Virus record (IMG/VR): IMGVR_UViG_2541047952_000002
Direction: 5' to 3' (one strand)
Length of the DNA stretch: 24,461 bases
From: a virus
Taxonomy: Duplodnaviria; Heunggongvirae; Uroviricota; Caudoviricetes
Part shown: in pieces, positions 1 to 24,461 of the stretch
Position numbering within the stretch: position 1 is the stretch's first letter
Layout: every line of letters starts with the position of its first letter
Notes under the pieces: generated by a model
The model's database searches: none
What the model saw: the letters and a program-made list of their open reading frames with translations, nothing else
Told to the model about the DNA's origin: nothing
Position numbers and translations under genes: made by a program

Positions 1-1053
1 TTACGGGGTAATGCCAACCGCTGCCGCCACTTTGTCGCCACTTGGCAGCGTTGCCAGAGGATTGAAACGGAGCGCCGTTTCCAGATGATCCGGTGCCAGA
101 TGTGCGTAACGCATAGTCATTTTTATATCGTGATGTCCGAGGATTTTTTGCAAAGCAAGGATATTTCCACCCGACATCATGAAATGCGCCGCAAACGTAT
201 GGCGCAGAACGTGTGTCAGTTGACCGCGAGGGAGCACGATAGACGTTTTTTCCATCACGGATAAAAATTGAAAATAGCAGTCTGTAAAGAAATTGAACCC
301 ATCAAGCGCCATGATCTCTTCGTAAAGCTCTTTACTGATAGGGATGCTCCTGTTTTTCTTCCCCTTCGTTCTTACAAAGGTAATTCGGTATTTGGTCACC
401 TGTGAGCGGGTAAGATTTATTGCTTCTCGCCAGCGTGCGCCTGTGCTTAGGCATATCTTGACTACCAGTGCCAGAATTGGGTTCTGACGTTTGCAGTCAG
501 ACAGTAATTCGATAATCTGCTCATGTGTAAGCCATGCCATTTCCTTTTCTGCGATAGTGAATTTGCGCATCTTCTCTAATGGGTTTGGAAGTGTCCATTC
601 ACCCAGGCGGGAAAGTTCTCTGAAAACGCTGCTTAGATGGCTTTGCTCCAGGTTAACAGTAACTGGGCTTGCTCCTTTCTTCCATTTTTCACTGAAGTAG
701 ATTTCACCAGTAAGGCGTTTATCGCGATAGTGAGCAAACATTTTTGAGGTGAGATCAGTTGCAAGGGGATTTCCCAAGGCGTCAACCATCAACAGCAGCT
801 TGTTGTAGACATTCTGTCCGGCAGTAAGAGATTTGCCATGTAATTTGAACCATAGCTCAACCATATCTTTCAGTGTCCGACGATCCACTGATTCGCCCAG
901 CCAGGGCTTTGCTTCTATTTCCCCCATGGTGTATCGCTCGAAGGCCAGTGCTTCGCCTTTGGTGGCGAATTGTTTACGCACACGACGCCCATTACGTCCG
1001 GCGGGGTAACATTCGCAAAGCCATTTCCCTGTGGTGAGTTTTCGTACTGCCAT
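1..1053 (-). CDS. int: Tyrosine site-specific integrase (P2/186 Int family)
   Basis: ORF 1..1209 (-). C-terminal 'HVLRHTFAAHFMMSGGNILALQKILGHHDIKMTMRYAHL' fits the tyrosine recombinase H-x-x-R ... Y catalytic signature. N-terminal 'GRNGRRVRKQFATKGEALAFE' resembles P2 Int. Start moved to in-frame ATG at 1051-1053 (~350 aa) preceded by GGAGGG; the 52-codon upstream extension to 1209 is probably non-coding. Confidence 0.88.
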   Translation of the reverse strand: MAVRKLTTGKWLCECYPAGRNGRRVRKQFATKGEALAFERYTMGEIEAKPWLGESVDRRTLKDMVELWFKLHGKSLTAGQNVYNKLLLMVDALGNPLATDLTSKMFAHYRDKRLTGEIYFSEKWKKGASPVTVNLEQSHLSSVFRELSRLGEWTLPNPLEKMRKFTIAEKEMAWLTHEQIIELLSDCKRQNPILALVVKICLSTGARWREAINLTRSQVTKYRITFVRTKGKKNRSIPISKELYEEIMALDGFNFFTDCYFQFLSVMEKTSIVLPRGQLTHVLRHTFAAHFMMSGGNILALQKILGHHDIKMTMRYAHLAPDHLETALRFNPLATLPSGDKVAAAVGITP

Positions 1054-1241
1054 AAAAAATGCCCTCCAGTAGAGAGCATTTTCACTGTATGTATAACCAG
1101 TGTCAATGTATGAAATCCTACGACCATACATCTCACTGAAGCCATAATTAAGTTGGCTATTCTTTTTGCTATGTGAGCATGTAACTTTTGCGGTTAACCT
1201 GCGGCTCATTTTTATTTTAGGCGCAGATATAAAAGCAAAAG

Positions 1242-1433
1242 TTATCGTGAGTTTTTAGTACAGATTTTTTTGGATTTACTAATAGTTCCATCATTGCAAA
1301 CGAATTTGCCATCTGAGGTACAGTGAGAAACACCTCCCTTTTTCCCTGAACAGGGATAATTTCTAGCATAGGTAGTTAGTGGGTTTAATAACAAAGAACA
1401 TGACAAAACCACAAAAAATACCTTACCAAGCAT
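1242..1433 (-). CDS. Small secreted Cys-rich protein (63 aa), hypothetical; moron candidate between cI and int
   Basis: ORF with strong RBS (GGGAGGA ~6 nt upstream of ATG at 1431-1433). N-terminal hydrophobic signal-peptide-like segment '[23 protein letters not shown]', then a basic mature part with 4 Cys. AT-rich relative to flanking int. Confidence 0.45.
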
Positions 1434-1448
1434 AGTTTCCTCCCGGTA

Positions 1449-2024
1449 CTATTTAACATACTTGACTGTTAAACTTATAATTTTACCAATTATTTCAATG
1501 TCTTCTATCTTGCATTCGAAGGCTCTGTTTCCACCCTCGACGAAGATTCTTCCACCGGGTAAACGAGTAATGTCACGGATCGTTATTTCGCCATCAATAC
1601 TTATTACCCATTTACCATCACGTATATCATCAAATTCCTTATCACAAATAAATTCAGAATTATTATCTGTGATTACAAAAAGATTCTTGAATGCCGACGG
1701 TAGAAATTCCCTATCGAAAATATAAAAACCGTCTTCACACAAGGCCCCATCAGATAATACATATTTAGCAACTTCCATAGTATTTGTATTACCTGAAGTT
1801 TGCTTTGAACCATGCCCGGTTGTGAGCCAATTAAGCGAGGTGCCCGTTTCAAGGGCGCACTGGATTACCCATTCTGCGGGGAATGAGTCACGCATGTAAC
1901 GTGTGGCGAGTGTACTTTTAGAGATTCCTAAATGATCGCACAACGCCTGTCGAGTCTTGAATCCATAAGCTTCTACCATGCGCTCTATAGCGCCTCGTCC
2001 GCCTTTCTCCAAATTCATGGTCAC
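1449..2024 (-). CDS. cI: Phage immunity repressor, 186 CI-like (HTH N-terminal domain + C-terminal domain)
   Basis: 191 aa, divergent from the cox-like early operon and directly upstream of int. N-terminal HTH-like segment 'AYGFKTRQALCDHLGISKSTLATRYMR'. Size matches 186 CI (~190 aa), not P2 C (~99 aa). Confidence 0.7.
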   Translation of the reverse strand: MTMNLEKGGRGAIERMVEAYGFKTRQALCDHLGISKSTLATRYMRDSFPAEWVIQCALETGTSLNWLTTGHGSKQTSGNTNTMEVAKYVLSDGALCEDGFYIFDREFLPSAFKNLFVITDNNSEFICDKEFDDIRDGKWVISIDGEITIRDITRLPGGRIFVEGGNRAFECKIEDIEIIGKIISLTVKYVK

Positions 2025-2042
2025 TCCAAGTGAACTTTTGTC

Positions 2043-2071
2043 TTGACGATTTCACTGTACGATCGTATGTT
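2043..2071 (+). promoter_or_regulatory. Candidate early lytic promoter (pR-like) in the cI/cox divergent switch region
   Basis: TTGACG (2043-2048), 17-bp spacer, TATGTT (2066-2071), ~70 bp upstream of the cox-like ATG. Region 2025-2143 also contains GTGAA/TTCAC inverted-repeat elements that could be operators. Confidence 0.45.
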
Positions 2072-2143
2072 TATGGTGTTCACAAAATACAAACGATCCG
2101 TATTCGTCCTGATTAATCATCATTAAACGAGGAATGTTGCATC

Positions 2144-2365
2144 ATGAGACCTAACATTTCAATCACTCTTACCACGCCTCATGTGACTATTGAACGCTAT
2201 AGCGAGCTGACAGGGCTGTCCATCGATACCATCAATGACATGTTGGCTGATGGACGCCTTATCCGTCACCGTTTGCGCAAAGATAAAAAACGCGAAAAAG
2301 TGATGATCAACATAGCAGCCATGACCGTTGATGCGCTTTCAGAATGCAATCTAAACCTTAATTAG
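2144..2365 (+). CDS. Cox/Apl-like excisionase and transcriptional regulator (small HTH protein)
   Basis: 73-aa first gene of the early rightward operon, divergent from cI. HTH-like '[26 protein letters not shown]'. Position is identical to P2 cox / 186 apl. Confidence 0.6.
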
Positions 2366-2391
2366 TTCGATTCTGAAATACATCAGAGGCA

Positions 2392-2907
2392 TTGACCATG
2401 TTTGATTACCAAGTTTCCAAACATCCACATTTTGATGAAGCCTGTCGTGCATTCGCACTGCGCCACAATCTGGTGCAACTGGCAGAACGTGCAGGCATGA
2501 ATGTGCAGATTCTGCGGAACAAACTGAACCCAGCTCAACCTCATTTATTAACCGCACCAGAAATTTGGTTGCTTACCGATCTGACTGAAGATTCAACGCT
2601 GGTAGATGGTTTTCTGGCACAGATTCATTGTCTGCCATGTGTTCCGATTAATGAGGTGGCAAAAGAGAAACTACCGCATTACGTCATGAGTGCAACTGCA
2701 GAGATAGGTCGTGTCGCGGCAGGTGCGGTTTCTGGAGATGTAAAAACCAGTGCAGGCCGTCGTGATGCTATCAGCAGCATTAACTCTGTTACACGACTGA
2801 TGGCGCTGGCTGCTGTTTCATTGCAGGCCCGTTTACAGGCTAATCCTGCGATGGCGAGTGCAGTTGATACCATGACCGGCCTTGGTGCTTCATTCGGTTT
2901 GCTGTGA
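2392..2907 (+). CDS. Phage regulatory protein, 186 CII-like (HTH)
   Basis: 171 aa, second gene of the early operon. HTH-like '[19 protein letters not shown]'. Size and position match 186 CII (~169 aa). Confidence 0.55.
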
Positions 2908-2914
2908 GGTGCTT

Positions 2915-3115
2915 ATGCTTACGAAAGAACCATCATTTGCATCGCTGCTGGTTAAACAAAGCCCGGCAATGCACTACGGTCACGGCTGGATCATGGGTGA
3001 GGATGGTAAACGCTGGCATCCGTGCCGTTCACAGGATGAATTGCTGGCAGAACTATCAACGAAAAAACGGGGGAACCAATGGCTATTGAAGGCGCTGCGG
3101 CGACTGTTCCATTAA
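2915..3115 (+). CDS. Hypothetical early-operon protein (66 aa)
   Basis: ORF 2882..3115 trimmed to ATG at 2915 with GAGG upstream. Protein-like composition. Overlaps the next ORF by 37 nt, so one of the two starts may be wrong. Confidence 0.35.
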   Translation: MLTKEPSFASLLVKQSPAMHYGHGWIMGEDGKRWHPCRSQDELLAELSTKKRGNQWLLKALRRLFH

Positions 3116-3420
3116 GACCCGGTGAACGCCTGAATGGACTTAATCATATTGCGGAGTTAAGGGCGAAAGTTTTTGGCCTGAATATTGAGTCAGAGCTTGA
3201 GCGGTTTATTAAAGATATGCGTGATCCACGGGATATCAATAATGAACAAAATAAACGGGCACTGGCTGCCATATTCTTTATGGCAAAAATTCCAGCTGAA
3301 CGTCATAGCATCAGCATTAATGAGCTGACCACTGACGAAAAGCGGGAGTTGATTAAAGCAATGAATCATTTTCGTGCAGTGGTGAGCTTATTTCCCAGAC
3401 GGCTAACCATGCCGAATTAA
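3079..3420 (+). CDS. Hypothetical early-operon protein (113 aa)
   Basis: ORF with GGGGGA upstream of ATG, in operon orientation. No recognisable motif. Confidence 0.45.
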   Translation: MAIEGAAATVPLRPGERLNGLNHIAELRAKVFGLNIESELERFIKDMRDPRDINNEQNKRALAAIFFMAKIPAERHSISINELTTDEKRELIKAMNHFRAVVSLFPRRLTMPN

Positions 3421-3487
3421 CCAACTAATGAAATTAATGGCGTAAACCCGCCGGGCATCCCTTTATCTAAATTCAGGAGAATTGATT

Positions 3488-3721
3488 ATGCGTAATATTG
3501 AAACCCTCTCGACCAAAACCGGACCGGATGACGCAGGGCTTAATATTTTACTGACAGAGGCTCGTCTGGAAGAACGCCGGGCAAGGGCTGAAGCAATGGC
3601 AGCTCGCCTTGATAGCCTGGCGTGTCATATCACATCCCGCCAGCTAACCCACGTCGAAGCGGCAGAACTGCTTCGTGTGACTGCTGAAGCAATCCAGAAC
3701 GAAGTGCAGGAGATCCACTAA
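3488..3721 (+). CDS. Hypothetical early-operon protein (77 aa)
   Basis: ORF 3482..3721 (TTG) trimmed to ATG 3488, 7 nt after AGGAGA (3475-3480). Stop overlaps next start (TAATG). Confidence 0.5.
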   Translation: MRNIETLSTKTGPDDAGLNILLTEARLEERRARAEAMAARLDSLACHITSRQLTHVEAAELLRVTAEAIQNEVQEIH

Positions 3722-3948
3722 TGGCTGATGCAATGGATCTCGTACAGCAGCGCGTTGAAGAAGAACGCCAACGCCATATCCGTGCTGCCCGTGCCAAAAC
3801 GCCGGGCGTGTCCCGCGTGCTTTGCATTGAGTGTGAAGCGCCAATTCCGCCAGCACGCCGCCGTGCCATTCCGGGTGTGCAGCTTTGCATTACCTGTCAG
3901 GAAATCGCAGAGCTGAAAGGCAAACATTACAACGGAGGTGCTGTATGA
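3721..3948 (+). CDS. TraR/DksA-family C4 zinc-finger protein
   Basis: 75 aa with C-x2-C...C-x2-C ('CIECEAPIPPARRRAIPGVQLCITCQ'), typical of the phage/plasmid TraR/DksA zinc-finger family. Translationally coupled to flanking genes. Confidence 0.7.
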   Translation: MADAMDLVQQRVEEERQRHIRAARAKTPGVSRVLCIECEAPIPPARRRAIPGVQLCITCQEIAELKGKHYNGGAV

Positions 3949-4802
3949 GCACCATCCTGAAATGGGCGGGAAATAAAACTGCCATAATGTCCGAACTGAA
4001 AAAACATCTTCCTGCTGGCCCGCGACTGGTTGAACCTTTCGCGGGTTCCTGTGCTGTGATGATGGAGACGGATTATCCCAGCTATCTGGTTGCGGATATT
4101 AATCCTGATTTAATCAACATCTATAAAAAGGTTGCCGCTGATTGTGAATCGTTTATATCTCGCGCCAGAGTTTTATTTAAGGAAGCAAACAGGGAGGTGG
4201 CTTATTACAACATAAGGCAGGAGTTTAATTACTCAACTGAAATTACTGATTTCATGAAAGCGGTATATTTCCTGTATCTCAATCGTCACGGTTACCGTGG
4301 TTTATGTCGCTATAACAAGAGCGGGCATTTCAACATTCCCTACGGTAATTATAAAAATCCGTATTTCCCTGAAAAAGAAATTCGCGCATTTGCAGAAAAG
4401 GCCCAGCGAGCAACGTTTATCTGCGCCAGCTTTGATGAAACGCTGGCGATGTTGAAGGCGGGGGATGTGGTGTATTGCGATCCGCCGTATGACGGTACGT
4501 TTTCCGGCTATCACACTGACGGCTTCACTGAAGATGACCAGTATCACCTGGCATCTGTTCTTGAACATCGGTCATCAGAAGGACATCCGGTCATTGTTTC
4601 TAACAGTGACACATCCCTGATCCGTTCGCTGTATCGCAATTTTACTCACCACTACATCAAGGCAAAACGCAGCATCGGTGTGGCAGCTGGCGAGGGTAAA
4701 TCAGCAACAGAAATCATTGCTGTTTCCGGGCCGCGCTGCTGGGTGGGATTTGATTATTCGCGTGGCGTGGATAGTTCTGCCGTGTACGGAGTACGTGCAT
4801 GA
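3945..4802 (+). CDS. dam: DNA adenine methyltransferase, Dam-like (N6-adenine MTase; GATC specificity inferred)
   Basis: ORF 3885..4802 trimmed to ATG 3945 (GGAGG 6 nt upstream, overlaps preceding stop). Motifs 'LKWAGNK', 'EPFAGS' (AdoMet binding), '[16 protein letters not shown]', 'PYFPE', 'FAEKAQ', 'VVYCDPPY' (catalytic DPPY), 'VSNSDT' are collinear with E. coli Dam as I recall it. Confidence 0.85.
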
Positions 4803-7213
4803 GTCATGCCGATATGAACAACTGCTGCGGCTTTAACGAAGCTGCCGCATCGTTCTCATGGAACAGCCCGAAAAAGGCCATTAACCCTTATCTGGACCCG
4901 GTGGAAGTTGCGCCGGTTTCTACGCTTTCAAACCTGATCACTCTGTACGCTGCCGATAACGAGCAGGAACAGCTGCGCCGTGAGGCGCTGAGTGATCAGG
5001 TCTGGGAGCGTTATTTCTTTAATGAATCCCGTGATCCTGTCCAGCGCGAAATGGAACAGGATAAGCTCATTAGTCGGGCAAAGCTGGCGCATGAGCAGCA
5101 GCGTTTTAATCCGGATATGGTCATTCTGGCGGACGTCAACGCCCAGCCCTCCCATATCAGCAAGCCGCTGATGCAACGTATTGAATATTTCAGCAGCCTG
5201 GGCAGGCCAAAGGCTTATTCCCGCTATTTGCGTGAGACGATTAAGCCATGTCTGGAACGACTGGAGCATGTCCGCGACTGTCAGCTATCCACTTCTTTTC
5301 GCTTTATGGCAAGCCATGAAGGGCTGGATGGCCTGCTTATCCTGCCTGAAATGAGTCAGGATCAGGTGAAGCGCCTGTCTACCCTTGTCGCTGCGCATAT
5401 GAGCATGTGCCTTGATGCCGCTTGTGGTGATTTGTATGCCACCGATGACGTTAAGCCAGAGGAAATCCGCAAAACATGGGAAAAGGTGGCAGCGGAAACC
5501 CTGCGTCTGGATGTTATTCCGCCTGCGTTTGAGCAACTCCGTCGGAAAAGAAACCGCCGTAAACCCGTGCCCTATGAACTCATTCCGGGTTCGTTGGCGC
5601 GTATGTTGTGTGCCGACTGGTGGTATCGGAAATTATGGAAGATGCGTTGCGAATGGCGGGAAGAGCAGTTGCGTGCTGTCTGCCTGGTCAGCAAAAAAGC
5701 ATCCCCCTATGTCAGCTATGAAGCCGTGATGCATAAACGTGAGCAGCGCCGTAAGTCGCTGGAGTTTTTCCGTTCTCATGAACTGGTGAACGAAGACGGC
5801 GACACGCTGGATATGGAAGATGTGGTAAACGCCAGCAGCAGCAACCCGGCGCATCGCCGCAATGAGATGATGGCCTGTGTTAAAGGTCTGGAGCTTATCG
5901 CGGAAATGCGCAGTGACTGCGCCGTTTTCTACACTATCACCTGTCCGTCGCGTTTCCATTCCACGCTCAATAACGGCAGACCCAACCCGACCTGGACAAA
6001 CTCGACGGTAAGACAAAGCAGCGACTATCTGGTCGGCATGTTTGCTGCATTTCGTAAGGCGATGCACAAAGCCGGATTGCGCTGGTATGGCGTGCGGGTG
6101 GCTGAGCCGCATCATGACGGTACAGTTCACTGGCACCTGTTGTGTTTTATGCGCAAAAAAGACCGCCGCGCCATCACTGCATTACTGCGTAAGTTTGCCA
6201 TCCGTGAAGACCGCGAGGAGCTGGGCAATAACACTGGGCCGCGCTTTAAGTCTGAGTTGATTAACCCGCGCAAAGGAACGCCGACAAGCTACATCGCGAA
6301 ATATATCAGTAAGAACATTGACGGGCGTGGTCTGGCTGGCGAGATCAGCAAGGAAACGGGTAAATCTCTGCGTGATAACGCTGAATACGTTAATGCCTGG
6401 GCGTCTCTGCATCGTGTTCAGCAATTCCGCTTCTTTGGCATTCCGGGGCGTCAGGCTTACCGTGAACTGCGATTGCTGGCTGGTCAGGCGGCAAGGCAAC
6501 AGGGTGACAAAAAAGCAGGTGCTCCGGTACTGGATAACCCGCGCCTTGATGCCATTCTGGCTGCTGCTGATGCTGGCTGTTTTGCCACCTACATTATGAA
6601 GCAGGGCGGCGTGTTGGTTCCCCGCAAATATCACTTGATCAGAACCGCTTATGAAATCAACGAAGAGCCGACCGCCTATGGCGATCACGGCATTCGTATT
6701 TATGGCATCTGGTCACCCATTGCAGAGGGCAAGATCTGCACTCATGCAGTGAAGTGGAAAATGGTTCGTAAGGCCGTTGACGTTCAGGAGGCGGCAGCCG
6801 ACCAGGGCGCTTGCGCCCCTTGGACTCGTGGCAATAACTGTCCCCTTGCTGAAAATTTGTACCAACAAGGGAAAGACAAATCAGCTGATGGAGATACCAG
6901 AACGGATATCACCCGCATGGATGACAAGGAGTTGCACGATTACCTGCACAGTATGAGCAAAAAAGAGCGCCGGGAACTGGCTGCAAGGTTACGCCTGGTG
7001 AAACCGAAACGGCGTAAAGACTACAAACAGCGAATTACAGACCATCAGCGACAGCAGCTCGTCTATGAACTGGAGTCCAGAGGATTTAATGGCAGCGAGA
7101 AAGAGGTCGATTTACTCCTTCGCGGCGGCAGTATTCCGTCAGGAGCAGGTCTGCGTATCTTCTATCGGAACCAGCGTTTGCAGGAAGATGATAAGTGGCG
7201 AAACCTGTATTAA
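4799..7213 (+). CDS. A: Replication initiation endonuclease gpA (HUH rolling-circle initiator)
   Basis: 804 aa. Start ATG overlaps dam stop (ATGA). HUH motif '[15 protein letters not shown]' and catalytic tyrosine motif '[11 protein letters not shown]' as in P2 A. Confidence 0.9.
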
Positions 7214-7305
7214 TTACGAGGGTTAACAATTCGTGCTCTTAATAATACCAGGCATATCAGGCTGATGAACGTAAAAAAACGTTTTACATCAGTAAGATTA
7301 TTATA

Positions 7306-7325
7306 TACTGTAAATATAAACAGTG
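7306..7325 (+). promoter_or_regulatory. LexA (SOS) box upstream of the tum/DinI-like module
   Basis: TACTGTAAATATAAACAGTG contains CTGT-N8-ACAG and matches 17 of 20 positions of the consensus TACTGTATATATATACAGTA. It lies 42 bp upstream of ATG 7367, with TTTACA (7283-7288) as a possible -35. Confidence 0.6.
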
Positions 7326-7366
7326 GTTATGTATACAGTATTGCTTGTGGTGTCATAGGAGGAAAG

Positions 7367-7555
7367 ATGCAGGACTATTTTTTGGAGTCTTTGAAGCTCC
7401 AGCGCATTGATTTTTTTCTTAAGCTTGTAGCGGCTAGTGAGTGTAGTGATGAAGAGAAGGGGCTGGCTTTGCAGTGGGTTTCTGAACTGACAGATGAACT
7501 CATGGCAAAAATCAGAAGCCACGAATACAACCGCTCAATGGATGTCATCAGCTGA
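7367..7555 (+). CDS. Hypothetical small protein (62 aa), first gene of the LexA-controlled module; possible Tum-like antirepressor component
   Basis: ORF 7265..7555 trimmed to ATG 7367 preceded by GGAGGA. Position downstream of gene A and behind a LexA box parallels 186 tum. No motif recognised. Confidence 0.4.
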   Translation: MQDYFLESLKLQRIDFFLKLVAASECSDEEKGLALQWVSELTDELMAKIRSHEYNRSMDVIS

Positions 7556-7565
7556 GGGGACTTTT

Positions 7566-7799
7566 ATGCGCATTGAAATAATGATCGATAAAGAGCAGAA
7601 GATTAGCCAGTCTACCCTGGACGCCCTTGAATCCGAGCTTTACCGCAATCTGCGCCCCCTGTATCCCAAAACGGTAATTCGTATCCGTAAAGGTAGCTCT
7701 AACGGTGTGGAACTGACCGGACTGCAACTGGACGAAGAAAGGAAGCAAGTGATGAAAATTATGCAGAAGGTGTGGGAAGACGACAGCTGGCTGCATTAA
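7566..7799 (+). CDS. dinI: DinI-family protein
   Basis: ORF 7494..7799 trimmed to ATG 7566 (GAGGGGA upstream). 'MRIEIMIDKEQKISQSTLDALESELYRNL...' and C-terminal 'KVWEDDSWL' resemble E. coli DinI ('MRIEVTIAK...TWESADDWF'). Confidence 0.7.
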   Translation: MRIEIMIDKEQKISQSTLDALESELYRNLRPLYPKTVIRIRKGSSNGVELTGLQLDEERKQVMKIMQKVWEDDSWLH

Positions 7800-7807
7800 G
7801 AAACGTT

Positions 7808-7837
7808 GCCCCCAAGAGAATTTATTCTGATGGGGGC
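7808..7837. terminator. Hairpin between convergent dinI-like and GNAT genes (probable bidirectional terminator)
   Basis: GCCCCCAAGAGAAT-TT-ATTCTGATGGGGGC forms a long imperfect stem, followed by TAGTTTGGG. Confidence 0.45.
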
Positions 7838-7912
7838 TAGTTTGGGCAATGAGTGAAACAAGGCGTAAGGTGGTCGGCCTGTTGGCAGCGTTGAAAAGCG
7901 AAAGCCGCAATA

Positions 7913-8332
7913 CTATAAATTAGTTTTTATTAGATAGTGCCTTTGTGCTCCTGCTTTAGGGAAATCAGGTAATGACATTTGAAGTATATAACCCTGTTTT
8001 TCATAAAAGGGGAGCGCCTGGAAGCTAAATGTATCGACAAGGCCATGAATACAACCGTTCATCACACCTTCTTTCTCAGCCATGCTCATAAGTTTGCTAC
8101 CCAAACCGCCACTCCGTGTTGATTCACTCACCCAAAGATAATCAATACACAGCCATGGGCCTTTCCTGTTCGCAATTAATCCACCTACCATCTCGCCGAT
8201 TTCATTTCTGCAGTAAACACCGATCTGTCCATTTTTACTAAAATCGATAAACTGAGCATTATAGCTTCTTAGCCCAGCTAACAGTTCTTCTCTATCATAT
8301 TCAGTAACTTTATTAACTACTTGAATGTCCAT
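7913..8332 (-). CDS. GNAT-family N-acetyltransferase (139 aa), cargo gene
   Basis: Acetyl-CoA-binding-type motif '[17 protein letters not shown]' (R/Q-x-x-G-x-G/A), then 'FYEKQGY'. AT-rich, opposite strand to neighbours. Confidence 0.7.
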
Positions 8333-8548
8333 ACATATCCGTTTTAGTGATTATTTTATTTAGTGCTAAATGTTATAGATAAGTTTCCTTTGTGTTTCAA
8401 TACATTGTTGTAAATTAAATCAATTTACCATTTCCAGGTCCGTTCCTTGCTCACAGCGAACCTTTACCTTTGTTAGCTCGAATGTGTCGTATTCAAACGG
8501 TCATTCAGATACGGATTTTCACTTCCCTTAGATTGTGCATGACTATGC

Positions 8549-8680
8549 CGCATGAATCTGCATGATCGTTTGAGGATCGTTTTTGCTAAGGCCCACCAGA
8601 ACTGGCGGGCTTTTGCGTAGATCATGCAGGTGCATGAAAACCACTACATAAAGCGGGCAGGCGTGGCGGGGATACGAGCG
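8549..8680. other. Candidate cos/packaging region: inverted repeats, terminator-like hairpin and a cos-like GGCGTGGCGGGGA motif
   Basis: GGCGTGGCGGGGA (8660-8672) matches the first 13 nt of the 186 cohesive end as I remember it (GGCGTGGCGGGGAAAGCAT; P2 GGCGAGGCGGGGAAAGCAC), then diverges. Upstream are a 17-nt imperfect inverted repeat (CATGAATCTGCATGATC 8551-8567 / GATCATGCAGGTGCATG 8620-8636) and a GC hairpin plus T-run (8591-8614). Confidence 0.3.
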
Positions 8681-8803
8681 CGCGCACGTGGCTTCTAGAC
8701 ATATATCAGAGGCTTTGTTTCAATCGTAATTTATTAAATTGATTATGTTTGAATGATTTGTCATATTCTATAAGTGTTCAAGATGGCAATAAGAGGTGTC
8801 TTA

Positions 8804-10405
8804 ATGTTTGAAATTCCGAAGGCTGATGGTTCTAGCTTTGAATTGAAGTTGGCTCCTGGAGAGGTTGTTTTCTTGTTAGGACCAAATGGTTCCGGAAAGT
8901 CTTCTATAATTGATTTTCTATACAAAAAATATCCTAATAGATTTGAGAAAATAATTGCGCATAGACAAAATTGGATTCAGTCTAACAGATCTAACGTATC
9001 CAATCATGAGAGTCATCAAACATCAGGTTATATTAAGAGTTGGGATTCGCAGGAGGAGTCAAGATACAAAGATGATTATTCCGGTCGTAGAACAGAGATC
9101 TTACTGAACAAAATAATCTCTGCAGAGAATCATGCAGCCAGAACTTTTGTCAATAATTTCTCCCTAGCTTCTCGCGAGGGGCGTGGTAATTTAACTCTTA
9201 CGGAAACACCAGTTGAGAAAATTAATAGATGCCTGAATGAAGCTTTTATTAATATTACGATAAGAATAGATGATTCGGATTCTTTGTTGGTAAGTCGCAA
9301 TGGCTCTGATGAATATAGCTTGGCTCAGCTTTCTGACGGAGAAAGAAATGCAATATTTATTGCAATTGCCATTTTTACAGCCCCAGACGGCGCCTTTTTT
9401 TTAATCGATGAGCCAGAGAGGCATTTGCATCCTTCAATATCTCATTCGTTGATTAAATCTCTTTTAAATGAGCGCCCCGATTGTGGATATGTAATATCCA
9501 CACATGATTTATCTTTGCCATCAGCAGTACCTCATTCCAGAGTGTTGTTGCTGAGAGATTGCGTGTATGAAAATATGCGACCAGTTCGTTGGTATATAGA
9601 CGCAATTGACTCATTGGCGGAAATTGATGAGAGGCTTCGAGAAGACATACTTGGGTCAAGGAAAAAAATAATCTTTGTTGAGGGTAATACATCATCAAGC
9701 TTAGACCAGAAGCTATACTCGATAATTTTTCCAGGTTATTCGGTAATACCAAAAGCTAGTTGCGATTATGTCGAGCGTTCTGTGGATGGTCTGAGAGAGT
9801 CGGAAAATCTTCATCATGTAATTCCATATGGTATTATTGATAATGATAATAAACCTGAACGACAGGTTTCAAATCTTGAAATGAAAGGGGTTTATTCTTT
9901 AAATGTGCACTCAATTGAATCAATATACTATCATCCGGAATTAATTTTAAACGTAATTAATAATTATAAGGATTCTCAAAATATATCGGACCCCGATGCA
10001 TTATATGCGCAGTTGTGTGACGAGTCATTGTCCATGCTTTCCGAGCACAAAGAAAGACTATGCTGTAGAGCAATAGAGAAAGCCATTAGGTCTAAGCTAT
10101 TTTCGAATTTGCCAACTTTGAGAAGTATTGAAGCGGGGAATGATGTTAATATAAATATTAACGTTGGTGATTTTTTGAGAGAAGAAATTGTCTTTTTTGA
10201 AAACTGTCTACGTCAGCAAGATCTCATCAGTTTAGTCGAAAAATATCCAATTCGTGAAACTGCTTATATCGCTAAGGTGCATAAGCTATTGGGGTATTCA
10301 ACGCGTCAACTTTACGAGCATAATCTTTTACGCCTTGTAACGTCGAATTCTGAGGTGAAAAATATTGCCAAAAGGCTGATTGGCAATATTTGCAATGTTA
10401 TATGA
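8804..10405 (+). CDS. Solitary ABC-type ATPase fused to a Toprim-like nuclease domain (OLD-family / PARIS AriAB-like candidate anti-phage protein)
   Basis: ORF 8774..10405 (GTG) trimmed to ATG 8804, 7 nt after AAGAGG. Walker A 'GPNGSGKS', ABC signature-like 'LSDGERN', Walker B plus His 'FFLIDEPERHLHPS'. C-terminal half has 'KKIIFVEGNTSS' (Toprim glutamate) and 'GIIDNDNK' (DxD). Strongly AT-rich. Confidence 0.8.
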   Translation: MFEIPKADGSSFELKLAPGEVVFLLGPNGSGKSSIIDFLYKKYPNRFEKIIAHRQNWIQSNRSNVSNHESHQTSGYIKSWDSQEESRYKDDYSGRRTEILLNKIISAENHAARTFVNNFSLASREGRGNLTLTETPVEKINRCLNEAFINITIRIDDSDSLLVSRNGSDEYSLAQLSDGERNAIFIAIAIFTAPDGAFFLIDEPERHLHPSISHSLIKSLLNERPDCGYVISTHDLSLPSAVPHSRVLLLRDCVYENMRPVRWYIDAIDSLAEIDERLREDILGSRKKIIFVEGNTSSSLDQKLYSIIFPGYSVIPKASCDYVERSVDGLRESENLHHVIPYGIIDNDNKPERQVSNLEMKGVYSLNVHSIESIYYHPELILNVINNYKDSQNISDPDALYAQLCDESLSMLSEHKERLCCRAIEKAIRSKLFSNLPTLRSIEAGNDVNININVGDFLREEIVFFENCLRQQDLISLVEKYPIRETAYIAKVHKLLGYSTRQLYEHNLLRLVTSNSEVKNIAKRLIGNICNVI

Positions 10406-10407
10406 TT

Positions 10408-10429
10408 TTCCGCCTCCTAGGAGGCGGAA
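10408..10429. terminator. Perfect 22-bp palindrome between ATPase-Toprim gene and portal gene Q (probable bidirectional terminator)
   Basis: TTCCGCCTCCT|AGGAGGCGGAA is perfectly self-complementary. It lies 2 nt after the ATPase-Toprim stop and 10 nt before the Q stop. Confidence 0.5.
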
Positions 10430-10439
10430 TTATTGTCTG

Positions 10440-11474
10440 CTAAAGTGCGTAGCTTGAAAAAAGTATAATTTCATCAGCCAACCAGTTGTTTAATTCACTG
10501 AGCCTTTTCTGCAGCGGCATCAGCTCGTTGCGGACAAAGACGCGGCTGGCCTTTTCCACATCACCAAAGCCGCCTGTGTTGTTGGGGATAATCCCCATCA
10601 TCTGCGGCGGTACTCGGTGCGCCGCCATCATGTCATCCCGGCTCACATTCTTGATATTCAAAAACTCATCCTTTGCCGCCACCTCTGACAGTGGGATGAT
10701 CTGAATGCCGTCCTTTTTGCCGTTGGGCGAGTACATAAACAGGTTGCGAAAATTGCCCGGCCCTTTGGCGCTTTTCATGGCCTGGCGGATGTTGTTCACG
10801 TCTTCCTGATTCTGCGCGGCGTCGGTCATGTACATGATAAAACCCGCGTGGCTGCCGTTGATGTAGTACTTCCGGCGGAACAGAGTAGCGGACTCATTCA
10901 GCAAGGCGGAAGGGATGGCGGACAGGTATTCCGGCAGGCCATAAATCTCCTGGTTCAGGTCCGGCTCCATCAGGTGAAAGATGCTGCCTTTGGTGAACTC
11001 GTAGGGCTGCGTGGTCATGCCGTATTGCACAAACCAGTAAGTGTCTAGGTCGATCCCGCGGCGGGTGTATTTCGCCAGTGATGGCTCCAGCGACAGAATG
11101 CCGCCCAACCGGTTCGTCCGTTTCTCCAGGTAGGCATTACCGAACACCAGATAGTCCTGCACGAAACGGCTGAATGCCTGCTGACTTAATAGCGGGTGCG
11201 GAATGAACGTGCTGGTCAGAATGTTGCGCTTAACGGCAATCGGTGAGCTGTGATGTATGGCGGCACGGTAAGTGCGGGCCAGGCCGTCAAAGCTCACGGG
11301 CGGCTCATACCACTTATCCATCTGCACACATTCTACGTAGTCCAGGAGTTCGCGGCGGTCCAGTACCGGGATGGGGTCGCCAAAGCTGAACGCTTCGACG
11401 TGAGTTGTGTTCTTCTGCTGTACGGTTTCCTGCACTGGCGCGATGCGGGTAAGGGCGTCGTGTTCACTCATCAA
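10440..11474 (-). CDS. Q: Portal (capsid portal vertex) protein gpQ
   Basis: 344 aa, same length as P2 Q. 'FSFGDP' N-terminal region. Start overlaps terminase stop (ATGA). Divergent from the O-N-M-L operon as in P2. Confidence 0.9.
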   Translation of the reverse strand: MMSEHDALTRIAPVQETVQQKNTTHVEAFSFGDPIPVLDRRELLDYVECVQMDKWYEPPVSFDGLARTYRAAIHHSSPIAVKRNILTSTFIPHPLLSQQAFSRFVQDYLVFGNAYLEKRTNRLGGILSLEPSLAKYTRRGIDLDTYWFVQYGMTTQPYEFTKGSIFHLMEPDLNQEIYGLPEYLSAIPSALLNESATLFRRKYYINGSHAGFIMYMTDAAQNQEDVNNIRQAMKSAKGPGNFRNLFMYSPNGKKDGIQIIPLSEVAAKDEFLNIKNVSRDDMMAAHRVPPQMMGIIPNNTGGFGDVEKASRVFVRNELMPLQKRLSELNNWLADEIILFSSYAL

Positions 11475-13237
11475 AAAATCTCCACAATGTTGCTGGTATT
11501 GGCGGCTTCGCCCTGAAGCGGTTCGTTAAACAGTGCGTGCATCGTTGCCCAGGCCAAGTCTGCGTGGCTGGCTTCTTCACTGCGGCTGGCTTCGTATGTA
11601 GGGCGGTTTCCGCTGGCGGTAGTGGCGCGGCGGATAGCCATAAAGGACTGCGCAATGTCGGTGTGTCCCGCGTCAAACTCCAGACGCCGGTGGCTGATAA
11701 TGTCGTATGCCTTGAGCACCAGGGCGTTTTTGACGTTGGGGTTGTAGACAAACTCCCGCACAGCAGGAAAGAACGCTTTCACGTTCTCGTAGACACCGTG
11801 ACCGACGCCGGTTGAGTCGATACCGATATAGGTCACGTTGTACTGCTGCGTCAGCTTTTTGATAGCGTCCGCCTGGGCGCGGAAGTCCATCCCGCGCCAC
11901 TGGTGCCGCTCAAGAATGCGGAACTTGCCGCCCGGTACGGTTGGTGGTGCGACCACCACGCACCCGGCGCTGTCACCGTTCTGCGTGCCTTTCGCCGGGT
12001 CGTATCCGATCCAGACTTCGCGCCAGCCAAACGGGCGCAGCGCCAGCGCCTGAAAATCGGACCACACTTCCCAACTGTCCACCATGCACGCCTGCAGCTC
12101 GCTGAGCGGAAACACGGACGCGAGATCGTCCACAAACTCGCACATCAGCAGGTTCTGGTATTCGTCCGGGCTGTACTCCATGCGCAACTGGTCAAGGTCG
12201 AACAGGTTACAGCCGCCGCGCACCGCATCTTCCACGGTGACTATCTGGCGGTATTGCCCGTCTGCGCACAGCAGGCCGGGGGCCAGATTGCTGTGGGACA
12301 GGTCGATGTCCACCTTGTCGGCCTTGTTGCGCCCACGGTTGAACAGCGCACCGGACCAGAACGGATAAGCACTGTGTGTCAGGCTGGATGGCGTGGAAAA
12401 ATAGGTCTGTCGCCATTTCTTGTGAATAGCCATACCGGAAGCCACTTTGCGCAGCTCCTGGAATTTCGGTATCCAGAAATATTCATCCAGATACAGGTTG
12501 CCGTGATAACTCTGGGCCGTGCGGGCATTGGTGCCGAGGAAGTAAAGCGTGGCCCCGTTGGGAAGCACCATCGGATCACCTTTCAGCTCCACCTCCACTT
12601 CTTTGGCGAAGTCGATGATGTACTGCTTAAAGACGTGGGCCTGTGCCTTGCTTGCGGAAAGGAAAATCTGGTTACGTCCGGTCAGCAGAGCGTCAATCAG
12701 GGCTTCACGGGCAAAATAGAAGGTCGCGCCGATCTGGCGTGACTTCAACAGGTTGCGGATGCGGTTGGTTTTTCCGGCTTCCCACCAGTGGCGCTGGTAG
12801 TTGAACATGGAGGAATGGAAGATTTCTTCCAGCTTCTCAATCTGTTCATCGGTGAAAACGTTCTTTTCCGGCTGACGGCGCGGGCCTTTGTTGCGGTTGG
12901 CGACGTTAGGGTTTAAGTCGGCTTCGTTGCCGCCATTGTTAAACTTGCCGATCCGCGCATGGCGCTCCGACTGGCGCGCCAGCAGGTCAATCTCTTTGAA
13001 ATCTTTCCCTTCTTTGTGCTCCTTCATAATGAGCTGGCAGTAGCGTGCGGCGGTGGTGAGCTGCATCTGATCCAGCGGCCCATAGTCACCCCACTTGTCG
13101 CGTTTTTTCCAGCTGTGAACGGTTGCAACTTTCTCGCCCAGCATTTCAGCAATGCGGGCTACGCGGTATCCCTGAAAGTACAGCAGCATGGCCTGCCGAC
13201 GGGGATCGAGATCTGCGGGTGTCAGTGTGGTGTTCAT
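11471..13237 (-). CDS. P: Terminase large (ATPase) subunit gpP
   Basis: 588 aa, upstream of and translationally coupled to Q. Position and size match P2 P (~590 aa). Confidence 0.88.
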   Translation of the reverse strand: MNTTLTPADLDPRRQAMLLYFQGYRVARIAEMLGEKVATVHSWKKRDKWGDYGPLDQMQLTTAARYCQLIMKEHKEGKDFKEIDLLARQSERHARIGKFNNGGNEADLNPNVANRNKGPRRQPEKNVFTDEQIEKLEEIFHSSMFNYQRHWWEAGKTNRIRNLLKSRQIGATFYFAREALIDALLTGRNQIFLSASKAQAHVFKQYIIDFAKEVEVELKGDPMVLPNGATLYFLGTNARTAQSYHGNLYLDEYFWIPKFQELRKVASGMAIHKKWRQTYFSTPSSLTHSAYPFWSGALFNRGRNKADKVDIDLSHSNLAPGLLCADGQYRQIVTVEDAVRGGCNLFDLDQLRMEYSPDEYQNLLMCEFVDDLASVFPLSELQACMVDSWEVWSDFQALALRPFGWREVWIGYDPAKGTQNGDSAGCVVVAPPTVPGGKFRILERHQWRGMDFRAQADAIKKLTQQYNVTYIGIDSTGVGHGVYENVKAFFPAVREFVYNPNVKNALVLKAYDIISHRRLEFDAGHTDIAQSFMAIRRATTASGNRPTYEASRSEEASHADLAWATMHALFNEPLQGEAANTSNIVEIF

Positions 13238-13283
13238 GGCACAAACCTACAGCCTTGAATGAAGGCTTTCCCCGCCTGCGGTT

Positions 13284-13301
13284 TGTGTGGTTGTCGGTAC
13301 A
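13284..13301. promoter_or_regulatory. Candidate late-promoter activator (Ogr/B) binding site, TGT-N12-ACA, in the P/O divergent region
   Basis: TGTGTGGTTGTCGGTACA lies ~80 bp upstream of the O start. P2-family late promoters carry a TGT-N12-ACA dyad near -55. Confidence 0.4.
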
Positions 13302-13379
13302 AATACCGCGCATTGTTTCACTGCCCCCATCACCGCAACCATAAGGCTCCAGTAAGTTTTTTCTAACGGAGCACGGCTC

Positions 13380-14213
13380 ATGACAGTGAAAGCAAAGCGT
13401 TTTCGCATCGGGGTGGAAGGTGCCACCACCGACGGACGCGAAATCCAGCGTGAATGGCTGGAACAGATGGCAGCCAGCTACAACCCGGCGGTGTATACCG
13501 CGCTGATTAACCTTGAGCACATCAAGTCTTATCTGCCGGACAGCACCTTTAACCGCTACGGCAAGGTGACGGCGCTGTTTGCTGAAGAAATCACGGAAGG
13601 TCCGCTGGCAGGCAAGATGGCATTGTATGCCGACGTTGAGCCAACGGAGTCCCTGGTGGAACTGGTGAAAAAAGGCCAGAAATTATTCACCTCTATGGAA
13701 GTCAGCCCTAAGTTCGCTGATACGGGCAAAGCCTACCTGGTTGGACTGGCCGCCACTGATGATCCAGCCAGTCTGGGTACGGAAATGCTGACATTCAGCG
13801 CCAGTGCAGCCCATAACCCGCTGGCAAACCGCAAGCAGAATCCCGCCAATCTTTTTACCGCTGCAGAGGAAACAGTGATCGAACTGGAAGAAGTCCAGGA
13901 CGAAAAAACATCCCTGTTTGCCCGTGTCACGGCGCTGTTCACCAAAAAAGAGCAGTCCGATGATGCCCGGTTCTCTGATGTGCATAAGGCCGTGGAGCTG
14001 GTCGCCACTGAGCAGCAAAACCTGAGTGCGCGCACCGAAAAATCCCTGTCTGAACAGGAAGAACGCCTGTCTGAGCTGGAGACAGCCCTGCAGGCACAGT
14101 TGACCGCCTTTAACGAACTGGTGGACAAGCTGAGCCATGAAGACAGCCGCCAGGACTACCGCCAGCGTGCAACAGGCGGTAACGCCCCCGCTGACACTCT
14201 GACCAATTGCTGA
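13380..14213 (+). CDS. O: Capsid scaffolding protein gpO
   Basis: 277 aa, first gene of the rightward head operon, acidic coiled-coil-like C-terminal region. Position and size as P2 O. Confidence 0.85.
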   Translation: MTVKAKRFRIGVEGATTDGREIQREWLEQMAASYNPAVYTALINLEHIKSYLPDSTFNRYGKVTALFAEEITEGPLAGKMALYADVEPTESLVELVKKGQKLFTSMEVSPKFADTGKAYLVGLAATDDPASLGTEMLTFSASAAHNPLANRKQNPANLFTAAEETVIELEEVQDEKTSLFARVTALFTKKEQSDDARFSDVHKAVELVATEQQNLSARTEKSLSEQEERLSELETALQAQLTAFNELVDKLSHEDSRQDYRQRATGGNAPADTLTNC

Positions 14214-14229
14214 TGGAGCACAAAACCTG

Positions 14230-15288
14230 ATGAAGAAGAATACCCGCTTTGCTTTTAACGCTTACCTGCAGCAGCTGGCGCGTCTGAACGGTGTGGCAGT
14301 TGAAGAACTGTCCAGCAAGTTCACCGTGGAGCCGTCTGTACAGCAGACGCTGGAAGACCAGATCCAGCAGTCCGCCTCTTTCCTGACGCTGATTAACGTC
14401 ACACCAGTGACTGAGCAGTCTGGTCAGTTGCTGGGGCTGGGTGTTGGCAGCACCATTGCCGGAACCACTGATACCACCGCGAAAGAGCGAGAACCTGTCG
14501 ATCCGACGCTGATGGTCGATGTGGAATACAAATGCGAACAGACCAACTTTGACACGGTGCTGACCTACGCGAAGCTGGACCTGTGGGCGAAGTTTCAGGA
14601 TTTCCAGGTGCGTATCCGTAACGCCATCGTGAAACGTCAGGCACTGGACCGCATCATGATCGGCTTTAACGGCGTGAAGCGTGCGAAAACCTCCAACCGT
14701 AGCGAAAACCCGCTGCTGCAGGATGTGAACAAAGGCTGGCTGCAGAAAATCCGTGAGGATGCACCGGATCACGTCATGGGCAGCACCACCACGGGCGGTG
14801 AAACCACACCGGGCGCGGTGAAAGTCGGTAAAGGTGGCGAATATGCCAACCTGGACGCCGTAGTGATGGATGCCGTCAATGAGCTTATCGACGTGGTCTA
14901 CCAGGACGATGACGATCTGGTGGTGATTTGCGGTCGTGAACTGCTGTCTGACAAGTATTTCCCGCTGGTCAACAAAGAGCAGGAAAACAGTGAAAAACTG
15001 GCTGCCGATATGATCATCAGTCAGAAACGCATGGGTGGCCTGCAGGCCGTGCGTGCGCCGTTCTTCCCGCCGAATGCACTGCTGATCACCCGTCTGGATA
15101 ACCTGTCCATCTACTGGCAGGAAGACACCCGCCGCCGTTCAGTTATCGACAACCCGAAACGTGACCGGATTGAAAACTTTGAATCCGTTAACGAAGCCTA
15201 TGTGGTTGAGGACTACCGCTGCGCTGCACTGGTGGAAAACATCCAGATTGGCGATTTCAGCGCCGCTGCAGCAGAAGTCGGAGCGTAA
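14230..15288 (+). CDS. N: Major capsid protein gpN
   Basis: 352 aa. N-terminus 'TRFAFNAYLQQLARLNGV...KFTVEPSVQQTL' resembles P2 N. Position after O. Confidence 0.9.
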   Translation: MKKNTRFAFNAYLQQLARLNGVAVEELSSKFTVEPSVQQTLEDQIQQSASFLTLINVTPVTEQSGQLLGLGVGSTIAGTTDTTAKEREPVDPTLMVDVEYKCEQTNFDTVLTYAKLDLWAKFQDFQVRIRNAIVKRQALDRIMIGFNGVKRAKTSNRSENPLLQDVNKGWLQKIREDAPDHVMGSTTTGGETTPGAVKVGKGGEYANLDAVVMDAVNELIDVVYQDDDDLVVICGRELLSDKYFPLVNKEQENSEKLAADMIISQKRMGGLQAVRAPFFPPNALLITRLDNLSIYWQEDTRRRSVIDNPKRDRIENFESVNEAYVVEDYRCAALVENIQIGDFSAAAAEVGA

Positions 15289-15291
15289 CCC

Positions 15292-15942
15292 ATGAGCCTG
15301 AGTCCCGCACGGCAGCATCGCCTGCGCGTTCAGGCTGAACAGGCCGCCCGCGAGGGCGGCAGCGTTCGCCACGCGTCGGGCTATGACCTGATGCTGCTGC
15401 AACTGGCGGAAGACCGCCGCCGTCTCAAGGGCGTTCAGTCCACGGTCAAAAAAGCGGAAATCAAGGTGGAACTGCTGCCGAAGTACGCCGCCTGGGCAGA
15501 GGGTGTCCTGACTGCCGGAGGCGCACAGCAGGATGACGTGCTGATGTACGTGATGCTGTGGCGCATTGATGCCGGAGATTATGCCGGGGCGCTGGAGATC
15601 GGGCGTCACGCCCTGCGTCATGGCTGGGTGATGCCGTTGGGTAACCGCAACGTGCAGACCGTGCTGGCAGAGGAAATAGCAGACGCCGCGCAGAGCGCAA
15701 TGCTTGCCGCCACCGGCTTTGATGCAGATCTGTTGCTGCAGACGCTGGAGCTGACAGACGGTCTGGATATGCCGGACCAGTCACGGGCGCGTCTGCATAA
15801 AGCGATTGGCGCAGTCCTGAGTGAAAGCAATCCGGCTTCCGCCCTTAATCATCTCAACCATGCGTTACAGCTCGATCCCCGCTGTGGCGTGAAAAAAGAC
15901 AAACAGCAGCTGGAGCGCAGACTGCGCAATGACAGCCGCTGA
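15292..15942 (+). CDS. M: Terminase small (endonuclease) subunit gpM
   Basis: 216 aa, immediately after N. Position as P2 M. Confidence 0.8.
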   Translation: MSLSPARQHRLRVQAEQAAREGGSVRHASGYDLMLLQLAEDRRRLKGVQSTVKKAEIKVELLPKYAAWAEGVLTAGGAQQDDVLMYVMLWRIDAGDYAGALEIGRHALRHGWVMPLGNRNVQTVLAEEIADAAQSAMLAATGFDADLLLQTLELTDGLDMPDQSRARLHKAIGAVLSESNPASALNHLNHALQLDPRCGVKKDKQQLERRLRNDSR

Positions 15943-16037
15943 CAGAACGTGCCCCCGCGCACGGGCGGCACGGGGTGGCGAAAGGCACTGCCACATCAAA
16001 ACCCCGTCCACCGCCCTCTATTTCAGGAGAAAGCAGC

Positions 16038-16502
16038 ATGAAGTTTGTTGCGCCAGAACAGGCACCGGAACAGGCGGAAATCATCAGAAATACGCCGTTC
16101 TGGCCTGATGTGGACCTGTCGGAGTTCCGCAGTGTGATGCGCACTGACGGCACGGTGACGCAGCCGCGTTTAAAGCAGGTTGCGCTGTCGGCAATTTCGG
16201 AGGTCAACGCAGAGCTGTATGAGTTTCGCAGACGCCAGCAGATGCTGGGATATGCCTCGCTGGCAGAGGTTCCGGCGGAACAGCTGGACGGCAAAAGTGA
16301 GCGCATTCAGCACTATTTCAACGCGGTTTACTGCTGGGCACGCGCCATGCTCAACGAACGATACCAGGACTATGACGCCACGGCATCCGGTGTGAAGCGG
16401 GGCGAAGAACTGGCAGAAGCCAGCGGTGATTTGTGGCGTGACGCCCGCTGGGCCATCAGCCGGGTACAGGATGCGCCGCACTGCACAGTGGAGCTTATCT
16501 GA
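16038..16502 (+). CDS. L: Head completion/stabilisation protein gpL
   Basis: ORF 15975..16502 (GTG) trimmed to ATG 16038, 8 nt after AGGAGA. 'ELYEFRRRQQ...LWRDARWAISRVQ' resembles P2 L. Confidence 0.8.
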   Translation: MKFVAPEQAPEQAEIIRNTPFWPDVDLSEFRSVMRTDGTVTQPRLKQVALSAISEVNAELYEFRRRQQMLGYASLAEVPAEQLDGKSERIQHYFNAVYCWARAMLNERYQDYDATASGVKRGEELAEASGDLWRDARWAISRVQDAPHCTVELI

Positions 16503-16705
16503 TGAAAGTGCGTGCGCATCAGTATGACACGGTGGACGCGCTTTGCTGGCGTCATTACGGGCGCACGCAGGGTGTCACGGAGCAGGTACTGAAGGCAAAT
16601 CCGGGGCTTGCCGAATACGGCCCCTTTTTACCTCACGGGCTGCAGGTGGAGCTGCCGGACATTCCGACCACCACCACCGTGCAGACCGTCCAGCTATGGG
16701 ACTGA
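16502..16705 (+). CDS. X: Tail protein gpX
   Basis: 67 aa, same length as P2 X. ATGA overlap with L stop. Confidence 0.8.
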   Translation: MKVRAHQYDTVDALCWRHYGRTQGVTEQVLKANPGLAEYGPFLPHGLQVELPDIPTTTTVQTVQLWD

Positions 16706-16708
16706 ATT

Positions 16709-16924
16709 ATGACGCTTGAGCGAATCAGCGCCTTTATCACGTACTGCATCGCCGTTGTGCTGGCCTGGCTGGGCGATTTGTCCATCAAGGATGCCTCAAC
16801 GCTGGGCGGCCTGATGATTGGTGTGCTGATGCTGGCTATCAACTGGTACTACAAACACAAAGCCTACCAGCTTCTGCGCGACGGGCAGATTTCGCGGGAG
16901 GACTATGAATCCATCAATCGTTAA
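16709..16924 (+). CDS. Y: Holin (lysis cassette, gpY position)
   Basis: 71 aa with two hydrophobic transmembrane-like segments ('ISAFITYCIAVVLAWLG', 'LGGLMIGVLMLAINWYY') and a charged C-terminus. Directly upstream of the endolysin. Confidence 0.65.
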   Translation: MTLERISAFITYCIAVVLAWLGDLSIKDASTLGGLMIGVLMLAINWYYKHKAYQLLRDGQISREDYESINR

Positions 16925-17420
16925 ACGCTGCCTTGTCGGGGCCGTGCTGGCTATTGCTGCCACGCTGCCGGGTTTTCAGCAGCTTCACACCTCCGTGGAG
17001 GGGCTGAAACTGATTGCCGATTACGAAGGTTGTCGTCTGCAGCCGTATCAGTGCAGCGCGGGTGTATGGACTGACGGCATTGGTAATACGTCGGGCGTCA
17101 TTCCCGGCAAAACCATTACGGAACGACAGGCAGCAGAAGGGCTGATCTCCAACGTGCTGCGTGTGGAGCGGTCACTGGAAAGGTGTGTGAAGCAACAGCC
17201 ACCGCAGAAAGTGTATGACGCTGCGGTGTCGTTTGCCTTCAACGTGGGTACGGGCAATGCCTGCAGTTCCACGCTGGTGAAATTGCTCAATCAGCGGCGC
17301 TGGGCGGATGCGTGCCGACAGTTACCGCGCTGGGTTTATGTGAAAGGTGTGTTTAATCAGGGGCTGGATAACCGCCGTGCGCGGGAGATGGCCTGGTGCC
17401 TTAAAGGAGCTGGACTATGA
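16905..17420 (+). CDS. K: Endolysin, T4-lysozyme-like (GH24) with N-terminal SAR-like hydrophobic segment
   Basis: 'DYEGCRLQPYQCSAGVWTDGIGNT' carries the E...D...T catalytic arrangement of GH24 lysozymes. N-terminal Gly/Ala-rich hydrophobic stretch 'CLVGAVLAIAATLPGF'. Overlaps holin end. Confidence 0.8.
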   Translation: MNPSIVKRCLVGAVLAIAATLPGFQQLHTSVEGLKLIADYEGCRLQPYQCSAGVWTDGIGNTSGVIPGKTITERQAAEGLISNVLRVERSLERCVKQQPPQKVYDAAVSFAFNVGTGNACSSTLVKLLNQRRWADACRQLPRWVYVKGVFNQGLDNRRAREMAWCLKGAGL

Positions 17421-17944
17421 CGCGTGCGCTGGCGGTAGTGGTGGCGCTGGCACTCGTTGCGCTGGGCTGGCAGTCGTGGCGGCTTAACAGCGCCAGCCAC
17501 ACCATCGAAACGCAGCGCGCGGCGCTGAAAAGTAAAACGCAGGAACTGACGAAGAAAAACAGCCAGCTCATCGGTCTGTCCATTCTGACTGAAACCAATA
17601 ACCGGGAGCAGGCGCGGCTCTATGCCGACGCAGAACAGACCAGCGTACTGCTGAGACAACGACAACGCCGGATCGAGGAACTGAAACGTGAGAACGAGGA
17701 TTTACGCCGCTGGGCTGATACTCCTTTGCCTGCTGACATTATCCGGCTGCGGGAACGCCCGGCACTCACCGGAGGTGCAGCTTACCGTCAGTGGTTGTCC
17801 GCGAGTGACGCCGTGTCGGCTGGAGCAGGCAGCGCCGCGCACCAACGGCGATCTGAACGCAGTGCTGGAAGTCACGGAGGCCGCCTGGGCGGTCTGTGCA
17901 GACAAGGTGAACATGATTATTGCGTGTCAGGAGCGAAACAGTGA
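17417..17944 (+). CDS. lysB: LysB / Rz-like inner-membrane spanin
   Basis: ATGA overlap with endolysin stop. N-terminal TM segment 'ALAVVVALALVALGW' followed by a charged coiled-coil-like region. The C-terminal ~50 aa are low-complexity, so the real protein may be shorter. Confidence 0.6.
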   Translation: MTRALAVVVALALVALGWQSWRLNSASHTIETQRAALKSKTQELTKKNSQLIGLSILTETNNREQARLYADAEQTSVLLRQRQRRIEELKRENEDLRRWADTPLPADIIRLRERPALTGGAAYRQWLSASDAVSAGAGSAAHQRRSERSAGSHGGRLGGLCRQGEHDYCVSGAKQ

Positions 17945-17978
17945 ACAAACCACAATCCCTGCGCCACGCCCTCAATAA
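17688..17978 (+). CDS. lysC: LysC / Rz1-like outer-membrane lipoprotein spanin, embedded in lysB in the +1 frame
   Basis: 96 aa, same length as P2 LysC. Lipoprotein signal with lipobox 'LTLSGC'. Nested in lysB as is typical for Rz/Rz1 pairs. Confidence 0.6.
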   Translation: MRTRIYAAGLILLCLLTLSGCGNARHSPEVQLTVSGCPRVTPCRLEQAAPRTNGDLNAVLEVTEAAWAVCADKVNMIIACQERNSEQTTIPAPRPQ

Positions 17979-18372
17979 AGCGGTGCCTTATGTCCGCAAT
18001 AACCCGGACAAACTGCATCTGTTTGTGGATAACGGTTCGCTGGTTGCTACGGGGGCCAGCTCCATGTCATGGGAGTACCGTTACACCCTGAACGTGGTGA
18101 TTGAGGATTTCAGCGGCGACCAGAATCTGCTGATGGCCCCGGTTTTGCTGTGGCTGCGGGATAACCAGCCCGATGCCATCAATAACCCGGCGTTACGGGA
18201 AAAACTATTTACCTTTGAGGTGGATATTCTGCGCAACGATGTCTGTGATATCAGCCTTAACCTGCAACTGACGGAACGTGTGCTGGTCAGCACTGACGGC
18301 AGTGTGTCGAGCGTTGAAGCGGTAGCAGAACCCGATGAACCTGAAGAAATGTGGACGGTGAAACGTGGCTGA
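17941..18372 (+). CDS. R: Tail completion protein gpR
   Basis: ORF 17920..18372 (TTG) trimmed to GTG 17941, 7 nt after AGGAG. 'SLRHALNKAV...LHLFVDNGSLVAT...YRYTLNVVIEDFSGD' resembles P2 R. Confidence 0.75.
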   Translation: MNKPQSLRHALNKAVPYVRNNPDKLHLFVDNGSLVATGASSMSWEYRYTLNVVIEDFSGDQNLLMAPVLLWLRDNQPDAINNPALREKLFTFEVDILRNDVCDISLNLQLTERVLVSTDGSVSSVEAVAEPDEPEEMWTVKRG

Positions 18373-18811
18373 ACTGCAGAAGGTGGACGACTGGCTTAGT
18401 GCCTTACTGGCGAATCTGGAACCAGTCGCAAGAAGCCGCATGATGCGCCAGCTGGCGCAGGAACTGCGCCGGACACAGCAGCAGAATATCAGGATGCAGC
18501 GCAATCCAGATGGCAGCAGTTATGAACCGCGCAAGGTCACGGCGCGCAGTAAAAAAGGCCGCATCAAACGTCAGATGTTTGCAAAGCTGCGCACCACCAA
18601 ATACCTGAAAACCGCCGCCAGCGCCGACTCTGCCTGCATACAGTTTGAAAGTAAGGTGCAGCGCATTGCCCGCGTTCACCATTATGGCCTGCGCGATCGC
18701 GTCAGCCGCAAAGGACCGGAAGTGCGTTACGCAGAGCGTCGTTTACTTGGAATGAATGAATATGCAGAAAATATAGTAAAAGATATATTGTTTCAGTTGC
18801 TAATAAAATGA
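18365..18811 (+). CDS. S: Tail completion protein gpS
   Basis: 148 aa (P2 S ~150), overlaps R stop. Position as P2 S. Confidence 0.8.
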   Translation: MAELQKVDDWLSALLANLEPVARSRMMRQLAQELRRTQQQNIRMQRNPDGSSYEPRKVTARSKKGRIKRQMFAKLRTTKYLKTAASADSACIQFESKVQRIARVHHYGLRDRVSRKGPEVRYAERRLLGMNEYAENIVKDILFQLLIK

Positions 18812-18976
18812 TGTGACTAAACCACATCATTTATTGCTGACTGAAAACCACGTCCTTTGGGCGTGGTCATCAACTGGTTTTGGCTCTACCTTATTGCCTT
18901 TGAATTTAAATGTTACAAAACTGGCAGTGGATTCTTTTTAAAGGTTTTGGTGCGCCCTTTTAGGATGTAATCAATA

Positions 18977-19001
18977 CCGCCTTCTTAGAAGGCGGGTTTT
19001 T
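18977..19001. terminator. Rho-independent terminator (bidirectional) between S and the HNH gene
   Basis: CCGCCTTCT-T-AGAAGGCGG stem-loop followed by GTTTTT. It lies 5 nt from the HNH gene stop on the other strand. Further AT-rich hairpins occur at 18808-18830 and 18846-18866. Confidence 0.55.
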
Positions 19002-19005
19002 ACTA

Positions 19006-19659
19006 CTAATCCATAAATGGTTCAAGAATTGGACCTAATTCAGCATCTTCCATAATGATCCATCTGCAAAATGATGAAAAAGCTGCGTCTCTTTTTATCA
19101 TCATCTTCATTTTTTCAATTAAGTATTTTTTTTGTTCTGTTGGAGTATCTTCTTCATAATATTCATTAATATTTTTAATTAGTTTTTGGGTTGTTTTCAC
19201 TACTTGAGTACGAAGTGCCGCAGAAGTTAATTTTTTACTCATGGTATGATCGCTATTATATACTTTCTCAAGTAACTCTGCGGTCGTCTGCGTTTCAATA
19301 TCATTAAATAGTGCTGTTACTGTTATTTTTTTTGCTTTATAAGAATATCCTGGGAGTAATTTTACTCGATCCCATACCTTTTCTTTACAGCAATCAAGAA
19401 TGTTGTCATATTTTGATAGTTTTATATTGTTACATCTGGAACATGATAGATATAAATTATCCCAATCAAAAGCTCTTTCCACATCATCACCCTTGGGTTT
19501 AAAATGTTCAATGTTTATATCCAAAGGGTTCTTTGTTTCGCAAATGTAACATTTTCCATAAAAGCATTCCTGTAGTGCTTCATGTACATCAGCACCATCA
19601 TAACGTGCTTTCTTGGAAAGAGACTTTGGTGCAGGATATGTTCTATTAACCTTGAACAT
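19006..19659 (-). CDS. HNH endonuclease (217 aa), second gene of an ATPase + HNH pair (Septu PtuB-like)
   Basis: HNH-type motif 'CYICETKNPLDINIEHFKPK...FDWDNLYLSCSRCNNIK' (C-x2-C ... H ... N ... C-x2-C-N). Start ATG overlaps the upstream ATPase stop by 1 nt (TAATG). Very AT-rich. Confidence 0.8.
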   Translation of the reverse strand: MFKVNRTYPAPKSLSKKARYDGADVHEALQECFYGKCYICETKNPLDINIEHFKPKGDDVERAFDWDNLYLSCSRCNNIKLSKYDNILDCCKEKVWDRVKLLPGYSYKAKKITVTALFNDIETQTTAELLEKVYNSDHTMSKKLTSAALRTQVVKTTQKLIKNINEYYEEDTPTEQKKYLIEKMKMMIKRDAAFSSFCRWIIMEDAELGPILEPFMD

Positions 19660-20888
19660 TATTTCTCCTGAGAATTTGCTTTTTTATATTTTAGTATCTG
19701 CATTTTTGCATAGTCAATAAATGCACTTGCATGGATGTCCATGGATTCATCTAAAGGTGCTAAGGATTGTATTATGTTATTGGCAGTTTCAATATTGTTG
19801 TTGTTAATATTGTCAATAATATCTTGAAGTTGTTCTAACTTATCTGAAAGAACTTTAGATATTGGACTTACTCCGAATAATTCTTGAAGGATGATACCAT
19901 AAGAATATGAAGACACATCACTAATTTTCGCGTTGGTCGATAGATCATAAATGATGGCATTTGTGACGGATGTAACAACAAACGGAGAATGTGTAGTGAC
20001 AATGAATTGTACTTTAGGAAAGGAGTGACTAAAAAATCTTAATATTTGCTTTTGCAAAGAAACATGTAAATGCGCATCTATTTCATCAATAAAAATAATA
20101 CCTTCGATACTGTCAGGTGTTAAACCCCACATTTCTACTCTCATTATTAAGTCAGCGTAAATTCTCAATATTGATGAGTGGCCAGAAGATAATGTTTGAA
20201 AAGTAAACTTATCTTTACCATCTTGATTGAGATAAAATTTTCCTTCGTTACTATCAAACGTTAGTAAGAGGTTTTTATCTTCAAAAAGTTCCTGCATATC
20301 AGTTTCAATTTTATCAAACCATTTCTGTATCCGCTGAGCTTTCTTATGGTCATTATCAAAAGAAATTGCATAGCTCTGAGCTGTTTTTAAACTAACCAAA
20401 TAATTCTCAAAGAAATCATCACCATCTACTTCATTAGAAAAATGTGATTTTTCATTAATTAAAGCCGATAGCCTAGGAACGGCAATTGGCGAGGTAATTG
20501 ATGCTTCACGTAGAGCTTTGTGAAATCTCAATAGTGAACGTGTTTCACCTTCTTTTTCTTTTGTTTCTATTCTAATGGCTTTTAATTGTTCAATTTTTAA
20601 TTCAATGTTTTTTATTTCTTCAGAATAAAAGTTGTAATTAACGTCGTCACGCCCGCCGTTATTTAAGTGATATTTGTAGGACTCTAACGTATTGTATAAA
20701 TTATTGATGTTATGATCATTAGGTCTATCTATCTTATTTTTAAGGAAATCATAAATAGATCTAATAAAACTAGTTTTTCCACACCCGTTACCACCAGTTA
20801 TTATGAGATTTTTACCGTCAAGCAATAAGTTTGCTGTCTTATTAGTGTATGGAATTGGAGCATAAATTTCATTTATTGATGTAAGCAT
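19659..20888 (-). CDS. ABC-type (AAA_15/AAA_21-like) ATPase (410 aa), first gene of an ATPase + HNH pair (Septu PtuA-like)
   Basis: ORF 19659..20987 trimmed to ATG at 20886-20888 (AAGGGA 7 nt upstream); the longer form would overlap the V start. Walker A 'GGNGCGKTS', 'LSSGHSSIL', Walker B plus His 'IIFIDEIDAHLHVS', 'FIVTTHSPF'. Confidence 0.8.
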   Translation of the reverse strand: MLTSINEIYAPIPYTNKTANLLLDGKNLIITGGNGCGKTSFIRSIYDFLKNKIDRPNDHNINNLYNTLESYKYHLNNGGRDDVNYNFYSEEIKNIELKIEQLKAIRIETKEKEGETRSLLRFHKALREASITSPIAVPRLSALINEKSHFSNEVDGDDFFENYLVSLKTAQSYAISFDNDHKKAQRIQKWFDKIETDMQELFEDKNLLLTFDSNEGKFYLNQDGKDKFTFQTLSSGHSSILRIYADLIMRVEMWGLTPDSIEGIIFIDEIDAHLHVSLQKQILRFFSHSFPKVQFIVTTHSPFVVTSVTNAIIYDLSTNAKISDVSSYSYGIILQELFGVSPISKVLSDKLEQLQDIIDNINNNNIETANNIIQSLAPLDESMDIHASAFIDYAKMQILKYKKANSQEK

Positions 20889-20897
20889 ATATTCCCT

Positions 20898-20915
20898 TGT
20901 ATCGTTAACAGTACA
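20898..20915 (+). promoter_or_regulatory. Candidate PV late-promoter Ogr/B box (TGT-N12-ACA)
   Basis: TGTATCGTTAACAGTACA lies ~60 bp upstream of the V start, with an A/T-rich -10 candidate (GATAATAAT) downstream. It starts 10 bp from the PtuA-like start codon on the opposite strand. Confidence 0.45.
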
Positions 20916-20975
20916 ACTACAACACTGATAATAATACAACTTATTGAGATACAGTTCACCTTTAAGGGGGGAAGG

Positions 20976-21554
20976 GTGAACGCACAATTAACCGAAATCA
21001 TGCGCCTTATCACCAACCTGATCCGCACTGGGGTAGTCACCGAAGTGGACAGGGAAAACTGGCTTTGCCGAGTGAAAACGGGCGAGCTTGAAACTAACTG
21101 GATCAGTTGGCTGACGCTGCGTGCAGGAAATGCCCGGACATGGTGGCGACCATCGGAAGGTGAGCAGGTGGTGCTGCTGAGTCTGGGGGGCAATCTGGAA
21201 ACGGCCTTTGCGCTGCCCGCTGTCTATTCGAATCAGTTTGCGCCACCGTCGACGTCGGCGGACGCCTGTGTGACAGAATATCCTGACGGTGGCTGGTTTG
21301 AATACGAACCTGCCACCGGGCGCTGGTATGTCAGGGGCATCAAATCCATGGTCATTGAGGCTGCCGATAACATCACCCTGAAAACCAGTGAGTTTGTGCT
21401 GGAGGCTGACCGCACGCGTATTAACAGCGAAGTGGTGATCAATGGTGGCGTTACCCAGGGCGGCGGAGCGATGAGCTCTAACGGGATTGTGGTTGATGCG
21501 CATCAGCATACTGGCGTCCTGAAAGGCGGCGATACAACCGGAGGCCCGGTATGA
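20976..21554 (+). CDS. V: Baseplate spike/assembly protein gpV
   Basis: 192 aa, GTG start with AAGGGGGG RBS. 'WLTLRAGNARTWWRPSEGEQV' and 'HQHTG...GGDTTGGP' resemble P2 V. Confidence 0.85.
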   Translation: MNAQLTEIMRLITNLIRTGVVTEVDRENWLCRVKTGELETNWISWLTLRAGNARTWWRPSEGEQVVLLSLGGNLETAFALPAVYSNQFAPPSTSADACVTEYPDGGWFEYEPATGRWYVRGIKSMVIEAADNITLKTSEFVLEADRTRINSEVVINGGVTQGGGAMSSNGIVVDAHQHTGVLKGGDTTGGPV

Positions 21555-21910
21555 CGCTTTATAGCGGGATGAACAATACCAGCGGCAAAGTCATTACTGA
21601 TATTGATCATCTGCGCCAGTCGGTGCGGGACATTCTGCTGACACCGCAGGGTAGCCGTATTGCCCGCCGTGAATATGGTTCCCTGCTGTCGGCACTGATA
21701 GACCAGCCACAAAATCCGGCGTTACGCCTGCAGGTCATGTCGGCAGTGTATGTGGCGCTGAGTCGCTGGGAGCCACGGCTGACGCTGGATTCCATCACCA
21801 TCAACAGCCATTTTGACGGTTCAATGGTGGTGGAGCTGAGCGGGCGGCGTAATAACGGTGTGCCTGTTTCCCTTTCCGTATCAACAGGAGCAGAGAATGG
21901 CAGTGATTGA
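21551..21910 (+). CDS. W: Baseplate wedge protein gpW (gp25-like)
   Basis: 119 aa, ATGA overlap with V stop. Position and size as P2 W (~115 aa). Confidence 0.85.
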   Translation: MTLYSGMNNTSGKVITDIDHLRQSVRDILLTPQGSRIARREYGSLLSALIDQPQNPALRLQVMSAVYVALSRWEPRLTLDSITINSHFDGSMVVELSGRRNNGVPVSLSVSTGAENGSD

Positions 21911-22805
21911 CCTTTCGCAGTTGCCTGCGCCGCAGATTGTGGATGTGCCGGACTTTGAGACGCTGCTTGCCGAACGCAAGGCCGAATTTGTTGCGCTTCA
22001 TCCGAAAGATGAGCAGGAAGCAGTGATCCGCACGCTGGAACTGGAATCTGAACCCGTCACCAAATTGCTGCAGGAGAACGCTTACCGTGAGTTGCTTCTG
22101 CGCCAGCGCATTAACGAAGCCGCGCAGGCTGTGATGGTGGCTTACGCGATGGGCAGCGATCTTGACCAGCTCGCTGCCAACTACAACGTGAAACGCCTGA
22201 CGGTGACGCCTGCTGATAATGACGCTGTGCCGCCCGTTGCAGCTGTGATGGAAAGCGATGAAGCGTTACGCCTGCGTGTGCCTGCAGCCTTTGAAGGGCT
22301 TTCAGTTGCGGGGCCAACTGCAGCTTATGAATTTCATGCCCGAAGCGCCGACGGTCGGGTGGCGGATGCCAGTGCAACCAGCCCGGCACCTGCAGAGGTG
22401 GTGCTGACTGTCCTTAGCCGCGAAGGCGATGGAACTGCAGAAAAAGACCTGCTGGACGTGGTGGAAAAAGCTCTGAACAGTGAGAACGTCCGCCCGGTGG
22501 CTGACCGTCTGACGGTTCGCAGCGCAGAAATCATCCCGTATCGCGTGGAAGCCACCATTTTTCTCTATCCGGGACCGGAAGCAGAGCCGGTAATGGCAGC
22601 GGCAAAAGCCAGCCTGCAGAAGTACATCGCCAGTCAGACGCGTCTTGGTCGGGATATTCGCCGTAGCGCCATCTTTGCCGCCCTGCATGTTGAGGGTGTG
22701 CAGCGTGTGGAGCTGGCTTCTCCTCTGGCGGATGTGGTCCTGAACAAAACACAGGCGGCATCATGTACGCAGTGGAGCGTAACCAACGGAGGAACGGATG
22801 AATAG
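21897..22805 (+). CDS. J: Baseplate assembly protein gpJ
   Basis: ORF 21858..22805 trimmed to ATG 21897 (AGGAG upstream), giving 302 aa, identical in length to P2 J. Confidence 0.85.
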   Translation: MAVIDLSQLPAPQIVDVPDFETLLAERKAEFVALHPKDEQEAVIRTLELESEPVTKLLQENAYRELLLRQRINEAAQAVMVAYAMGSDLDQLAANYNVKRLTVTPADNDAVPPVAAVMESDEALRLRVPAAFEGLSVAGPTAAYEFHARSADGRVADASATSPAPAEVVLTVLSREGDGTAEKDLLDVVEKALNSENVRPVADRLTVRSAEIIPYRVEATIFLYPGPEAEPVMAAAKASLQKYIASQTRLGRDIRRSAIFAALHVEGVQRVELASPLADVVLNKTQAASCTQWSVTNGGTDE

Positions 22806-23403
22806 TCTGCTGCCACCGGGTTCAACACCACTGGAGCGCCGACTGGCGCAAGCGTGCAGCGGGATTTCTGATTTGCAGGTGCCGCTGCGTGACCTGTGGG
22901 ATCCGACGACCTGTCCGGTCAGTTTCCTGCCTTATCTCGCCTGGGCGTTCTCTGTGGATCGCTGGGATGAGGGCTGGACTGAAAGCGTCAAACGTCAGGT
23001 GGTGAAGGATGCTTTTTATATTCATCAACATAAAGGAACCACCAGTGCCGTGCGGCGGGTAGTGGAACCGTTCGGATTCCTGATCCGCATTATTGAGTGG
23101 TGGCAGACCGGAGAAACACCGGGCACGTTTCGCCTGGATATCGGCGTGCAGGACCAGGGCATCACTGAAGATACCTATCTGGAACTTGAGCGGCTGATAA
23201 GCGATGCCAAACCATGTAGCCGTCACATGATCGGCATGTCCATCAATCTGCAGACCAGCGGTCCGCATTGGGTGGGGGCCGCCAGCTATCTTGGCGAAGA
23301 AATCACGATCTATCCGTATATCAACGAAACAATTATTTCTGGCGGCACCGCGCATGAAGGCGGGGCGGTCCATGTTATTGACACAATGAGAGTGAATCCA
23401 TGA
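22798..23403 (+). CDS. I: Baseplate/tail protein gpI
   Basis: 201 aa, overlaps J stop and H start. Position as P2 I. Confidence 0.8.
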   Translation: MNSLLPPGSTPLERRLAQACSGISDLQVPLRDLWDPTTCPVSFLPYLAWAFSVDRWDEGWTESVKRQVVKDAFYIHQHKGTTSAVRRVVEPFGFLIRIIEWWQTGETPGTFRLDIGVQDQGITEDTYLELERLISDAKPCSRHMIGMSINLQTSGPHWVGAASYLGEEITIYPYINETIISGGTAHEGGAVHVIDTMRVNP

Positions 23404-24461
23404 GCACAAAATTTTATACCCTGCTGACGGATATTGGCGCGGCGAAACTTGCCAGCGCCGCCGCGCTCGGTGTGCCTTTAAAAATTACCCATATGGCGGT
23501 CGGCGATGGCGGCGGAACATTACCAACGCCGGACGCAAAGCAGACTGGGCTGGTGAATGAGAAACGCCGGGCTGCGCTGAATATGCTGTACATCGACCCG
23601 CAGAACAGCAGCCAGATTATTGCTGAACAGGTGATCCCTGAAAACGAGGGTGGTTGGTGGATACGTGAAGTGGGCCTGTTTGATGAGTCCGGAGCATTGA
23701 TTGCCGTGGGCAACTGCCCGGAAAGCTATAAGCCGCAACTGGCTGAAGGCAGCGGGCGTACCCAGACCGTGCGTATGGTGTTGATTACCAGCAGCACGGA
23801 CAATATCACCCTGAAAATCGACCCTGCCGTCGTGCTGGCAACCCGCAAGTATGTGGATGATAAGGTACTGGAGCTGAAGGTGTACGCGGATGATCAGATG
23901 GCAAAACATCTTGCCGCACCGGACCCGCATTCACAGTATGCACCCAAAGAAAGTCCGACGTTTACCGGGACACCCAAAGCGCCAACGCCAGCGGCGGGGA
24001 ATAATACCACGCAACTTGCGACCACCGCGTTTGTTCAGGCGGCACTGACGACCCTGATTAATGGTGCGCCAGCCACGCTGGACACGCTGAAAGAAATTGC
24101 CGCAGCCATAAACAATGACCCGAAATTCAGTACCACCATTAACAATGCGCTGGCACTGAAAGCGCCGCTGTCGAGTCCGGCACTTACCGGAACGCCAACA
24201 GCACCTACAGCGGCACAGTCGGTCAACAATACACAGATTGCTACCACGGCATTTGTGAAATCGGCGATTGCGGCAATGGTGGGTTCTGCACCTGCGGCAC
24301 TGGATACACTGAACGAACTGGCGGCGGCGCTTGGGAATGACCCGAACTTTGCCACGACAATGCTTAATGCACTGGCAGGTAAACAACCGCTGGACAATAC
24401 GCTTACCAATTTGAGTGGAAAGGATGTAGCTGGTCTTCTCGCATACCTTGGTTTGGGAGAA
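23400..24461 (+). CDS. H: Tail fibre protein gpH, N-terminal part (continues beyond window end)
   Basis: Open frame from ATG 23400 (ATGA overlap with I stop) to the window end, not listed in the ORF track because no stop occurs. My translation 'MSTKFYTLLTDIGAAKLA...', 'NTQIATTAFV', 'LDTLNELAAALGNDPNFATTMLNALAGKQP' matches the conserved P2 H N-terminal region. The four minus-strand track ORFs in 23414-24409 are antisense artefacts. Confidence 0.85.
   Translation, partial: MSTKFYTLLTDIGAAKLASAAALGVPLKITHMAVGDGGGTLPTPDAKQTGLVNEKRRAALNMLYIDPQNSSQIIAEQVIPENEGGWWIREVGLFDESGALIAVGNCPESYKPQLAEGSGRTQTVRMVLITSSTDNITLKIDPAVVLATRKYVDDKVLELKVYADDQMAKHLAAPDPHSQYAPKESPTFTGTPKAPTPAAGNNTTQLATTAFVQAALTTLINGAPATLDTLKEIAAAINNDPKFSTTINNALALKAPLSSPALTGTPTAPTAAQSVNNTQIATTAFVKSAIAAMVGSAPAALDTLNELAAALGNDPNFATTMLNALAGKQPLDNTLTNLSGKDVAGLLAYLGLGE

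Follow-up and report, generated by a model that had tools for sequence, protein, structure and literature searches.

The window analysed here is a 24,461-nucleotide stretch of phage DNA (IMG/VR record IMGVR_UViG_2541047952_000002). Between the genes for its repressor (cI) and its integrase (int) it carries a small gene that belongs to the catalogued YdcA family, within the prophage subfamily NF007463, and that is under purifying selection and is not a chance ORF. That this ORF is at once a real gene, a member of the YdcA family and accessory cargo is very probable in our judgement. As to its role, we tentatively read it as a moron in a 186/P2-like lysogenic operon, the YdcA mini-protein of which might act as a barrier to incoming DNA, and we give this reading somewhat less than even weight.

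The gene, its neighbours and its predicted product

The gene lies on the minus strand at 1242..1433 and consists of 63 codons and a TAA stop (1244..1242), as given by the ORF list and its translation. The stop codon of cI (TAG, 1451..1449) is 15 nt upstream of its ATG, and the junction between the two genes (1434..1448, minus strand, TACCGGGAGGAAACT) contains the Shine-Dalgarno sequence GGGAGG (1444..1439), which was read directly, 5 nt from the ATG. Upstream there is a gene for a 186-type cI repressor (1449..2024, minus strand; PF07022, 2.8e-33, and PF16452, 2.7e-27), which opens the leftward lysogenic operon, and downstream, across a spacer of 188 nt (1054..1241), a gene for a tyrosine integrase of 350 amino acid residues (1..1053, minus strand; PF24624 and PF00589); these two are the sole neighbours of the ORF. 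The true start of int is the ATG at 1053, not the longer ORF start at 1209, and RefSeq agrees with this in E. coli P15-25, where the locus is 99.8% identical to that of the window. A divergent cox/apl-like ORF (2144-2365) and a gene for CII/CP76 (2392-2907; PF06892) follow on the strand opposite to cI. With GC contents of 0.349 and 0.372, respectively, the ORF and the spacer are below the 0.497 of the whole window, and the low-GC patch extends over the 3′ half of cI. A terminator scan found no minus-strand terminator between cI and int, and the layout of cI and the lysogenic operon matches that in phages 186 and K139, the records of which mark pL/PL as the promoter of the lysogenic operon. From its position on the same strand we infer that the ydcA ORF is co-transcribed with cI. 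These results agree with the original prediction, which had described a 63-aa ORF with a strong ribosome-binding site in an AT-rich patch between the repressor and integrase genes. Its comparison with P2, where C and int were described as adjacent, holds in part: the ORF is an insertion, relative to phage 186, and the immunity region (cI, cox/apl-like ORF and CII/CP76) is of the 186 type rather than the P2 C type.

Residues 1-23 (1433..1365, minus strand) form a predicted Sec signal peptide, in which a single lysine (K4) is followed by a hydrophobic run of 12 residues (5-16; 9-residue Kyte-Doolittle means of 2.2–2.6), P18 and then T21-Y22-A23. The alanine at the -1 position, A23, is invariant in alignment A1 and at least 90% conserved in alignment A2. 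Nearly all of 78 homologues have an AxA-like context at the end of the leader, just before [RKAQ]-N-[YT]-P-C, and in 74 of the 78 a strongly hydrophobic stretch precedes the domain. A leader that is free to vary together with a domain that is almost frozen is the usual pattern of a cleaved signal peptide. Residues 24-63 (1364..1245, minus strand) make up the basic four-cysteine domain, and the predicted mature peptide (R24-R63) has 40 residues, a reduced mass of 4,292.9 Da (4.29 kDa), a pI of 9.70 and a net charge of +7 (9 K+R versus 2 D+E). Its cysteines C28, C38, C46 and C58 are invariant or nearly so. The fifth cysteine, C12, lies in the signal region; a lipoprotein was considered and rejected because this residue of the leader is not conserved across the homologues, and in addition C12 is too near the N-terminus for a lipobox and is followed by more hydrophobic leader. 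Both the signal-peptide-like N-terminus, with n, h and c regions and an AxA-like site, and the basic mature peptide with four cysteines were thus correctly anticipated. Judging from the sequence, the product is apparently exported via Sec, with a predicted cut after A23, and probably contains two disulfides. We consider export and co-expression with cI, taken together, to be likely.

The protein matched the NCBIfam model NF007463 (PRK10040.1-2) over model positions 1-58 of 58 with 115.8 bits (cut-off 93, E = 5.3e-34) and phrog_6000 over its full length (E = 1.9e-34), and it missed the K-12-type model NF007462 (68.5 bits versus a cut-off of 118). PF27300 is precomputed on nearly all homologues and on the representative of a 98%-identical cluster (P0001), for which NCBI gives the names 'YdcA family protein' or 'hypothetical protein'. 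The sole local Pfam match of the ORF, GULLO2-like (E = 0.075), is spurious; the Pfam copy searched lacks PF27300. The family motif CSGxKGG[IV]xxC...F[VI]CxDG[ST]xSxSK..C is present with its four cysteines, and these, together with G33, G34, F44, D48, G49, S52, S54 and K55, are invariant or at least 90% conserved (alignments A1, A2 and A6). H37 is conserved in the alignments, yet it is A, R, K, Y, S or G in many members. By profile search, the family numbers 445 representative clusters when grouped at 50% identity and 1,607 when grouped at 90%. Moreover, the E. coli chromosome carries a paralogue, YdcA, of 57 amino acid residues with a mature part ~79% identical, and thus the gene is not a phage-only novelty.

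When the window type was compared with the copies of Yersinia, Haemophilus, Neisseria or Brucella, pS was 0.69–0.95 (saturated) versus a pN of 0.08–0.18; the median dN/dS was 0.23 among 164 moderately diverged pairs, and the reading frame is kept from Alpha- to Gammaproteobacteria. The low GC content and the highly structured RNA of the neighbouring spacer could speak for a chance ORF in an AT-rich spacer, or for a non-coding regulatory spacer of int, an explanation of negligible probability that is refuted by the conservation data, namely by family E-values near 1e-34, by saturated synonymous versus low non-synonymous change and by the retained frame. Since its conservation in related prophages is clear, the ORF stands, as had been supposed, as a real gene and not as a random ORF of the spacer.

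The slot between cI and int

In phage 186, cI and int overlap by one base without any gene between them, and in the record the lysogenic operon cI-int-orf69 has pL as its annotated promoter. As this slot is empty in 186, the window carries an insertion of ~380 bp relative to that phage. Of 5,426 complete E. coli genomes, at least 592 carry the arrangement cI/YdcA/int, among them BL21 (96% identity), the count being that of the genomes covering at least 80% of a 1.1-kb query; ~500 further genomes share only the 5′ end of int and its leader. Other cargo is found at the same position in relatives. In Klebsiella phage 4LV2017 and E. coli phage 813R9, which have int genes with 90–92% DNA identity to that of the window, the slot between cI and int holds a 349-aa protein without assigned function and PD-Lambda-1 (3e-120), respectively, and in EPEC E2348/69 it holds a second CI-like protein and a KAP NTPase (PDC-S20). 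In E. coli CI5, cI is followed by a gene for a YdcA-like protein of 60 amino acid residues, then by a KAP NTPase (PDC-S20, 2e-171) and a different int, so that cI and ydcA move there as a pair with another integrase. The view of the gene as a moron-like insertion is supported by its absence from 186 and by the variable cargo of the slot in relatives. A cI-int antiviral hotspot is known in K139-like Vibrio phages (Rousset et al. 2022; PMC9122126), and the region from int to primase is listed as a minor P2 defence hotspot in a 2026 survey (PMC13586616). The ORF matches no defence family in PADLOC-DB 2.0 at E ≤ 0.01. Elsewhere in the window, both classical P2 hotspots are occupied, with Septu PtuA/PtuB at 19006-20987 and a fused AriAB (PARIS-like) at 8774-10405.

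Relatives with the same int lose DNA identity to the window at position ~1111–1131, and the last ~80 nt before int form a leader (1054..1135, minus strand) that is common to relatives with other cargo and is conserved in E. coli, Klebsiella and Yersinia (alignment A5). This leader is the downstream edge of the slot, and the cargo occupies the region between the cI stop and the int leader. On the minus strand of the leader, a promoter scan marked the promoter-like elements TTGACA (1106..1101) and GAAAAT (1083..1078), and an int-proximal hairpin (1081..1057) with a U-run (1056..1054), detected by folding only, contains the int Shine-Dalgarno sequence GGAGG in its 3′ arm; the leaders of 813R9 and Yersinia have a different hairpin, which is still self-complementary (alignment A5). 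Furthermore, a long imperfect RNA hairpin (1182..1244, minus strand), which begins at the ydcA stop codon and has no U-run after it, constitutes the 3′ untranslated part of the cassette and is conserved only in loci with ydcA of the window type (the window, BL21 and locus L010). The RNA fold of 1054-1260 has a free energy of −61.6 kcal/mol (z = −5.83 versus shuffles). Rfam at gathering thresholds returned nothing for the whole window, and the structured spacer is thus explained by no known RNA element.

The genomic context of the family was surveyed with one genome per species, and 80 of 121 loci were kept. In this sample the gene is most often immediately preceded by that for a 186-type CI (7/77), with HTH_3 repressors next, and an integrase is the most frequent downstream neighbour (6/75). 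The order cI, ydcA, int occurs in three Yersinia species, where cI is 38% and int 48% identical to those of the window, and also in a Pasteurellaceae MAG and in H. parainfluenzae; overall, the arrangement recurs with cI just 31–39% identical in Yersinia, Pasteurellaceae and the Haemophilus phages HP2 and S2. In HP2 and S2 an unannotated homologue of 60 amino acid residues begins on the last base of the cI stop codon and is followed by a gene for a secreted OB-fold (tRNA_anti-like) protein and then by int. The overlap of the homologue's ATG with the cI stop, found in HP2 and in locus L084, fits co-expression with cI. Six P2-like prophages of beta- and gammaproteobacteria have the gene behind an HTH_3 repressor with gpD nearby, and in Moraxella and Acinetobacter phages the homologue is in the tail module. 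In addition, on a 3.9-kb mobilisable (MOBQ) plasmid of Acinetobacter a copy follows a gene annotated as 'conjugal transfer protein TraD', and MobA/MobL are encoded at another site of this plasmid. The majority of the family loci are chromosomal in look, for example rimM-trmD ... ydcA-DUF2946-PepSY_TM in Atlantibacter and Citrobacter. An apparent slot variant with the order cI..int..ydcA in Atlantibacter (L021) was discarded, as it is actually a prophage inserted beside the chromosomal ydcA. The question raised in the original prediction, whether homologues always sit between cI and int, is consequently answered in the negative, since they are also found in a tail module, on plasmids and at ordinary chromosomal sites.

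Possible function and rival explanations

In six of 20 long proteins examined, the YdcA domain is fused behind a signal peptide to one of three unrelated nuclease folds, namely SNase (P0112, 4.8e-24), Endonuclease_NS (four proteins, P0162, P0180, P0187 and a Methylococcales ORF, down to 1.8e-34) and a PLD-like nuclease domain (P0186, 5e-19). The domain is also present in tandem repeats of two or three copies and is commonly followed by the PBCV basic adaptor domain (PF08789); long forms with this adaptor predominate among the matches listed in the full-profile search. An AF2 model based on a 48-sequence alignment gave a small beta-hairpin fold with a pLDDT of 77–93 over the domain. The top Foldseek hit of the model was Legionella Dis2 (Lpg0823; prob 0.98, E = 0.086, 39% identity over 38 columns), which also matched in a sequence-profile search (E = 3.3e-4, and a marginal E = 0.041 with the domain alone) and is the best and only meaningful PDB relative. 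Within the Dot/Icm cap, Dis2 lies beside the outer membrane; it is composed of two similar lobes with five disulfides, and its homologous cysteines appear as disulfides in the cryo-EM map (PMC8486379). It contacts DotK, DotC and DotD beside the outer membrane (PMC12716638). By analogy, and with the homology being marginal, this likeness supports two disulfides per YdcA domain and a putative periplasmic location close to the outer membrane. The record of phage K139 describes Glo, which is encoded between cI and int, as 'periplasmic protein; involved in phage exclusion'. Homology of the window protein to Glo was rejected, as hhalign gave a probability of 1.5% and aligned the signal peptides alone. 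Exclusion by K139 Glo is reportedly documented in Nesper et al. 1999.

We propose the following course of events for the barrier. The leftward lysogenic promoter would transcribe the gene together with cI, its own strong ribosome-binding site would drive translation, and Sec would export the precursor, which would be cleaved after Ala23. Two disulfides would then lock the highly basic, 40-aa, 4.3-kDa domain in the periplasm, where it might bind a conserved polyanionic or outer-membrane-proximal ligand, the best guess for which is DNA in transit or an envelope site of DNA entry. The lysogen could gain in this way a barrier against incoming DNA, that is, superinfection or entry exclusion. An exclusion or envelope role is plausible by analogy; the narrower hypothesis, that the protein hinders the entry of foreign DNA by binding either the DNA in transit or an entry site near the outer membrane, is possible and rather doubtful. 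It seems unlikely to us, though worth stating, that YdcA-type mini-proteins are a widespread and so far unrecognised class of single-gene periplasmic entry-exclusion factors, in which P2-like phages and small plasmids would carry the factor, periplasmic nucleases of three folds would use the domain for targeting, and Legionella Dis2 would be a relative that was duplicated and became part of a T4SS.

Against exclusion, most loci are ordinary chromosomal ones and a core E. coli paralogue has an organic-acid phenotype, which points to a housekeeping envelope role. The main rival is a host-fitness factor of lysogenic conversion, that is, one more copy, supplied by the prophage, of a periplasmic protein for the envelope or for stress tolerance, doing the same job as chromosomal YdcA, for example in acid or organic-acid tolerance, and helping the lysogen without acting on other phages; we rate this as somewhat unlikely. 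It is favoured by the identity of the mature domain to chromosomal YdcA (~79%), by the many family loci without a phage link, and by the one paper that, within the literature searched, gives a phenotype for E. coli ydcA: its deletion makes E. coli W sensitive to 300 mM 3-hydroxypropionate, and the gene is reportedly induced at pH 5 under YdcI (PMC7642389). No paper on the function of the YdcA family was found in the literature, nor any experiment linking one of its proteins to phage or DNA exclusion. The name 'ydcA' mostly refers there to other genes, such as a plasmid leading-region methylase, a B. subtilis rhomboid gene and a gonococcal island gene. However, the acid link is a single growth phenotype without a mechanism, NCBIfam keeps the prophage (NF007463) and K-12 (NF007462) types as separate equivalogs, and a fitness factor leaves unexplained the repeated capture behind phage repressors, the copies on tiny mobilisable plasmids and the nuclease fusions. 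These fusions are rare (six of 20 long proteins, of 445 clusters) and equally fit a localisation or anchoring module. An envelope anchor or adaptor without nucleic-acid contact would, like Dis2, bind lipoproteins of the outer membrane or the inner face of that membrane, and as a free protein would alter an envelope structure used by phages, e.g. a receptor or a secretin. Dis2 is the top match in both the sequence profile and Foldseek, its contacts with DotK, DotC and DotD lie next to the outer membrane (PMC12716638; PMC8486379), and localisation could be the very purpose of the secreted-nuclease fusions. Nevertheless, Dis2 is only marginally homologous and is itself dispensable, with no assigned function, and the window has no T4SS genes. 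We regard an anchor as distinctly unlikely; it would lead to the same outcome, exclusion, as the barrier reading and differ from it in the ligand alone.

Behind these two, metal binding and a toxin follow in falling order. Binding of a periplasmic metal (copper) through the conserved Cys and His is very unlikely in our view. C28, H37, C38, C46 and C58 are indeed conserved, and the chromosomal copy of Atlantibacter and Citrobacter is directly upstream of DUF2946 and PepSY_TM genes, families that accompany TonB-dependent copper or iron uptake loci. However, H37 is replaced in many members, the phage-borne copies have no metal genes nearby, and the cryo-EM map of Dis2 shows the homologous cysteines paired in disulfides (PMC8486379). 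A role as a secreted toxin, bacteriocin or antimicrobial peptide, among those suggested at the outset, would suit a small, cationic, Cys-rich product with a leader and is now disfavoured to the point of being highly improbable: a Sec signal reaches only the periplasm in Gram-negative cells, genes for immunity, processing, maturation or export are absent beside the ORF, whose neighbours are cI and int, and the family is a widespread, single-copy, stand-alone chromosomal gene under strong purifying selection.

If the barrier reading is true, the protein would be among the smallest prophage-encoded protective factors known, it would provide the first function for a family of ~1,600 clusters (90% identity) across the Proteobacteria, E. 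coli ydcA included, and the cI-int slot of enterobacterial 186-like prophages would join the list of defence hotspots. The model is cheap to test, as BL21 carries the gene (96% locus identity) and the mature peptide can be synthesised. If it is wrong, the gene would still be a clean case of a conserved moron with a function to be found. Current annotation often gives 'hypothetical' only, and the gene was overlooked in phages HP2 and S2.

Comparison with known systems

The gene is not a new kind of system, because its family is catalogued, an NCBIfam equivalog exists, PGAP names some of the copies, and the slot is of a known hotspot type. Three features appear to be undescribed in the literature searched: its repeated occurrence directly behind the repressor in diverse P2-like phages, the joining of the domain to three nuclease folds, and the possible kinship with Dis2. 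The functional class proposed for it is that of T5 Llp, phi80/N15 Cor, RP4 TrbK and T4 Sp/Imm, small exported proteins by which resident elements block incoming DNA. Llp, Cor and TrbK are lipoproteins, whereas the window protein has no conserved lipobox cysteine, and within the family libraries searched there is no sequence similarity between it and the proteins of this class. In phage lambda, rexAB are accessory genes in the cI operon, on the transcript that maintains lysogeny; RexAB act in abortive infection in the cytoplasm or inner membrane, and are unrelated to the window ORF in protein and compartment. The orf69 of 186, at the end of the cI-int operon, is likewise an accessory gene on the lysogeny-maintaining transcript, encoding an unrelated protein.

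K139 Glo resembles the window protein in its origin from the Peduoviridae, in the order PL, cI, cargo, int and in its predicted periplasmic location. It differs in having 137 amino acid residues and no sequence relationship, and exclusion is documented for Glo only. Dis2 (Lpg0823; PDB 7MUC/7MUD) shares with the YdcA domain the core C-S-K-x-GG-I-x-x-C ... G-x-x-V-C-N-[ND]-G-x-x-S, and both are small, disulfide-stabilised, periplasmic and close to the outer membrane, the YdcA side of this being predicted. Unlike the window protein, which is encoded in a P2/186-like prophage without T4SS genes, Dis2 is a two-lobed component of a secretion machine and has five disulfides. The E. coli K-12 protein YdcA (b1419; NF007462/NF007463/NF007464, PF27300, PHROG 6000) has the same signal peptide and domain of ~35 amino acid residues, with the same motif and four cysteines; it is the equivalog NF007462 at the chromosomal ydcA locus, whereas the window protein belongs to NF007463 and is encoded in the lysogeny operon of a phage.

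Cargo in the cI-int slot and elsewhere in the window

The slot between cI and int, which is occupied by ydcA (1242-1433, minus strand) in the window, holds other cargo in the close relatives L170 (E. coli CI5), L169 (EPEC E2348/69), L003 (phage 813R9) and L002 (Klebsiella phage 4LV2017). Among these four, the cargo includes KAP-family NTPases (PDC-S20), PD-Lambda-1, a second CI-like protein in which the HTH is duplicated, and a 349-aa protein that gave no family match. In phage 186, the small orf69 (L008:1158-1409) likewise closes the lysogenic operon, but it is located after int and not before it; in Pfam it gave only weak PD40-repeat-like matches. Moreover, the window carries cargo at two further positions. 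A Septu defence system (19006-20987, minus strand; PtuA, 2e-138; PtuB, 5e-100) is inserted amid the baseplate and tail genes in the opposite orientation to them, and the hotspot between gpA and the portal gene (7494-10405) contains three genes, encoding a DinI-like protein (7494-7799, plus strand), a GNAT acetyltransferase (7913-8332, minus strand) and a fused AriAB/PARIS-like ATPase-DUF4435 protein of 543 aa (8774-10405, plus strand; PADLOC AriAB, 8e-58), respectively.

The YdcA family on a plasmid, in fusions and in Legionella

A YdcA-family gene (728-904) is one of only five genes on the 3.9-kb mobilisable MOBQ plasmid pApiMCR53a of Acinetobacter pittii (L172), where it follows a traD-like gene. 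The UniRef name for the E. coli prophage cluster is 'Conjugal transfer protein', and the basis for this name is not visible. The YdcA domain is also found at the N-terminus of secreted nucleases of three different folds (L041:5878-6936 and the homologues P0112, P0162, P0180, P0186 and P0187), in tandem repeat in the homologues P0065, P0068 and P0073, and in P0144 and P0157, which have a C-terminal domain in common. In addition, the ydcA product weakly matched NCBIfam NF052673 (E=0.11), the 'lpg1681 family' of small Legionella proteins. Taken together with the match to Dis2, a cap protein of the Legionella Dot/Icm T4SS, this sequence similarity suggests that diverged relatives of the YdcA domain occur in Legionella.

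RNA structure between ydcA and int

The RNA of the whole spacer between ydcA and int (1054-1260, minus strand) has an unusual amount of structure, with a folding energy of -61.6 kcal/mol and a z-score of -5.83 relative to 200 shuffled sequences, and it had no match in Rfam. Part of this structure is a long hairpin without a U-run (1244..1182, minus strand), starting from the stop codon of ydcA. On the plus strand, a terminator-like site was predicted at 1188-1204. Immediately 5' of the int ATG, there is a hairpin with an 11-bp stem (1081..1057, minus strand), followed by a U-run (U6; 1056..1054, minus strand), and the Shine-Dalgarno sequence of int, GGAGG, is within its 3' arm. In relatives, too, a hairpin and a T-run precede int, and the stem differs in sequence in 813R9 and Yersinia. 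Promoter-like hexamers are present in the int leader (1054-1135) at 1106..1101 and 1083..1078 (minus strand); transcripts from this upstream site would begin within the hairpin, so that the int ribosome-binding site would no longer be sequestered. The int leader looks like an attenuator or a translational control element of int, distinct from the ydcA cassette.

Follow-up and report, generated by a model that had tools for sequence, protein, structure and literature searches.

The window, by which we mean the whole stretch of 24,461 nucleotides that was analysed, constitutes the left portion of a P2-like prophage of the Elveevirus/Fels-2 type. Over 1.6 kb around the adenine methylase gene (dam) that is the subject of this analysis, the DNA is 97% identical to that of the Klebsiella phages Kp48xx, KP12 and 4LV2017. 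Phages 4LV2017 and Cartapus belong to the genus Elveevirus of the Peduoviridae, and both carry the gene under the annotation DNA adenine methylase. An integrase gene (1–1209) and a gene for a 186-type CI repressor (1449–2024) lie on the minus strand. On the plus strand there follow a small apl-like gene (2144–2365), cII (2392–2907; PF06892), a fil-like ORF (2882–3115), genes for DUF5347 (3079–3420) and DUF2732 (3482–3721) proteins, a gene for a TraR/DksA C4 zinc-finger protein (3721–3948; PF01258, E = 3e-11; TIGR02419, 65.8 bits; phrog_54), dam itself (3945–4802) and the gene for the gpA rolling-circle initiator (4799–7213; PF05840, Phage_GPA, E = 1e-125), which has a GGAG at 4788–4791. The counterpart of the fil-like ORF in Cartapus is annotated as DUF2724. 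The counterpart of the P2/186 nick site, the predicted origin, maps to approximately position 6821, within gpA. Scans of the whole window against Rfam and for tRNAs gave no matches.

The order of the apl-like gene, cII, the fil-like ORF, the DUF2732 gene, the TraR gene and then A is that of the pR operon of phage 186. On the strength of this gene order, a pR-like σ70 promoter in the cI/apl switch (2043–2071, plus strand; TTGACG-17-TATGTT) is the presumed source of the dam transcript. Upstream of dam it is the sole promoter-like site that points rightward, and none was found within 2072–4802.

The dam ORF runs on the plus strand from an ATG at 3945 to a TGA at 4802 and encodes 285 amino acids. 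Its Shine–Dalgarno sequence, GGAGG (3934–3938), lies 6 nt 5′ of the ATG, within the 3′ end of the TraR gene. The earlier note had described a 285-residue Dam-like protein linked by overlapping stop and start codons to a TraR/DksA gene and to initiator A, and this description is borne out at both junctions, each of which is an ATGA (3945–3948 and 4799–4802), as well as by the strong Dam-family profile and structure matches given below. The range assigned to it, 3721–4802, includes dam but spans two genes. A longer reading of dam from a TTG at 3885 has no support from the N-termini of homologues. Two minus-strand ORFs (3630–3890 and 4302–4568) that overlap the strongly conserved plus-strand gene were judged to be spurious, as was an antisense promoter-like site at 4375–4348, there being five promoter-like sites compared with 10.7 in shuffled sequence.

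The GC content of dam is 46.6% (GC3 0.47), compared with 56.6% for the TraR gene, 52.9% (GC3 0.58) for gpA and 55–60% for the late genes; the two obvious imported islands in the window have 32–39%. The view that the gene has a backbone-like composition is therefore right in so far as dam stands well above these islands, but not in that it falls below the TraR gene, gpA and the late genes. No promoter-like or terminator-like site flanks dam on the plus strand, and the gene shares codons with both of its neighbours. Together with the distance in GC content from the islands, this makes the earlier statement that dam does not look like a recent moron a fair one, yet the gene is dispensable and its position is mosaic among relatives, as described below.

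The protein belongs to the Dam family (D12 class) of N6-adenine methyltransferases. It matches PF02086 over the entire profile (positions 1–253 of 253) with 259.8 bits against a cut-off of 22 (E = 4e-77), and TIGR00571 ('dam') with 322.6 bits against a cut-off of 114.85 (E = 2e-96). The best solved relatives are the structures of E. coli Dam (EcoDam; E = 6.5e-74 over residues 4–263; PDB entry 2g1p, E = 6.6e-74), followed by DpnM and then T4 Dam. Comparison with EcoDam (PDB entries 2G1P and 4GOL) indicates the same fold family and the same order of motifs over the alignable residues 4–263, but approximately half of the residues are identical, five residues are deleted after the DPPY motif, the C-terminal tail is some 14 residues longer and the gene is located in the lytic operon of a prophage. 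The NCBIfam equivalog model for host Dam (NF008152) is not reached, the score being 289.4 bits where 441 would be required. Because this cut-off is missed and because dam is a prophage gene situated between the TraR gene and gpA, the protein is not an orthologue of chromosomal Dam, and the earlier designation of it as a Dam orthologue is not upheld.

Conservation was assessed with 66 distinct Dam proteins of 60–99% identity extracted from related loci. The catalytic DPPY (motif IV, residues 179–182; codons 4479–4490) is invariant in all 66. We note in passing that its codons GAT-CCG themselves carry a GATC site. The AdoMet-binding motif I begins with EPFAGS at residue 30 (codons 4032–4049) and reads F32-A-G34-S-C36, compared with FxGxG in EcoDam; the phenylalanine and first glycine are kept and the second glycine is a cysteine in 66 of 66 members. 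T4 Dam presumably also lacks the second glycine, so that the cysteine is probably tolerated. The dN/dS values relative to related sequences are 0.09–0.20 across the whole protein, which indicates purifying selection. The window protein is thus an orphan of the Dam family that looks functional and belongs to a phage clade.

The residues by which Dam reads its target are known from EcoDam, in which the DNA contact of R124 is the first and the most discriminating, Y119 intercalates, N120 provides a base hydrogen bond, the third base pair is read by L122 and P134 and the first by K9 and Y138 (Horton et al., PMC4417163). Six of these seven residues are identical in the window protein, namely K6, Y117, L120, R122, P132 and Y136 (equivalent to K9, Y119, L122, R124, P134 and Y138, respectively); the seventh, N120, is Arg118. 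The DNA-reading hairpin, which includes Y117, L120 and R122, comprises 16 residues from residue 109 (codons 4269–4316). The six contact residues are kept in 65–66 of the 66 distinct relatives, as are DPPY and the FxG of motif I. Specificity for GATC, which the earlier note had drawn from likeness to E. coli Dam, now has the additional backing of these conserved reading residues, both here and in the 66 relatives, and appears to be well supported. The substitutions fixed in this clade relative to EcoDam (G39C, which falls in motif I, N120R and R137N, in 97–100% of the 66 members), together with the failure to reach the host-Dam equivalog model, could be taken as signs of an enzyme that methylates a sequence other than GATC or sites in addition to it. 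We consider this very improbable, since all of the GATC-discriminating residues (R124, L122/P134 and K9/Y138) are conserved. Furthermore, the solved relatives EcoDam, DpnM and T4 Dam are all GATC enzymes, and T4 Dam has what we take to be a serine at the position of N120.

The genes flanking dam are those of TraR and gpA, with no adjacent restriction endonuclease gene, and the best PADLOC model is that for an orphan methyltransferase (oMTase PDLC03729, 369.5 bits). Dam is not part of a restriction–modification system. Its description as a phage-encoded orphan methylase, also put forward earlier, agrees with these findings and with its location in a P2-like prophage. The nucleases found elsewhere in the window are components of PARIS and Septu systems according to PADLOC.

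The overlap of the dam stop codon with the A start codon raises the question of whether dam might be retained solely to deliver ribosomes to gpA, as a catalytically dead passenger. The record for phage 186 states that translation of A appears to need translation to the end of orf84, the gene upstream, and in relatives of the window the last gene before A likewise overlaps or abuts its start (ATGA, GTGA or TAATG). A possible RNA hairpin over the gpA start codon, weakly indicated at 4781–4801 (plus strand; CGUGUACG / loop GAGUA / CGUGCAUG), would pair the AUG of gpA with the last part of the dam reading frame. Against this explanation, the low dN/dS extends over the entire protein, and there is no variation at the catalytic and DNA-contact residues. 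Moreover, coupling does not call for a particular gene, or for any gene at all, as the TraR gene directly precedes A in eight of the loci surveyed. The likelihood that dam is such a passenger is, in our view, negligible. The hairpin is present in both the minimum free-energy and centroid folds, but the regional z-score is just −1.9, and it is kept in close relatives while absent from Fels-2-type junctions; the idea of a conserved RNA hairpin enforcing coupling from dam to A was dropped on these grounds.

The survey of relatives consisted of 240 IMG/VR loci fetched around three types of gpA, 235 of which have a TraR-like gene. These 235, with both anchors present, were catalogued: 77 with the gpA type of the window, 79 of P2 type and 79 of 186 type. 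Among the 77, the interval between the TraR gene (the left anchor) and gpA (the right anchor) shows 12 architectures, and Dam is intact in 66, absent from ten and split in one. The most frequent arrangement is Dam alone (39 loci), followed by an ASCH/DUF3850 gene and Dam (11), nothing between the TraR gene and A (eight), Dam and a DpdA-like gene (seven) and Dam and a PAPS-reductase-like gene (five). The remaining arrangements are represented by one locus each: ASCH, Dam and DpdA-like; exonuclease and Dam; Dam and a C5 cytosine methylase; ASCH only; PAPS-reductase-like only; Dam split into two ORFs; and an ASCH gene interrupted by IS1 and followed by Dam. These additional genes were assigned using Pfam and PHROGs (PF12961/PF04266, PF01507, PF00145, PF00929 and phrog_887). 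The DpdA-like gene matches phrog_887 ('queuine tRNA-ribosyltransferase') with E = 2e-96 and has no Pfam or PDB match. Dam is absent from all 158 loci of the P2 and 186 types (79 of each).

DNA-modifying enzymes are over-represented in the interval overall. Because relatives show presence or absence of the gene and exchange of genes between conserved anchors, Dam is a dispensable accessory cassette, old and well integrated, in a variable slot. P2 and 186 share the anchors, the operon and the tight coupling to A with the window. In P2 the slot holds only orf83 (DUF5405) between the zinc-finger gene and A, and in 186 it holds orf82–84, which encode an exonuclease-like protein, a DUF5405 protein and the PAPS-reductase-like orf84 product; neither has Dam.

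The cassettes found in this interval (Dam, or Dam with a DpdA-like gene, a PAPS-reductase-like gene or a C5 methylase gene) are swapped among relatives, and their translation is chained to that of the initiator. The interval between TraR and gpA may be a slot given over to replication-coupled DNA modification and, as such, the counter-defence equivalent of the gpA–gpQ defence hotspot; this is a tentative proposal, and we think it rather more apt to prove wrong than right. If it were true, modification capacity would be produced in step with replication, and some prophages would stack two DNA modifications, for example m6A and 7-deazaguanine. No description of such a slot was found in the searchable literature, an absence which is not proof of novelty. 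The paper on the P2 hotspot covers the gpA–gpQ locus alone and never mentions Dam (PMC9122126), and methyltransferases figure solely as auxiliary genes in a survey of P2-like viruses from 2026 (PMC13100340). The variants with DpdA-like, PAPS-reductase-like and C5 methylase genes make the slot a compact place in which to seek phage modification or anti-restriction genes.

We consider the most probable role of the window protein to be that of an active GATC-specific orphan Dam which operates only in the lytic cycle and tops up the host Dam so that the DNA of phage progeny is fully methylated, and we assign this reading a probability of roughly 70%. By analogy with phage 186, dam would be transcribed with the early lytic operon and repressed by CI in the lysogen. 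Dam would be translated just ahead of gpA, so that the enzyme would appear as rolling-circle replication starts, and by supplementing a limiting host Dam it would allow new phage DNA to become fully methylated at GATC before packaging. Host Dam has been found to be limiting for multicopy DNA, msDNA being sensitive to DpnI only upon overexpression of Dam (Bobonis et al., bioRxiv 10.1101/2020.06.22.160242), and it is for this reason that a phage copy of the gene could bring about full methylation of the progeny. The benefit might be twofold: progeny DNA would resist methylation-sensitive restriction at GATC-containing sites, and it would not be left in the unmethylated or hemimethylated states on which MutH and SeqA act. 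The company of DpdA-like and C5 methylase genes in relatives fits such a self-modification role.

Some observations sit less easily with the topping-up of host Dam. Dam is already present in the hosts concerned (E. coli, Klebsiella and Salmonella), which means that any benefit must be quantitative, and a strong need for the gene is difficult to reconcile with its absence from ten of 77 close relatives and from P2-type and 186-type phages. GATC is mildly under-represented in the window, with 77 sites and an observed/expected ratio of 0.75. The spacing of these sites does not differ from simulation: the three closest sites lie within 56 bp (P = 0.62), and three triplets fall within 100 bp compared with 3.0 expected. 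Two groups of sites that had been considered as signs of control by Dam, one upstream of the predicted origin (6637/6683/6733) and the other at 8564/8575/8620, were accordingly attributed to chance. As the sites are only mildly under-represented and are unclustered, nothing in the phage sequence points to a particular reliance on methylation. Carrying dam could also be a liability, given that abortive infection by retron-Sen2 is triggered by overexpressed Dam of E. coli, Salmonella and phage P1 (bioRxiv 10.1101/2020.06.22.160242).

The position of dam in the early operon, adjoining the gene for the replication initiator, would also suit an enzyme directed at the host, in which a lytic burst of Dam over-methylates the chromosome and abolishes the hemimethylation used by SeqA to sequester oriC and by MutH to tell the strands apart, upsetting the control of host replication to the advantage of the phage. 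Overproduction of Dam in E. coli perturbs the synchrony of initiation and mismatch repair, and phage 186 has host-directed early genes (fil and dhr) in the same operon. Many relatives, however, are without Dam, and the alternative genes of the slot (DpdA-like and C5 methylase) act on phage DNA, for which self-modification is the better fit. We therefore regard an attack on host methylation as quite improbable.

A regulatory function deserves somewhat more weight, although we still think it unlikely. According to this explanation, the phage Dam alters methylation at certain GATC sites of phage or host promoters, as in the lysis–lysogeny switch or the control of excision, and thereby sets gene expression rather than protecting DNA. 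Two GATC sites (2061 and 2095) are located in the 119 bp cI/apl switch, one of them abutting the −10 hexamer of the pR-like promoter, and a review reports that excision of SopE-φ is favoured by Dam methylation (PMC7380047). Nevertheless, the two switch sites are equally present in loci with Dam (five) and without Dam (three), a comparison that is confined to the eight loci sharing the immunity region of the window, and we no longer treat them as linked to Dam. Host Dam would in any case methylate these sites, and the spacing of GATC across the window is, as noted above, at the level expected by chance. In addition, no expression of dam is expected in the lysogen: since its operon corresponds to the CI-repressed early operon of 186, a role for the enzyme in the lysogen seems unlikely. 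The choice between protection and regulation bears on why many enterobacterial prophages duplicate a function of their host, and the completion of methylation on progeny DNA is the reading that we prefer.

The gene is of an already known kind that is common upstream of the initiator in P2-like prophages of E. coli, Klebsiella and Salmonella. A block consisting of the TraR gene and dam gives some match in 1241 of 5426 complete E. coli genomes (about 23%), in 1231 of them at a coverage of at least 80%. Most of these copies are 95–99% identical, and the listed records give the name DNA adenine methylase. The exact window protein is present in NCBI under the same name, its 90%-identity cluster has 4038 members, and homologues occur in 1129 phage records. 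The value of this analysis for annotation is consequently small, as the public names are already correct and approximately a quarter of complete E. coli genomes carry the gene.

Fels-2, Cartapus (CARTA_42) and 4LV2017 have the same arrangement of TraR, dam and gpA, with Dam proteins of 282–286 amino acids. The window Dam shares 97% amino-acid identity with those of Cartapus and 4LV2017 and 73% with that of Fels-2; the differences from these proteins are allelic, with nothing of substance. In Fels-2 of Salmonella LT2 the three genes are STM2731 (zinc finger), STM2730 (methylase-like) and STM2729 (gpA), and the annotators of this record pointed to the Ec67 methylase for STM2730. One member of the 90%-identity cluster is likewise named 'retron EC67 DNA adenine methylase', and a 1990 paper by Hsu and coworkers (PNAS 87:9454) states in its title, as cited, that retron Ec67 encodes a Dam methylase function. 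A link to the Ec67 retron by way of the reverse transcriptase of 4LV2017 was rejected, as the latter is a 309-residue protein with a separate partner gene and not the RT–Toprim fusion of Ec67. A prophage 'Dam homolog' of the E. coli ST131 strain EC958, M.EcoMIV, has been reported to be silent by RT-PCR (PMC4659465). The connection of the window gene to M.EcoMIV was also dropped, because two 50 kb stretches at the expected position are without a P2-like prophage and the sole prophage edge there is Mu-like.

The Dam proteins of more distant phages, P1 Dmt, T4 Dam and φ80 DamL, are likewise D12-class orphan adenine methylases of phages whose hosts are Dam+. P1 Dmt has approximately 36% identity to the window Dam and the T4-like proteins have 23–26%, in each case in another genomic context, and P1 Dmt, unlike the window Dam, is a larger fusion protein.

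The cI/apl switch (2043-2098) holds two GATC sites, one of which (2061) directly precedes the pR-like promoter's -10 hexamer. Each of the two sits inside a similar motif, ACGATCGTAT and ACGATCCGTAT, and both are kept in eight related loci, in those with dam and those without it alike. Three further GATC sites (8564, 8575 and 8620) fall in the stretch 8558-8629, approximately 150 bp ahead of the PARIS gene; a triplet of this kind is no more than chance would give. This same stretch contains a 10 bp inverted repeat, CTGCATGATC ... GATCATGCAG, whose arms flank on both sides a terminator-like hairpin (8591-8610) that is followed by TTTT.

Inspection of the interval between the TraR-like gene and gpA in related IMG/VR loci indicates several occupants other than dam. 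These include PAPS-reductase-like proteins of 336 and 439 residues (L032, 2425-3432, and L076, 2176-3492, respectively), which are of the same type as orf84 of phage 186, a C5 cytosine DNA methylase of 394 residues (L062, 2326-3507) and an RNase T/DnaQ-type exonuclease (L045, 2021-2605). Decay of the slot was noted in two relatives: in L040 (2648-3504) two ORFs stand in place of the single dam reading frame, and in L051 (1571-2647) an IS1 element (InsA/InsB) lies within an ASCH gene directly upstream of dam.

We note that some relatives carry a protein of 250-285 residues between dam (or DUF5405) and gpA. It precedes gpA in L030 (2662-3489), L084 (2752-3501) and ten other related loci. Its sole match is to phrog_887, 'queuine tRNA-ribosyltransferase' (E = 2e-96); no match was found in Pfam or among PDB sequences. 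The protein probably belongs to the DpdA-like DNA guanine transglycosylases, in which case some P2-like prophages would carry 7-deazaguanine in their DNA.

Within gene A, the sequence GCGCCCCTTGGACTCGTGGCAATAACTGT (6795-6830) aligns with the nick region of the P2 origin, GCGCCTCGGAGTCCTGTCAATAACTGT, and the replication origin of this phage is therefore predicted at approximately position 6821. Beyond gpA and before the PARIS gene, the stretch 7265-8332 holds three items: a 96-residue ORF (7265-7555), for which a family match was sought and none found; an overlapping DinI-family ORF (7494-7799; PF06183), DinI-like being also the annotation of the Tum genes of phage 186; and, on the minus strand, a GNAT acetyltransferase (7913-8332; 39.5% GC).

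The PARIS-like gene (8774-10405, plus strand; 37% GC) encodes an ABC-type ATPase of 543 residues that carries a DUF4435 domain at its C-terminus and matches the fused AriA-AriB (PARIS) model PDLC02982 (E = 8e-58). It falls within the gpA-gpQ interval, which Rousset et al. (2022; PMC9122126) reported as a hotspot of defence genes. A two-gene Septu system (19006-20987, minus strand), consists of PtuA (441 residues, E = 2e-138) and PtuB, an HNH protein (216 residues, E = 6e-99). With 32% GC, it is an island inserted between late genes whose GC content is 55-60%. Between the integrase and cI genes, a 63-residue ORF (1242-1433, minus strand) lies in a stretch of approximately 35% GC and has no match in Pfam; with its signal-peptide-like N-terminus and several cysteines, it may be a cargo gene for a small secreted protein or lipoprotein.

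Follow-up and report, generated by a model that had tools for sequence, protein, structure and literature searches.

The closest known relatives of the locus studied here are the SOS-controlled induction modules of phage 186 and of several P2-family prophages. In phage 186, Tum reversibly sequesters the CI repressor after LexA-dependent derepression of the promoter p95 (PMC7708051), and CI binding has been demonstrated only for this Tum protein (cited in PMC3121763, PMC7708051). The 186 record annotates p95 (TTCACA-18-TACTGT), with a -10 formed by the first 6 nt of the LexA site, upstream of the 146-aa Tum. In Fels-2 and PSP3 tum is split in two (Lemire et al. 2011, PMC3121763); the PSP3 record describes tumA as "similar to 5' end 186 tum; UV induction of prophage" and tumB as "similar to dinI and 3' end of 186 tum". 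The mutagen MX has been reported to raise expression of the Fels-2 gene STM2727, which belongs to the predicted operon STM2726-STM2727-STM2728, by 5.5-14.8-fold, and the gene is listed with the LexA regulon (PMC2225428). In the prophage DuoHS of E. coli HS, mitomycin C no longer causes lysis or virion formation either when tum is deleted in frame or in the presence of a lexA(Ind-) allele (PMC12055606).

We describe here a locus that we take, with a probability of about 0.9, to be the SOS-induction operon of a Fels-2/DuoHS-type (186-like) P2-family prophage. The feature is a known and experimentally characterised kind of module, present here as a very common allele; for 186 the circuit is textbook knowledge, Fels-2-like phages have also been tested for it, and no conceptual gain is claimed. 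The additions made in this study are modest, namely a colicin-like double operator in front of the module and a LexA-like box at int.

Genome context and distribution of the module

The DNA analysed, referred to below as the window, is a stretch of 24,461 nucleotides from a prophage of the P2 family (Peduoviridae) whose early region is of the 186 type. It covers part of the prophage, whose overall integrity cannot be asserted from it. The gene order is int, 186-type cI, a CII-like activator gene, a Dam methylase gene, the gpA replicase gene, the tum module, about 2.6 kb of cargo, and P2-type portal and terminase genes. A previous reading of the sequence alone had proposed a 186-type circuit on a P2-like backbone, and this is confirmed by the 186-type CI, the gene order and the P2-type portal and terminase. 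Its underlying observation, a LexA box followed by two small ORFs, is real. The features considered here are as follows.

1449-2024, - strand: cI, 186-type immunity repressor, 189/191 aa; proposed target of TumA
4799-7213: gpA replicase gene (phrog_91), directly 5' of the tum module
7283-7288, + strand: -35 hexamer TTTACA of the putative tum promoter (p95 equivalent); invariant in 8 diverged phages
7304-7311, + strand: -10 region TATACTGT of this promoter; invariant in all 8 phages
7306-7325, + strand: LexA box 1, TACTGTAAATATAAACAGTG, overlapping the -10 region
7321-7340, + strand: LexA box 2, CAGTGGTTATGTATACAGTA, overlapping box 1 by 5 nt (CAGTG)
7367-7555, + strand: tumA (ORF1), 62 aa; predicted antirepressor gene, homologous to the N-terminal part of 186 Tum
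7566-7799, + strand: tumB (ORF2), 77 aa; DinI family
7808-7837, + strand: hairpin 3' of the tumB stop codon; RNA folding -20.9 kcal/mol, z = -3.4

The module is widespread. It shares 97% DNA identity with that of the Salmonella phage Fels-2, to which homology breaks off at position 7797, and many Klebsiella prophages carry a module that is 98% identical at the DNA level. In E. coli it is present in 1125 of 5426 complete genomes, about a fifth, and the split tumA/tumB arrangement is also found in Salmonella, Klebsiella and Yersinia phages. Over the regions that are shared, the window as a whole is 93-96% identical in DNA sequence to DuoHS. Positions 1-44 are identical to the chromosomal flank in E. 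coli HS (L012:11900-11943), immediately downstream of rcdA, which makes E. coli or a near relative the probable host, with the prophage inserted where it is in HS. In E. coli HS there are approximately 350 additional nt between the chromosomal flank and int.

The SOS operon probably ends at the hairpin at 7808-7837, which separates it from the variable cargo. No T-run follows the hairpin, and a consensus terminator scan of positions 7100-8000 called no terminator; an Rfam search of positions 6800-8800 gave a chance-level match only. Downstream of the hairpin, and convergent with the tum operon, lies a gene for a 139-aa GNAT acetyltransferase (7913-8332, - strand; Pfam Acetyltransf_1, phrog_3810), which had no match in PADLOC. 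It is followed by a gene for a 543-aa ABC-type ATPase with a DUF4435 domain (8774-10405, + strand), which matches the fused AriAB model of PADLOC (PDLC02982, 8.4e-58), that is, PARIS anti-phage defence. The part of the genome bounded by tumB and the portal gene, which holds this fused AriAB gene, is a variable cargo slot, with other genes in Fels-2 and E. coli HS. The module predicts that the prophage would be induced by DNA-damaging agents, including genotoxic antibiotics, with consequences for phage release and for the spread of cargo such as the PARIS-type defence gene.

The two genes of the module

The sequence-only reading had described a 62-aa ORF and a 77-aa DinI-family protein, and both are borne out at 7367-7555 and 7566-7799, the latter by Pfam DinI. 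ORF1, preceded by a ribosome-binding site AGGAGG at 7357-7362, is usually annotated as hypothetical, and it matched no family in Pfam, NCBIfam or PADLOC searches. BLASTP produced no alignment between ORF1 and 186 Tum, and the homology is visible only at the profile level. ORF1 matches phrog_698 with an E value of 5.9e-38, and the first 70 residues of 186 Tum match the same family in register (5.9e-6); in the opposite direction, ORF1 matches phrog_1993, the family of PSP3 TumA and of the Tum N-terminus, also in register (0.002). An alignment of 28 diverse homologues of ORF1, compared with 186 Tum by hhalign, gave a probability of 94.9% and an E value of 4.5e-8, with residues 3-44 aligned to residues 3-44. 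By hhalign and by the reciprocal PHROG cross-matches, ORF1 is homologous to the N-terminal part of 186 Tum, and it lies just downstream of gpA in a P2-family genome with a 186-type CI; we refer to it as tumA. The AlphaFold model of ORF1 is a helical hairpin of two helices (pLDDT 88); the profile of the ORF1 family matched none of the PDB sequences. TumA is identical to the DuoHS protein over all 62 residues and shares 60 of 62 residues with that of Fels-2.

The ribosome-binding site of tumB, GAGGGG at 7554-7559, overlaps the stop codon of ORF1. The encoded protein covers the whole Pfam DinI profile (PF06183; positions 1-63 of 63) with 81.3 bits against a cutoff of 24.2 (E 6.6e-23), is 41% identical to residues 71-145 of 186 Tum (E 3e-24), and matches the structure of E. 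coli DinI (1GHH) with an E value of 2.7e-6. Its C-terminal WEDDSW resembles the WESADDW of DinI. Against the NCBIfam equivalog of host DinI (NF007893) it scores 42.7 bits, with a cutoff of 111, and tumB is by its sequence a phage DinI-like paralogue and not the host orthologue. TumB is the same in DuoHS and in Fels-2 (77/77 residues each). By analogy with its family, TumB may bind RecA filaments and modulate coprotease activity. Profile searches relate both ORFs to Tum or DinI, the opposite of the outcome that the sequence-only reading had named as speaking against it.

Diverged P2-like contigs (L139, L141 and L144) carry a tumA-like gene, with 32-42% identity, between gpA and ogr/portal. These same homologues have kept a single LexA box and have no DinI-like gene downstream. 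As tumA occurs without a DinI gene in diverged relatives, the DinI module is optional and tumA and tumB are separable modules. The sequence of 186 Tum has the look of two such modules fused together.

Function in prophage induction

The published genetics of DuoHS concern proteins identical to those of the present locus. The deletion primers NHR24 and NHR28 fuse ...ATAGGAGGAAAGATG to TGAGGTGACTTTTATGCGCATTG (PMC11195241). The two primer halves map to the window at 7347-7369 exactly and at 7553-7575 with one mismatch, and the whole deletion-junction primer has, as expected, no match to the intact sequence. The primer halves delimit ORF1, and therefore the gene that was deleted in DuoHS is the 62-aa ORF, with the DinI-like gene left intact. 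The earlier proposal that this prophage is inducible by UV or mitomycin is supported by these experiments, which were carried out on identical proteins (PMC12055606).

It might be argued instead that the module is an SOS-modulating accessory (a moron) that benefits the host through its DinI-like protein, and that ORF1 is unrelated to Tum and is not a switch. Such a view would fit with the lack of a Pfam or NCBIfam family for ORF1 and its usual annotation as hypothetical, and with the fact that DinI homologues are common accessory genes of prophages. However, ORF1 is linked to the Tum N-terminus by profile homology, the deletion of the identical gene in DuoHS abolished induction with the DinI-like gene in place, and diverged phages keep a LexA-boxed tumA without a DinI gene at the same genomic position. 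We consider it improbable that the module is such an accessory, and regard it as an induction switch.

Whether the two ORFs are a natural two-protein arrangement or a frameshifted tum had been left undecided by the sequence-only reading; our data speak for the first and against the second. The 186 Tum is one 146-aa protein that spans both halves, ORF2 lies in the +1 frame relative to ORF1 and its frame is open back to 7494, all of which could be taken to mean that the ORFs are the remains of a 186-like tum broken by a frameshift or stop codon, and that this decaying pseudogene leaves the prophage non-inducible by SOS. Against this, both genes are under strong purifying selection (dN/dS 0.08-0.15 for tumA and 0.05-0.10 for tumB versus eight relatives, or about 0.05-0.15 over both, and 0.05-0.10 for both in the comparisons at dS 0.8-1.9), each has its own ribosome-binding site, and the identical split recurs in the 1125 E. 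coli genomes and in the Salmonella, Klebsiella and Yersinia phages. ORF1 always measures 189 nt, and the spacer between ORF1 and ORF2 varies from 10 to 13 nt, which places ORF2 at a frame offset of +1 in the present prophage, Fels-2, HS, Cartapus and Kp phi12.1, of +2 in SEN8, SopEPhi and Kp phi13.6, and of 0 in MLG42 and PSP3. This variation in frame offset among relatives rules out a frameshifted tum. In addition, tumA stands alone in diverged relatives, in 186 itself an internal start gives a separate DinI-like product of 76 aa, and the split version is functional in DuoHS (PMC12055606). A decaying pseudogene is very improbable, and the annotation of PSP3, the dN/dS values and the varying offset all agree with a natural two-gene operon. 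A programmed frameshift or readthrough that would give a Tum-like fusion was also considered and was rejected; the offset varies between 0, +1 and +2, and there is no slippery site at AGC-TGA.

Predicted promoter and LexA operator

The near-consensus LexA box that had been noticed at 7306-7325 stood up well to closer analysis. This box 1, TACTGTAAATATAAACAGTG, has 3 mismatches to the 20-nt consensus TACTGTATATATATACAGTA (a 17/20 match), and a match as good was found in none of 100 dinucleotide-preserving shuffles of the window. It also contains the sole occurrence of CTGT-N8-ACAG in the window. The box had been placed 42 bp upstream of the genes; its upstream position is correct, while the distance is not, as 41 nt separate the box from the ATG. 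Box 2, which was missed in the first reading, has 5 mismatches to the LexA consensus, including GTGG in place of CTGT. The two overlapping boxes have the form of a colicin-type double operator, and LexA may occupy both.

The position of the tum promoter was deduced from sequence conservation and from comparison with p95 of 186. Two readings of the -10 hexamer are possible: TACTGT, 17 nt from the -35 and as in 186, or TATACT, for which the spacer is 15 nt. A strict consensus promoter scan of positions 7100-8000 called no promoter at 7283-7311, because the -10 matches the consensus at only 3/6 positions with the 17-nt spacer or at 5/6 with the 15-nt spacer. In an alignment of the intergenic region from 8 diverged phages, TTTACA, TATACTGTA, CAGTGG, TATACAGT and the ribosome-binding site form invariant or nearly invariant islands in a spacer that has otherwise diverged. 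Both halves of box 1 are invariant in these phages, as is the right half of box 2, TATACAGT. Upstream of four diverged TumA homologues (32-42% identity), a near-consensus LexA box is found 35-42 nt before the start codon. Judged from these sequences, tumA is preceded by a predicted LexA operator that overlaps its promoter. The notion that the match to the LexA box is fortuitous in AT-rich promoter DNA, and that the operon is under phage regulators (CI or Apl), can draw on the minimal CTGT-N8-ACAG, which by itself is weak evidence and arises by chance in 23 of 100 shuffles, but it is very hard to reconcile with a full-consensus match that is absent from the shuffles, with half-sites that are invariant where the surrounding spacer is not, with the recurrence of near-consensus boxes upstream of such diverged homologues, with the block of DuoHS induction by lexA(Ind-) (PMC12055606) and with the mutagen induction of the Fels-2 operon (PMC2225428).

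The diverged homologues, 186 and PSP3 all have a single LexA box, and that of 186 and PSP3 aligns at the position of box 2 (7321-7340). From the single box in 186, PSP3 and the diverged homologues, it appears that the double box is derived in the Fels-2/DuoHS clade. Among viral contigs with the double-box pattern, all 112 that could be evaluated have a TumA-like ORF downstream; as the motif was itself fixed by this pattern, the result shows the specificity of the context and not independent conservation. A literature search on TumA/TumB and on the operator string found nothing relevant.

The CI repressor and a proposed mechanism

The predicted target of TumA, the CI repressor, matches the Pfam families Phage_CI_repr (2.8e-33) and Phage_CI_C (2.7e-27), and is identical to the CI of E. 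coli HS DuoHS over all 189 residues. A match to Peptidase_S24 fell below the Pfam cutoff, which fits with an antirepressor route and not with a self-cleaving repressor. The CI of 186 (L004:1934-2512) is about 30% identical to that of the present prophage. The CI of Fels-2 (L005:2192-2824) is approximately 40% identical overall, though TumA is 97% identical between both prophages; identity reaches 62% in the N-terminal HTH domain, where 17 consecutive residues, RDSFPAEWVIQCALETG, are the same, and is 29% over the remainder. The comparison hints that TumA may recognise the conserved N-terminal domain of CI, or that it may act across immunity types.

We propose the following sequence of events. 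In the lysogen, LexA would sit on the operator overlapping the -10 and the start of a sigma-70 promoter (TTTACA ... TATACTGT) and would keep the two small genes silent. Upon DNA damage, RecA-stimulated self-cleavage of LexA would free the promoter, and tumA-tumB would be transcribed. The 62-aa TumA would then act as an antirepressor that binds the 186-type CI, presumably directly, and blocks its binding to operators; with CI inactivated, the early lytic promoter would fire and the prophage would excise and replicate. The 77-aa TumB, which is not sufficient for induction, probably modulates RecA filament activity and so tunes the SOS signal.

A LexA-like box at int

On the other side of cI, a further sequence resembling a LexA site was found in front of int.

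1083-1102, - strand: LexA-like box, CACTGTATGTATAACCAGTG, with 5 mismatches to the consensus (4 in the DuoHS copy)
1078-1106, - strand: promoter-like site TTGACA-17-GAAAAT (10/12); the int start codon, at 1053, lies approximately 25 nt downstream

The box fills the spacer and the -10 of the promoter-like site. It is conserved in E. coli HS DuoHS, in the Klebsiella phages 4LV2017 and KP12 and in the E. coli phage 813R9, with diverging sequence on either side of the box; the homology to these phages at the int site ends just past the -35. From its sequence, the site may be an SOS-inducible int promoter. Between cI and int there is also a 63-aa ORF (1242-1433, - strand) with a hydrophobic, signal-like N-terminus and six cysteines. 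No Pfam family matches it, the E. coli HS annotation calls it hypothetical, and it is missing from Fels-2 and 186, in which cI and int are directly adjacent.

Comparison with known systems

The module of the present prophage resembles that of 186 (p95-tum-orf97) in its LexA-repressed promoter with a box overlapping the -10 (TACTGT), in its location directly after gpA, in the order of the antirepressor segment and the DinI-like segment, and in having a 186-type CI as its target. It differs from 186 in several respects. The two segments are fused in the single 146-aa Tum of 186, within which internal starts give free DinI-like products, whereas they are two genes here; 186 has one LexA box and the present prophage two that overlap; a homologue of orf97 is absent downstream, where unrelated cargo is found instead; and TumA is similar to the Tum N-terminus only at the profile level, with a CI that is also distant.

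The split two-gene arrangement, at the same position, is shared with tumA/tumB of PSP3 and with STM2728/STM2727 of Fels-2, and the Fels-2 module has in addition the same double operator, though the CI of Fels-2 is only about 40% identical. In PSP3, by contrast, TumA belongs to phrog_1993 (phrog_698 here), hhalign relates it to the ORF1 family with an E value of only 0.004, there is one LexA box, and the two genes are in the same frame. In DuoHS, described in the Phollow study (PMC12055606), the TumA, TumB and CI protein sequences are identical to those described here, and the promoter and operator show no difference between the A-run (about 7272) and position 7330; DuoHS also has the same left chromosomal flank. 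Functional tests there showed that the module is required for mitomycin C induction (PMC12055606). DuoHS differs in carrying two hypothetical genes 3' of tumB, in place of the GNAT gene and the fused AriAB (PARIS) gene. The Gifsy/Fels-1 modules (GfoA, GftA) are likewise LexA-repressed operons that combine a small antirepressor with a DinI homologue (PMC3121763), but dinI comes first, in the reversed order, and the antirepressors and their target repressors are of unrelated lambdoid types.

The operator can be compared with colicin promoters (e.g. cna, cra), which likewise have a 35-nt double box with boxes sharing CAGTG. The 35-nt operator is identical to the colicin N promoter at 30 of 35 positions without gaps, and aligns gap-free just upstream of the genes for colicin N, colicin R and a colicin-like pore-former; BLAST matches to these sites span 42-43 nt with 84-88% identity (E 1e-5 to 2e-3), with E values of 1e-5 to 5e-5 for the colicin operon promoters. 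In colicin operators of this kind, two LexA dimers occupy the paired boxes and repression is very tight (PMC2994835). The colicin promoters are different in their replicon and downstream genes and in a -35 that is placed differently, with an 8-nt indel upstream, and the resemblance could reflect either common descent or convergence on LexA binding. Tentatively, and with somewhat less than even confidence, we suggest that the Fels-2/DuoHS clade has swapped the single LexA box of tum for a colicin-type double operator, maybe exchanged with Col plasmids, which would set a higher and later SOS threshold, and that it has added a LexA-controlled promoter before int (1078-1106, - strand). If this were true, antirepressor and integrase would both be wired to LexA, and the double operator together with the int box could explain a thresholded or delayed induction and a coordinated excision.

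Follow-up and report, generated by a model that had tools for sequence, protein, structure and literature searches.

The cos sites of P2, 186, PSP3 and P4 carry 19-nt 5′ cohesive ends. A core of ~55 bp of the P2-family cos goes back to Ziermann & Calendar 1990, according to the passage of PMC5694545 in which that work is cited, and P4 has essentially only cos in common with P2 (PMC9122126). An experimental anchor is provided by the inducible prophage of Escherichia coli HS, the cos of which was located by Zund et al. 2021, who analyzed read start sites and used PhageTerm in cultures induced with mitomycin C; they give it as 5′-GGCGTGGCGGGGATACGAG-3′ at positions 926016-926034 (PMC8008629, Suppl. 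Table 4).

The DNA next to cos has been described repeatedly as a site of gene exchange. The interval between cos and the portal gene Q was proposed as a place for foreign genes, the examples being the retrons Ec67 and Ec86, which are carried by 186-like prophages (Dodd & Egan 1996), and ctx at the cos-Q position of phiCTX (Nakayama 1999), both as reported in the part of PMC5694545 that cites them. For E. coli, Rousset et al. 2022 reported 1,650 gene arrangements in the whole cos-proximal interval from gpA to gpQ, which they described as a hotspot of defence genes (PMC9122126), and a 2026 survey gives the same account (PMC13586616). The PARIS system, including its single-gene fusion form, was described in the same work of Rousset et al., where it was first found in the matching cos-adjacent hotspot of P4-like satellites (PMC9122126).

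Here, we analyzed a stretch of 24,461 nucleotides from a Caudoviricetes virus (IMG/VR record IMGVR_UViG_2541047952_000002), hereafter the window, in which an earlier sequence-only reading had placed a cos-like motif upstream of an ATPase-Toprim gene. Judging from sequence comparison, positions 8535-8686 are very probably the cos site of a Fels-2-type (Felsduovirus-like) temperate prophage of the P2 family. It is a cos of an already known functional type at the expected place, and it leaves the understanding of packaging in the P2 family unchanged.

Results

Gene content of the window

The genes and other features around the block, with their coordinates in the window, are as follows.

1-1209, minus strand: integrase
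1449-2024, minus strand: CI-type repressor
2392-2907, plus strand: CII-like regulator
3885-4802, plus strand: Dam methylase
4799-7213, plus strand: gpA replication protein
7308-7323, plus strand: perfect LexA box CTGTAAATATAAACAG, upstream of a small ORF and the DinI/Tum-like gene (together about 7367-7799)
about 7566-7799, plus strand: DinI/Tum-like gene
7913-8332, minus strand: GNAT acetyltransferase (Pfam Acetyltransf_1, 8e-10), left-arm cargo, at the predicted right end of the virion genome
8804-10405, plus strand: fused PARIS AriAB (ABC-type ATPase plus DUF4435/Toprim-like), right-arm cargo, at the predicted left end of the virion genome
10408-10429, plus strand: palindromic terminator-like hairpin (9-bp stem, 6 G-C pairs) between the AriAB and Q stops
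10440-11474, minus strand: portal Q, P2 gpQ homologue (Pfam Phage_portal), the conserved right border of the cargo slot
11471-13237, minus strand: terminase large subunit, gpP homologue (Pfam Terminase_6N, Terminase_6C, Terminase_5), the expected cos nicking enzyme
13380-14213, plus strand: scaffold O
14230-15288, plus strand: capsid N
15292-15942, plus strand: terminase small subunit, gpM homologue (PHROG 74, 1.6e-88), the expected cos-recognition subunit
15975-16502, plus strand: head-completion L

Both terminase subunits, the gpP-like large and the gpM-like small, are encoded by the same element as the putative cos (Pfam, PHROG), and their ORFs as well as that of the portal are intact. The site lies between the gpA side and the Q/P operon, in the order found in P2, 186, Fels-2, SEN8 and the E. 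coli HS prophage. The LexA box remarked upon earlier was confirmed as a perfect one, and its arrangement with the DinI/Tum-like gene matches that of the SOS-inducible tum of 186 and PSP3. The 120-aa ORF at 7548-7910 on the minus strand is probably no gene and represents only an antisense frame of DinI, because its tblastn matches track DinI in every locus.

Elsewhere in the window, a two-gene Septu system occupies 19006-20987 on the minus strand (PtuA, 19659-20987, PADLOC 2e-138; PtuB/HNH, 19006-19659, 5e-100). It is transcribed against the neighbouring late genes, just upstream of putative baseplate ORFs, and looks like a second cargo slot of the same prophage.

A predicted P2-family cohesive-end sequence between DinI and Q

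The following features were recognized in the region of the cos-like motif.

8535-8686, plus strand: putative cos module, a 152-bp conserved packaging block (identity profile, blastn matches)
8536-8565, plus strand: three direct GCATG(A) elements, TGCATGA 8536-8542, GCATGA 8550-8555 and TGCATGA 8559-8565 (conservation)
8564-8578, no strand: pair of conserved GATC sites, 8564-8567 and 8575-8578, with a distance of 11 bp (109 unique blocks)
8591-8614, plus strand: GC-rich hairpin GCCCACCAG-AA-CTGGCGGGC (8591-8610; 9-bp stem, loop AA) followed by TTTT (8611-8614)
8622-8642, plus strand: inverted TCATGCA 8622-8628, then direct TGCATGA 8631-8637 running into AAAACC (repeats, alignment)
8629-8685, plus strand: counterpart of the ~55-bp core, GGTGCATGAAAACC-N8-AAAGCGGGCA, 19-mer, CGCGCGC (gap-free alignment)
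8660-8678, plus strand: predicted 19-nt cohesive-end sequence GGCGTGGCGGGGATACGAG, 19/19 with the E. coli HS and SEN8 cos

The starting observation was a 13-mer, GGCGTGGCGGGGA, which our reading of the sequence from 8300 to 9100 confirmed at 8660-8672. It is the sole exact copy within the window, and by arithmetic ~7e-4 such copies are expected by chance in 24.5 kb, both strands included. The P2 and 186 ends to which it had been compared agree with the GenBank records, which give GGCGAGGCGGGGAAAGCAC for P2 cosL and GGCGTGGCGGGGAAAGCAT for the 186 cos. Extended to 19 nt, positions 8660-8678 fit the P2-family pattern of a G+C-rich cohesive end that starts with GGCG(A/T)GGCGGGGA. The first 13 bases are the same as in 186, and the full 19-mer is identical to the 186 and PSP3 sequences at 15 of 19 positions and to those of P2 and P4 at 14 of 19.

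We aligned the joined virion ends of P2, 186, PSP3, P4 and SEN8 with the window, Fels-2, Cartapus and vB_EcoM-813R9. The alignment to the P2 and 186 cos, which had been suggested as a check, revealed homology in the same register, position by position, with the annotated cos of P2, 186, PSP3 and P4. In the common architecture, three TGCAT(G) elements are followed by a GC hairpin, which is not evident in P2, and by CATGCA-NN-TGCATKAAAACC; then come eight variable bases, AAAGCGGGCR, the 19-nt overhang and GCGCGC. Over the core at 8629-8685, the window is identical to SEN8 at 56 of 57 positions, to PSP3 at 45, to P2 at 44 and to P4 at 43, and 186 falls within 43-45/57. As P4 shares essentially only cos with P2, the parts common to P2, P4 and the window are a reasonable proxy for the needs of the terminase. 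From the P2 and 186 annotations, nicks are predicted at 8659/8660 on the top strand and 8678/8679 on the bottom strand, which would generate 5′ overhangs.

The cos assignment is further backed by the identity of the 19-mer to the read-start-mapped cos of the E. coli HS prophage. We found this 19-mer at exactly 926016-926034 in NC_009800 (E. coli HS), which verifies the published coordinates; on one side it is flanked by the DinI-side gene and on the other by a gene for a 464-aa cargo protein and then the portal gene. Between the window and HS, 139 of the 152 positions of the block are identical, and 8602-8686 is 100% identical. The deposited SEN8 sequence opens with this 19-mer, which is called cos in the announcement of the genome. 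A cos elsewhere, for instance beside Q, had been named as the finding that would speak against this assignment; a search of the window found no second site adjoining Q and a single cos-like site overall.

A sharply bordered block amid variable DNA

A scan of IMG/VR for the exact 19-mer yielded 121 oriented loci, with 115 distinct 320-nt sequences and 109 unique blocks. Across the 115 distinct sequences, compared without gaps, identity to the window was 0.8-1.0 over about 8535-8686 and ~0.25 (random) outside, the drop being completed within one or two bases at each border. This conservation profile argues that the sequence features of the block are not due to chance. With blastn against phage records, only 8535-8686 was matched, at 91-97% identity, in Fels-2, SopEPhi, RE-2010, phages of E. 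coli and many phages of Klebsiella and Yersinia, and the block was identical at 152 of 152 positions to that of two related loci, L138 and L142.

In species-representative genomes, ~45 of the 54 matches to the 19-mer adjoin Q or A homologues. Its hosts comprise many genera of Enterobacterales plus Pasteurella and Chitinimonas. A few matches in unrelated MAGs do not have the flanking core and were set aside as chance.

The Betaproteobacterium Chitinimonas sp. BJB300 carries the 19-mer followed by CGCGCGC on five contigs of one assembly (L146, L147, L151, L152, L176), and C. taiwanensis carries the identical combination on three (L155, L179, L190), in one of which (L190) a P4-like integrase (51% identity) is encoded 3.8 kb away from the 19-mer. 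These copies could represent several P2-like or satellite elements, or contamination. A separate oddity is the viral contig L088 (IMGVR_UViG_3300011853_000021), on which the 19-mer occurs twice, at 3447-3465 on the minus and 6704-6722 on the plus strand, with a spacing of 3.2 kb.

In several public records, automatic annotation sets a ‘hypothetical protein’ or a pseudogene with an internal stop across the block; an example is 4253-4447 of L137 (E. coli SC480, NZ_LR778153.1). Such calls in the relatives are probably spurious, and the assignment of the block as cos would explain them.

Candidate recognition elements

Each of the three direct GCATG(A) elements is kept in ~90-100 of the 109 unique blocks while the spacers vary, and aligned TGCAT elements are also present in 186, PSP3, P2 and P4. 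The motif CATGCA-NN-TGCATKAAAACC is common to the window, 186 and PSP3 and is partly found in P4. Further conserved units are the AAAACC box ending at 8642, AAAGCGGGCA at 8650-8659 and CGCGCGC at 8679-8685. The window contains 10 TGCATG/CATGCA hexamers, 4 of which are in the 152-bp block (Poisson ~6e-7, by arithmetic). In a sliding-window analysis, the density of the pentamer TGCAT in the block was not exceptional, and the signal comes only from the hexamer and from position-specific conservation. The five GCATG(A) elements are probably terminase recognition (cosB-like) sites. The literature that we consulted, in which Ziermann & Calendar 1990 is represented by citation, yielded no demonstration of terminase binding to GCATG elements in P2-family phages.

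The sequence-only reading had also described a 17-nt imperfect inverted repeat. Its arms, CATGAATCTGCATGATC at 8551-8567 and GATCATGCAGGTGCATG at 8620-8636, are indeed present, complementary at 15 of 17 positions and each with a GATC. They do not, however, form one palindromic unit: the repeat is a by-product of the near-palindromic GCATG elements, arising because GCATGA elements face opposite ways, and its variable positions (8556-8559, 8620-8621 and 8629-8630) are exactly the non-conserved spacers. Another inverted repeat, I1 (8493-8510/8556-8573), is probably due to chance, given that its left arm lies in non-conserved DNA.

The GATC sites at 8564 and 8575 are each present in 100 of the 109 unique blocks, even where the spacer has been replaced, whereas the third, at 8620-8623, is not conserved (30/109). 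The pair is absent from the aligned cos regions of P2, 186, PSP3 and P4. The lineage carries its own Dam methylase gene beside gpA, and the stretch of PSP3 that we inspected has no annotated Dam. Dependence on adenine methylation is known for the pac site of P1. By analogy, two GATC sites one helical turn apart within the presumed recognition arm for the terminase could make recognition or cleavage of cos depend on adenine methylation, an idea that we consider quite unlikely; if true, it would tie packaging to the replication or methylation state in Fels-2-type phages.

A conserved hairpin upstream of the cut

The GC hairpin with its T-run, described earlier from the sequence, was confirmed at 8591-8614. 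The predicted folding energy is −18.2 kcal/mol (z = −3.5) in the window and −23.4 kcal/mol in the closest phage. The window hairpin has one A·C mismatch, at 8595/8606, to which we attribute its lower stability. A8595 is rare (~3% of related sequences, G being usual) and is found together with the GNAT left arm, both in the window and in L137, L138 and L142; it thus marks the GNAT recombination module. Pairing is retained at each stem position in 88-108 of the 109 unique blocks. In a handful of cases both partners of a pair have changed in a compensatory way, and conservation extends to the TTTT(G/T) tail.

Only four T follow the stable stem, and a scan with a consensus terminator did not call the hairpin. 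In relatives without left cargo, there is no other terminator-like site between DinI and cos, and in 186 the terminator t95b of the p95 transcript is located at a comparable place upstream of cos. For these two reasons we read the hairpin, with some uncertainty, as a probable terminator that would shield cos from rightward transcription. The uncertainty comes from the short T-run and from 186, PSP3 and P4, which have a hairpin in the aligned place but no T-run behind it; this leaves room for a DNA-level role in packaging. The counts of G·U-compatible versus A·C-type stem changes (about 32 vs 21 cells) do not separate an RNA from a DNA role. A terminator-like site on the minus strand, 8656-8641, was judged to be a by-product of the conserved CCAC...GCGG/AAAACC core.

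Cargo on both sides of the block

On the right, the gene at 8804-10405 probably starts at the ATG at 8804, preceded by AAGAGG. The match to the PADLOC AriAB model (8.4e-58) and to Pfam AAA_21 (5.7e-17), AAA_15, ABC_tran and DUF4435 (1.1e-9, residues 297-403) corresponds to the architecture of the single-gene PARIS fusion, with a predicted anti-phage role. With P2 Old, AriAB has only ATPase motifs in common. The identical protein is encoded in at least 24 contigs, always in the cos-to-Q slot. Among 5426 complete E. coli genomes, 1277 match part of 7800-10500 and none has AriAB at high identity; a search for AriAB in reference genomes gave no confirmed relative. On the left, GNAT is found in L082, L137, L138 and L142 and is absent from other relatives with the same right arm; the DNA upstream of GNAT, 8333-8534, is variable as well.

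The two sides can be exchanged separately, and natural recombinants have their breaks at the borders of the block. AriAB occurs with the GNAT arm in L138 and L142 and without it in L139-L141 and L143, which share only the right arm with the window and in which identity collapses at the left border of the block. The converse is seen in E. coli SC480 (L137), which shares the GNAT arm and the block, identity collapsing ~25 bp after the cut. Thus, the block stays constant as a hinge, and the cargo of the left slot varies independently of that of the right.

The distance from cos to the Q stop is P2-like (154-186 bp) in 9 related loci with the same 19-mer and 519-3532 bp, filled with cargo, in 76; in the window it is 1761 bp. 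The slot is also filled in Fels-2, SEN8, Cartapus, vB_EcoM-813R9 and E. coli HS. From the DinI stop to cos, the gap is at a minimum of 205-207 bp in 23 loci and longer in 55, and amounts to 860 bp in the window. In P2, the cos-to-Q gap measures 167 bp (cosL end at 19, Q stop at 187), not the ~100 bp given in the sequence-only reading, and in 186 it measures 176 bp. The suggestion that the window reveals a cargo position absent from P2 holds in so far as this slot is empty in P2, but the position is not new, being occupied in 76 of the 85 related loci. The location of cos between the gpA/DinI side and Q, with no second site, places GNAT at the right end of the predicted virion genome and the ATPase-Toprim gene at the extreme left, so that this part of the reading follows from the supported cos.

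Alternative explanations for the block

The block might be a relic in a defective prophage, homologous to cos and no longer cut or packaged in this strain. The window covers only 24.5 kb of a prophage the remainder of which could be defective, its hairpin has the rare A·C mismatch created by A8595, and defective relatives exist, as illustrated by the frameshifted gpA in the E. coli SC480 prophage. However, the segment 8602-8686 is identical to the site mapped from read termini in the HS phage, the block with A8595 recurs in several assemblies, and the window retains full-length ORFs for integrase, repressor, gpA, portal, both terminase subunits, scaffold, capsid and head completion. We regard a relic as unlikely.

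A very improbable reading is that the block is mainly a transcriptional control region, with promoters, operators and a terminator for the flanking cargo, and matches cos only incidentally. Such a role would suit a terminator-like hairpin located between two divergent genes, GNAT leftward and AriAB rightward, but the block stays constant while the flanking cargo changes completely, and the leaders of GNAT (8333-8534) and AriAB (8687-8803) are outside the block and travel with their own genes. Moreover, no sigma-70-like promoter was detected in a scan of 8250-8850, and an Rfam scan of 8200-8900 found no family inside the block and only a sub-threshold match to rpfG at 8241-8314. An origin of the site from a P4-like satellite integrated beside prophage genes, rather than from a P2-like phage, has a probability that we consider almost negligible. 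P4-type satellites do have the cos core in common with their helpers, and the Chitinimonas contig L190 combines the 19-mer with a P4-like integrase; against this, the cos of the window has gpA/DinI on one side and Q/P on the other within a single collinear P2-like genome, an arrangement also seen in Fels-2, SEN8 and HS, and among the 121 IMG/VR loci we found no P4-like satellite with the 19-mer and no homologues of Psu, Delta, Sid or alpha.

Discussion

With the block taken as the cos of a P2-like phage, packaging might proceed as follows. After excision and replication, the terminase, formed by the gpM homologue (15292-15942) and the gpP homologue (11471-13237), would recognize the block, most likely by way of two kinds of sequence left of the cut, the GCATG(A) elements and the TGCATGAAAACC box, and would introduce staggered nicks at 8659/8660 (top) and 8678/8679 (bottom). 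The packaged linear genome would then have 19-nt 5′ cohesive ends GGCGTGGCGGGGATACGAG, with AriAB (PARIS) as the first gene at the left, before Q, and GNAT as the last at the right. The hairpin with its T-run would probably halt transcription that reads through rightward out of the gpA/DinI (SOS) operon, or out of left cargo, before the cut. The block itself would act as a fixed hinge, with a cargo slot on either side that can be exchanged independently of the other; the two slots make up the known gpA-gpQ defence hotspot. The block might also serve as a homology hinge for the shuffling of left and right defence cargo between P2-like phages.

The cos at 8660-8678 orients the virion genome and identifies AriAB and GNAT as predicted terminal cargo, which is chiefly of value for annotation. 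With the borders at 8535 and 8686, the Fels-2-type packaging signal has a concise working definition, which could be used for finding helper-matched satellites or for building cosmids.

Comparison with known systems places the site closest to the cos of Fels-2-type phages (HS prophage, SEN8, Fels-2, RE-2010, SopEPhi, Cartapus, vB_EcoM-813R9), which have the same 19-mer, a block 91-100% identical to that of the window, the same cos position from the DinI side to Q and variable genes on both flanks. The window differs from them only in its cargo, with GNAT to the left of the block and a fused AriAB to the right, and in the rare A8595. The cos of P2, 186, PSP3 and P4 has the same register (TGCAT repeats, TGCATKAAAACC, AAAGCGGGCR, GGCGWGGCGGGGA..., GCGCGC), but the overhang differs at positions 14, 16, 17 and 19, reading ATACGAG in the window and AAAGCAY in these four, and only the Fels-2-type lineage has the GATC pair and a T-run behind the hairpin.

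The layout of the lambda cos (cosQ-cosN-cosB) and its 12-nt overhang are well established. The likeness to it is a functional analogy, comprising a two-subunit terminase, staggered nicks and recognition repeats that flank the nick site on a single side. The sequences themselves are not similar, the overhang measures 12 nt in lambda versus 19 nt here, and in the window the recognition side would come to lie at the right end of the mature genome and not near the terminase genes. As for the cargo, the slots around cos are the already described gpA-gpQ hotspot of P2-like phages, with the same placement of accessory and defence genes beside cos, including the cos-Q interval, here filled by PARIS, and no essential difference, so that the understanding of defence hotspots is unchanged. 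What the present comparison adds to the known hotspot is the definition of the borders of the constant block at base level and the independent assortment of the left and right slots.

Follow-up and report, generated by a model that had tools for sequence, protein, structure and literature searches.

A probable merged PARIS gene carried as solitary cargo between cos and the portal gene of a P2-family prophage

The locus and its boundaries

The window analysed here, that is, the whole stretch of 24,461 nt from the IMG/VR record IMGVR_UViG_2541047952_000002 (Caudoviricetes), holds a prophage of the P2 family whose nearest relatives are Fels-2 and the Klebsiella ‘Felsduovirus’ phages. Its left part encodes, in order, an integrase, the CI repressor, a Dam methylase, gpA, a small ORF, DinI and a GNAT acetyltransferase (on the minus strand), followed by cos, the gene designated here ariAB, the portal gene Q, P and the capsid genes. 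The original prediction, made by a model from the letters of the window and a list of its open reading frames, had described a solitary ATPase–Toprim gene between a cos-like site and Q, and comparison of the locus with its relatives confirmed that ariAB is a solitary cargo gene in the gpA–gpQ variable region of a P2-like prophage. The features of the locus are collected in Table 1.

Table 1. Features of the ariAB locus and the evidence on which each is based (positions in the 24,461-nt window)
Feature	Position	Strand	Evidence
Conserved cos region, left boundary of cargo slot	8545..8688	.	Near-identity to relatives, match to P2 cosL
AT-rich leader with Shine-Dalgarno sequence	8690..8803	+	Partial conservation with the Enterobacter hormaechei leader
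ariAB ORF (533 aa, likely ATG start)	8804..10405	+	
Compact ABC-ATPase (AriA-like) domain, codons 1–268	8804..9607	+	Pfam, conservation, AlphaFold2
Toprim core (DUF4435, AriB-like), codons about 286–395	9659..9988	+	Pfam, PADLOC AriB, predicted fold
C-terminal all-helical domain, codons about 396–533 and stop	9989..10405	+	Extends the predicted AriB-like fold
Perfect 22-bp palindrome TTCCGCCTCCTAGGAGGCGGAA	10408–10429	.	RNA fold, terminator scan
Portal gene Q, right boundary of cargo slot	10440..11474	-	Pfam Phage_portal 8.2e-18

The ORF and its length are as originally predicted. An in-frame GTG at position 8774, upstream of the ATG, would add 10 codons (543 aa); nevertheless, the ATG is the likely start, since it is preceded at a distance of 7 nt by the Shine-Dalgarno sequence AAGAGG (8791–8796), and 533-aa homologues align end to end with the ATG-started product. 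The ORF is also as AT-rich relative to its surroundings as had been claimed, with a GC content of about 0.37 against 0.53–0.57 in the flanking phage genes (0.369 for ariAB, 0.529 for gpA, 0.547 for Q and 0.573 for P, with 0.497 for the whole window).

On the left, the slot is bounded by a cos block of approximately 145 bp, ending in GGCGTGGCGGGGATACGAGCGCGCGCA, which Fels-2 and Klebsiella phage ST437-OXA245phi4.2 carry in near-identical form. The predicted cos-like site proved to be real, as this block includes the 19-mer GGCGTGGCGGGGATACGAG (8660–8678), which matches P2 cosL at 14 of 19 bases. Homology to the relatives breaks directly after GAGCGCGCGCA and resumes at the Q stop, and the inserted cassette is therefore placed at about 8690–10430. 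Its AT-rich leader is partly conserved in front of an 84%-identical gene that an Enterobacter hormaechei prophage carries, but the stretch from cos to the leader differs. The leader probably holds ariAB's own promoter; a consensus promoter scan of the leader returned no sigma-70 site with at least 9 of 12 matches.

The palindrome that had been noted 10 nt from the Q stop is indeed perfect over its 22 bp. It begins 2 nt past the ariAB TGA and leaves 10 nt to the Q stop at 10440; no other perfect palindrome in the window is longer than 16 bp. As RNA, it folds with -17 kcal/mol (z = -3.3, with none of 200 shuffles folding as well), and it is also picked up by a terminator scan. In P2, the annotated tQ hairpin, a putative terminator of the P operon, lies 5 nt beyond the Q stop; Fels-2 and the Klebsiella and E. 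coli relatives each carry a different hairpin just past the Q stop, and in the 84%-identical Enterobacter copy a hairpin is kept at the same position with an altered sequence. Given P2 tQ and these hairpins in the relatives, the palindrome is read as an ordinary bidirectional terminator, most likely an intrinsic one common to ariAB and the convergent P–Q operon, and, judged from its placement in the sequence, it corresponds in position to P2 tQ.

The gpA–gpQ region of P2-like phages is a validated defence hotspot (PMC9122126). The original prediction had assigned ariAB to the classic P2 tin/old locus, which is correct for this broad hotspot but not for the sub-slot: P2 has its old and tin genes between A and cosR, with nothing but tQ in the cosL–Q gap, whereas ariAB lies between cos and Q. 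Their orientation differs as well: P2 old, on the A side of cos, is read in the direction of A, and ariAB, on the Q side, in the direction of Q. Variation in one sub-slot is independent of that in the other, as identical ariAB copies occur with and without the GNAT gene. The cos-to-Q slot is occupied by a 565-aa hypothetical gene in Fels-2, by an AIPR/Abi-alpha-like gene in Klebsiella phages and by TIR or SEFIR genes in other relatives.

Domain composition and conservation

The predicted layout of the ariAB product, in which one polypeptide carries an ABC ATPase and, C-terminal to it, a Toprim-type (DUF4435) nuclease, was borne out by Pfam, PADLOC and structure models. All of the motifs quoted in the original prediction were located in the order given, namely GPNGSGKS (aa 26–33), LSDGERN (aa 176–182) and FFLIDEPERHLHPS (aa 198–211), and, in the Toprim half, IIFVEGNTSS (aa 289–298) and IIDNDNK (aa 344–350). 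In Pfam searches, the N-terminal half matched AAA_21 (5.8e-17; 63.2 bits, cutoff 27), AAA_15 (4.9e-13; 49.9 bits, cutoff 32.1) and ABC_tran (5.8e-12), and residues 287–393 of the same ORF matched DUF4435 (1e-09; 38.9–40.3 bits, cutoff 27), such that AAA_21, AAA_15 and DUF4435 all exceed their gathering cutoffs within a single polypeptide.

The ATPase half presents the Walker A lysine K32, the Q-loop Q55, the signature LSDGE (176–180), a Walker B/D-loop formed by D202-E203-P204-E205 and the H-loop H234, while the Toprim core presents E293-G294, D301, D346-x-D348 and E372. In an alignment of 102 homologues with 36–97% identity, K32, Q55, S177-D178-G179, D202-E203-P204-E205 and H234 were invariant, as were the acidic Toprim residues E293, D301, D346, D348 and E372. 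Both catalytic centres thus show strong purifying conservation. In the C-terminal helical domain, the YPIRET segment (aa 481–486) is conserved.

Among the PADLOC models, the fused-PARIS model AriAB PDLC02982 was the best match by a wide margin (7.3e-58), followed by AriAB PDLC02981 (8.4e-22) and, lower down, by AriA models, PtuA and then AriB (1.1e-10). The PDLC02982 alignment pairs residues 56–399 with profile positions 105–436 of 570, leaving the N-terminal 55 residues and the C-terminal helical domain outside. When homologues were sampled so as to be spread over the conservation alignment, 31 of 31 matched PDLC02982 (best E 7.4e-70). More than 1,100 relatives were retrieved in a database search; the best 120 of them are full-length proteins of approximately 537 aa with the same domain pair, originating from Citrobacter, Enterobacter, Erwinia, Mesorhizobium, Burkholderia, Acidobacteria and Bacteroidota. 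PHROG 25246, which is labelled ‘ABC transporter’, matches the protein over its full length (2.7e-70).

Predicted structure

In the full-length AlphaFold2 model (mean pLDDT 87.8), a compact ABC head, the sole insert of which is short and helical (aa 67–146), is joined by a linker to a four-stranded Toprim-type alpha/beta core (aa 288–365) and an all-helical tail. Foldseek searches with this model matched only the heads of ABC, SMC, Rad50, PtuA and GajA proteins. As the comparison was dominated by ATPase heads and silent on the nuclease half, residues 271–533 were modelled alone (pLDDT 89.5, pTM 0.82). In the fold comparison of this half, AriB was clearly the best structural match (8v46_D, score 11.0, 199 residues aligned), with an alignment extending past the Toprim core into the helical domain; it was followed by a class 2 OLD Toprim (6nk8, 6.6), GajA (8u7i, 5.4), TsOLD (6p74, 5.2) and the retron Eco8 OLD protein (9lp9, 4.4), although the Foldseek TM-scores to AriB were just 0.38–0.41. 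The models thus contain the Toprim-type fold that had been anticipated, and the nuclease half is predicted to have an AriB-like three-dimensional fold.

Assignment to merged PARIS

PARIS was defined by Rousset et al. (2022) as the combination of an AAA_15/AAA_21 ATPase with a DUF4435 protein, and the same authors noted single-gene fusions and built HMMs for them (PMC9122126). Burman et al. (2024) distinguished 11 PARIS clades, two of which (merged 1 and 2) are ‘merged’ AriAB clades with a single origin from the two-gene clade 9 (PMC11464382). The integron cassette Brc59, a reported AriAB homologue, is stated in a preprint to confer strong phage defence (bioRxiv 10.1101/2024.07.02.601719). Like merged AriAB, the protein described here joins an AAA_21/AAA_15 ABC ATPase to a following DUF4435 Toprim domain in one polypeptide that is solitary on a mobile element. 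Considered together with its position, ariAB is probably a merged PARIS gene, carried as a self-contained moron (leader, ORF and terminator of its own) in the cos-to-Q slot and likely to defend the lysogen against other phages by abortive infection. The one-gene defence role that had been proposed is likewise upheld, by analogy, as the best-supported reading, given the merged PARIS family and the defence-hotspot slot.

The suggestion that the gene may represent an unclassified subfamily did not hold, since the existing model PDLC02982 detects both the ariAB product and all of the sampled relatives, and the protein carries AAA_15/AAA_21 together with DUF4435, as in the published rule (PMC9122126). 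The merged AriAB form has already been described, and ariAB adds one more member, located in a known hotspot and detectable by existing tools. Nevertheless, the family of approximately 537 aa may be a compact subgroup of merged PARIS, because PDLC02982 leaves the N-terminal 55 residues and the C-terminal helices unaligned. A literature search found no published experimental work, phenotype, trigger or substrate for this family.

The characterized two-gene PARIS system of E. coli B185 consists of AriA (464 aa) and AriB (306 aa; PDB 8ux9, 8v45–8v49), encoded by the separate genes ariA and ariB, whereas here a single fused ORF is present. In structural alignments, the B185 proteins and the ariAB product share 12–14% identity. 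In sequence searches of the PDB, B185 AriA was matched with E-values of no more than 2e-5 to 2e-7 in strength; the aligned part was the signature/Walker B region when one sequence served as query and the C-terminal third of the ATPase when the 102-sequence profile did. AriB was absent from the PDB sequence searches with the full protein, with the 102-sequence profile and with the C-terminal half alone at E = 10, and the link to AriB came solely from the fold comparison. The kinship to the characterized B185 proteins is therefore regarded as real but remote. The two systems also differ in the ATPase. The short insert between Walker A and the signature, remarked on in the original prediction, spans 145 aa here (K32 to S177), as compared to about 327 aa in AriA (K39 to about residue 366); the ariAB ATPase thus lacks about 180 aa of AriA insertion domains, which in B185 form the hexamer interface and the trigger-binding pores. 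Finally, the nuclease that is releasable in B185 PARIS is covalently tethered in the ariAB product.

Gabija GajA, a class 2 OLD protein, was considered as a further candidate. It shares the ATPase–Toprim layout and gives weak HMM matches (1e-9 to 1e-10) and weak structural matches, but its Toprim belongs to another family and the similarity is far below that to AriAB. In addition, no UvrD-like helicase gene (GajB) was found beside ariAB, the neighbours of which are the cos region and the portal gene Q, and identity with GajA is therefore rejected.

Alternative readings

The original prediction had grouped the gene with P2 Old, and the resemblance is in part genuine: both are single genes encoding an ATPase and a Toprim domain, and both are lysogenic-conversion genes in the A-to-Q region of a P2-family phage. 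The protein is also, as stated, shorter than P2 Old (533 aa as compared to 586 aa). The two are, however, not close kin. The C-terminal half of the ariAB product has no match to OLD-like_TOPRIM (PF20469), even at E = 10, whereas P2 Old (from NC_001895) matches this family at 1.2e-17 in the same library, and in a BLASTP comparison of the two proteins only 127 aa of the ATPase align (27% identity, E 2e-6); a true P2 Old orthologue is therefore rejected. A broader reading, in which the product acts in the manner of class 1 OLD enzymes, degrading DNA in answer to a host-state signal such as RecBCD inhibition instead of responding to a phage protein and cleaving tRNA, seems unlikely. It draws on the occurrence of the gene in the same prophage region in which P2 carries old and on the short ATPase insert, which suggests a simple dimer as in TsOLD, and it stays a live rival because the insertion domains are missing and the nuclease cannot dissociate. 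Apart from the missing PF20469 match and the limited BLASTP similarity, it is countered by the specific match to DUF4435/AriB and by AriB being the best structural match, one that covers the helical domain past the Toprim core. One class 1 OLD trait is present in the protein, but it is common to merged PARIS and hence does not discriminate.

The possibility that ariAB is a selfish addiction or toxin–antitoxin-like module, or other cargo involved for example in satellite or plasmid exclusion, with no meaningful anti-phage activity, is considered improbable. PARIS has itself been framed as toxin–antitoxin-like (PMC10802264), the gene is AT-rich, horizontally mobile cargo, and it is rare: a megablast search of 5,426 complete E. 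coli genomes returned no copy, with only the GNAT and cos flank being matched. Moreover, when Rousset et al. cloned systems from the hotspot, less than half of them gave defence. On the other hand, classical addiction modules work by a logic of differential stability, which one fused polypeptide cannot supply. The catalytic residues of this large family are strictly conserved across phyla, and recognized defence genes fill the same slot in relatives. As for an ordinary ABC-transporter or ABC-F ATPase subunit, the likelihood is practically negligible, despite database names such as ‘ABC-type cobalamin/Fe3+-siderophores transport system ATPase subunit’, the ‘ABC transporter’ labels in PHROG and GenBank, and the transporter nucleotide-binding domains and ABC-F proteins that head the PDB sequence matches. 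The NCBIfam matches are far below their cutoffs (the best reaching 42 bits against 265), the locus contains no permease or substrate-binding gene, and a conserved Toprim nuclease makes up half of the protein; a transporter subunit is thus rejected, the reading being effectively refuted by domain content and genomic context.

Proposed mechanism and significance

If ariAB is a merged PARIS gene, the B185 system provides the closest mechanistic template. In that system, three AriB subunits are kept sequestered by a hexamer of AriA; after Ocr has bound to AriA, a step that depends on ATP, the freed AriB dimerizes and cleaves tRNA-Lys, with both the Walker A lysine and the Toprim glutamate being required for defence (PMC11464382). 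The residues corresponding to these catalytic requirements are intact in the ariAB product (K32, D202/E203, H234, E293, D301, D346/D348 and E372). By analogy with the two-gene system, the ATPase domains would keep the nuclease inactive in the resting state, until a phage-encoded trigger protein, as exemplified in B185 by T7 Ocr and T5 Ptr1/Ptr2, is sensed in an ATP-dependent step. The Toprim domains would then pair into an active nuclease, which, as modelled on B185, would cut the anticodon loops of host tRNAs, so that translation stops and the infection is aborted.

Activation would, however, have to differ from B185 in detail, because the nuclease is tethered and the approximately 180 aa of insertion domains are absent; in particular, the published sequence of release followed by dimerization cannot apply literally to a nuclease that cannot dissociate. 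Speculatively, activation may instead consist of an intramolecular or intradimer rearrangement, without release from a hexameric scaffold. It is a tentative, though by no means far-fetched, idea that the compact AriAB family of approximately 537 aa constitutes a mechanistically distinct PARIS branch, with another sensing surface and an activation in cis or within a dimer that is nearer to class 1 OLD. Such proteins might respond to different triggers or act on other RNA targets.

As an annotation, the result is routine, adding another PARIS-type gene to the P2 defence hotspot, where it is publicly mislabelled ‘AAA family ATPase’ or ‘ABC transporter’. What novelty remains is mechanistic and concerns the compact fused form. 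Whether the mode of action of fused AriAB differs from that of class 1 OLD is described as unclear in a review on OLD nucleases (PMC10568477). In this respect, ariAB offers a compact, single-gene experimental handle that is native to E. coli and has a defined leader and terminator, and it is suited to asking how a fused PARIS protein silences its nuclease and switches it on without release, and whether such a fusion acts in the manner of PARIS or of class 1 OLD.

Relatives and their distribution

The exact ariAB protein occurs in E. coli draft assemblies under the name ‘AAA family ATPase’, and its 90%-identity cluster includes proteins of Citrobacter, Enterobacter and Leclercia, some of which are named ‘ATP-dependent nuclease’. 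The gene recurs in the same hotspot: the 84%-identical homologue of the Enterobacter hormaechei prophage occupies the same gpA–portal interval and adjoins the portal gene, and a 63%-identical homologue in an Erwinia P2-like prophage lies near the portal gene, with a DUF2806 gene in between. The distant homologues stand alone, either close to AlpA or resolvase genes or in an ordinary chromosomal setting. In a tblastn search of 50,697 phage records, the sole match, with 27% identity, was in Oenococcus phage phi9805.

A second ABC-ATPase/nuclease system, Septu, is present in the same prophage as ariAB, and the two may provide a natural case for the coexistence of two related systems.

Cargo exchange in the gpA-to-Q region

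The variable region between gpA and Q comprises two sub-slots, one on the gpA side of cos and the other, between cos and Q, holding ariAB, the fused ATPase-DUF4435 gene assigned to merged PARIS. The former, from DinI to cos, is filled by a GNAT acetyltransferase gene, for which a PADLOC profile search returned zero matches. This gene is present at some ariAB loci and absent from other, otherwise identical ones, indicating that cargo is swapped independently in the two sub-slots. As in Fels-2 (TumB-like), gpA is separated from the cargo by a PHROG 698 ORF and a DinI-family gene; at the former position, related contigs have a 62-aa gene call, probably the correct one.

The cos-like 19-mer at 8660-8678, part of the 8660-8688 stretch compared with P2 cosL, differs from the P2 sequence at 5 of 19 positions and is identical in this element and in Fels-2-like phages of Salmonella and Klebsiella, which suggests that the cohesive-end sequence is specific to this lineage. 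Directly 5' of replication gene A, and overlapping its start, lies a Dam-like methyltransferase gene, which may encode an orphan methylase conferring anti-restriction protection.

Features flanking ariAB and in the tail gene region
Feature	Position	Strand	Evidence
D12-class N6-adenine DNA methyltransferase	3885-4802	+	Dam-like, 5e-77
Small conserved ORF	7265-7555	+	PHROG 698
DinI-family protein	7566-7799	+	6.6e-23
GNAT acetyltransferase, 139 aa	7913-8332	-	Acetyltransf_1, 8e-10; GC 39.5%
gpS	18365-18811		
PtuA, 442 aa	first gene of Septu pair, within 19006-20987	-	AAA_21/AAA_15 ATPase; PADLOC PtuA, 2e-138
PtuB, 217 aa	directly after PtuA, within 19006-20987	-	HNH protein; PADLOC PtuB, 5e-100
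gpV	20976-21554		

A Septu module and an Oenococcus phage homologue

The prophage carries a second defence module, identified as Septu from the PtuA ATPase gene and the adjoining PtuB HNH gene. This module (GC 31.7%) is placed antisense between the tail genes gpS and gpV, at the counterpart of the P2 variable site holding orf30. Together with ariAB, it gives a single prophage two ABC-ATPase/nuclease systems.

Oenococcus phage phi9805, a temperate phage of a Gram-positive host, encodes a homologue that matches the fused ATPase-DUF4435 protein over its full length (KF147927/NC_023559, 36764-38125). This homologue is labelled 'ABC transporter', as is the PHROG 25246 family; merged PARIS genes are probably mislabelled in this way systematically across phage databases.

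Follow-up and report, generated by a model that had tools for sequence, protein, structure and literature searches.

The DNA analysed here (the window, a stretch of 24,461 nucleotides) has two GC-rich palindromes at the 3' boundaries of its two AT-rich islands, and the question they raise is whether they belong to the phage backbone, as bidirectional terminators marking where cargo is inserted, or to the cargo itself. The window is a segment of a P2/186-like prophage carrying two defence cassettes, recognised from its open reading frames and from Pfam matches to the portal protein, gpA, S and V. The defence genes lie in the two islands, where GC content is 0.31-0.40 compared to 0.55-0.60 in the backbone. 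The layout is as follows, the phage genes being assigned from ORFs and Pfam:

4799-7213: replication gene A
7494-7799: DinI-like gene
7913-8332, minus strand: GNAT acetyltransferase gene
8774-10405, plus strand: cargo 1, a fused PARIS gene AriAB (ABC-type ATPase plus DUF4435/Toprim-like domain), between cos and Q
10440-11474, minus strand: portal gene Q (stop codon 10440-10442)
listed together with Q: terminase gene P
18365-18811, plus strand: S (tail completion), in the O-to-S late operon
19006-20987, minus strand: cargo 2, Septu, between S and V (PtuB HNH nuclease 19006-19659, PtuA ATPase 19659-20987)
20976-21554: V, after which come W, J and I

AriAB was identified by Pfam (AAA_21, 5.7e-17; DUF4435, 1.1e-9) and by PADLOC (AriAB, 8.4e-58), and Septu by PADLOC (PtuB, 5e-100; PtuA, 2e-138) together with Pfam HNH and AAA_21 matches. 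As the PADLOC match to PtuA begins at residue 35, the true start of this protein is probably downstream of the listed TTG. No recombinase gene was found in either cassette by Pfam and PADLOC annotation, and a consensus scan gave minus-strand promoter-like sites within island 2 and none convincingly upstream of PtuA or AriAB.

Both palindromes were confirmed exactly where they had been reported, at the 3' end of a cargo operon and at the edge of an AT-rich island:

10408-10429: palindrome 1, TTCCGCCTCCTAGGAGGCGGAA, a GC-rich stem of 9 bp with CUAG as its loop, cassette-borne and placed between the stops of the convergent genes AriAB and Q
18977-18995, plus strand: palindrome 2, CCGCCTTCT-T-AGAAGGCGG, an 8-bp stem with a 3-nt loop, followed by GTTTTT at 18996-19001 (so that palindrome and T-run together span 18977-19001); it is helix H3 of an element of ~172 bp

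Palindrome 1 is a perfect 22-nt palindrome (11+11 symmetry without a loop), of which about 0.006 would be expected by chance in 24 kb, and it lies between two stop codons, beginning 3 nt past that of AriAB (10405) and ending 10 nt short of that of Q (10440-10442). For palindrome 2 the distance to the PtuB stop (19006) is 10 nt and that to the S stop (18811) 166 nt, so the closeness to both cargo and backbone stops that had been described holds for palindrome 1, and for palindrome 2 with respect to PtuB, but not for palindrome 2 with respect to S. Both are stable on either strand (-16.1 to -17.0 kcal/mol, z -3.3 to -4.9, with 0-1 of 200 shuffles as stable). With stems of 8-9 bp holding 6 GC pairs they top the list of terminator-like sites in the consensus scan, which overall found 22 such sites in the region compared to 18.6 in shuffles and hence no excess.

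The two hairpins resemble Rho-independent terminators in their GC-rich stems of 8-9 bp, their loops of 3-4 nt, their location 3-10 nt past stop codons and their placement between convergent units. They part company in their tails. Palindrome 2 is followed on the plus strand by GUUUUUAC, with a U-rich tract, and on the minus strand by the weak UAUUGAU; with its GUUUUU it has, on the plus strand, the canonical shape of an intrinsic terminator. Palindrome 1 is followed by the weak UUAUUGU on the cargo (plus) strand and by AAUCAUA on the Q (minus) strand, and is unlike an intrinsic terminator in that its U-tract is broken on one strand and missing on the other. It is plausible that both are hairpins of the Rho-independent-terminator type, a role read here from their shape. 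As a good U-tract is absent on both strands, palindrome 1 may be a weak terminator, or mainly an RNA-stabilising 3' hairpin, and would be at best a moderate, cargo-directed terminator.

A core of CCGCCT...AGGCGG had been described as common to the two palindromes. Their arms do have one 6-mer (CCGCCT) in common and are alike at 8 of 9 arm positions, but relatedness does not follow from this: sharing of a 6-mer or longer is seen in 2.3% of pairs when the 42 distinct post-Q hairpins of other P2-like phages are compared, and descent from a common sequence was rejected on these arm-sharing statistics and on the separate histories of the two hairpins given below. The likeness appears to be a coincidental convergence of GC-rich stems, with no homology.

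Those histories were read from 80 Q loci and 80 S loci (160 P2-like loci in all, from viral contigs), with homology limits set by megablast against phages and 5,426 E. coli genomes; the cassette limits given here rest on the BLAST end-points and on alignments of these 160 sampled loci. Two features delimit the cos-Q site:

8535-8685: conserved cos block of 150 bp, the left backbone anchor of the cos-Q cassette, with the cos-like GGCGTGGCGGGGATACGAG inside it at ~8660-8678
10440-10500, minus strand: recoded AT-rich 3' tail of Q (~last 20 codons), part of the cassette, as Q tails vary by cargo class

The cos block is 93-97% identical in 75 of the 80 Q loci and has sharp edges (8533-8537 and 8683-8686). 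The 19-mer of P2 cos had no match in the window with up to 3 mismatches allowed; the 186-like variant at ~8660-8678 was spotted by eye and k-mer, and from comparison with the P2 and 186 cos ends we take it to be a 186-type cos-like sequence. At the other end, megablast homology to other P2-like phages starts at 10458-10589, inside Q (stop at 10440). The backbone homology breaks ~20-110 nt ahead of the Q stop, with a similar break inside S ~70 nt ahead of its stop. The cos-Q cassette is placed by these limits at ~8686 to ~10480.

When hairpins were counted as perfect stems of 7 bp or more, with 4 or more GC pairs and no further than 85 nt from the Q stop, one was present after Q at 46 of 78 loci, compared to 0.45% of shuffles. 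These made up 42 distinct stems, 15 of them with A- and T-tracts on both sides and hence bidirectional in shape. The idea of terminator-type hairpins at convergent junctions of cargo and phage genes is borne out in spirit. In empty Q sites, where 153-169 nt separate cos from the Q stop, a backbone terminator, AGCGCCCC...GGGGCGCT followed by T6, lies between Q and cos, and this native terminator is not kept in the window. A post-Q segment (12-mer) was common to 20 of 37 locus pairs with related cargo compared to 2 of 2043 pairs with unrelated cargo, and on this comparison post-Q hairpins track cargo identity.

Palindrome 1 follows this pattern. Its exact 22-mer was found once in the viral collection, on a contig with the same cos-AriAB-Q cassette at 92% identity, and it is unchanged in the same cassette elsewhere (loci L161 and L184). 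At locus L185, where AriAB is 83% identical, it is replaced at the same offset from the stop codon by TTTT-CGCCCC-TAAG-GGGGCG-TTTTTTT. Since structure and position have been kept and sequence has changed, this suggests a terminator hairpin co-evolving with its gene, and the comparisons mark palindrome 1 as the AriAB cassette's own hairpin. They also bear on whether it could be a DNA operator for a dimeric regulator, or some other DNA-level site, as its loop-less 11+11 symmetry over 22 bp and a U-tract weak on both strands might suggest. What L185 keeps is a stem-loop at the same offset from the stop codon plus T7, and not the sequence; because structure is conserved and sequence is not, the operator prediction is contradicted, and palindrome 1 moreover sits at the 3' ends of two convergent genes, away from any promoter, which makes such a role very unlikely.

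The cassette at the S-V site has a comparable organisation, with these features:

18740-18811, plus strand: recoded AT-rich 3' tail of S (~last 23 codons), part of the cassette, as S tails are cargo-specific
18806-18832: the Septu cassette's own hairpin, AAATGATGTG-ACTAAAC-CACATCATTT, a 10-bp perfect inverted repeat overlapping the S stop codon
18831-19004, plus strand: structured noncoding repeat element of ~172 bp, between the Septu hairpin and the PtuB stop (5' edge uncertain by ~3 nt)
20898-20915, plus strand: TGT-N12-ACA dyad TGTATCGTTAACAGTACA, 61 nt upstream of V, a cassette-borne copy of the late-promoter element

Homology to 777 E. coli records stops in most of them at ~18738-18744, inside S (stop 18811), and it likewise stops there in a 99%-identical prophage of E. 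coli B. The right edge of the variable DNA is exactly the V start codon, which by the same reasoning places the S-V cassette at ~18740 to 20975. This site, which corresponds to the orf30 'TO' region of the older P2 literature, is empty at 60 of 79 loci, which have a 69-bp interval with only the TGT-N12-ACA dyad and lack palindrome 2. The remaining 19 loci fall into 11 cargo classes, each with its own AT-rich S tail; palindrome 2 was found in none of these 11, some of which carry their own hairpin past the S stop. In the stretch compared upstream of V, a differently spelled TGT-N12-ACA is seen in seven cassette classes and in the empty site, and the dyad at 20898-20915 would, from what is established for P2, be the P2-type late promoter element for the V operon. 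Other dyads in the window lie in the P/O divergent promoter region (13226-13301).

The hairpin at 18806-18832 is homologous to AACGATGTGG-CGCAG-CCACATCGTT, the sole hairpin in the sister Septu cassettes L179 and L181, and throughout L179-L181 the S and PtuB stops enclose just one hairpin, homologous to that of the window. Palindrome 2 came from elsewhere: the comparisons identify it as the 3' terminal helix of the ~172-bp element (running from TTATTGCCAACTGAAAACCACGTCCTGTGGGCGTGG... to ...CCGCCTTCTATGAAGGCGGATTTTTACT), inserted between the native Septu hairpin and the PtuB stop. One exact match of palindrome 2 in the viral collection, L162, has 180 nt in common with the window (18829-19007), and neither S nor Septu in common. 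Beyond the window the element stands at 18 distinct loci, and an nhmmer search matched it at E 2.7e-50. Among the Enterobacterales genomes that carry it are those of Entomohabitans, Franconibacter, Pectobacterium, Apirhabdus (2 copies) and a Raoultella MAG (3 copies); further copies lie in E. coli islands, in metagenomes, in an unrelated phage and in a second P2-like prophage, where a SIR2 gene is next to it. Its neighbours are unrelated housekeeping genes, such as obgE/dacB, fbaA, mutS, the atp operon, ompF/aspC and proBA. In 15 of these 18 cases its 5' end abuts a different GC-rich host hairpin plus T-run, with 0-nt spacing and in the same orientation, and its left flank is always T-rich.

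The element is present in each of the 13 E. coli genomes with this Septu cassette, and it is absent from the sister Septu cassettes (L179-L182) at the same S-V site, the PtuB proteins of which are 67-79% identical. On that comparison alone it is possible that it was deleted from the sister cassettes instead of being inserted here, but because it is present at 18 other unrelated loci, insertion is favoured. An HMM of the element had no match in the 160 sampled P2-like loci and no copy was found in the phage GenBank collection at blastn sensitivity; plasmids gave one copy. For the E. coli copy between murR and a porin gene no empty conspecific site was found, as 10 of 10 genomes with the locus were filled.

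Because backbone homology ends inside Q and inside S, both palindromes lie in variable DNA. The reading that we favour, with a probability of about 0.78, is that both are terminator-type hairpins ending two horizontally exchanged defence cassettes, and that they are part of the exchanged DNA and not of the backbone. Judging from the alignments, each cassette supplies a recoded tail of Q or S, most carry a hairpin of their own, and those at S-V also supply their own late-promoter dyad for V.

The original prediction was of bidirectional terminators that belong to the P2 backbone, are conserved there and mark fixed insertion points for cargo swaps. It was right that the cos-Q and S-V intervals are swap sites, and it could draw on how common a hairpin just downstream of Q is in P2-like phages, on the backbone terminator of empty sites and on the bidirectional shape of 15 of the 42 stems. 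However, conservation at cargo boundaries whatever the cargo, which it implied, was not seen when the 160 loci were aligned, as the stems change with every cargo class and co-vary with cargo identity. The native Q terminator of empty sites is gone from the window, empty S-V sites, the other cargo classes and the sister Septu cassettes all lack palindrome 2, and both palindromes are inside variable DNA, the backbone homology ending in Q and S. Exact-match scans found each of them only with its own cassette or at unrelated places, which ties each to its own cassette or element, and the exchanged DNA has its limits elsewhere than at the palindromes: within Q and within S, at the cos block and at the first codon of V. 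A backbone origin is on this evidence scarcely tenable. We give as little credence to the proposal that the palindromes are recombination anchors (recombinase sites or microhomology) for cassette exchange. Palindromes that form cruciforms can be recombinogenic, and papers on the P2 hotspots leave the means of exchange unsettled (PMC9122126; 10.64898/2026.02.27.708500), but an anchor must be shared by donor and recipient and each palindrome is limited to one type of cassette; because they are not common to different cassettes, they cannot supply the homology for exchange. Sequence that is in fact common at cassette edges comes from the bodies of Q and of S, from the cos block and from the start of V, and neither cassette has a recombinase gene.

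What each cassette supplies, and where it ends, leads us to infer that exchange most likely takes place by homologous recombination in the conserved flanks, that is in the bodies of Q and of S, in the 150-bp cos block and where V begins. Within the cassettes, palindrome 1 would probably end the AriAB transcript and impede convergent transcription of AriAB and Q. Palindrome 2 has a good GUUUUU tail on the plus strand and so should halt late transcripts leaving S before they enter Septu antisense, and it may also terminate the element's own RNA or read-through RNA, the V operon then being driven by the late-promoter dyad of the cassette.

Such units are close to phage morons, cargo genes with their own promoter and factor-independent terminator and deviant GC content that lie between backbone genes (the concept of Hendrix and Juhala; PMC3714127). 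The window resembles them in having AT-rich cargo that is present or absent among close relatives and a GC-rich stem-loop directly after the cargo stop that travels with the cargo, and so has the deviant GC, the presence/absence and the linkage of hairpin to cargo (20/37 vs 2/2043) looked for in morons and exchangeable cassettes. It differs in that the exchange unit is larger than a moron, adding the recoded 3' tails of Q and S and the late-promoter dyad of V, and in that palindrome 2 is, unlike a moron terminator, a secondary insertion and not the original hairpin of the Septu unit. Cargo units ending in their own terminators are expected in temperate phages, and in this respect the palindromes are an ordinary case.

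The interval from gpA through cos to gpQ is a known defence hotspot of P2-like prophages (Rousset et al. 2022, PMC9122126, where PARIS was defined), and P2/P4 hotspots have since been surveyed in a preprint (10.64898/2026.02.27.708500). The window has the same A-cos-Q locus, the same kind of cargo and the same rapid swapping. Neither text mentions terminators, hairpins or cassette edges at the hotspots, a term search of the two did not find the S-V site, and both leave the exchange mechanism open. To these papers our alignments add the places where homology breaks and the linkage of hairpins to cassettes; the only item that may be new in itself is the ~172-bp element. The P2 cos-Q and S-V exchange units can now be delimited as the recoded end of Q or S, the hairpin and, at S-V, the V late promoter, with the cos block and the start codon of V as outer bounds. 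Units of this form point to homologous recombination within conserved coding sequence as the means of swapping left open by the recent hotspot papers, and their limits matter when 'the cassette' is cloned for defence assays.

What kind of sequence the ~172-bp element might be was judged from its fold and from 20 aligned copies. It folds at -53.7 kcal/mol (z -4.05), with helices H1 (18847-18867), H2 (18953-18967) and H3 (18977-18995, palindrome 2). The 20 copies back four helices, with 96.9% of cells paired, and changes on both sides affect 6 pairs and 17 cells, levels reached by 3/500 and 0/500 shuffles, with slid controls giving at most 3. Compensatory changes are seen in 3 of the 8 pairs of H3 (for example CCACCTGC/GCAGGTGG) and the sequence of H1 is invariant across copies. 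Rfam 15 gave no match at gathering score in the whole window, and a permissive search of 18700-19100 gave a best E-value of 0.57, to unrelated eukaryotic or Gram-positive families. In the full-text literature four diagnostic sequence strings of the element had no match, and a keyword search on terminator-targeting repeats returned nothing relevant.

The element is present in multiple non-orthologous copies, with a filled site in the window and empty ones in the sister cassettes, as an interspersed repeat would be. In being noncoding, structured and multi-copy, at unrelated intergenic loci in several genera, it is like ERIC/IRU, REP/BIME, MITEs and PATEs, and it differs from them in being without terminal inverted repeats, an evident target-site duplication or an Rfam family; it has no sequence match to what we take to be the ERIC consensus. 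IS200/IS605-derived PATEs (with IS608 as the model) have subterminal hairpins at both ends and neither inverted terminal repeats nor a duplication, insert 3' of a short T-rich target and are mobilised by a Y1 TnpA. In the element, H1 lies 12-16 nt from the 5' end and H3 8-9 nt from the 3' end, with stems of 8-9 bp and 3-nt loops, the left flank is T-rich, and terminal inverted repeats and duplications are lacking, a geometry that might suit such an origin. No cognate transposase, full-length parent or autonomous partner was found. Class C group II introns insert after terminator stem-loops, and the element is like them in its target, lying in one orientation directly after terminator hairpins.

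As a tentative proposal, which we regard as possible and somewhat short of an even chance, palindrome 2 would be the terminator helix of a previously undescribed family of ~172-nt Enterobacterales elements that insert in fixed orientation directly after Rho-independent terminators (hairpin plus T-run), bring a replacement terminator and also enter phage defence cassettes; such an element would be mobile and 'terminator-tailing', or else a mobile sRNA gene, and would have neither a recognisable transposase nor inverted terminal repeats nor a target duplication. Alternatively, 18831-19004 might be mainly a small regulatory RNA gene that has been spread horizontally, with palindrome 2 as its terminator. 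Its length of ~172 nt and stable fold (z -4.05), a U-rich stretch ahead of the terminator, the compensatory changes in H2 and H3 and the absence of a conserved ORF would all suit such a gene. However, no conserved promoter-like sequence stands at the 5' end of the element and it abuts host terminators at 0 nt at 15 of 18 independent sites, because of which targeted insertion fits better than an independent gene. Several copies in single genomes and the lack of an Rfam family also speak against a mainly regulatory role, which we consider unlikely, although the sRNA-gene and transposing-repeat readings are compatible and not mutually exclusive. Directly after terminators at many loci, the element would, if confirmed as mobile, be a tidy case of safe-harbour targeting, and some unannotated 3'-UTR or sRNA sequence of enterobacterial genomes may derive from it.

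Several other identities were considered for the element and set aside. A 17-codon ORF on its plus strand is not conserved, and a minus-strand frame ending ...VDDHAQRTWFSVSNK is broken by a stop in L162, so neither was accepted as a gene. A retron ncRNA belonging to Septu was rejected: an RT gene is missing, the element is neither placed nor oriented as such an RNA would be, and it is also found at housekeeping loci. A fragment of a group II intron was also rejected, ~172 bp being far too short and the GUGYG 5' end being absent. A classical MITE was rejected on its having only local hairpins, with no terminal inverted repeats and no evident target-site duplication; the lengths of the T-runs at the two ends of the element were uncorrelated between copies.

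Across the sampled P2-like loci (L001-L160), the essential genes Q and S were found to end in ~20-25 AT-rich codons that vary by cargo class, with the protein motif retained. As the Q and S ends differ by cargo class, the hotspot cassettes bring their own recoded gene ends, and the recombination junctions fall within coding sequence. The boundary features of the window are as follows.

8535-8685: cos block of 150 bp, 93-97% conserved in 75/80 loci, with sharp edges
10440-10500, minus strand: AT-rich, cargo-specific 3' end of Q (portal), from comparison across L001-L160
18740-18811, plus strand: AT-rich, cargo-specific 3' end of S (tail completion), from the same comparison
20898-20915: TGT-N12-ACA dyad upstream of V

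On the other side of the S-V interval, the V start codon is the exact right edge of variability. In the printed sequence upstream of V (L001-L080), a TGT-N12-ACA dyad, the P2-type late-promoter element, is present in seven classes of S-V cassette as well as at the empty 69-bp site, with a spelling of its own in each; the tail operon's late promoter thus belongs to the swapped DNA.

The cos block forms an island separating two variable regions, A-cos, which holds DinI-like and GNAT genes in the window, and cos-Q, which holds AriAB. A metagenomic contig (L161, 4322-5972) carries the same cos-AriAB-Q cassette as the window with a different arrangement past cos: it lacks the DinI and GNAT genes, and sequence matching the end of gene A is close to sequence matching the integrase gene. 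The variation in A-cos is therefore independent of the cos-Q cassette. When the 90 nt 3' of the Q stop were compared between related cos-Q cassettes, compensatory changes were seen in the post-Q hairpins (L099/L101 vs L106, L093 vs L143 and L098 vs L110; for example AGGCCGA...TCGGCCT vs AGGCCGAG...CTCGGCCT), which supports selection on the stem and not the sequence of these hairpins.

The second palindrome of the window (18977-19001) is part of a larger feature.

18831-19004, plus strand: structured noncoding element of ~172 bp, with copies in L162, L167-L178 and L186-L198

It folds into one long-range helix and three local hairpins (H1-H3), ends 3' in ...GGCGGATTTTTACT, and occurs at 18 distinct loci besides the window (Enterobacterales, phages and metagenomes), where its directly adjoining 5' neighbour is nearly always a host terminator hairpin with a T-run, different each time. 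An Rfam search gave no match. The element shows neither terminal inverted repeats nor a target duplication and contains no conserved ORF, and no mobilising enzyme was identified for it.

In the window, the 3' arm of the native hairpin of the Septu cassette (AAACCACATCATTT, 18819-18832) and the 5' arm region of H1 (AAACCACGTCCTTT, 18845-18858) are 86% identical and 26 nt apart; this likeness could be chance, or microhomology bearing on the landing of the element there. An unrelated phage contig (L164, 12720-12785) has a tandem hairpin module 3' of an ORF stop (GGCCCCC-TTTTA-GGGGGCT, then CCGCCTTC-TAA-GAAGGCGG with ATTTTT), whose resemblance to the element is confined to the H2-H3 3' module (nhmmer E 1.5e-4) and which may be an element fragment or an independent double terminator. 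Within the empty 69-bp S-V interval (e.g. L009, 6445-6513), CTGCCGCCTTTCTTCTCC is similar to the left arm of the second palindrome, CCGCCTTCTT, but lacks a complementary arm, and this resemblance is probably due to chance.

Follow-up and report, generated by a model that had tools for sequence, protein, structure and literature searches.

Septu anti-phage systems pair an ABC ATPase, PtuA, with an HNH nuclease, PtuB. Structural and biochemical work has described a helix bundle formed by the PtuA CTE and the PtuB CTD, together with an ATP-sensitive DNA nicking activity (PMC12819146). A stand-alone Septu of Escherichia coli cleaves tRNA-Tyr within its variable loop and brings about abortive infection, both being lost in Walker A/B and HNH mutants (PMC13096335), and tRNA-Tyr is depleted during infection in both of the E. 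coli PtuAB systems that have been followed in vivo (PMC13096335; PMC12673091). In P2, published analyses of defence hotspots have dealt with the A-Q and Z/fun loci (PMC9122126; PMC9519451; bioRxiv 10.1101/2024.10.15.618418; bioRxiv 10.64898/2026.02.27.708500). The interval between genes S and V is named as a defence hotspot in none of these four reports, and the 2026 preprint words the sites of its systems only as 'downstream of GpL' and 'within the late genes' (bioRxiv 10.64898/2026.02.27.708500).

The window discussed here is the whole 24,461-nt stretch of IMG/VR record IMGVR_UViG_2541047952_000002, part of a P2-like E. coli prophage (Peduoviridae, Wadgaonvirus-like). Between S and V it carries the AT-rich, two-gene, minus-strand cassette reported in a first-pass annotation, with which composition and open reading frames agree (Table 1). 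With a probability of roughly 0.85, a stand-alone Septu anti-phage system of type I occupies this interval, as a moron gained by horizontal transfer and carried in the S-V (orf30) slot, with a predicted nested ptuAB promoter and an activity like that of other PtuAB systems. The assignment of the cassette to Septu is correct, yet largely an ordinary finding.

Table 1. Coordinates of the cassette, its regulatory elements and its flanking genes in the window
Feature	Position	Strand	Basis or remarks
gpS, tail completion / virion morphogenesis	18365..18811	+	left flank; PHROG phrog_26 tail completion, E=1.9e-45
Structured non-coding element, ~170 nt	18829..19000	+	between S and ptuB stops; hairpin 1 (18855-18876) and terminator hairpin
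Bidirectional intrinsic terminator	18977..18995	both	GC-rich hairpin, 8-bp stem, 6 GC pairs
ptuB, HNH nuclease, 217 aa	19006..19659	-	PADLOC, Pfam, motifs, AF2 model
A8 homopolymer in ptuB, codons ~108-111	19326..19333	-	1-nt deletion site truncating PtuB in some genomes
ptuA, ABC/OLD-type ATPase, 409 aa	19659..20888	-	PADLOC, Pfam, motifs, AF2 model
TGT-N12-ACA dyad, putative Ogr/B-type late-activator box of PV	20898..20915	.	position and conservation
Candidate ptuAB promoter	20931..20959	-	-10-like TATTAT 20931-20936; weak -35-like GTGAAC 20954-20959; 17-nt spacer
PV core (predicted)	20950..20975	+	-10 TACAGT 20950-20955; predicted start ~20962; Shine-Dalgarno GGGGGGAAGG directly before V GTG
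gpV, baseplate assembly / spike	20976..21554	+	right flank; PHROG baseplate assembly protein; RefSeq

The ptuAB genes and their family

The minus-strand open reading frames delimited by program run from 19659 to 20987 and from 19006 to 19659. The longer of these, a 442-aa frame with a TTG start, was rejected as the extent of ptuA since it would overlap the start of V, and both RefSeq, in which the same 1230-nt gene is annotated, and the PADLOC profile alignment, which starts at PtuA residue 2, begin at the ATG at 20888. The ATPase gene of the first-pass annotation thus stands, at 409 rather than 410 residues, and its 217-aa HNH protein agrees with the second frame. The genes form a translationally coupled pair; the reported overlap of stop and start codons (TAATG) is present at 19659, with a GGAG placed 7-8 nt before the ptuB ATG.

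All motifs previously read from the two proteins are likewise present: the ATPase has GGNGCGKTS, IIFIDEIDAHLHVS and TTHSPF, and the HNH protein has CYICE, IEHFKPK, WDNL and CSRCNN. PtuA contains a Walker A motif (G32-K38-T39), a signature (L233-S234-x-G236), a Walker B motif (D268-E269) and an H-loop (H300), each invariant among 44 aligned sequences. PtuB presents an N-terminal CxxC...H52...N68...CxxC-N77 core of the betabeta-alpha-metal type followed by a C-terminal helical domain, and its residues C37, C40, E51, H52, N68, C73, C76 and N77 are invariant among 46 aligned sequences.

The proposal that this gene content is that of Septu, for which a PADLOC comparison had been suggested, is borne out by full-length profile matches, by fold matches confined to PtuA and PtuB chains and by the conserved pairing of the genes. 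Both proteins match their Septu models end to end: PtuA aligns with PDLC00268 over residues 2-404 (positions 2-409 of 411; E=1.5e-138) and PtuB with PDLC00321 over residues 1-217 (positions 1-223 of 223; E=5e-100). Such a pair of matches, at E-values of 1e-138 and 1e-100 for the two families, lies far beyond chance. Pfam recognizes AAA_21 (6e-19) and AAA_15 (6e-12) in PtuA, which carries no fused nuclease domain, and HNH (1.2e-5) in PtuB, and finds neither TOPRIM nor DUF4435 in either protein.

Among structures in the PDB, a PtuA sequence profile places PtuA chains at the head of its matches (12 of 18), and the AF2 model of PtuA (pLDDT 82) has PtuA chains as all of its best 50 fold matches (TM 0.36-0.51). 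A single-sequence search of the PDB with PtuB gave no match and a four-sequence profile gave solely weak hits, all of them PtuB chains (E 0.015-0.46); the fold link was obtained through structure prediction and Foldseek, by which the PtuB model (pLDDT 93) matches nine PtuB chains and nothing else at E<=1e-4 (TM 0.56-0.61), in alignments that span its whole length. The nearest solved or characterized PtuA and PtuB are 14-18% identical to the window proteins. An earlier suspicion that the genes are short and may represent a divergent variant was not upheld, as dedicated PADLOC models of 411 and 223 positions exist for a populous short clade. PtuA has more than 1,000 homologues, the best-scoring ones listed being mostly of 405-420 aa, and by sequence the window pair belongs to this populous short Septu clade. 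Among the phage genomes deposited in INPHARED, no record carries the short PtuA clade.

The pair is kept together in almost every context examined, whether prophages, ICEs or genomic islands, with ptuB directly after ptuA in P2-like prophages of Cronobacter, a Klebsiella ICE, a Vibrio island and, with few exceptions, the 60 full-length IMG/VR loci. No reverse transcriptase was seen near ptuAB in these prophage, ICE and island contexts. Intact pairs persist from 99% down to ~35% identity across many hosts and elements, and the S-V slot itself accommodates Septu alleles of 99%, 62-72% and 37-41% identity. The cassette is rare (~1% of related prophages); among ~1,054 E. coli genomes, 13 have Septu in the S-V slot, which is where every E. 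coli copy of the cassette lies. In four of these 13, ptuB is frameshifted, giving a 2163-bp form with a split annotation. Alignment with NZ_CP063153 traces such a change to a contraction of the A8 tract to A7, with a premature stop after PtuB residue 111. The PtuB match of IMG/VR locus L020 is confined to the first 111 aa, which would be consistent with a similar truncation, and at least one IMG/VR copy, that of locus L040, matches in part only. Judging by the frameshifted E. coli copies and the partial L040 copy, the system is not under selection for function everywhere.

The S-V interval and its promoters

From ~18750 to 20975 the GC content is 0.31-0.34 (31-33% for ptuA and ptuB themselves) as compared with 0.53-0.60 in the flanks, which marks the ptuAB cargo as foreign to the phage backbone. 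The AT-rich segment begins within S itself, whose product is named 'phage virion morphogenesis protein' in RefSeq: the last ~20 codons, following ...RRLLG, are AT-rich, and the C-terminal tail that they encode varies between cargo versions. This 3' end of S is part of the exchanged module. At the opposite edge, the junction alignment shows homology to empty-site phages restarting exactly at the V start codon. Between S and V there are only ptuA and ptuB, along with 194 nt that are non-coding. A transposon or target-site signature was sought and dismissed, with no terminal inverted repeats bounding the cassette. The sole flanking direct repeat, of 13 nt with 12/13 matching (18827-18839 and 20869-20881), lies partly within ptuA and is, by estimate, expected by chance in AT-rich DNA.

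In the closest phages the S-V interval is empty and measures 68 bp. It is empty in phage 500465-1 and in 4LV2017, as it is in ~33 of the 60 E. coli prophages of a spread sample drawn from 1,054 genomes, and elsewhere in E. coli prophages it holds DUF6216/orf30, PARIS, AIPR, GmrSD, SIR2, TIR, an ATPase or other cargo. The comparison across related prophages advised in the first-pass annotation has therefore yielded both the empty site and alternative cargo, and its suggestion of acquisition into a phage hotspot is sound: the S-V interval is a true hotspot, empty or alternatively filled in close relatives. Its further statement that P2 has no gene at this position is mistaken, as P2 carries there a non-essential minus-strand gene, orf30, in the same architecture. 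The entire segment from the S stop to the V start, promoter included, differs among cargo versions, and sequence comparison defines an exchanged module that runs from the 3' end of S through a bidirectional terminator and the cargo and includes the whole PV promoter.

The interval is thus productive for defence (Septu, PARIS, AIPR, GmrSD, SIR2, TIR) yet is barely singled out in the hotspot papers cited above, making its 'hypothetical' cargo a cheap hunting ground for new systems. The locus also adds one more case of prophages that carry bacterial immunity. A second defence system, a fused PARIS, is found at the A-Q hotspot of the same prophage, such that a single P2-like element bears both Septu and PARIS.

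The non-coding DNA of the slot includes a structured element of ~170 nt (Table 1), copies of which occur at 69-83% identity in unrelated intergenic sites of ~20 other E. coli genomes. Its RNA fold on the plus strand has a z of -3.6, and neither the element nor the remaining S-V non-coding DNA matches an Rfam family at gathering or E-value thresholds. The element is missing from the Cronobacter S-V Septu locus and hence is not integral to Septu. The terminator hairpin that the first-pass annotation had placed at this edge of the cassette scores as a terminator on both strands, with a T-run 3' of it on the plus strand and TATTGATT on the minus strand, and is predicted to be common to the convergent S operon and ptuAB.

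At the other end of the cassette, the putative Ogr box lies 9 nt upstream of the ptuA ATG and is adjoined by the ptuA Shine-Dalgarno sequence; the box proposed earlier is therefore retained, with its spacing amended from 10 bp. Its half-sites and the 9-nt spacing are kept in 15 of 16 S-V Septu loci, with variable N12, and its centre (20906.5) is separated from the predicted PV start by 55.5 nt, which equals the spacing of activator site and V start in the P2 annotation. The window contains five TGT-N12-ACA motifs against 6.9 expected by chance, so the case for the box is one of position and conservation only. As to the earlier view that PV was left intact, its geometry is indeed kept, the box being centred ~55 nt upstream of the predicted start, but not its sequence, as the promoter differs between cargo versions and the -10 block reads TACAGT, TATAGT or TAAAAT in related loci. 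A plus-strand sigma-70-like TTAACA-16-GATAAT overlapping the box (20905-20932) is not conserved in the Cronobacter locus and was discarded as a chance occurrence. A search of the window with an approximate P2 Ogr sequence returned no homologue; the late-activator gene would be expected at the opposite end of the prophage, beyond the window.

A consensus scan detected no strong sigma-70 promoter on the minus strand upstream of ptuA, and it missed the candidate given in Table 1 because the -35 of the latter matches in 3/6 positions only. The position of its TA-initial, AT-rich hexamer is conserved in nine aligned loci, and two of the related loci, L027 and L031, carry TTGACT-N18-TATAAA at the equivalent positions. 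The 9-nt distance between box and ptuA in 15 of 16 loci suggests that PV may enclose the ptuAB promoter. From this geometry, ptuAB would probably be transcribed from a weak promoter nested in the Ogr-dependent PV, and transcription would end at the hairpin shared with the S operon. A more speculative and rather unlikely joint reading takes the S-V interval as an under-described third or fourth P2 defence hotspot whose unit is the 3' end of S, the terminator, the cargo and PV, and in which the ptuAB promoter stands back-to-back in PV with the Ogr box in the ptuA 5' leader, such that the late activator would switch on the baseplate operon and simultaneously shut off or roadblock ptuAB. If true, ptuAB would be on in lysogeny and off late, and the phage's own lytic cycle would be spared. 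The tight, conserved interlock of cargo start and Ogr-dependent PV hints at an uncomplicated means by which a temperate phage might turn off its own defence gene late in lytic growth.

Proposed activity and alternative readings

The anti-phage activity and the nuclease substrate of the window Septu are inferred by homology. In a lysogen, PtuA would oligomerize as in other PtuAB systems, and its C-terminal helices would bind the helical C-terminal domain of PtuB, holding back the HNH nuclease. When a heterologous phage infects, the nuclease may then be released or activated, and it would cut nucleic acid and arrest the infected cell, such that spread of the phage fails. The best guess for the substrate is host tRNA, with DNA nicking as the alternative. 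With the nearest characterized PtuA and PtuB only 14-18% identical, trigger, stoichiometry and substrate are all extrapolations.

The alternative most worthy of weight, although it is still the less probable one, is that the same Septu uses another chemistry, in which PtuB nicks or degrades phage or host DNA in an ATP-gated manner and does not act on tRNA. The stand-alone E. coli PtuAB (8EE4/8EEA) shows DNA nicking in vitro and is subject to inhibition by ATP, the PtuAB of retron Ec78 nicks supercoiled plasmid (both as summarized in PMC12819146), and the PtuB model matches chain 8EEA_G about as well as it does the retron PtuBs. Depletion of tRNA-Tyr in both E. coli systems studied in vivo (PMC13096335; PMC12673091) speaks against it, the nicking seen in vitro may, according to the authors of PMC12819146, connect to tRNA targeting in vivo via unidentified factors, and an identity of 14-18% is too distant for the secure transfer of either result. 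A passenger that serves no defence or is in decay, whether an addiction-like toxic ATPase-nuclease pair that stabilizes the prophage or a functionless remnant about to be lost, is by comparison an improbable view of the cassette. The ptuB frameshift in 4 of 13 E. coli genomes, the partial L040 copy, the rarity of the cassette and the want of an obvious strong promoter would fit such a passenger; however, the window copy is intact with all catalytic residues conserved, the intact pair endures over a wide range of identity (99% to ~35%) in many hosts and elements, and the same slot houses many recognized defence genes.

That a free-standing HNH homing endonuclease cassette homed to this site, a refuting case named in the first-pass annotation, is very doubtful. 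Phage homing endonuclease genes do typically lie between conserved essential genes, and PtuB has both an HNH motif and weak PHROGs matches to 'HNH endonuclease' families. Yet PtuB accompanies PtuA in almost every context examined, non-phage ones included, its full-length fold with the C-terminal PtuA-binding helical domain matches PtuB chains only, the cassette is rare and not invasive, and its junctions fall in flanking homology (the S 3' end and the V start) with no target-site signature. Scarcely credible is an assignment to a type I-A retron effector module or to PARIS, Gabija or OLD/AbiL instead of Septu. In its favour are weak PADLOC matches to the retron I-A ATPase and HNH models and to AriA, along with NCBIfam matches to retron-type PtuA and PtuB that are weak and below the model cut-offs (for PtuA, 98.5 bits against 500). 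The slot has no reverse transcriptase frame and no space for one, PtuA has 409 aa against ~540-550 aa in the retron form, Rfam gives no match to a retron or any other RNA family, PtuA lacks the TOPRIM and DUF4435 domains, and the lead of the Septu models over the best non-Septu PADLOC models exceeds 100 orders of magnitude for PtuA and is ~88 for PtuB. Septu of the stand-alone type is accordingly the reading followed below.

Comparison with known systems

In slot and layout the locus resembles that of P2 orf30, with S followed likewise by the terminator, AT-rich cargo on the minus strand, the PV activator site and V, although orf30 (DUF6216, phrog_2407; no defence or Pfam match) is unrelated to the window cargo. 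The accessory-gene hotspots of P2, namely old/tin between A and Q, Z/fun and tail-CI, follow the same logic as the S-V slot. PARIS (AriA/AriB) also joins an ABC ATPase to a nuclease-like effector and fills the same slot in other E. coli prophages; its effector is DUF4435/TOPRIM-like whereas that of the window pair is HNH, and the window PtuA matches the PADLOC AriA model at 2.4e-23 as compared with 1.5e-138 for PtuA.

The PtuAB pairs of Retron-Eco7/Ec78 and Ec83 are, by sequence as well as by fold, the best PDB matches of both proteins and share the PtuA CTE-PtuB CTD architecture (PMC12819146). These systems require a reverse transcriptase, an ncRNA and msDNA, and their PtuA of 542-552 aa has N-terminal and helical-flap insertions, none of which is present here. 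The stand-alone E. coli PtuAB (8EE4, 8EEA and 8SUX) has the same ptuA-ptuB operon, a nuclease-free ABC ATPase and an HNH protein with a C-terminal helical domain; both of its folds are retrieved by the window models, and neither locus has retron components. It differs in its identity of only 14-17% and in a PtuA of 465 aa versus 409 aa, and the PDB sequence match to its PtuA is limited to the C-terminal ATPase lobe. The PtuA6:PtuB2 assembly and inhibition by ATP are features of the solved complex (8EE4/8EEA; PMC12819146).

Septu Ec-B88 of E. coli JBBDAGI-19-0041 (PMC13096335) is stand-alone like the window pair, needs its ATPase and HNH motifs, and with its abortive infection through cleavage of the tRNA-Tyr variable loop is the in-vivo model adopted for the window Septu. 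Its motif residues are numbered K43/D316 and H75/N91, compared with K38/D268 and H52/N68 here, and this difference indicates that Ec-B88 belongs to a longer, different PtuA/PtuB subfamily, beside which the short PtuAB clade could broaden the mechanistic picture of Septu.

Identity and layout of the cassette

The gpS stop codon and the gpV start codon exactly bound the interval 18812-20975, and two minus-strand open reading frames lie within it, encoding an ATPase (ptuA) and an HNH nuclease (ptuB). This two-gene arrangement was already recognized in the first-pass annotation, from which the present calls differ only in trivial numerical ways, and all of the ATPase and HNH motifs quoted there are present in the window ORFs. 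The start of ptuA is placed at the ATG at 20888 for two reasons: an identical E. coli locus in RefSeq has this 1230-nt gene, and the alignment to the family profile begins at residue 2; a 442-aa ORF beginning at a TTG at 20987 is a mechanical call and was rejected. The ptuA stop and ptuB start share an overlapping TAATG and a GGAG closely precedes the ptuB start; the two genes are thus translationally coupled. The GC content falls to 0.31-0.34 over the interval versus 0.53-0.60 in the flanks, a drop that starts approximately 60 nt within the 3' end of S.

Features of the S-V region and their coordinates in the window
Feature	Position	Strand	Remarks
gpS	18365-18811	+	Left flank
Terminator hairpin	18977-18995	both	GC-rich; intrinsic terminator by score
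ptuB	19006-19659	-	217 aa
ptuA	19659-20888	-	409 aa; ATG start
TGT-N12-ACA dyad	20898-20915		9 nt from ptuA ATG
Candidate ptuAB -10	20931-20936	-	TATTAT; TATATT or TATAAA in other loci; AT-rich, TA-initial hexamer at fixed position
Candidate ptuAB -35	20954-20959	-	GTGAAC; 17-18 nt from -10
gpV	20976-21554	+	GTG start; right flank

Both proteins display end-to-end matches to the Septu models of PADLOC, the ATPase to PtuA (PDLC00268; E=1.5e-138, residues 2-404 on profile positions 2-409 of 411) and the HNH protein to PtuB (PDLC00321; E=5e-100, residues 1-217 on 1-223 of 223); the top non-Septu models are the retron I-A ATPase (3.5e-32), AriA (2.4e-23) and the retron I-A HNH protein (1.3e-11). 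Pfam assigns AAA_21/AAA_15 and HNH domains, the NCBIfam retron-type PtuA and PtuB models score far under their cut-offs, and PHROGs holds both proteins as phage families of unknown function. The nearest solved sequences to PtuA in the PDB are the PtuA chains of Septu and of type I-A retrons, with matches confined to the C-terminal ATPase lobe (E about 1e-14 to 1e-11, or 1e-22 to 1e-18 with a profile). A single-sequence search of the PDB with PtuB returned no match, and a 4-sequence profile found PtuB chains only, weakly (E 0.015-0.46). Since these matches were partial or weak, structures were predicted from alignments of 44 PtuA and 46 PtuB homologues and compared with the PDB using Foldseek. 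The best 50 matches of the PtuA model (pLDDT 82) are PtuA chains throughout, from Septu (8EE4, 8EEA, 8SUX) and the Ec78, Eco7 and Ec83 retrons (TM 0.36-0.51; 14-18% identity). The PtuB model (pLDDT 93) has nine significant matches, exclusively PtuB chains (TM 0.56-0.61 over the full length), and the next match is already at E=0.5. Invariant in the same alignments are the PtuA Walker A (G32/K38/T39), signature (L233-S234-x-G236), Walker B (D268-E269) and H-loop (H300) residues, and C37, C40, E51, H52, N68, C73, C76 and N77 of PtuB. The initial assignment to Septu PtuA/PtuB is therefore borne out by the full-length PADLOC matches, the fold matches and the invariant catalytic motifs and, on every count of sequence, gene order and fold, the pair is a stand-alone type I Septu system.

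The short length of both proteins had been read as a possible sign of a divergent variant, a suggestion that is not upheld. More than 1,000 PtuA homologues are found at E<=1e-10, mostly of 405-420 aa among the best-scoring matches listed, in Enterobacterales, Vibrio, Photobacterium, Aeromonas, Shewanella and Pseudomonas; PtuB has more than 300 at E<=1e-5, mostly of 214-228 aa among the matches listed, and the best-matching PADLOC models have just these short lengths. The ptuA-ptuB pair is kept together in each context examined: in a P2-like prophage of Cronobacter (70% identity), where it has the same slot and the same orientation, in a Klebsiella integrative element adjoining integrase and TraD/MobA genes (57%) and in a Vibrio island with resolvases (42%), and the pairing is kept in almost all of 60 full-length IMG/VR viral loci.

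A structured non-coding element of approximately 170 nt lies between the S and ptuB stop codons (about 18829-19000) and has two hairpins, the second of which is the terminator shared by S and ptuAB (RNA fold z=-3.6). It matches no Rfam family. About 20 other E. coli genomes have copies at unrelated sites, including one between a murR/rpiR regulator and a porin gene (83% identical), one between yoaC and a fimbrial operon (75%) and one adjoining a SIR2 gene in another P2-like A-Q hotspot (69%). Possible identities are an sRNA, a MITE-like element and a portable terminator.

The S-V slot as a site of exchange

The window is a P2-like (Peduoviridae) E. coli prophage, and its cassette is 100% identical in E. 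coli NZ_LR882493, where it lies between genes annotated as virion morphogenesis protein and baseplate assembly protein V. The closest deposited phages, Escherichia phage 500465-1 (genus Wadgaonvirus) and Klebsiella 4LV2017 with its relatives, are 95-96% identical on both flanks and have an S-V gap of only 68 bp. In Klebsiella phage Kp4865-2 (L005), the slot is filled by a 503-aa plus-strand P-loop protein (1518-3029) with a marginal PADLOC match (PDC-M28C, E=0.0085) and no Pfam match, a candidate uncharacterized defence gene. In P2, the slot is occupied by the non-essential orf30 (261 aa, minus strand), with S and a terminator on one side and the PV activator site and V on the other, and the earlier statement that P2 has no gene in this interval was thus wrong. 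That the ORF at the orf30 position varies among P2-like phages was remarked upon in an earlier genome note (PMC6823313).

A survey of 5,426 complete E. coli genomes yielded 1,054 with a closely related S-V region, from which a spread sample of 60 rows was inspected. The slot is empty in about 33 of these and otherwise holds DUF6216, AIPR, PARIS AriA+AriB, GmrSD, SIR2, TIR (IS1-disrupted), PcfJ or FRG genes, other ATPases or hypotheticals, with the cargo on the minus strand in most, not all, filled slots; the DUF6216 gene, annotated in seven rows, is taken to be orf30-like from its size and position. This comparison, with its empty sites and alternative cargo, agrees with the initial proposal of a phage hotspot. 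The Septu cassette is present in exactly 13 of the 5,426 genomes and exactly 13 match the S-cassette-V query over at least 80% of its length, so that every E. coli copy resides in the S-V slot. In IMG/VR, PtuAB is found between V and S in 17 loci, with alleles at 99%, 62-72% and 37-41% identity in R/S/V/W flanks that are still 53-99% identical, which argues for repeated allele swapping at one site. The INPHARED phage collection contains no genome with this PtuA clade.

Distant Septu alleles (33-37% PtuA identity) occur in the A-Q (old/tin) hotspot of two other P2-like phages, directly upstream of the portal gene in one (L062 4001-5888) and between the replication protein A and portal genes in the other (L075 4001-5864); Septu thus occurs in both P2 hotspots. 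The A-Q hotspot of the window itself holds a fused PARIS protein (AriAB, an ABC ATPase with DUF4435; 543 aa, 8774-10405, plus strand; PADLOC PDLC02982, E=8e-58; GC 35-39%) beside a GNAT acetyltransferase (7913-8332, minus strand) and a DinI-like protein (7494-7799, plus strand), and this one prophage therefore carries PARIS and Septu together.

Junctions and the late promoter of V

In alignments with the empty-site, Kp4865-2 and P2 versions, homology on the left breaks off within S, after the ...RRLLG codons, such that the last approximately 20 residues of gpS vary with the cargo, and on the right it begins again exactly at the V start codon. The PV promoter therefore moves with the cargo and was not left intact as first described: the segment is exchanged, and only its geometry is conserved. 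The 3' end of S (about 18750-18811) is AT-rich and encodes the tail ...RRLLGMNEYAENIVKDILFQLLIK in the window versus ...RRLLGIAEKEQSFIFYTLISWLQ in Kp4865-2; replacement of this tail at each exchange implies that it is functionally tolerant.

A dyad resembling the TGT-N12-ACA Ogr box, the putative site of the late activator, is present in every version compared. The window dyad is centred at 20906.5, which is 55.5 nt upstream of the PV start predicted from the -10 TACAGT (20950-20955); in P2 the annotated activator site is equally far from the annotated start of V transcription. The dyad is exactly 9 nt from the ptuA ATG in 15 of 16 S-V loci (62-99% Septu clade), with the inner 12 nt varying freely, and the ptuA Shine-Dalgarno sequence (AAGAGGA or AAGGGA) abuts the ACA half-site, which would place the ptuAB promoter beyond the box, inside PV. 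A consensus promoter scan did not call the candidate ptuAB site; at this position two of the other loci (L027 and L031) have a good TTGACT-N18-TATAAA. If the promoter is real, its -35 overlaps the PV -10 on the opposite strand and the ptuA leader contains the Ogr box. Such an overlap could make use of the two promoters mutually exclusive, so that Ogr would shut off the defence operon late in lytic growth; alternatively, common descent and compaction may account for the conserved spacing.

The motif itself is not above chance in the window (five observed versus 6.9 expected from shuffling). Two further dyads (13226-13243 and 13284-13301) fall in the divergent P-O intergenic region or on its border, the place expected for late promoters of the P2 type, and those at 19534 and 19571 inside ptuB look like chance. 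A search with a P2 Ogr sequence found no match for the activator gene inside the window, and the gene is expected outside it, at the other end of the prophage. A sigma-70-like sequence on the plus strand (20905-20932; TTAACA-16-GATAAT, 10/12) points to V and overlaps the Ogr-type box; it would allow activator-independent transcription of V if true, and is probably chance because it is not conserved in the homologous Cronobacter locus.

Alternative readings, mechanism and standing

The cassette can be excluded as a homing endonuclease, since the HNH protein has an obligate ATPase partner and a full-length fold specific to PtuB, copies of the cassette are rare and no target-site signature is seen. 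A retron effector is ruled out as well, with no reverse transcriptase among the window ORFs and no ncRNA (no Rfam match), and so are PARIS, Gabija and OLD, as Pfam finds no TOPRIM or DUF4435 domain in either protein. That the cassette is a decaying or non-defence passenger is improbable. An A8 to A7 frameshift at 19326-19333 (minus strand) in four of the 13 E. coli copies would favour such decay, as would one IMG/VR locus (L040) in which ptuA and ptuB are matched in part only, and another (L020) in which the PtuB match is limited to the first 111 aa, an extent consistent with a similar truncation; the window copy of ptuAB is, however, intact. The A7 allele ends PtuB after residue 111, retaining the HNH core and losing the PtuA-binding helical domain, and the homopolymer variation could represent decay or a slippage-prone on/off site.

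With protein identity, intact catalytic motifs, coupling, mobility and hotspot residence as its observed steps, the mechanism of this Septu pair may be extended by analogy. PtuA oligomers would bind and restrain PtuB through a helix bundle of the PtuA C-terminal extension and the PtuB C-terminal domain, as seen in studied PtuAB (PMC12819146), and infection would activate the complex, leading to growth arrest or abortive infection; in studied Septu the abortive outcome needs both Walker motifs and HNH residues (PMC13096335). The substrate of PtuAB is unsettled across the field. Purified complexes nick supercoiled DNA, with inhibition by ATP in the stand-alone system (PMC12819146). By comparison with studied systems, cleavage of tRNA by activated PtuB is tentatively favoured here, at a little under even odds, and nicking of DNA instead is ranked below it as rather doubtful; both are weakly held because no studied system shares more than 14-18% identity with the window clade.

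Septu was defined in 2018 and occurs in phage and satellite hotspots, and its dedicated HMMs recognize the window pair outright. Septu is listed in the P4 hotspot by Rousset et al. (PMC9122126), the A-Q and Z/fun hotspots of P2 have been well described (PMC9122126; PMC9519451; bioRxiv 10.1101/2024.10.15.618418), and a 2026 preprint places defence systems "downstream of GpL" and "within the late genes", with S-V unnamed (bioRxiv 10.64898/2026.02.27.708500). The cassette is therefore a known family in a known kind of place, and the finding is correct, well supported and of modest interest. Slightly fresh are how rich a defence hotspot the S-V slot is, the inclusion of the S C-terminus and the PV promoter in the exchanged module, and the conserved way in which the ptuA start and the late-activator box interlock.
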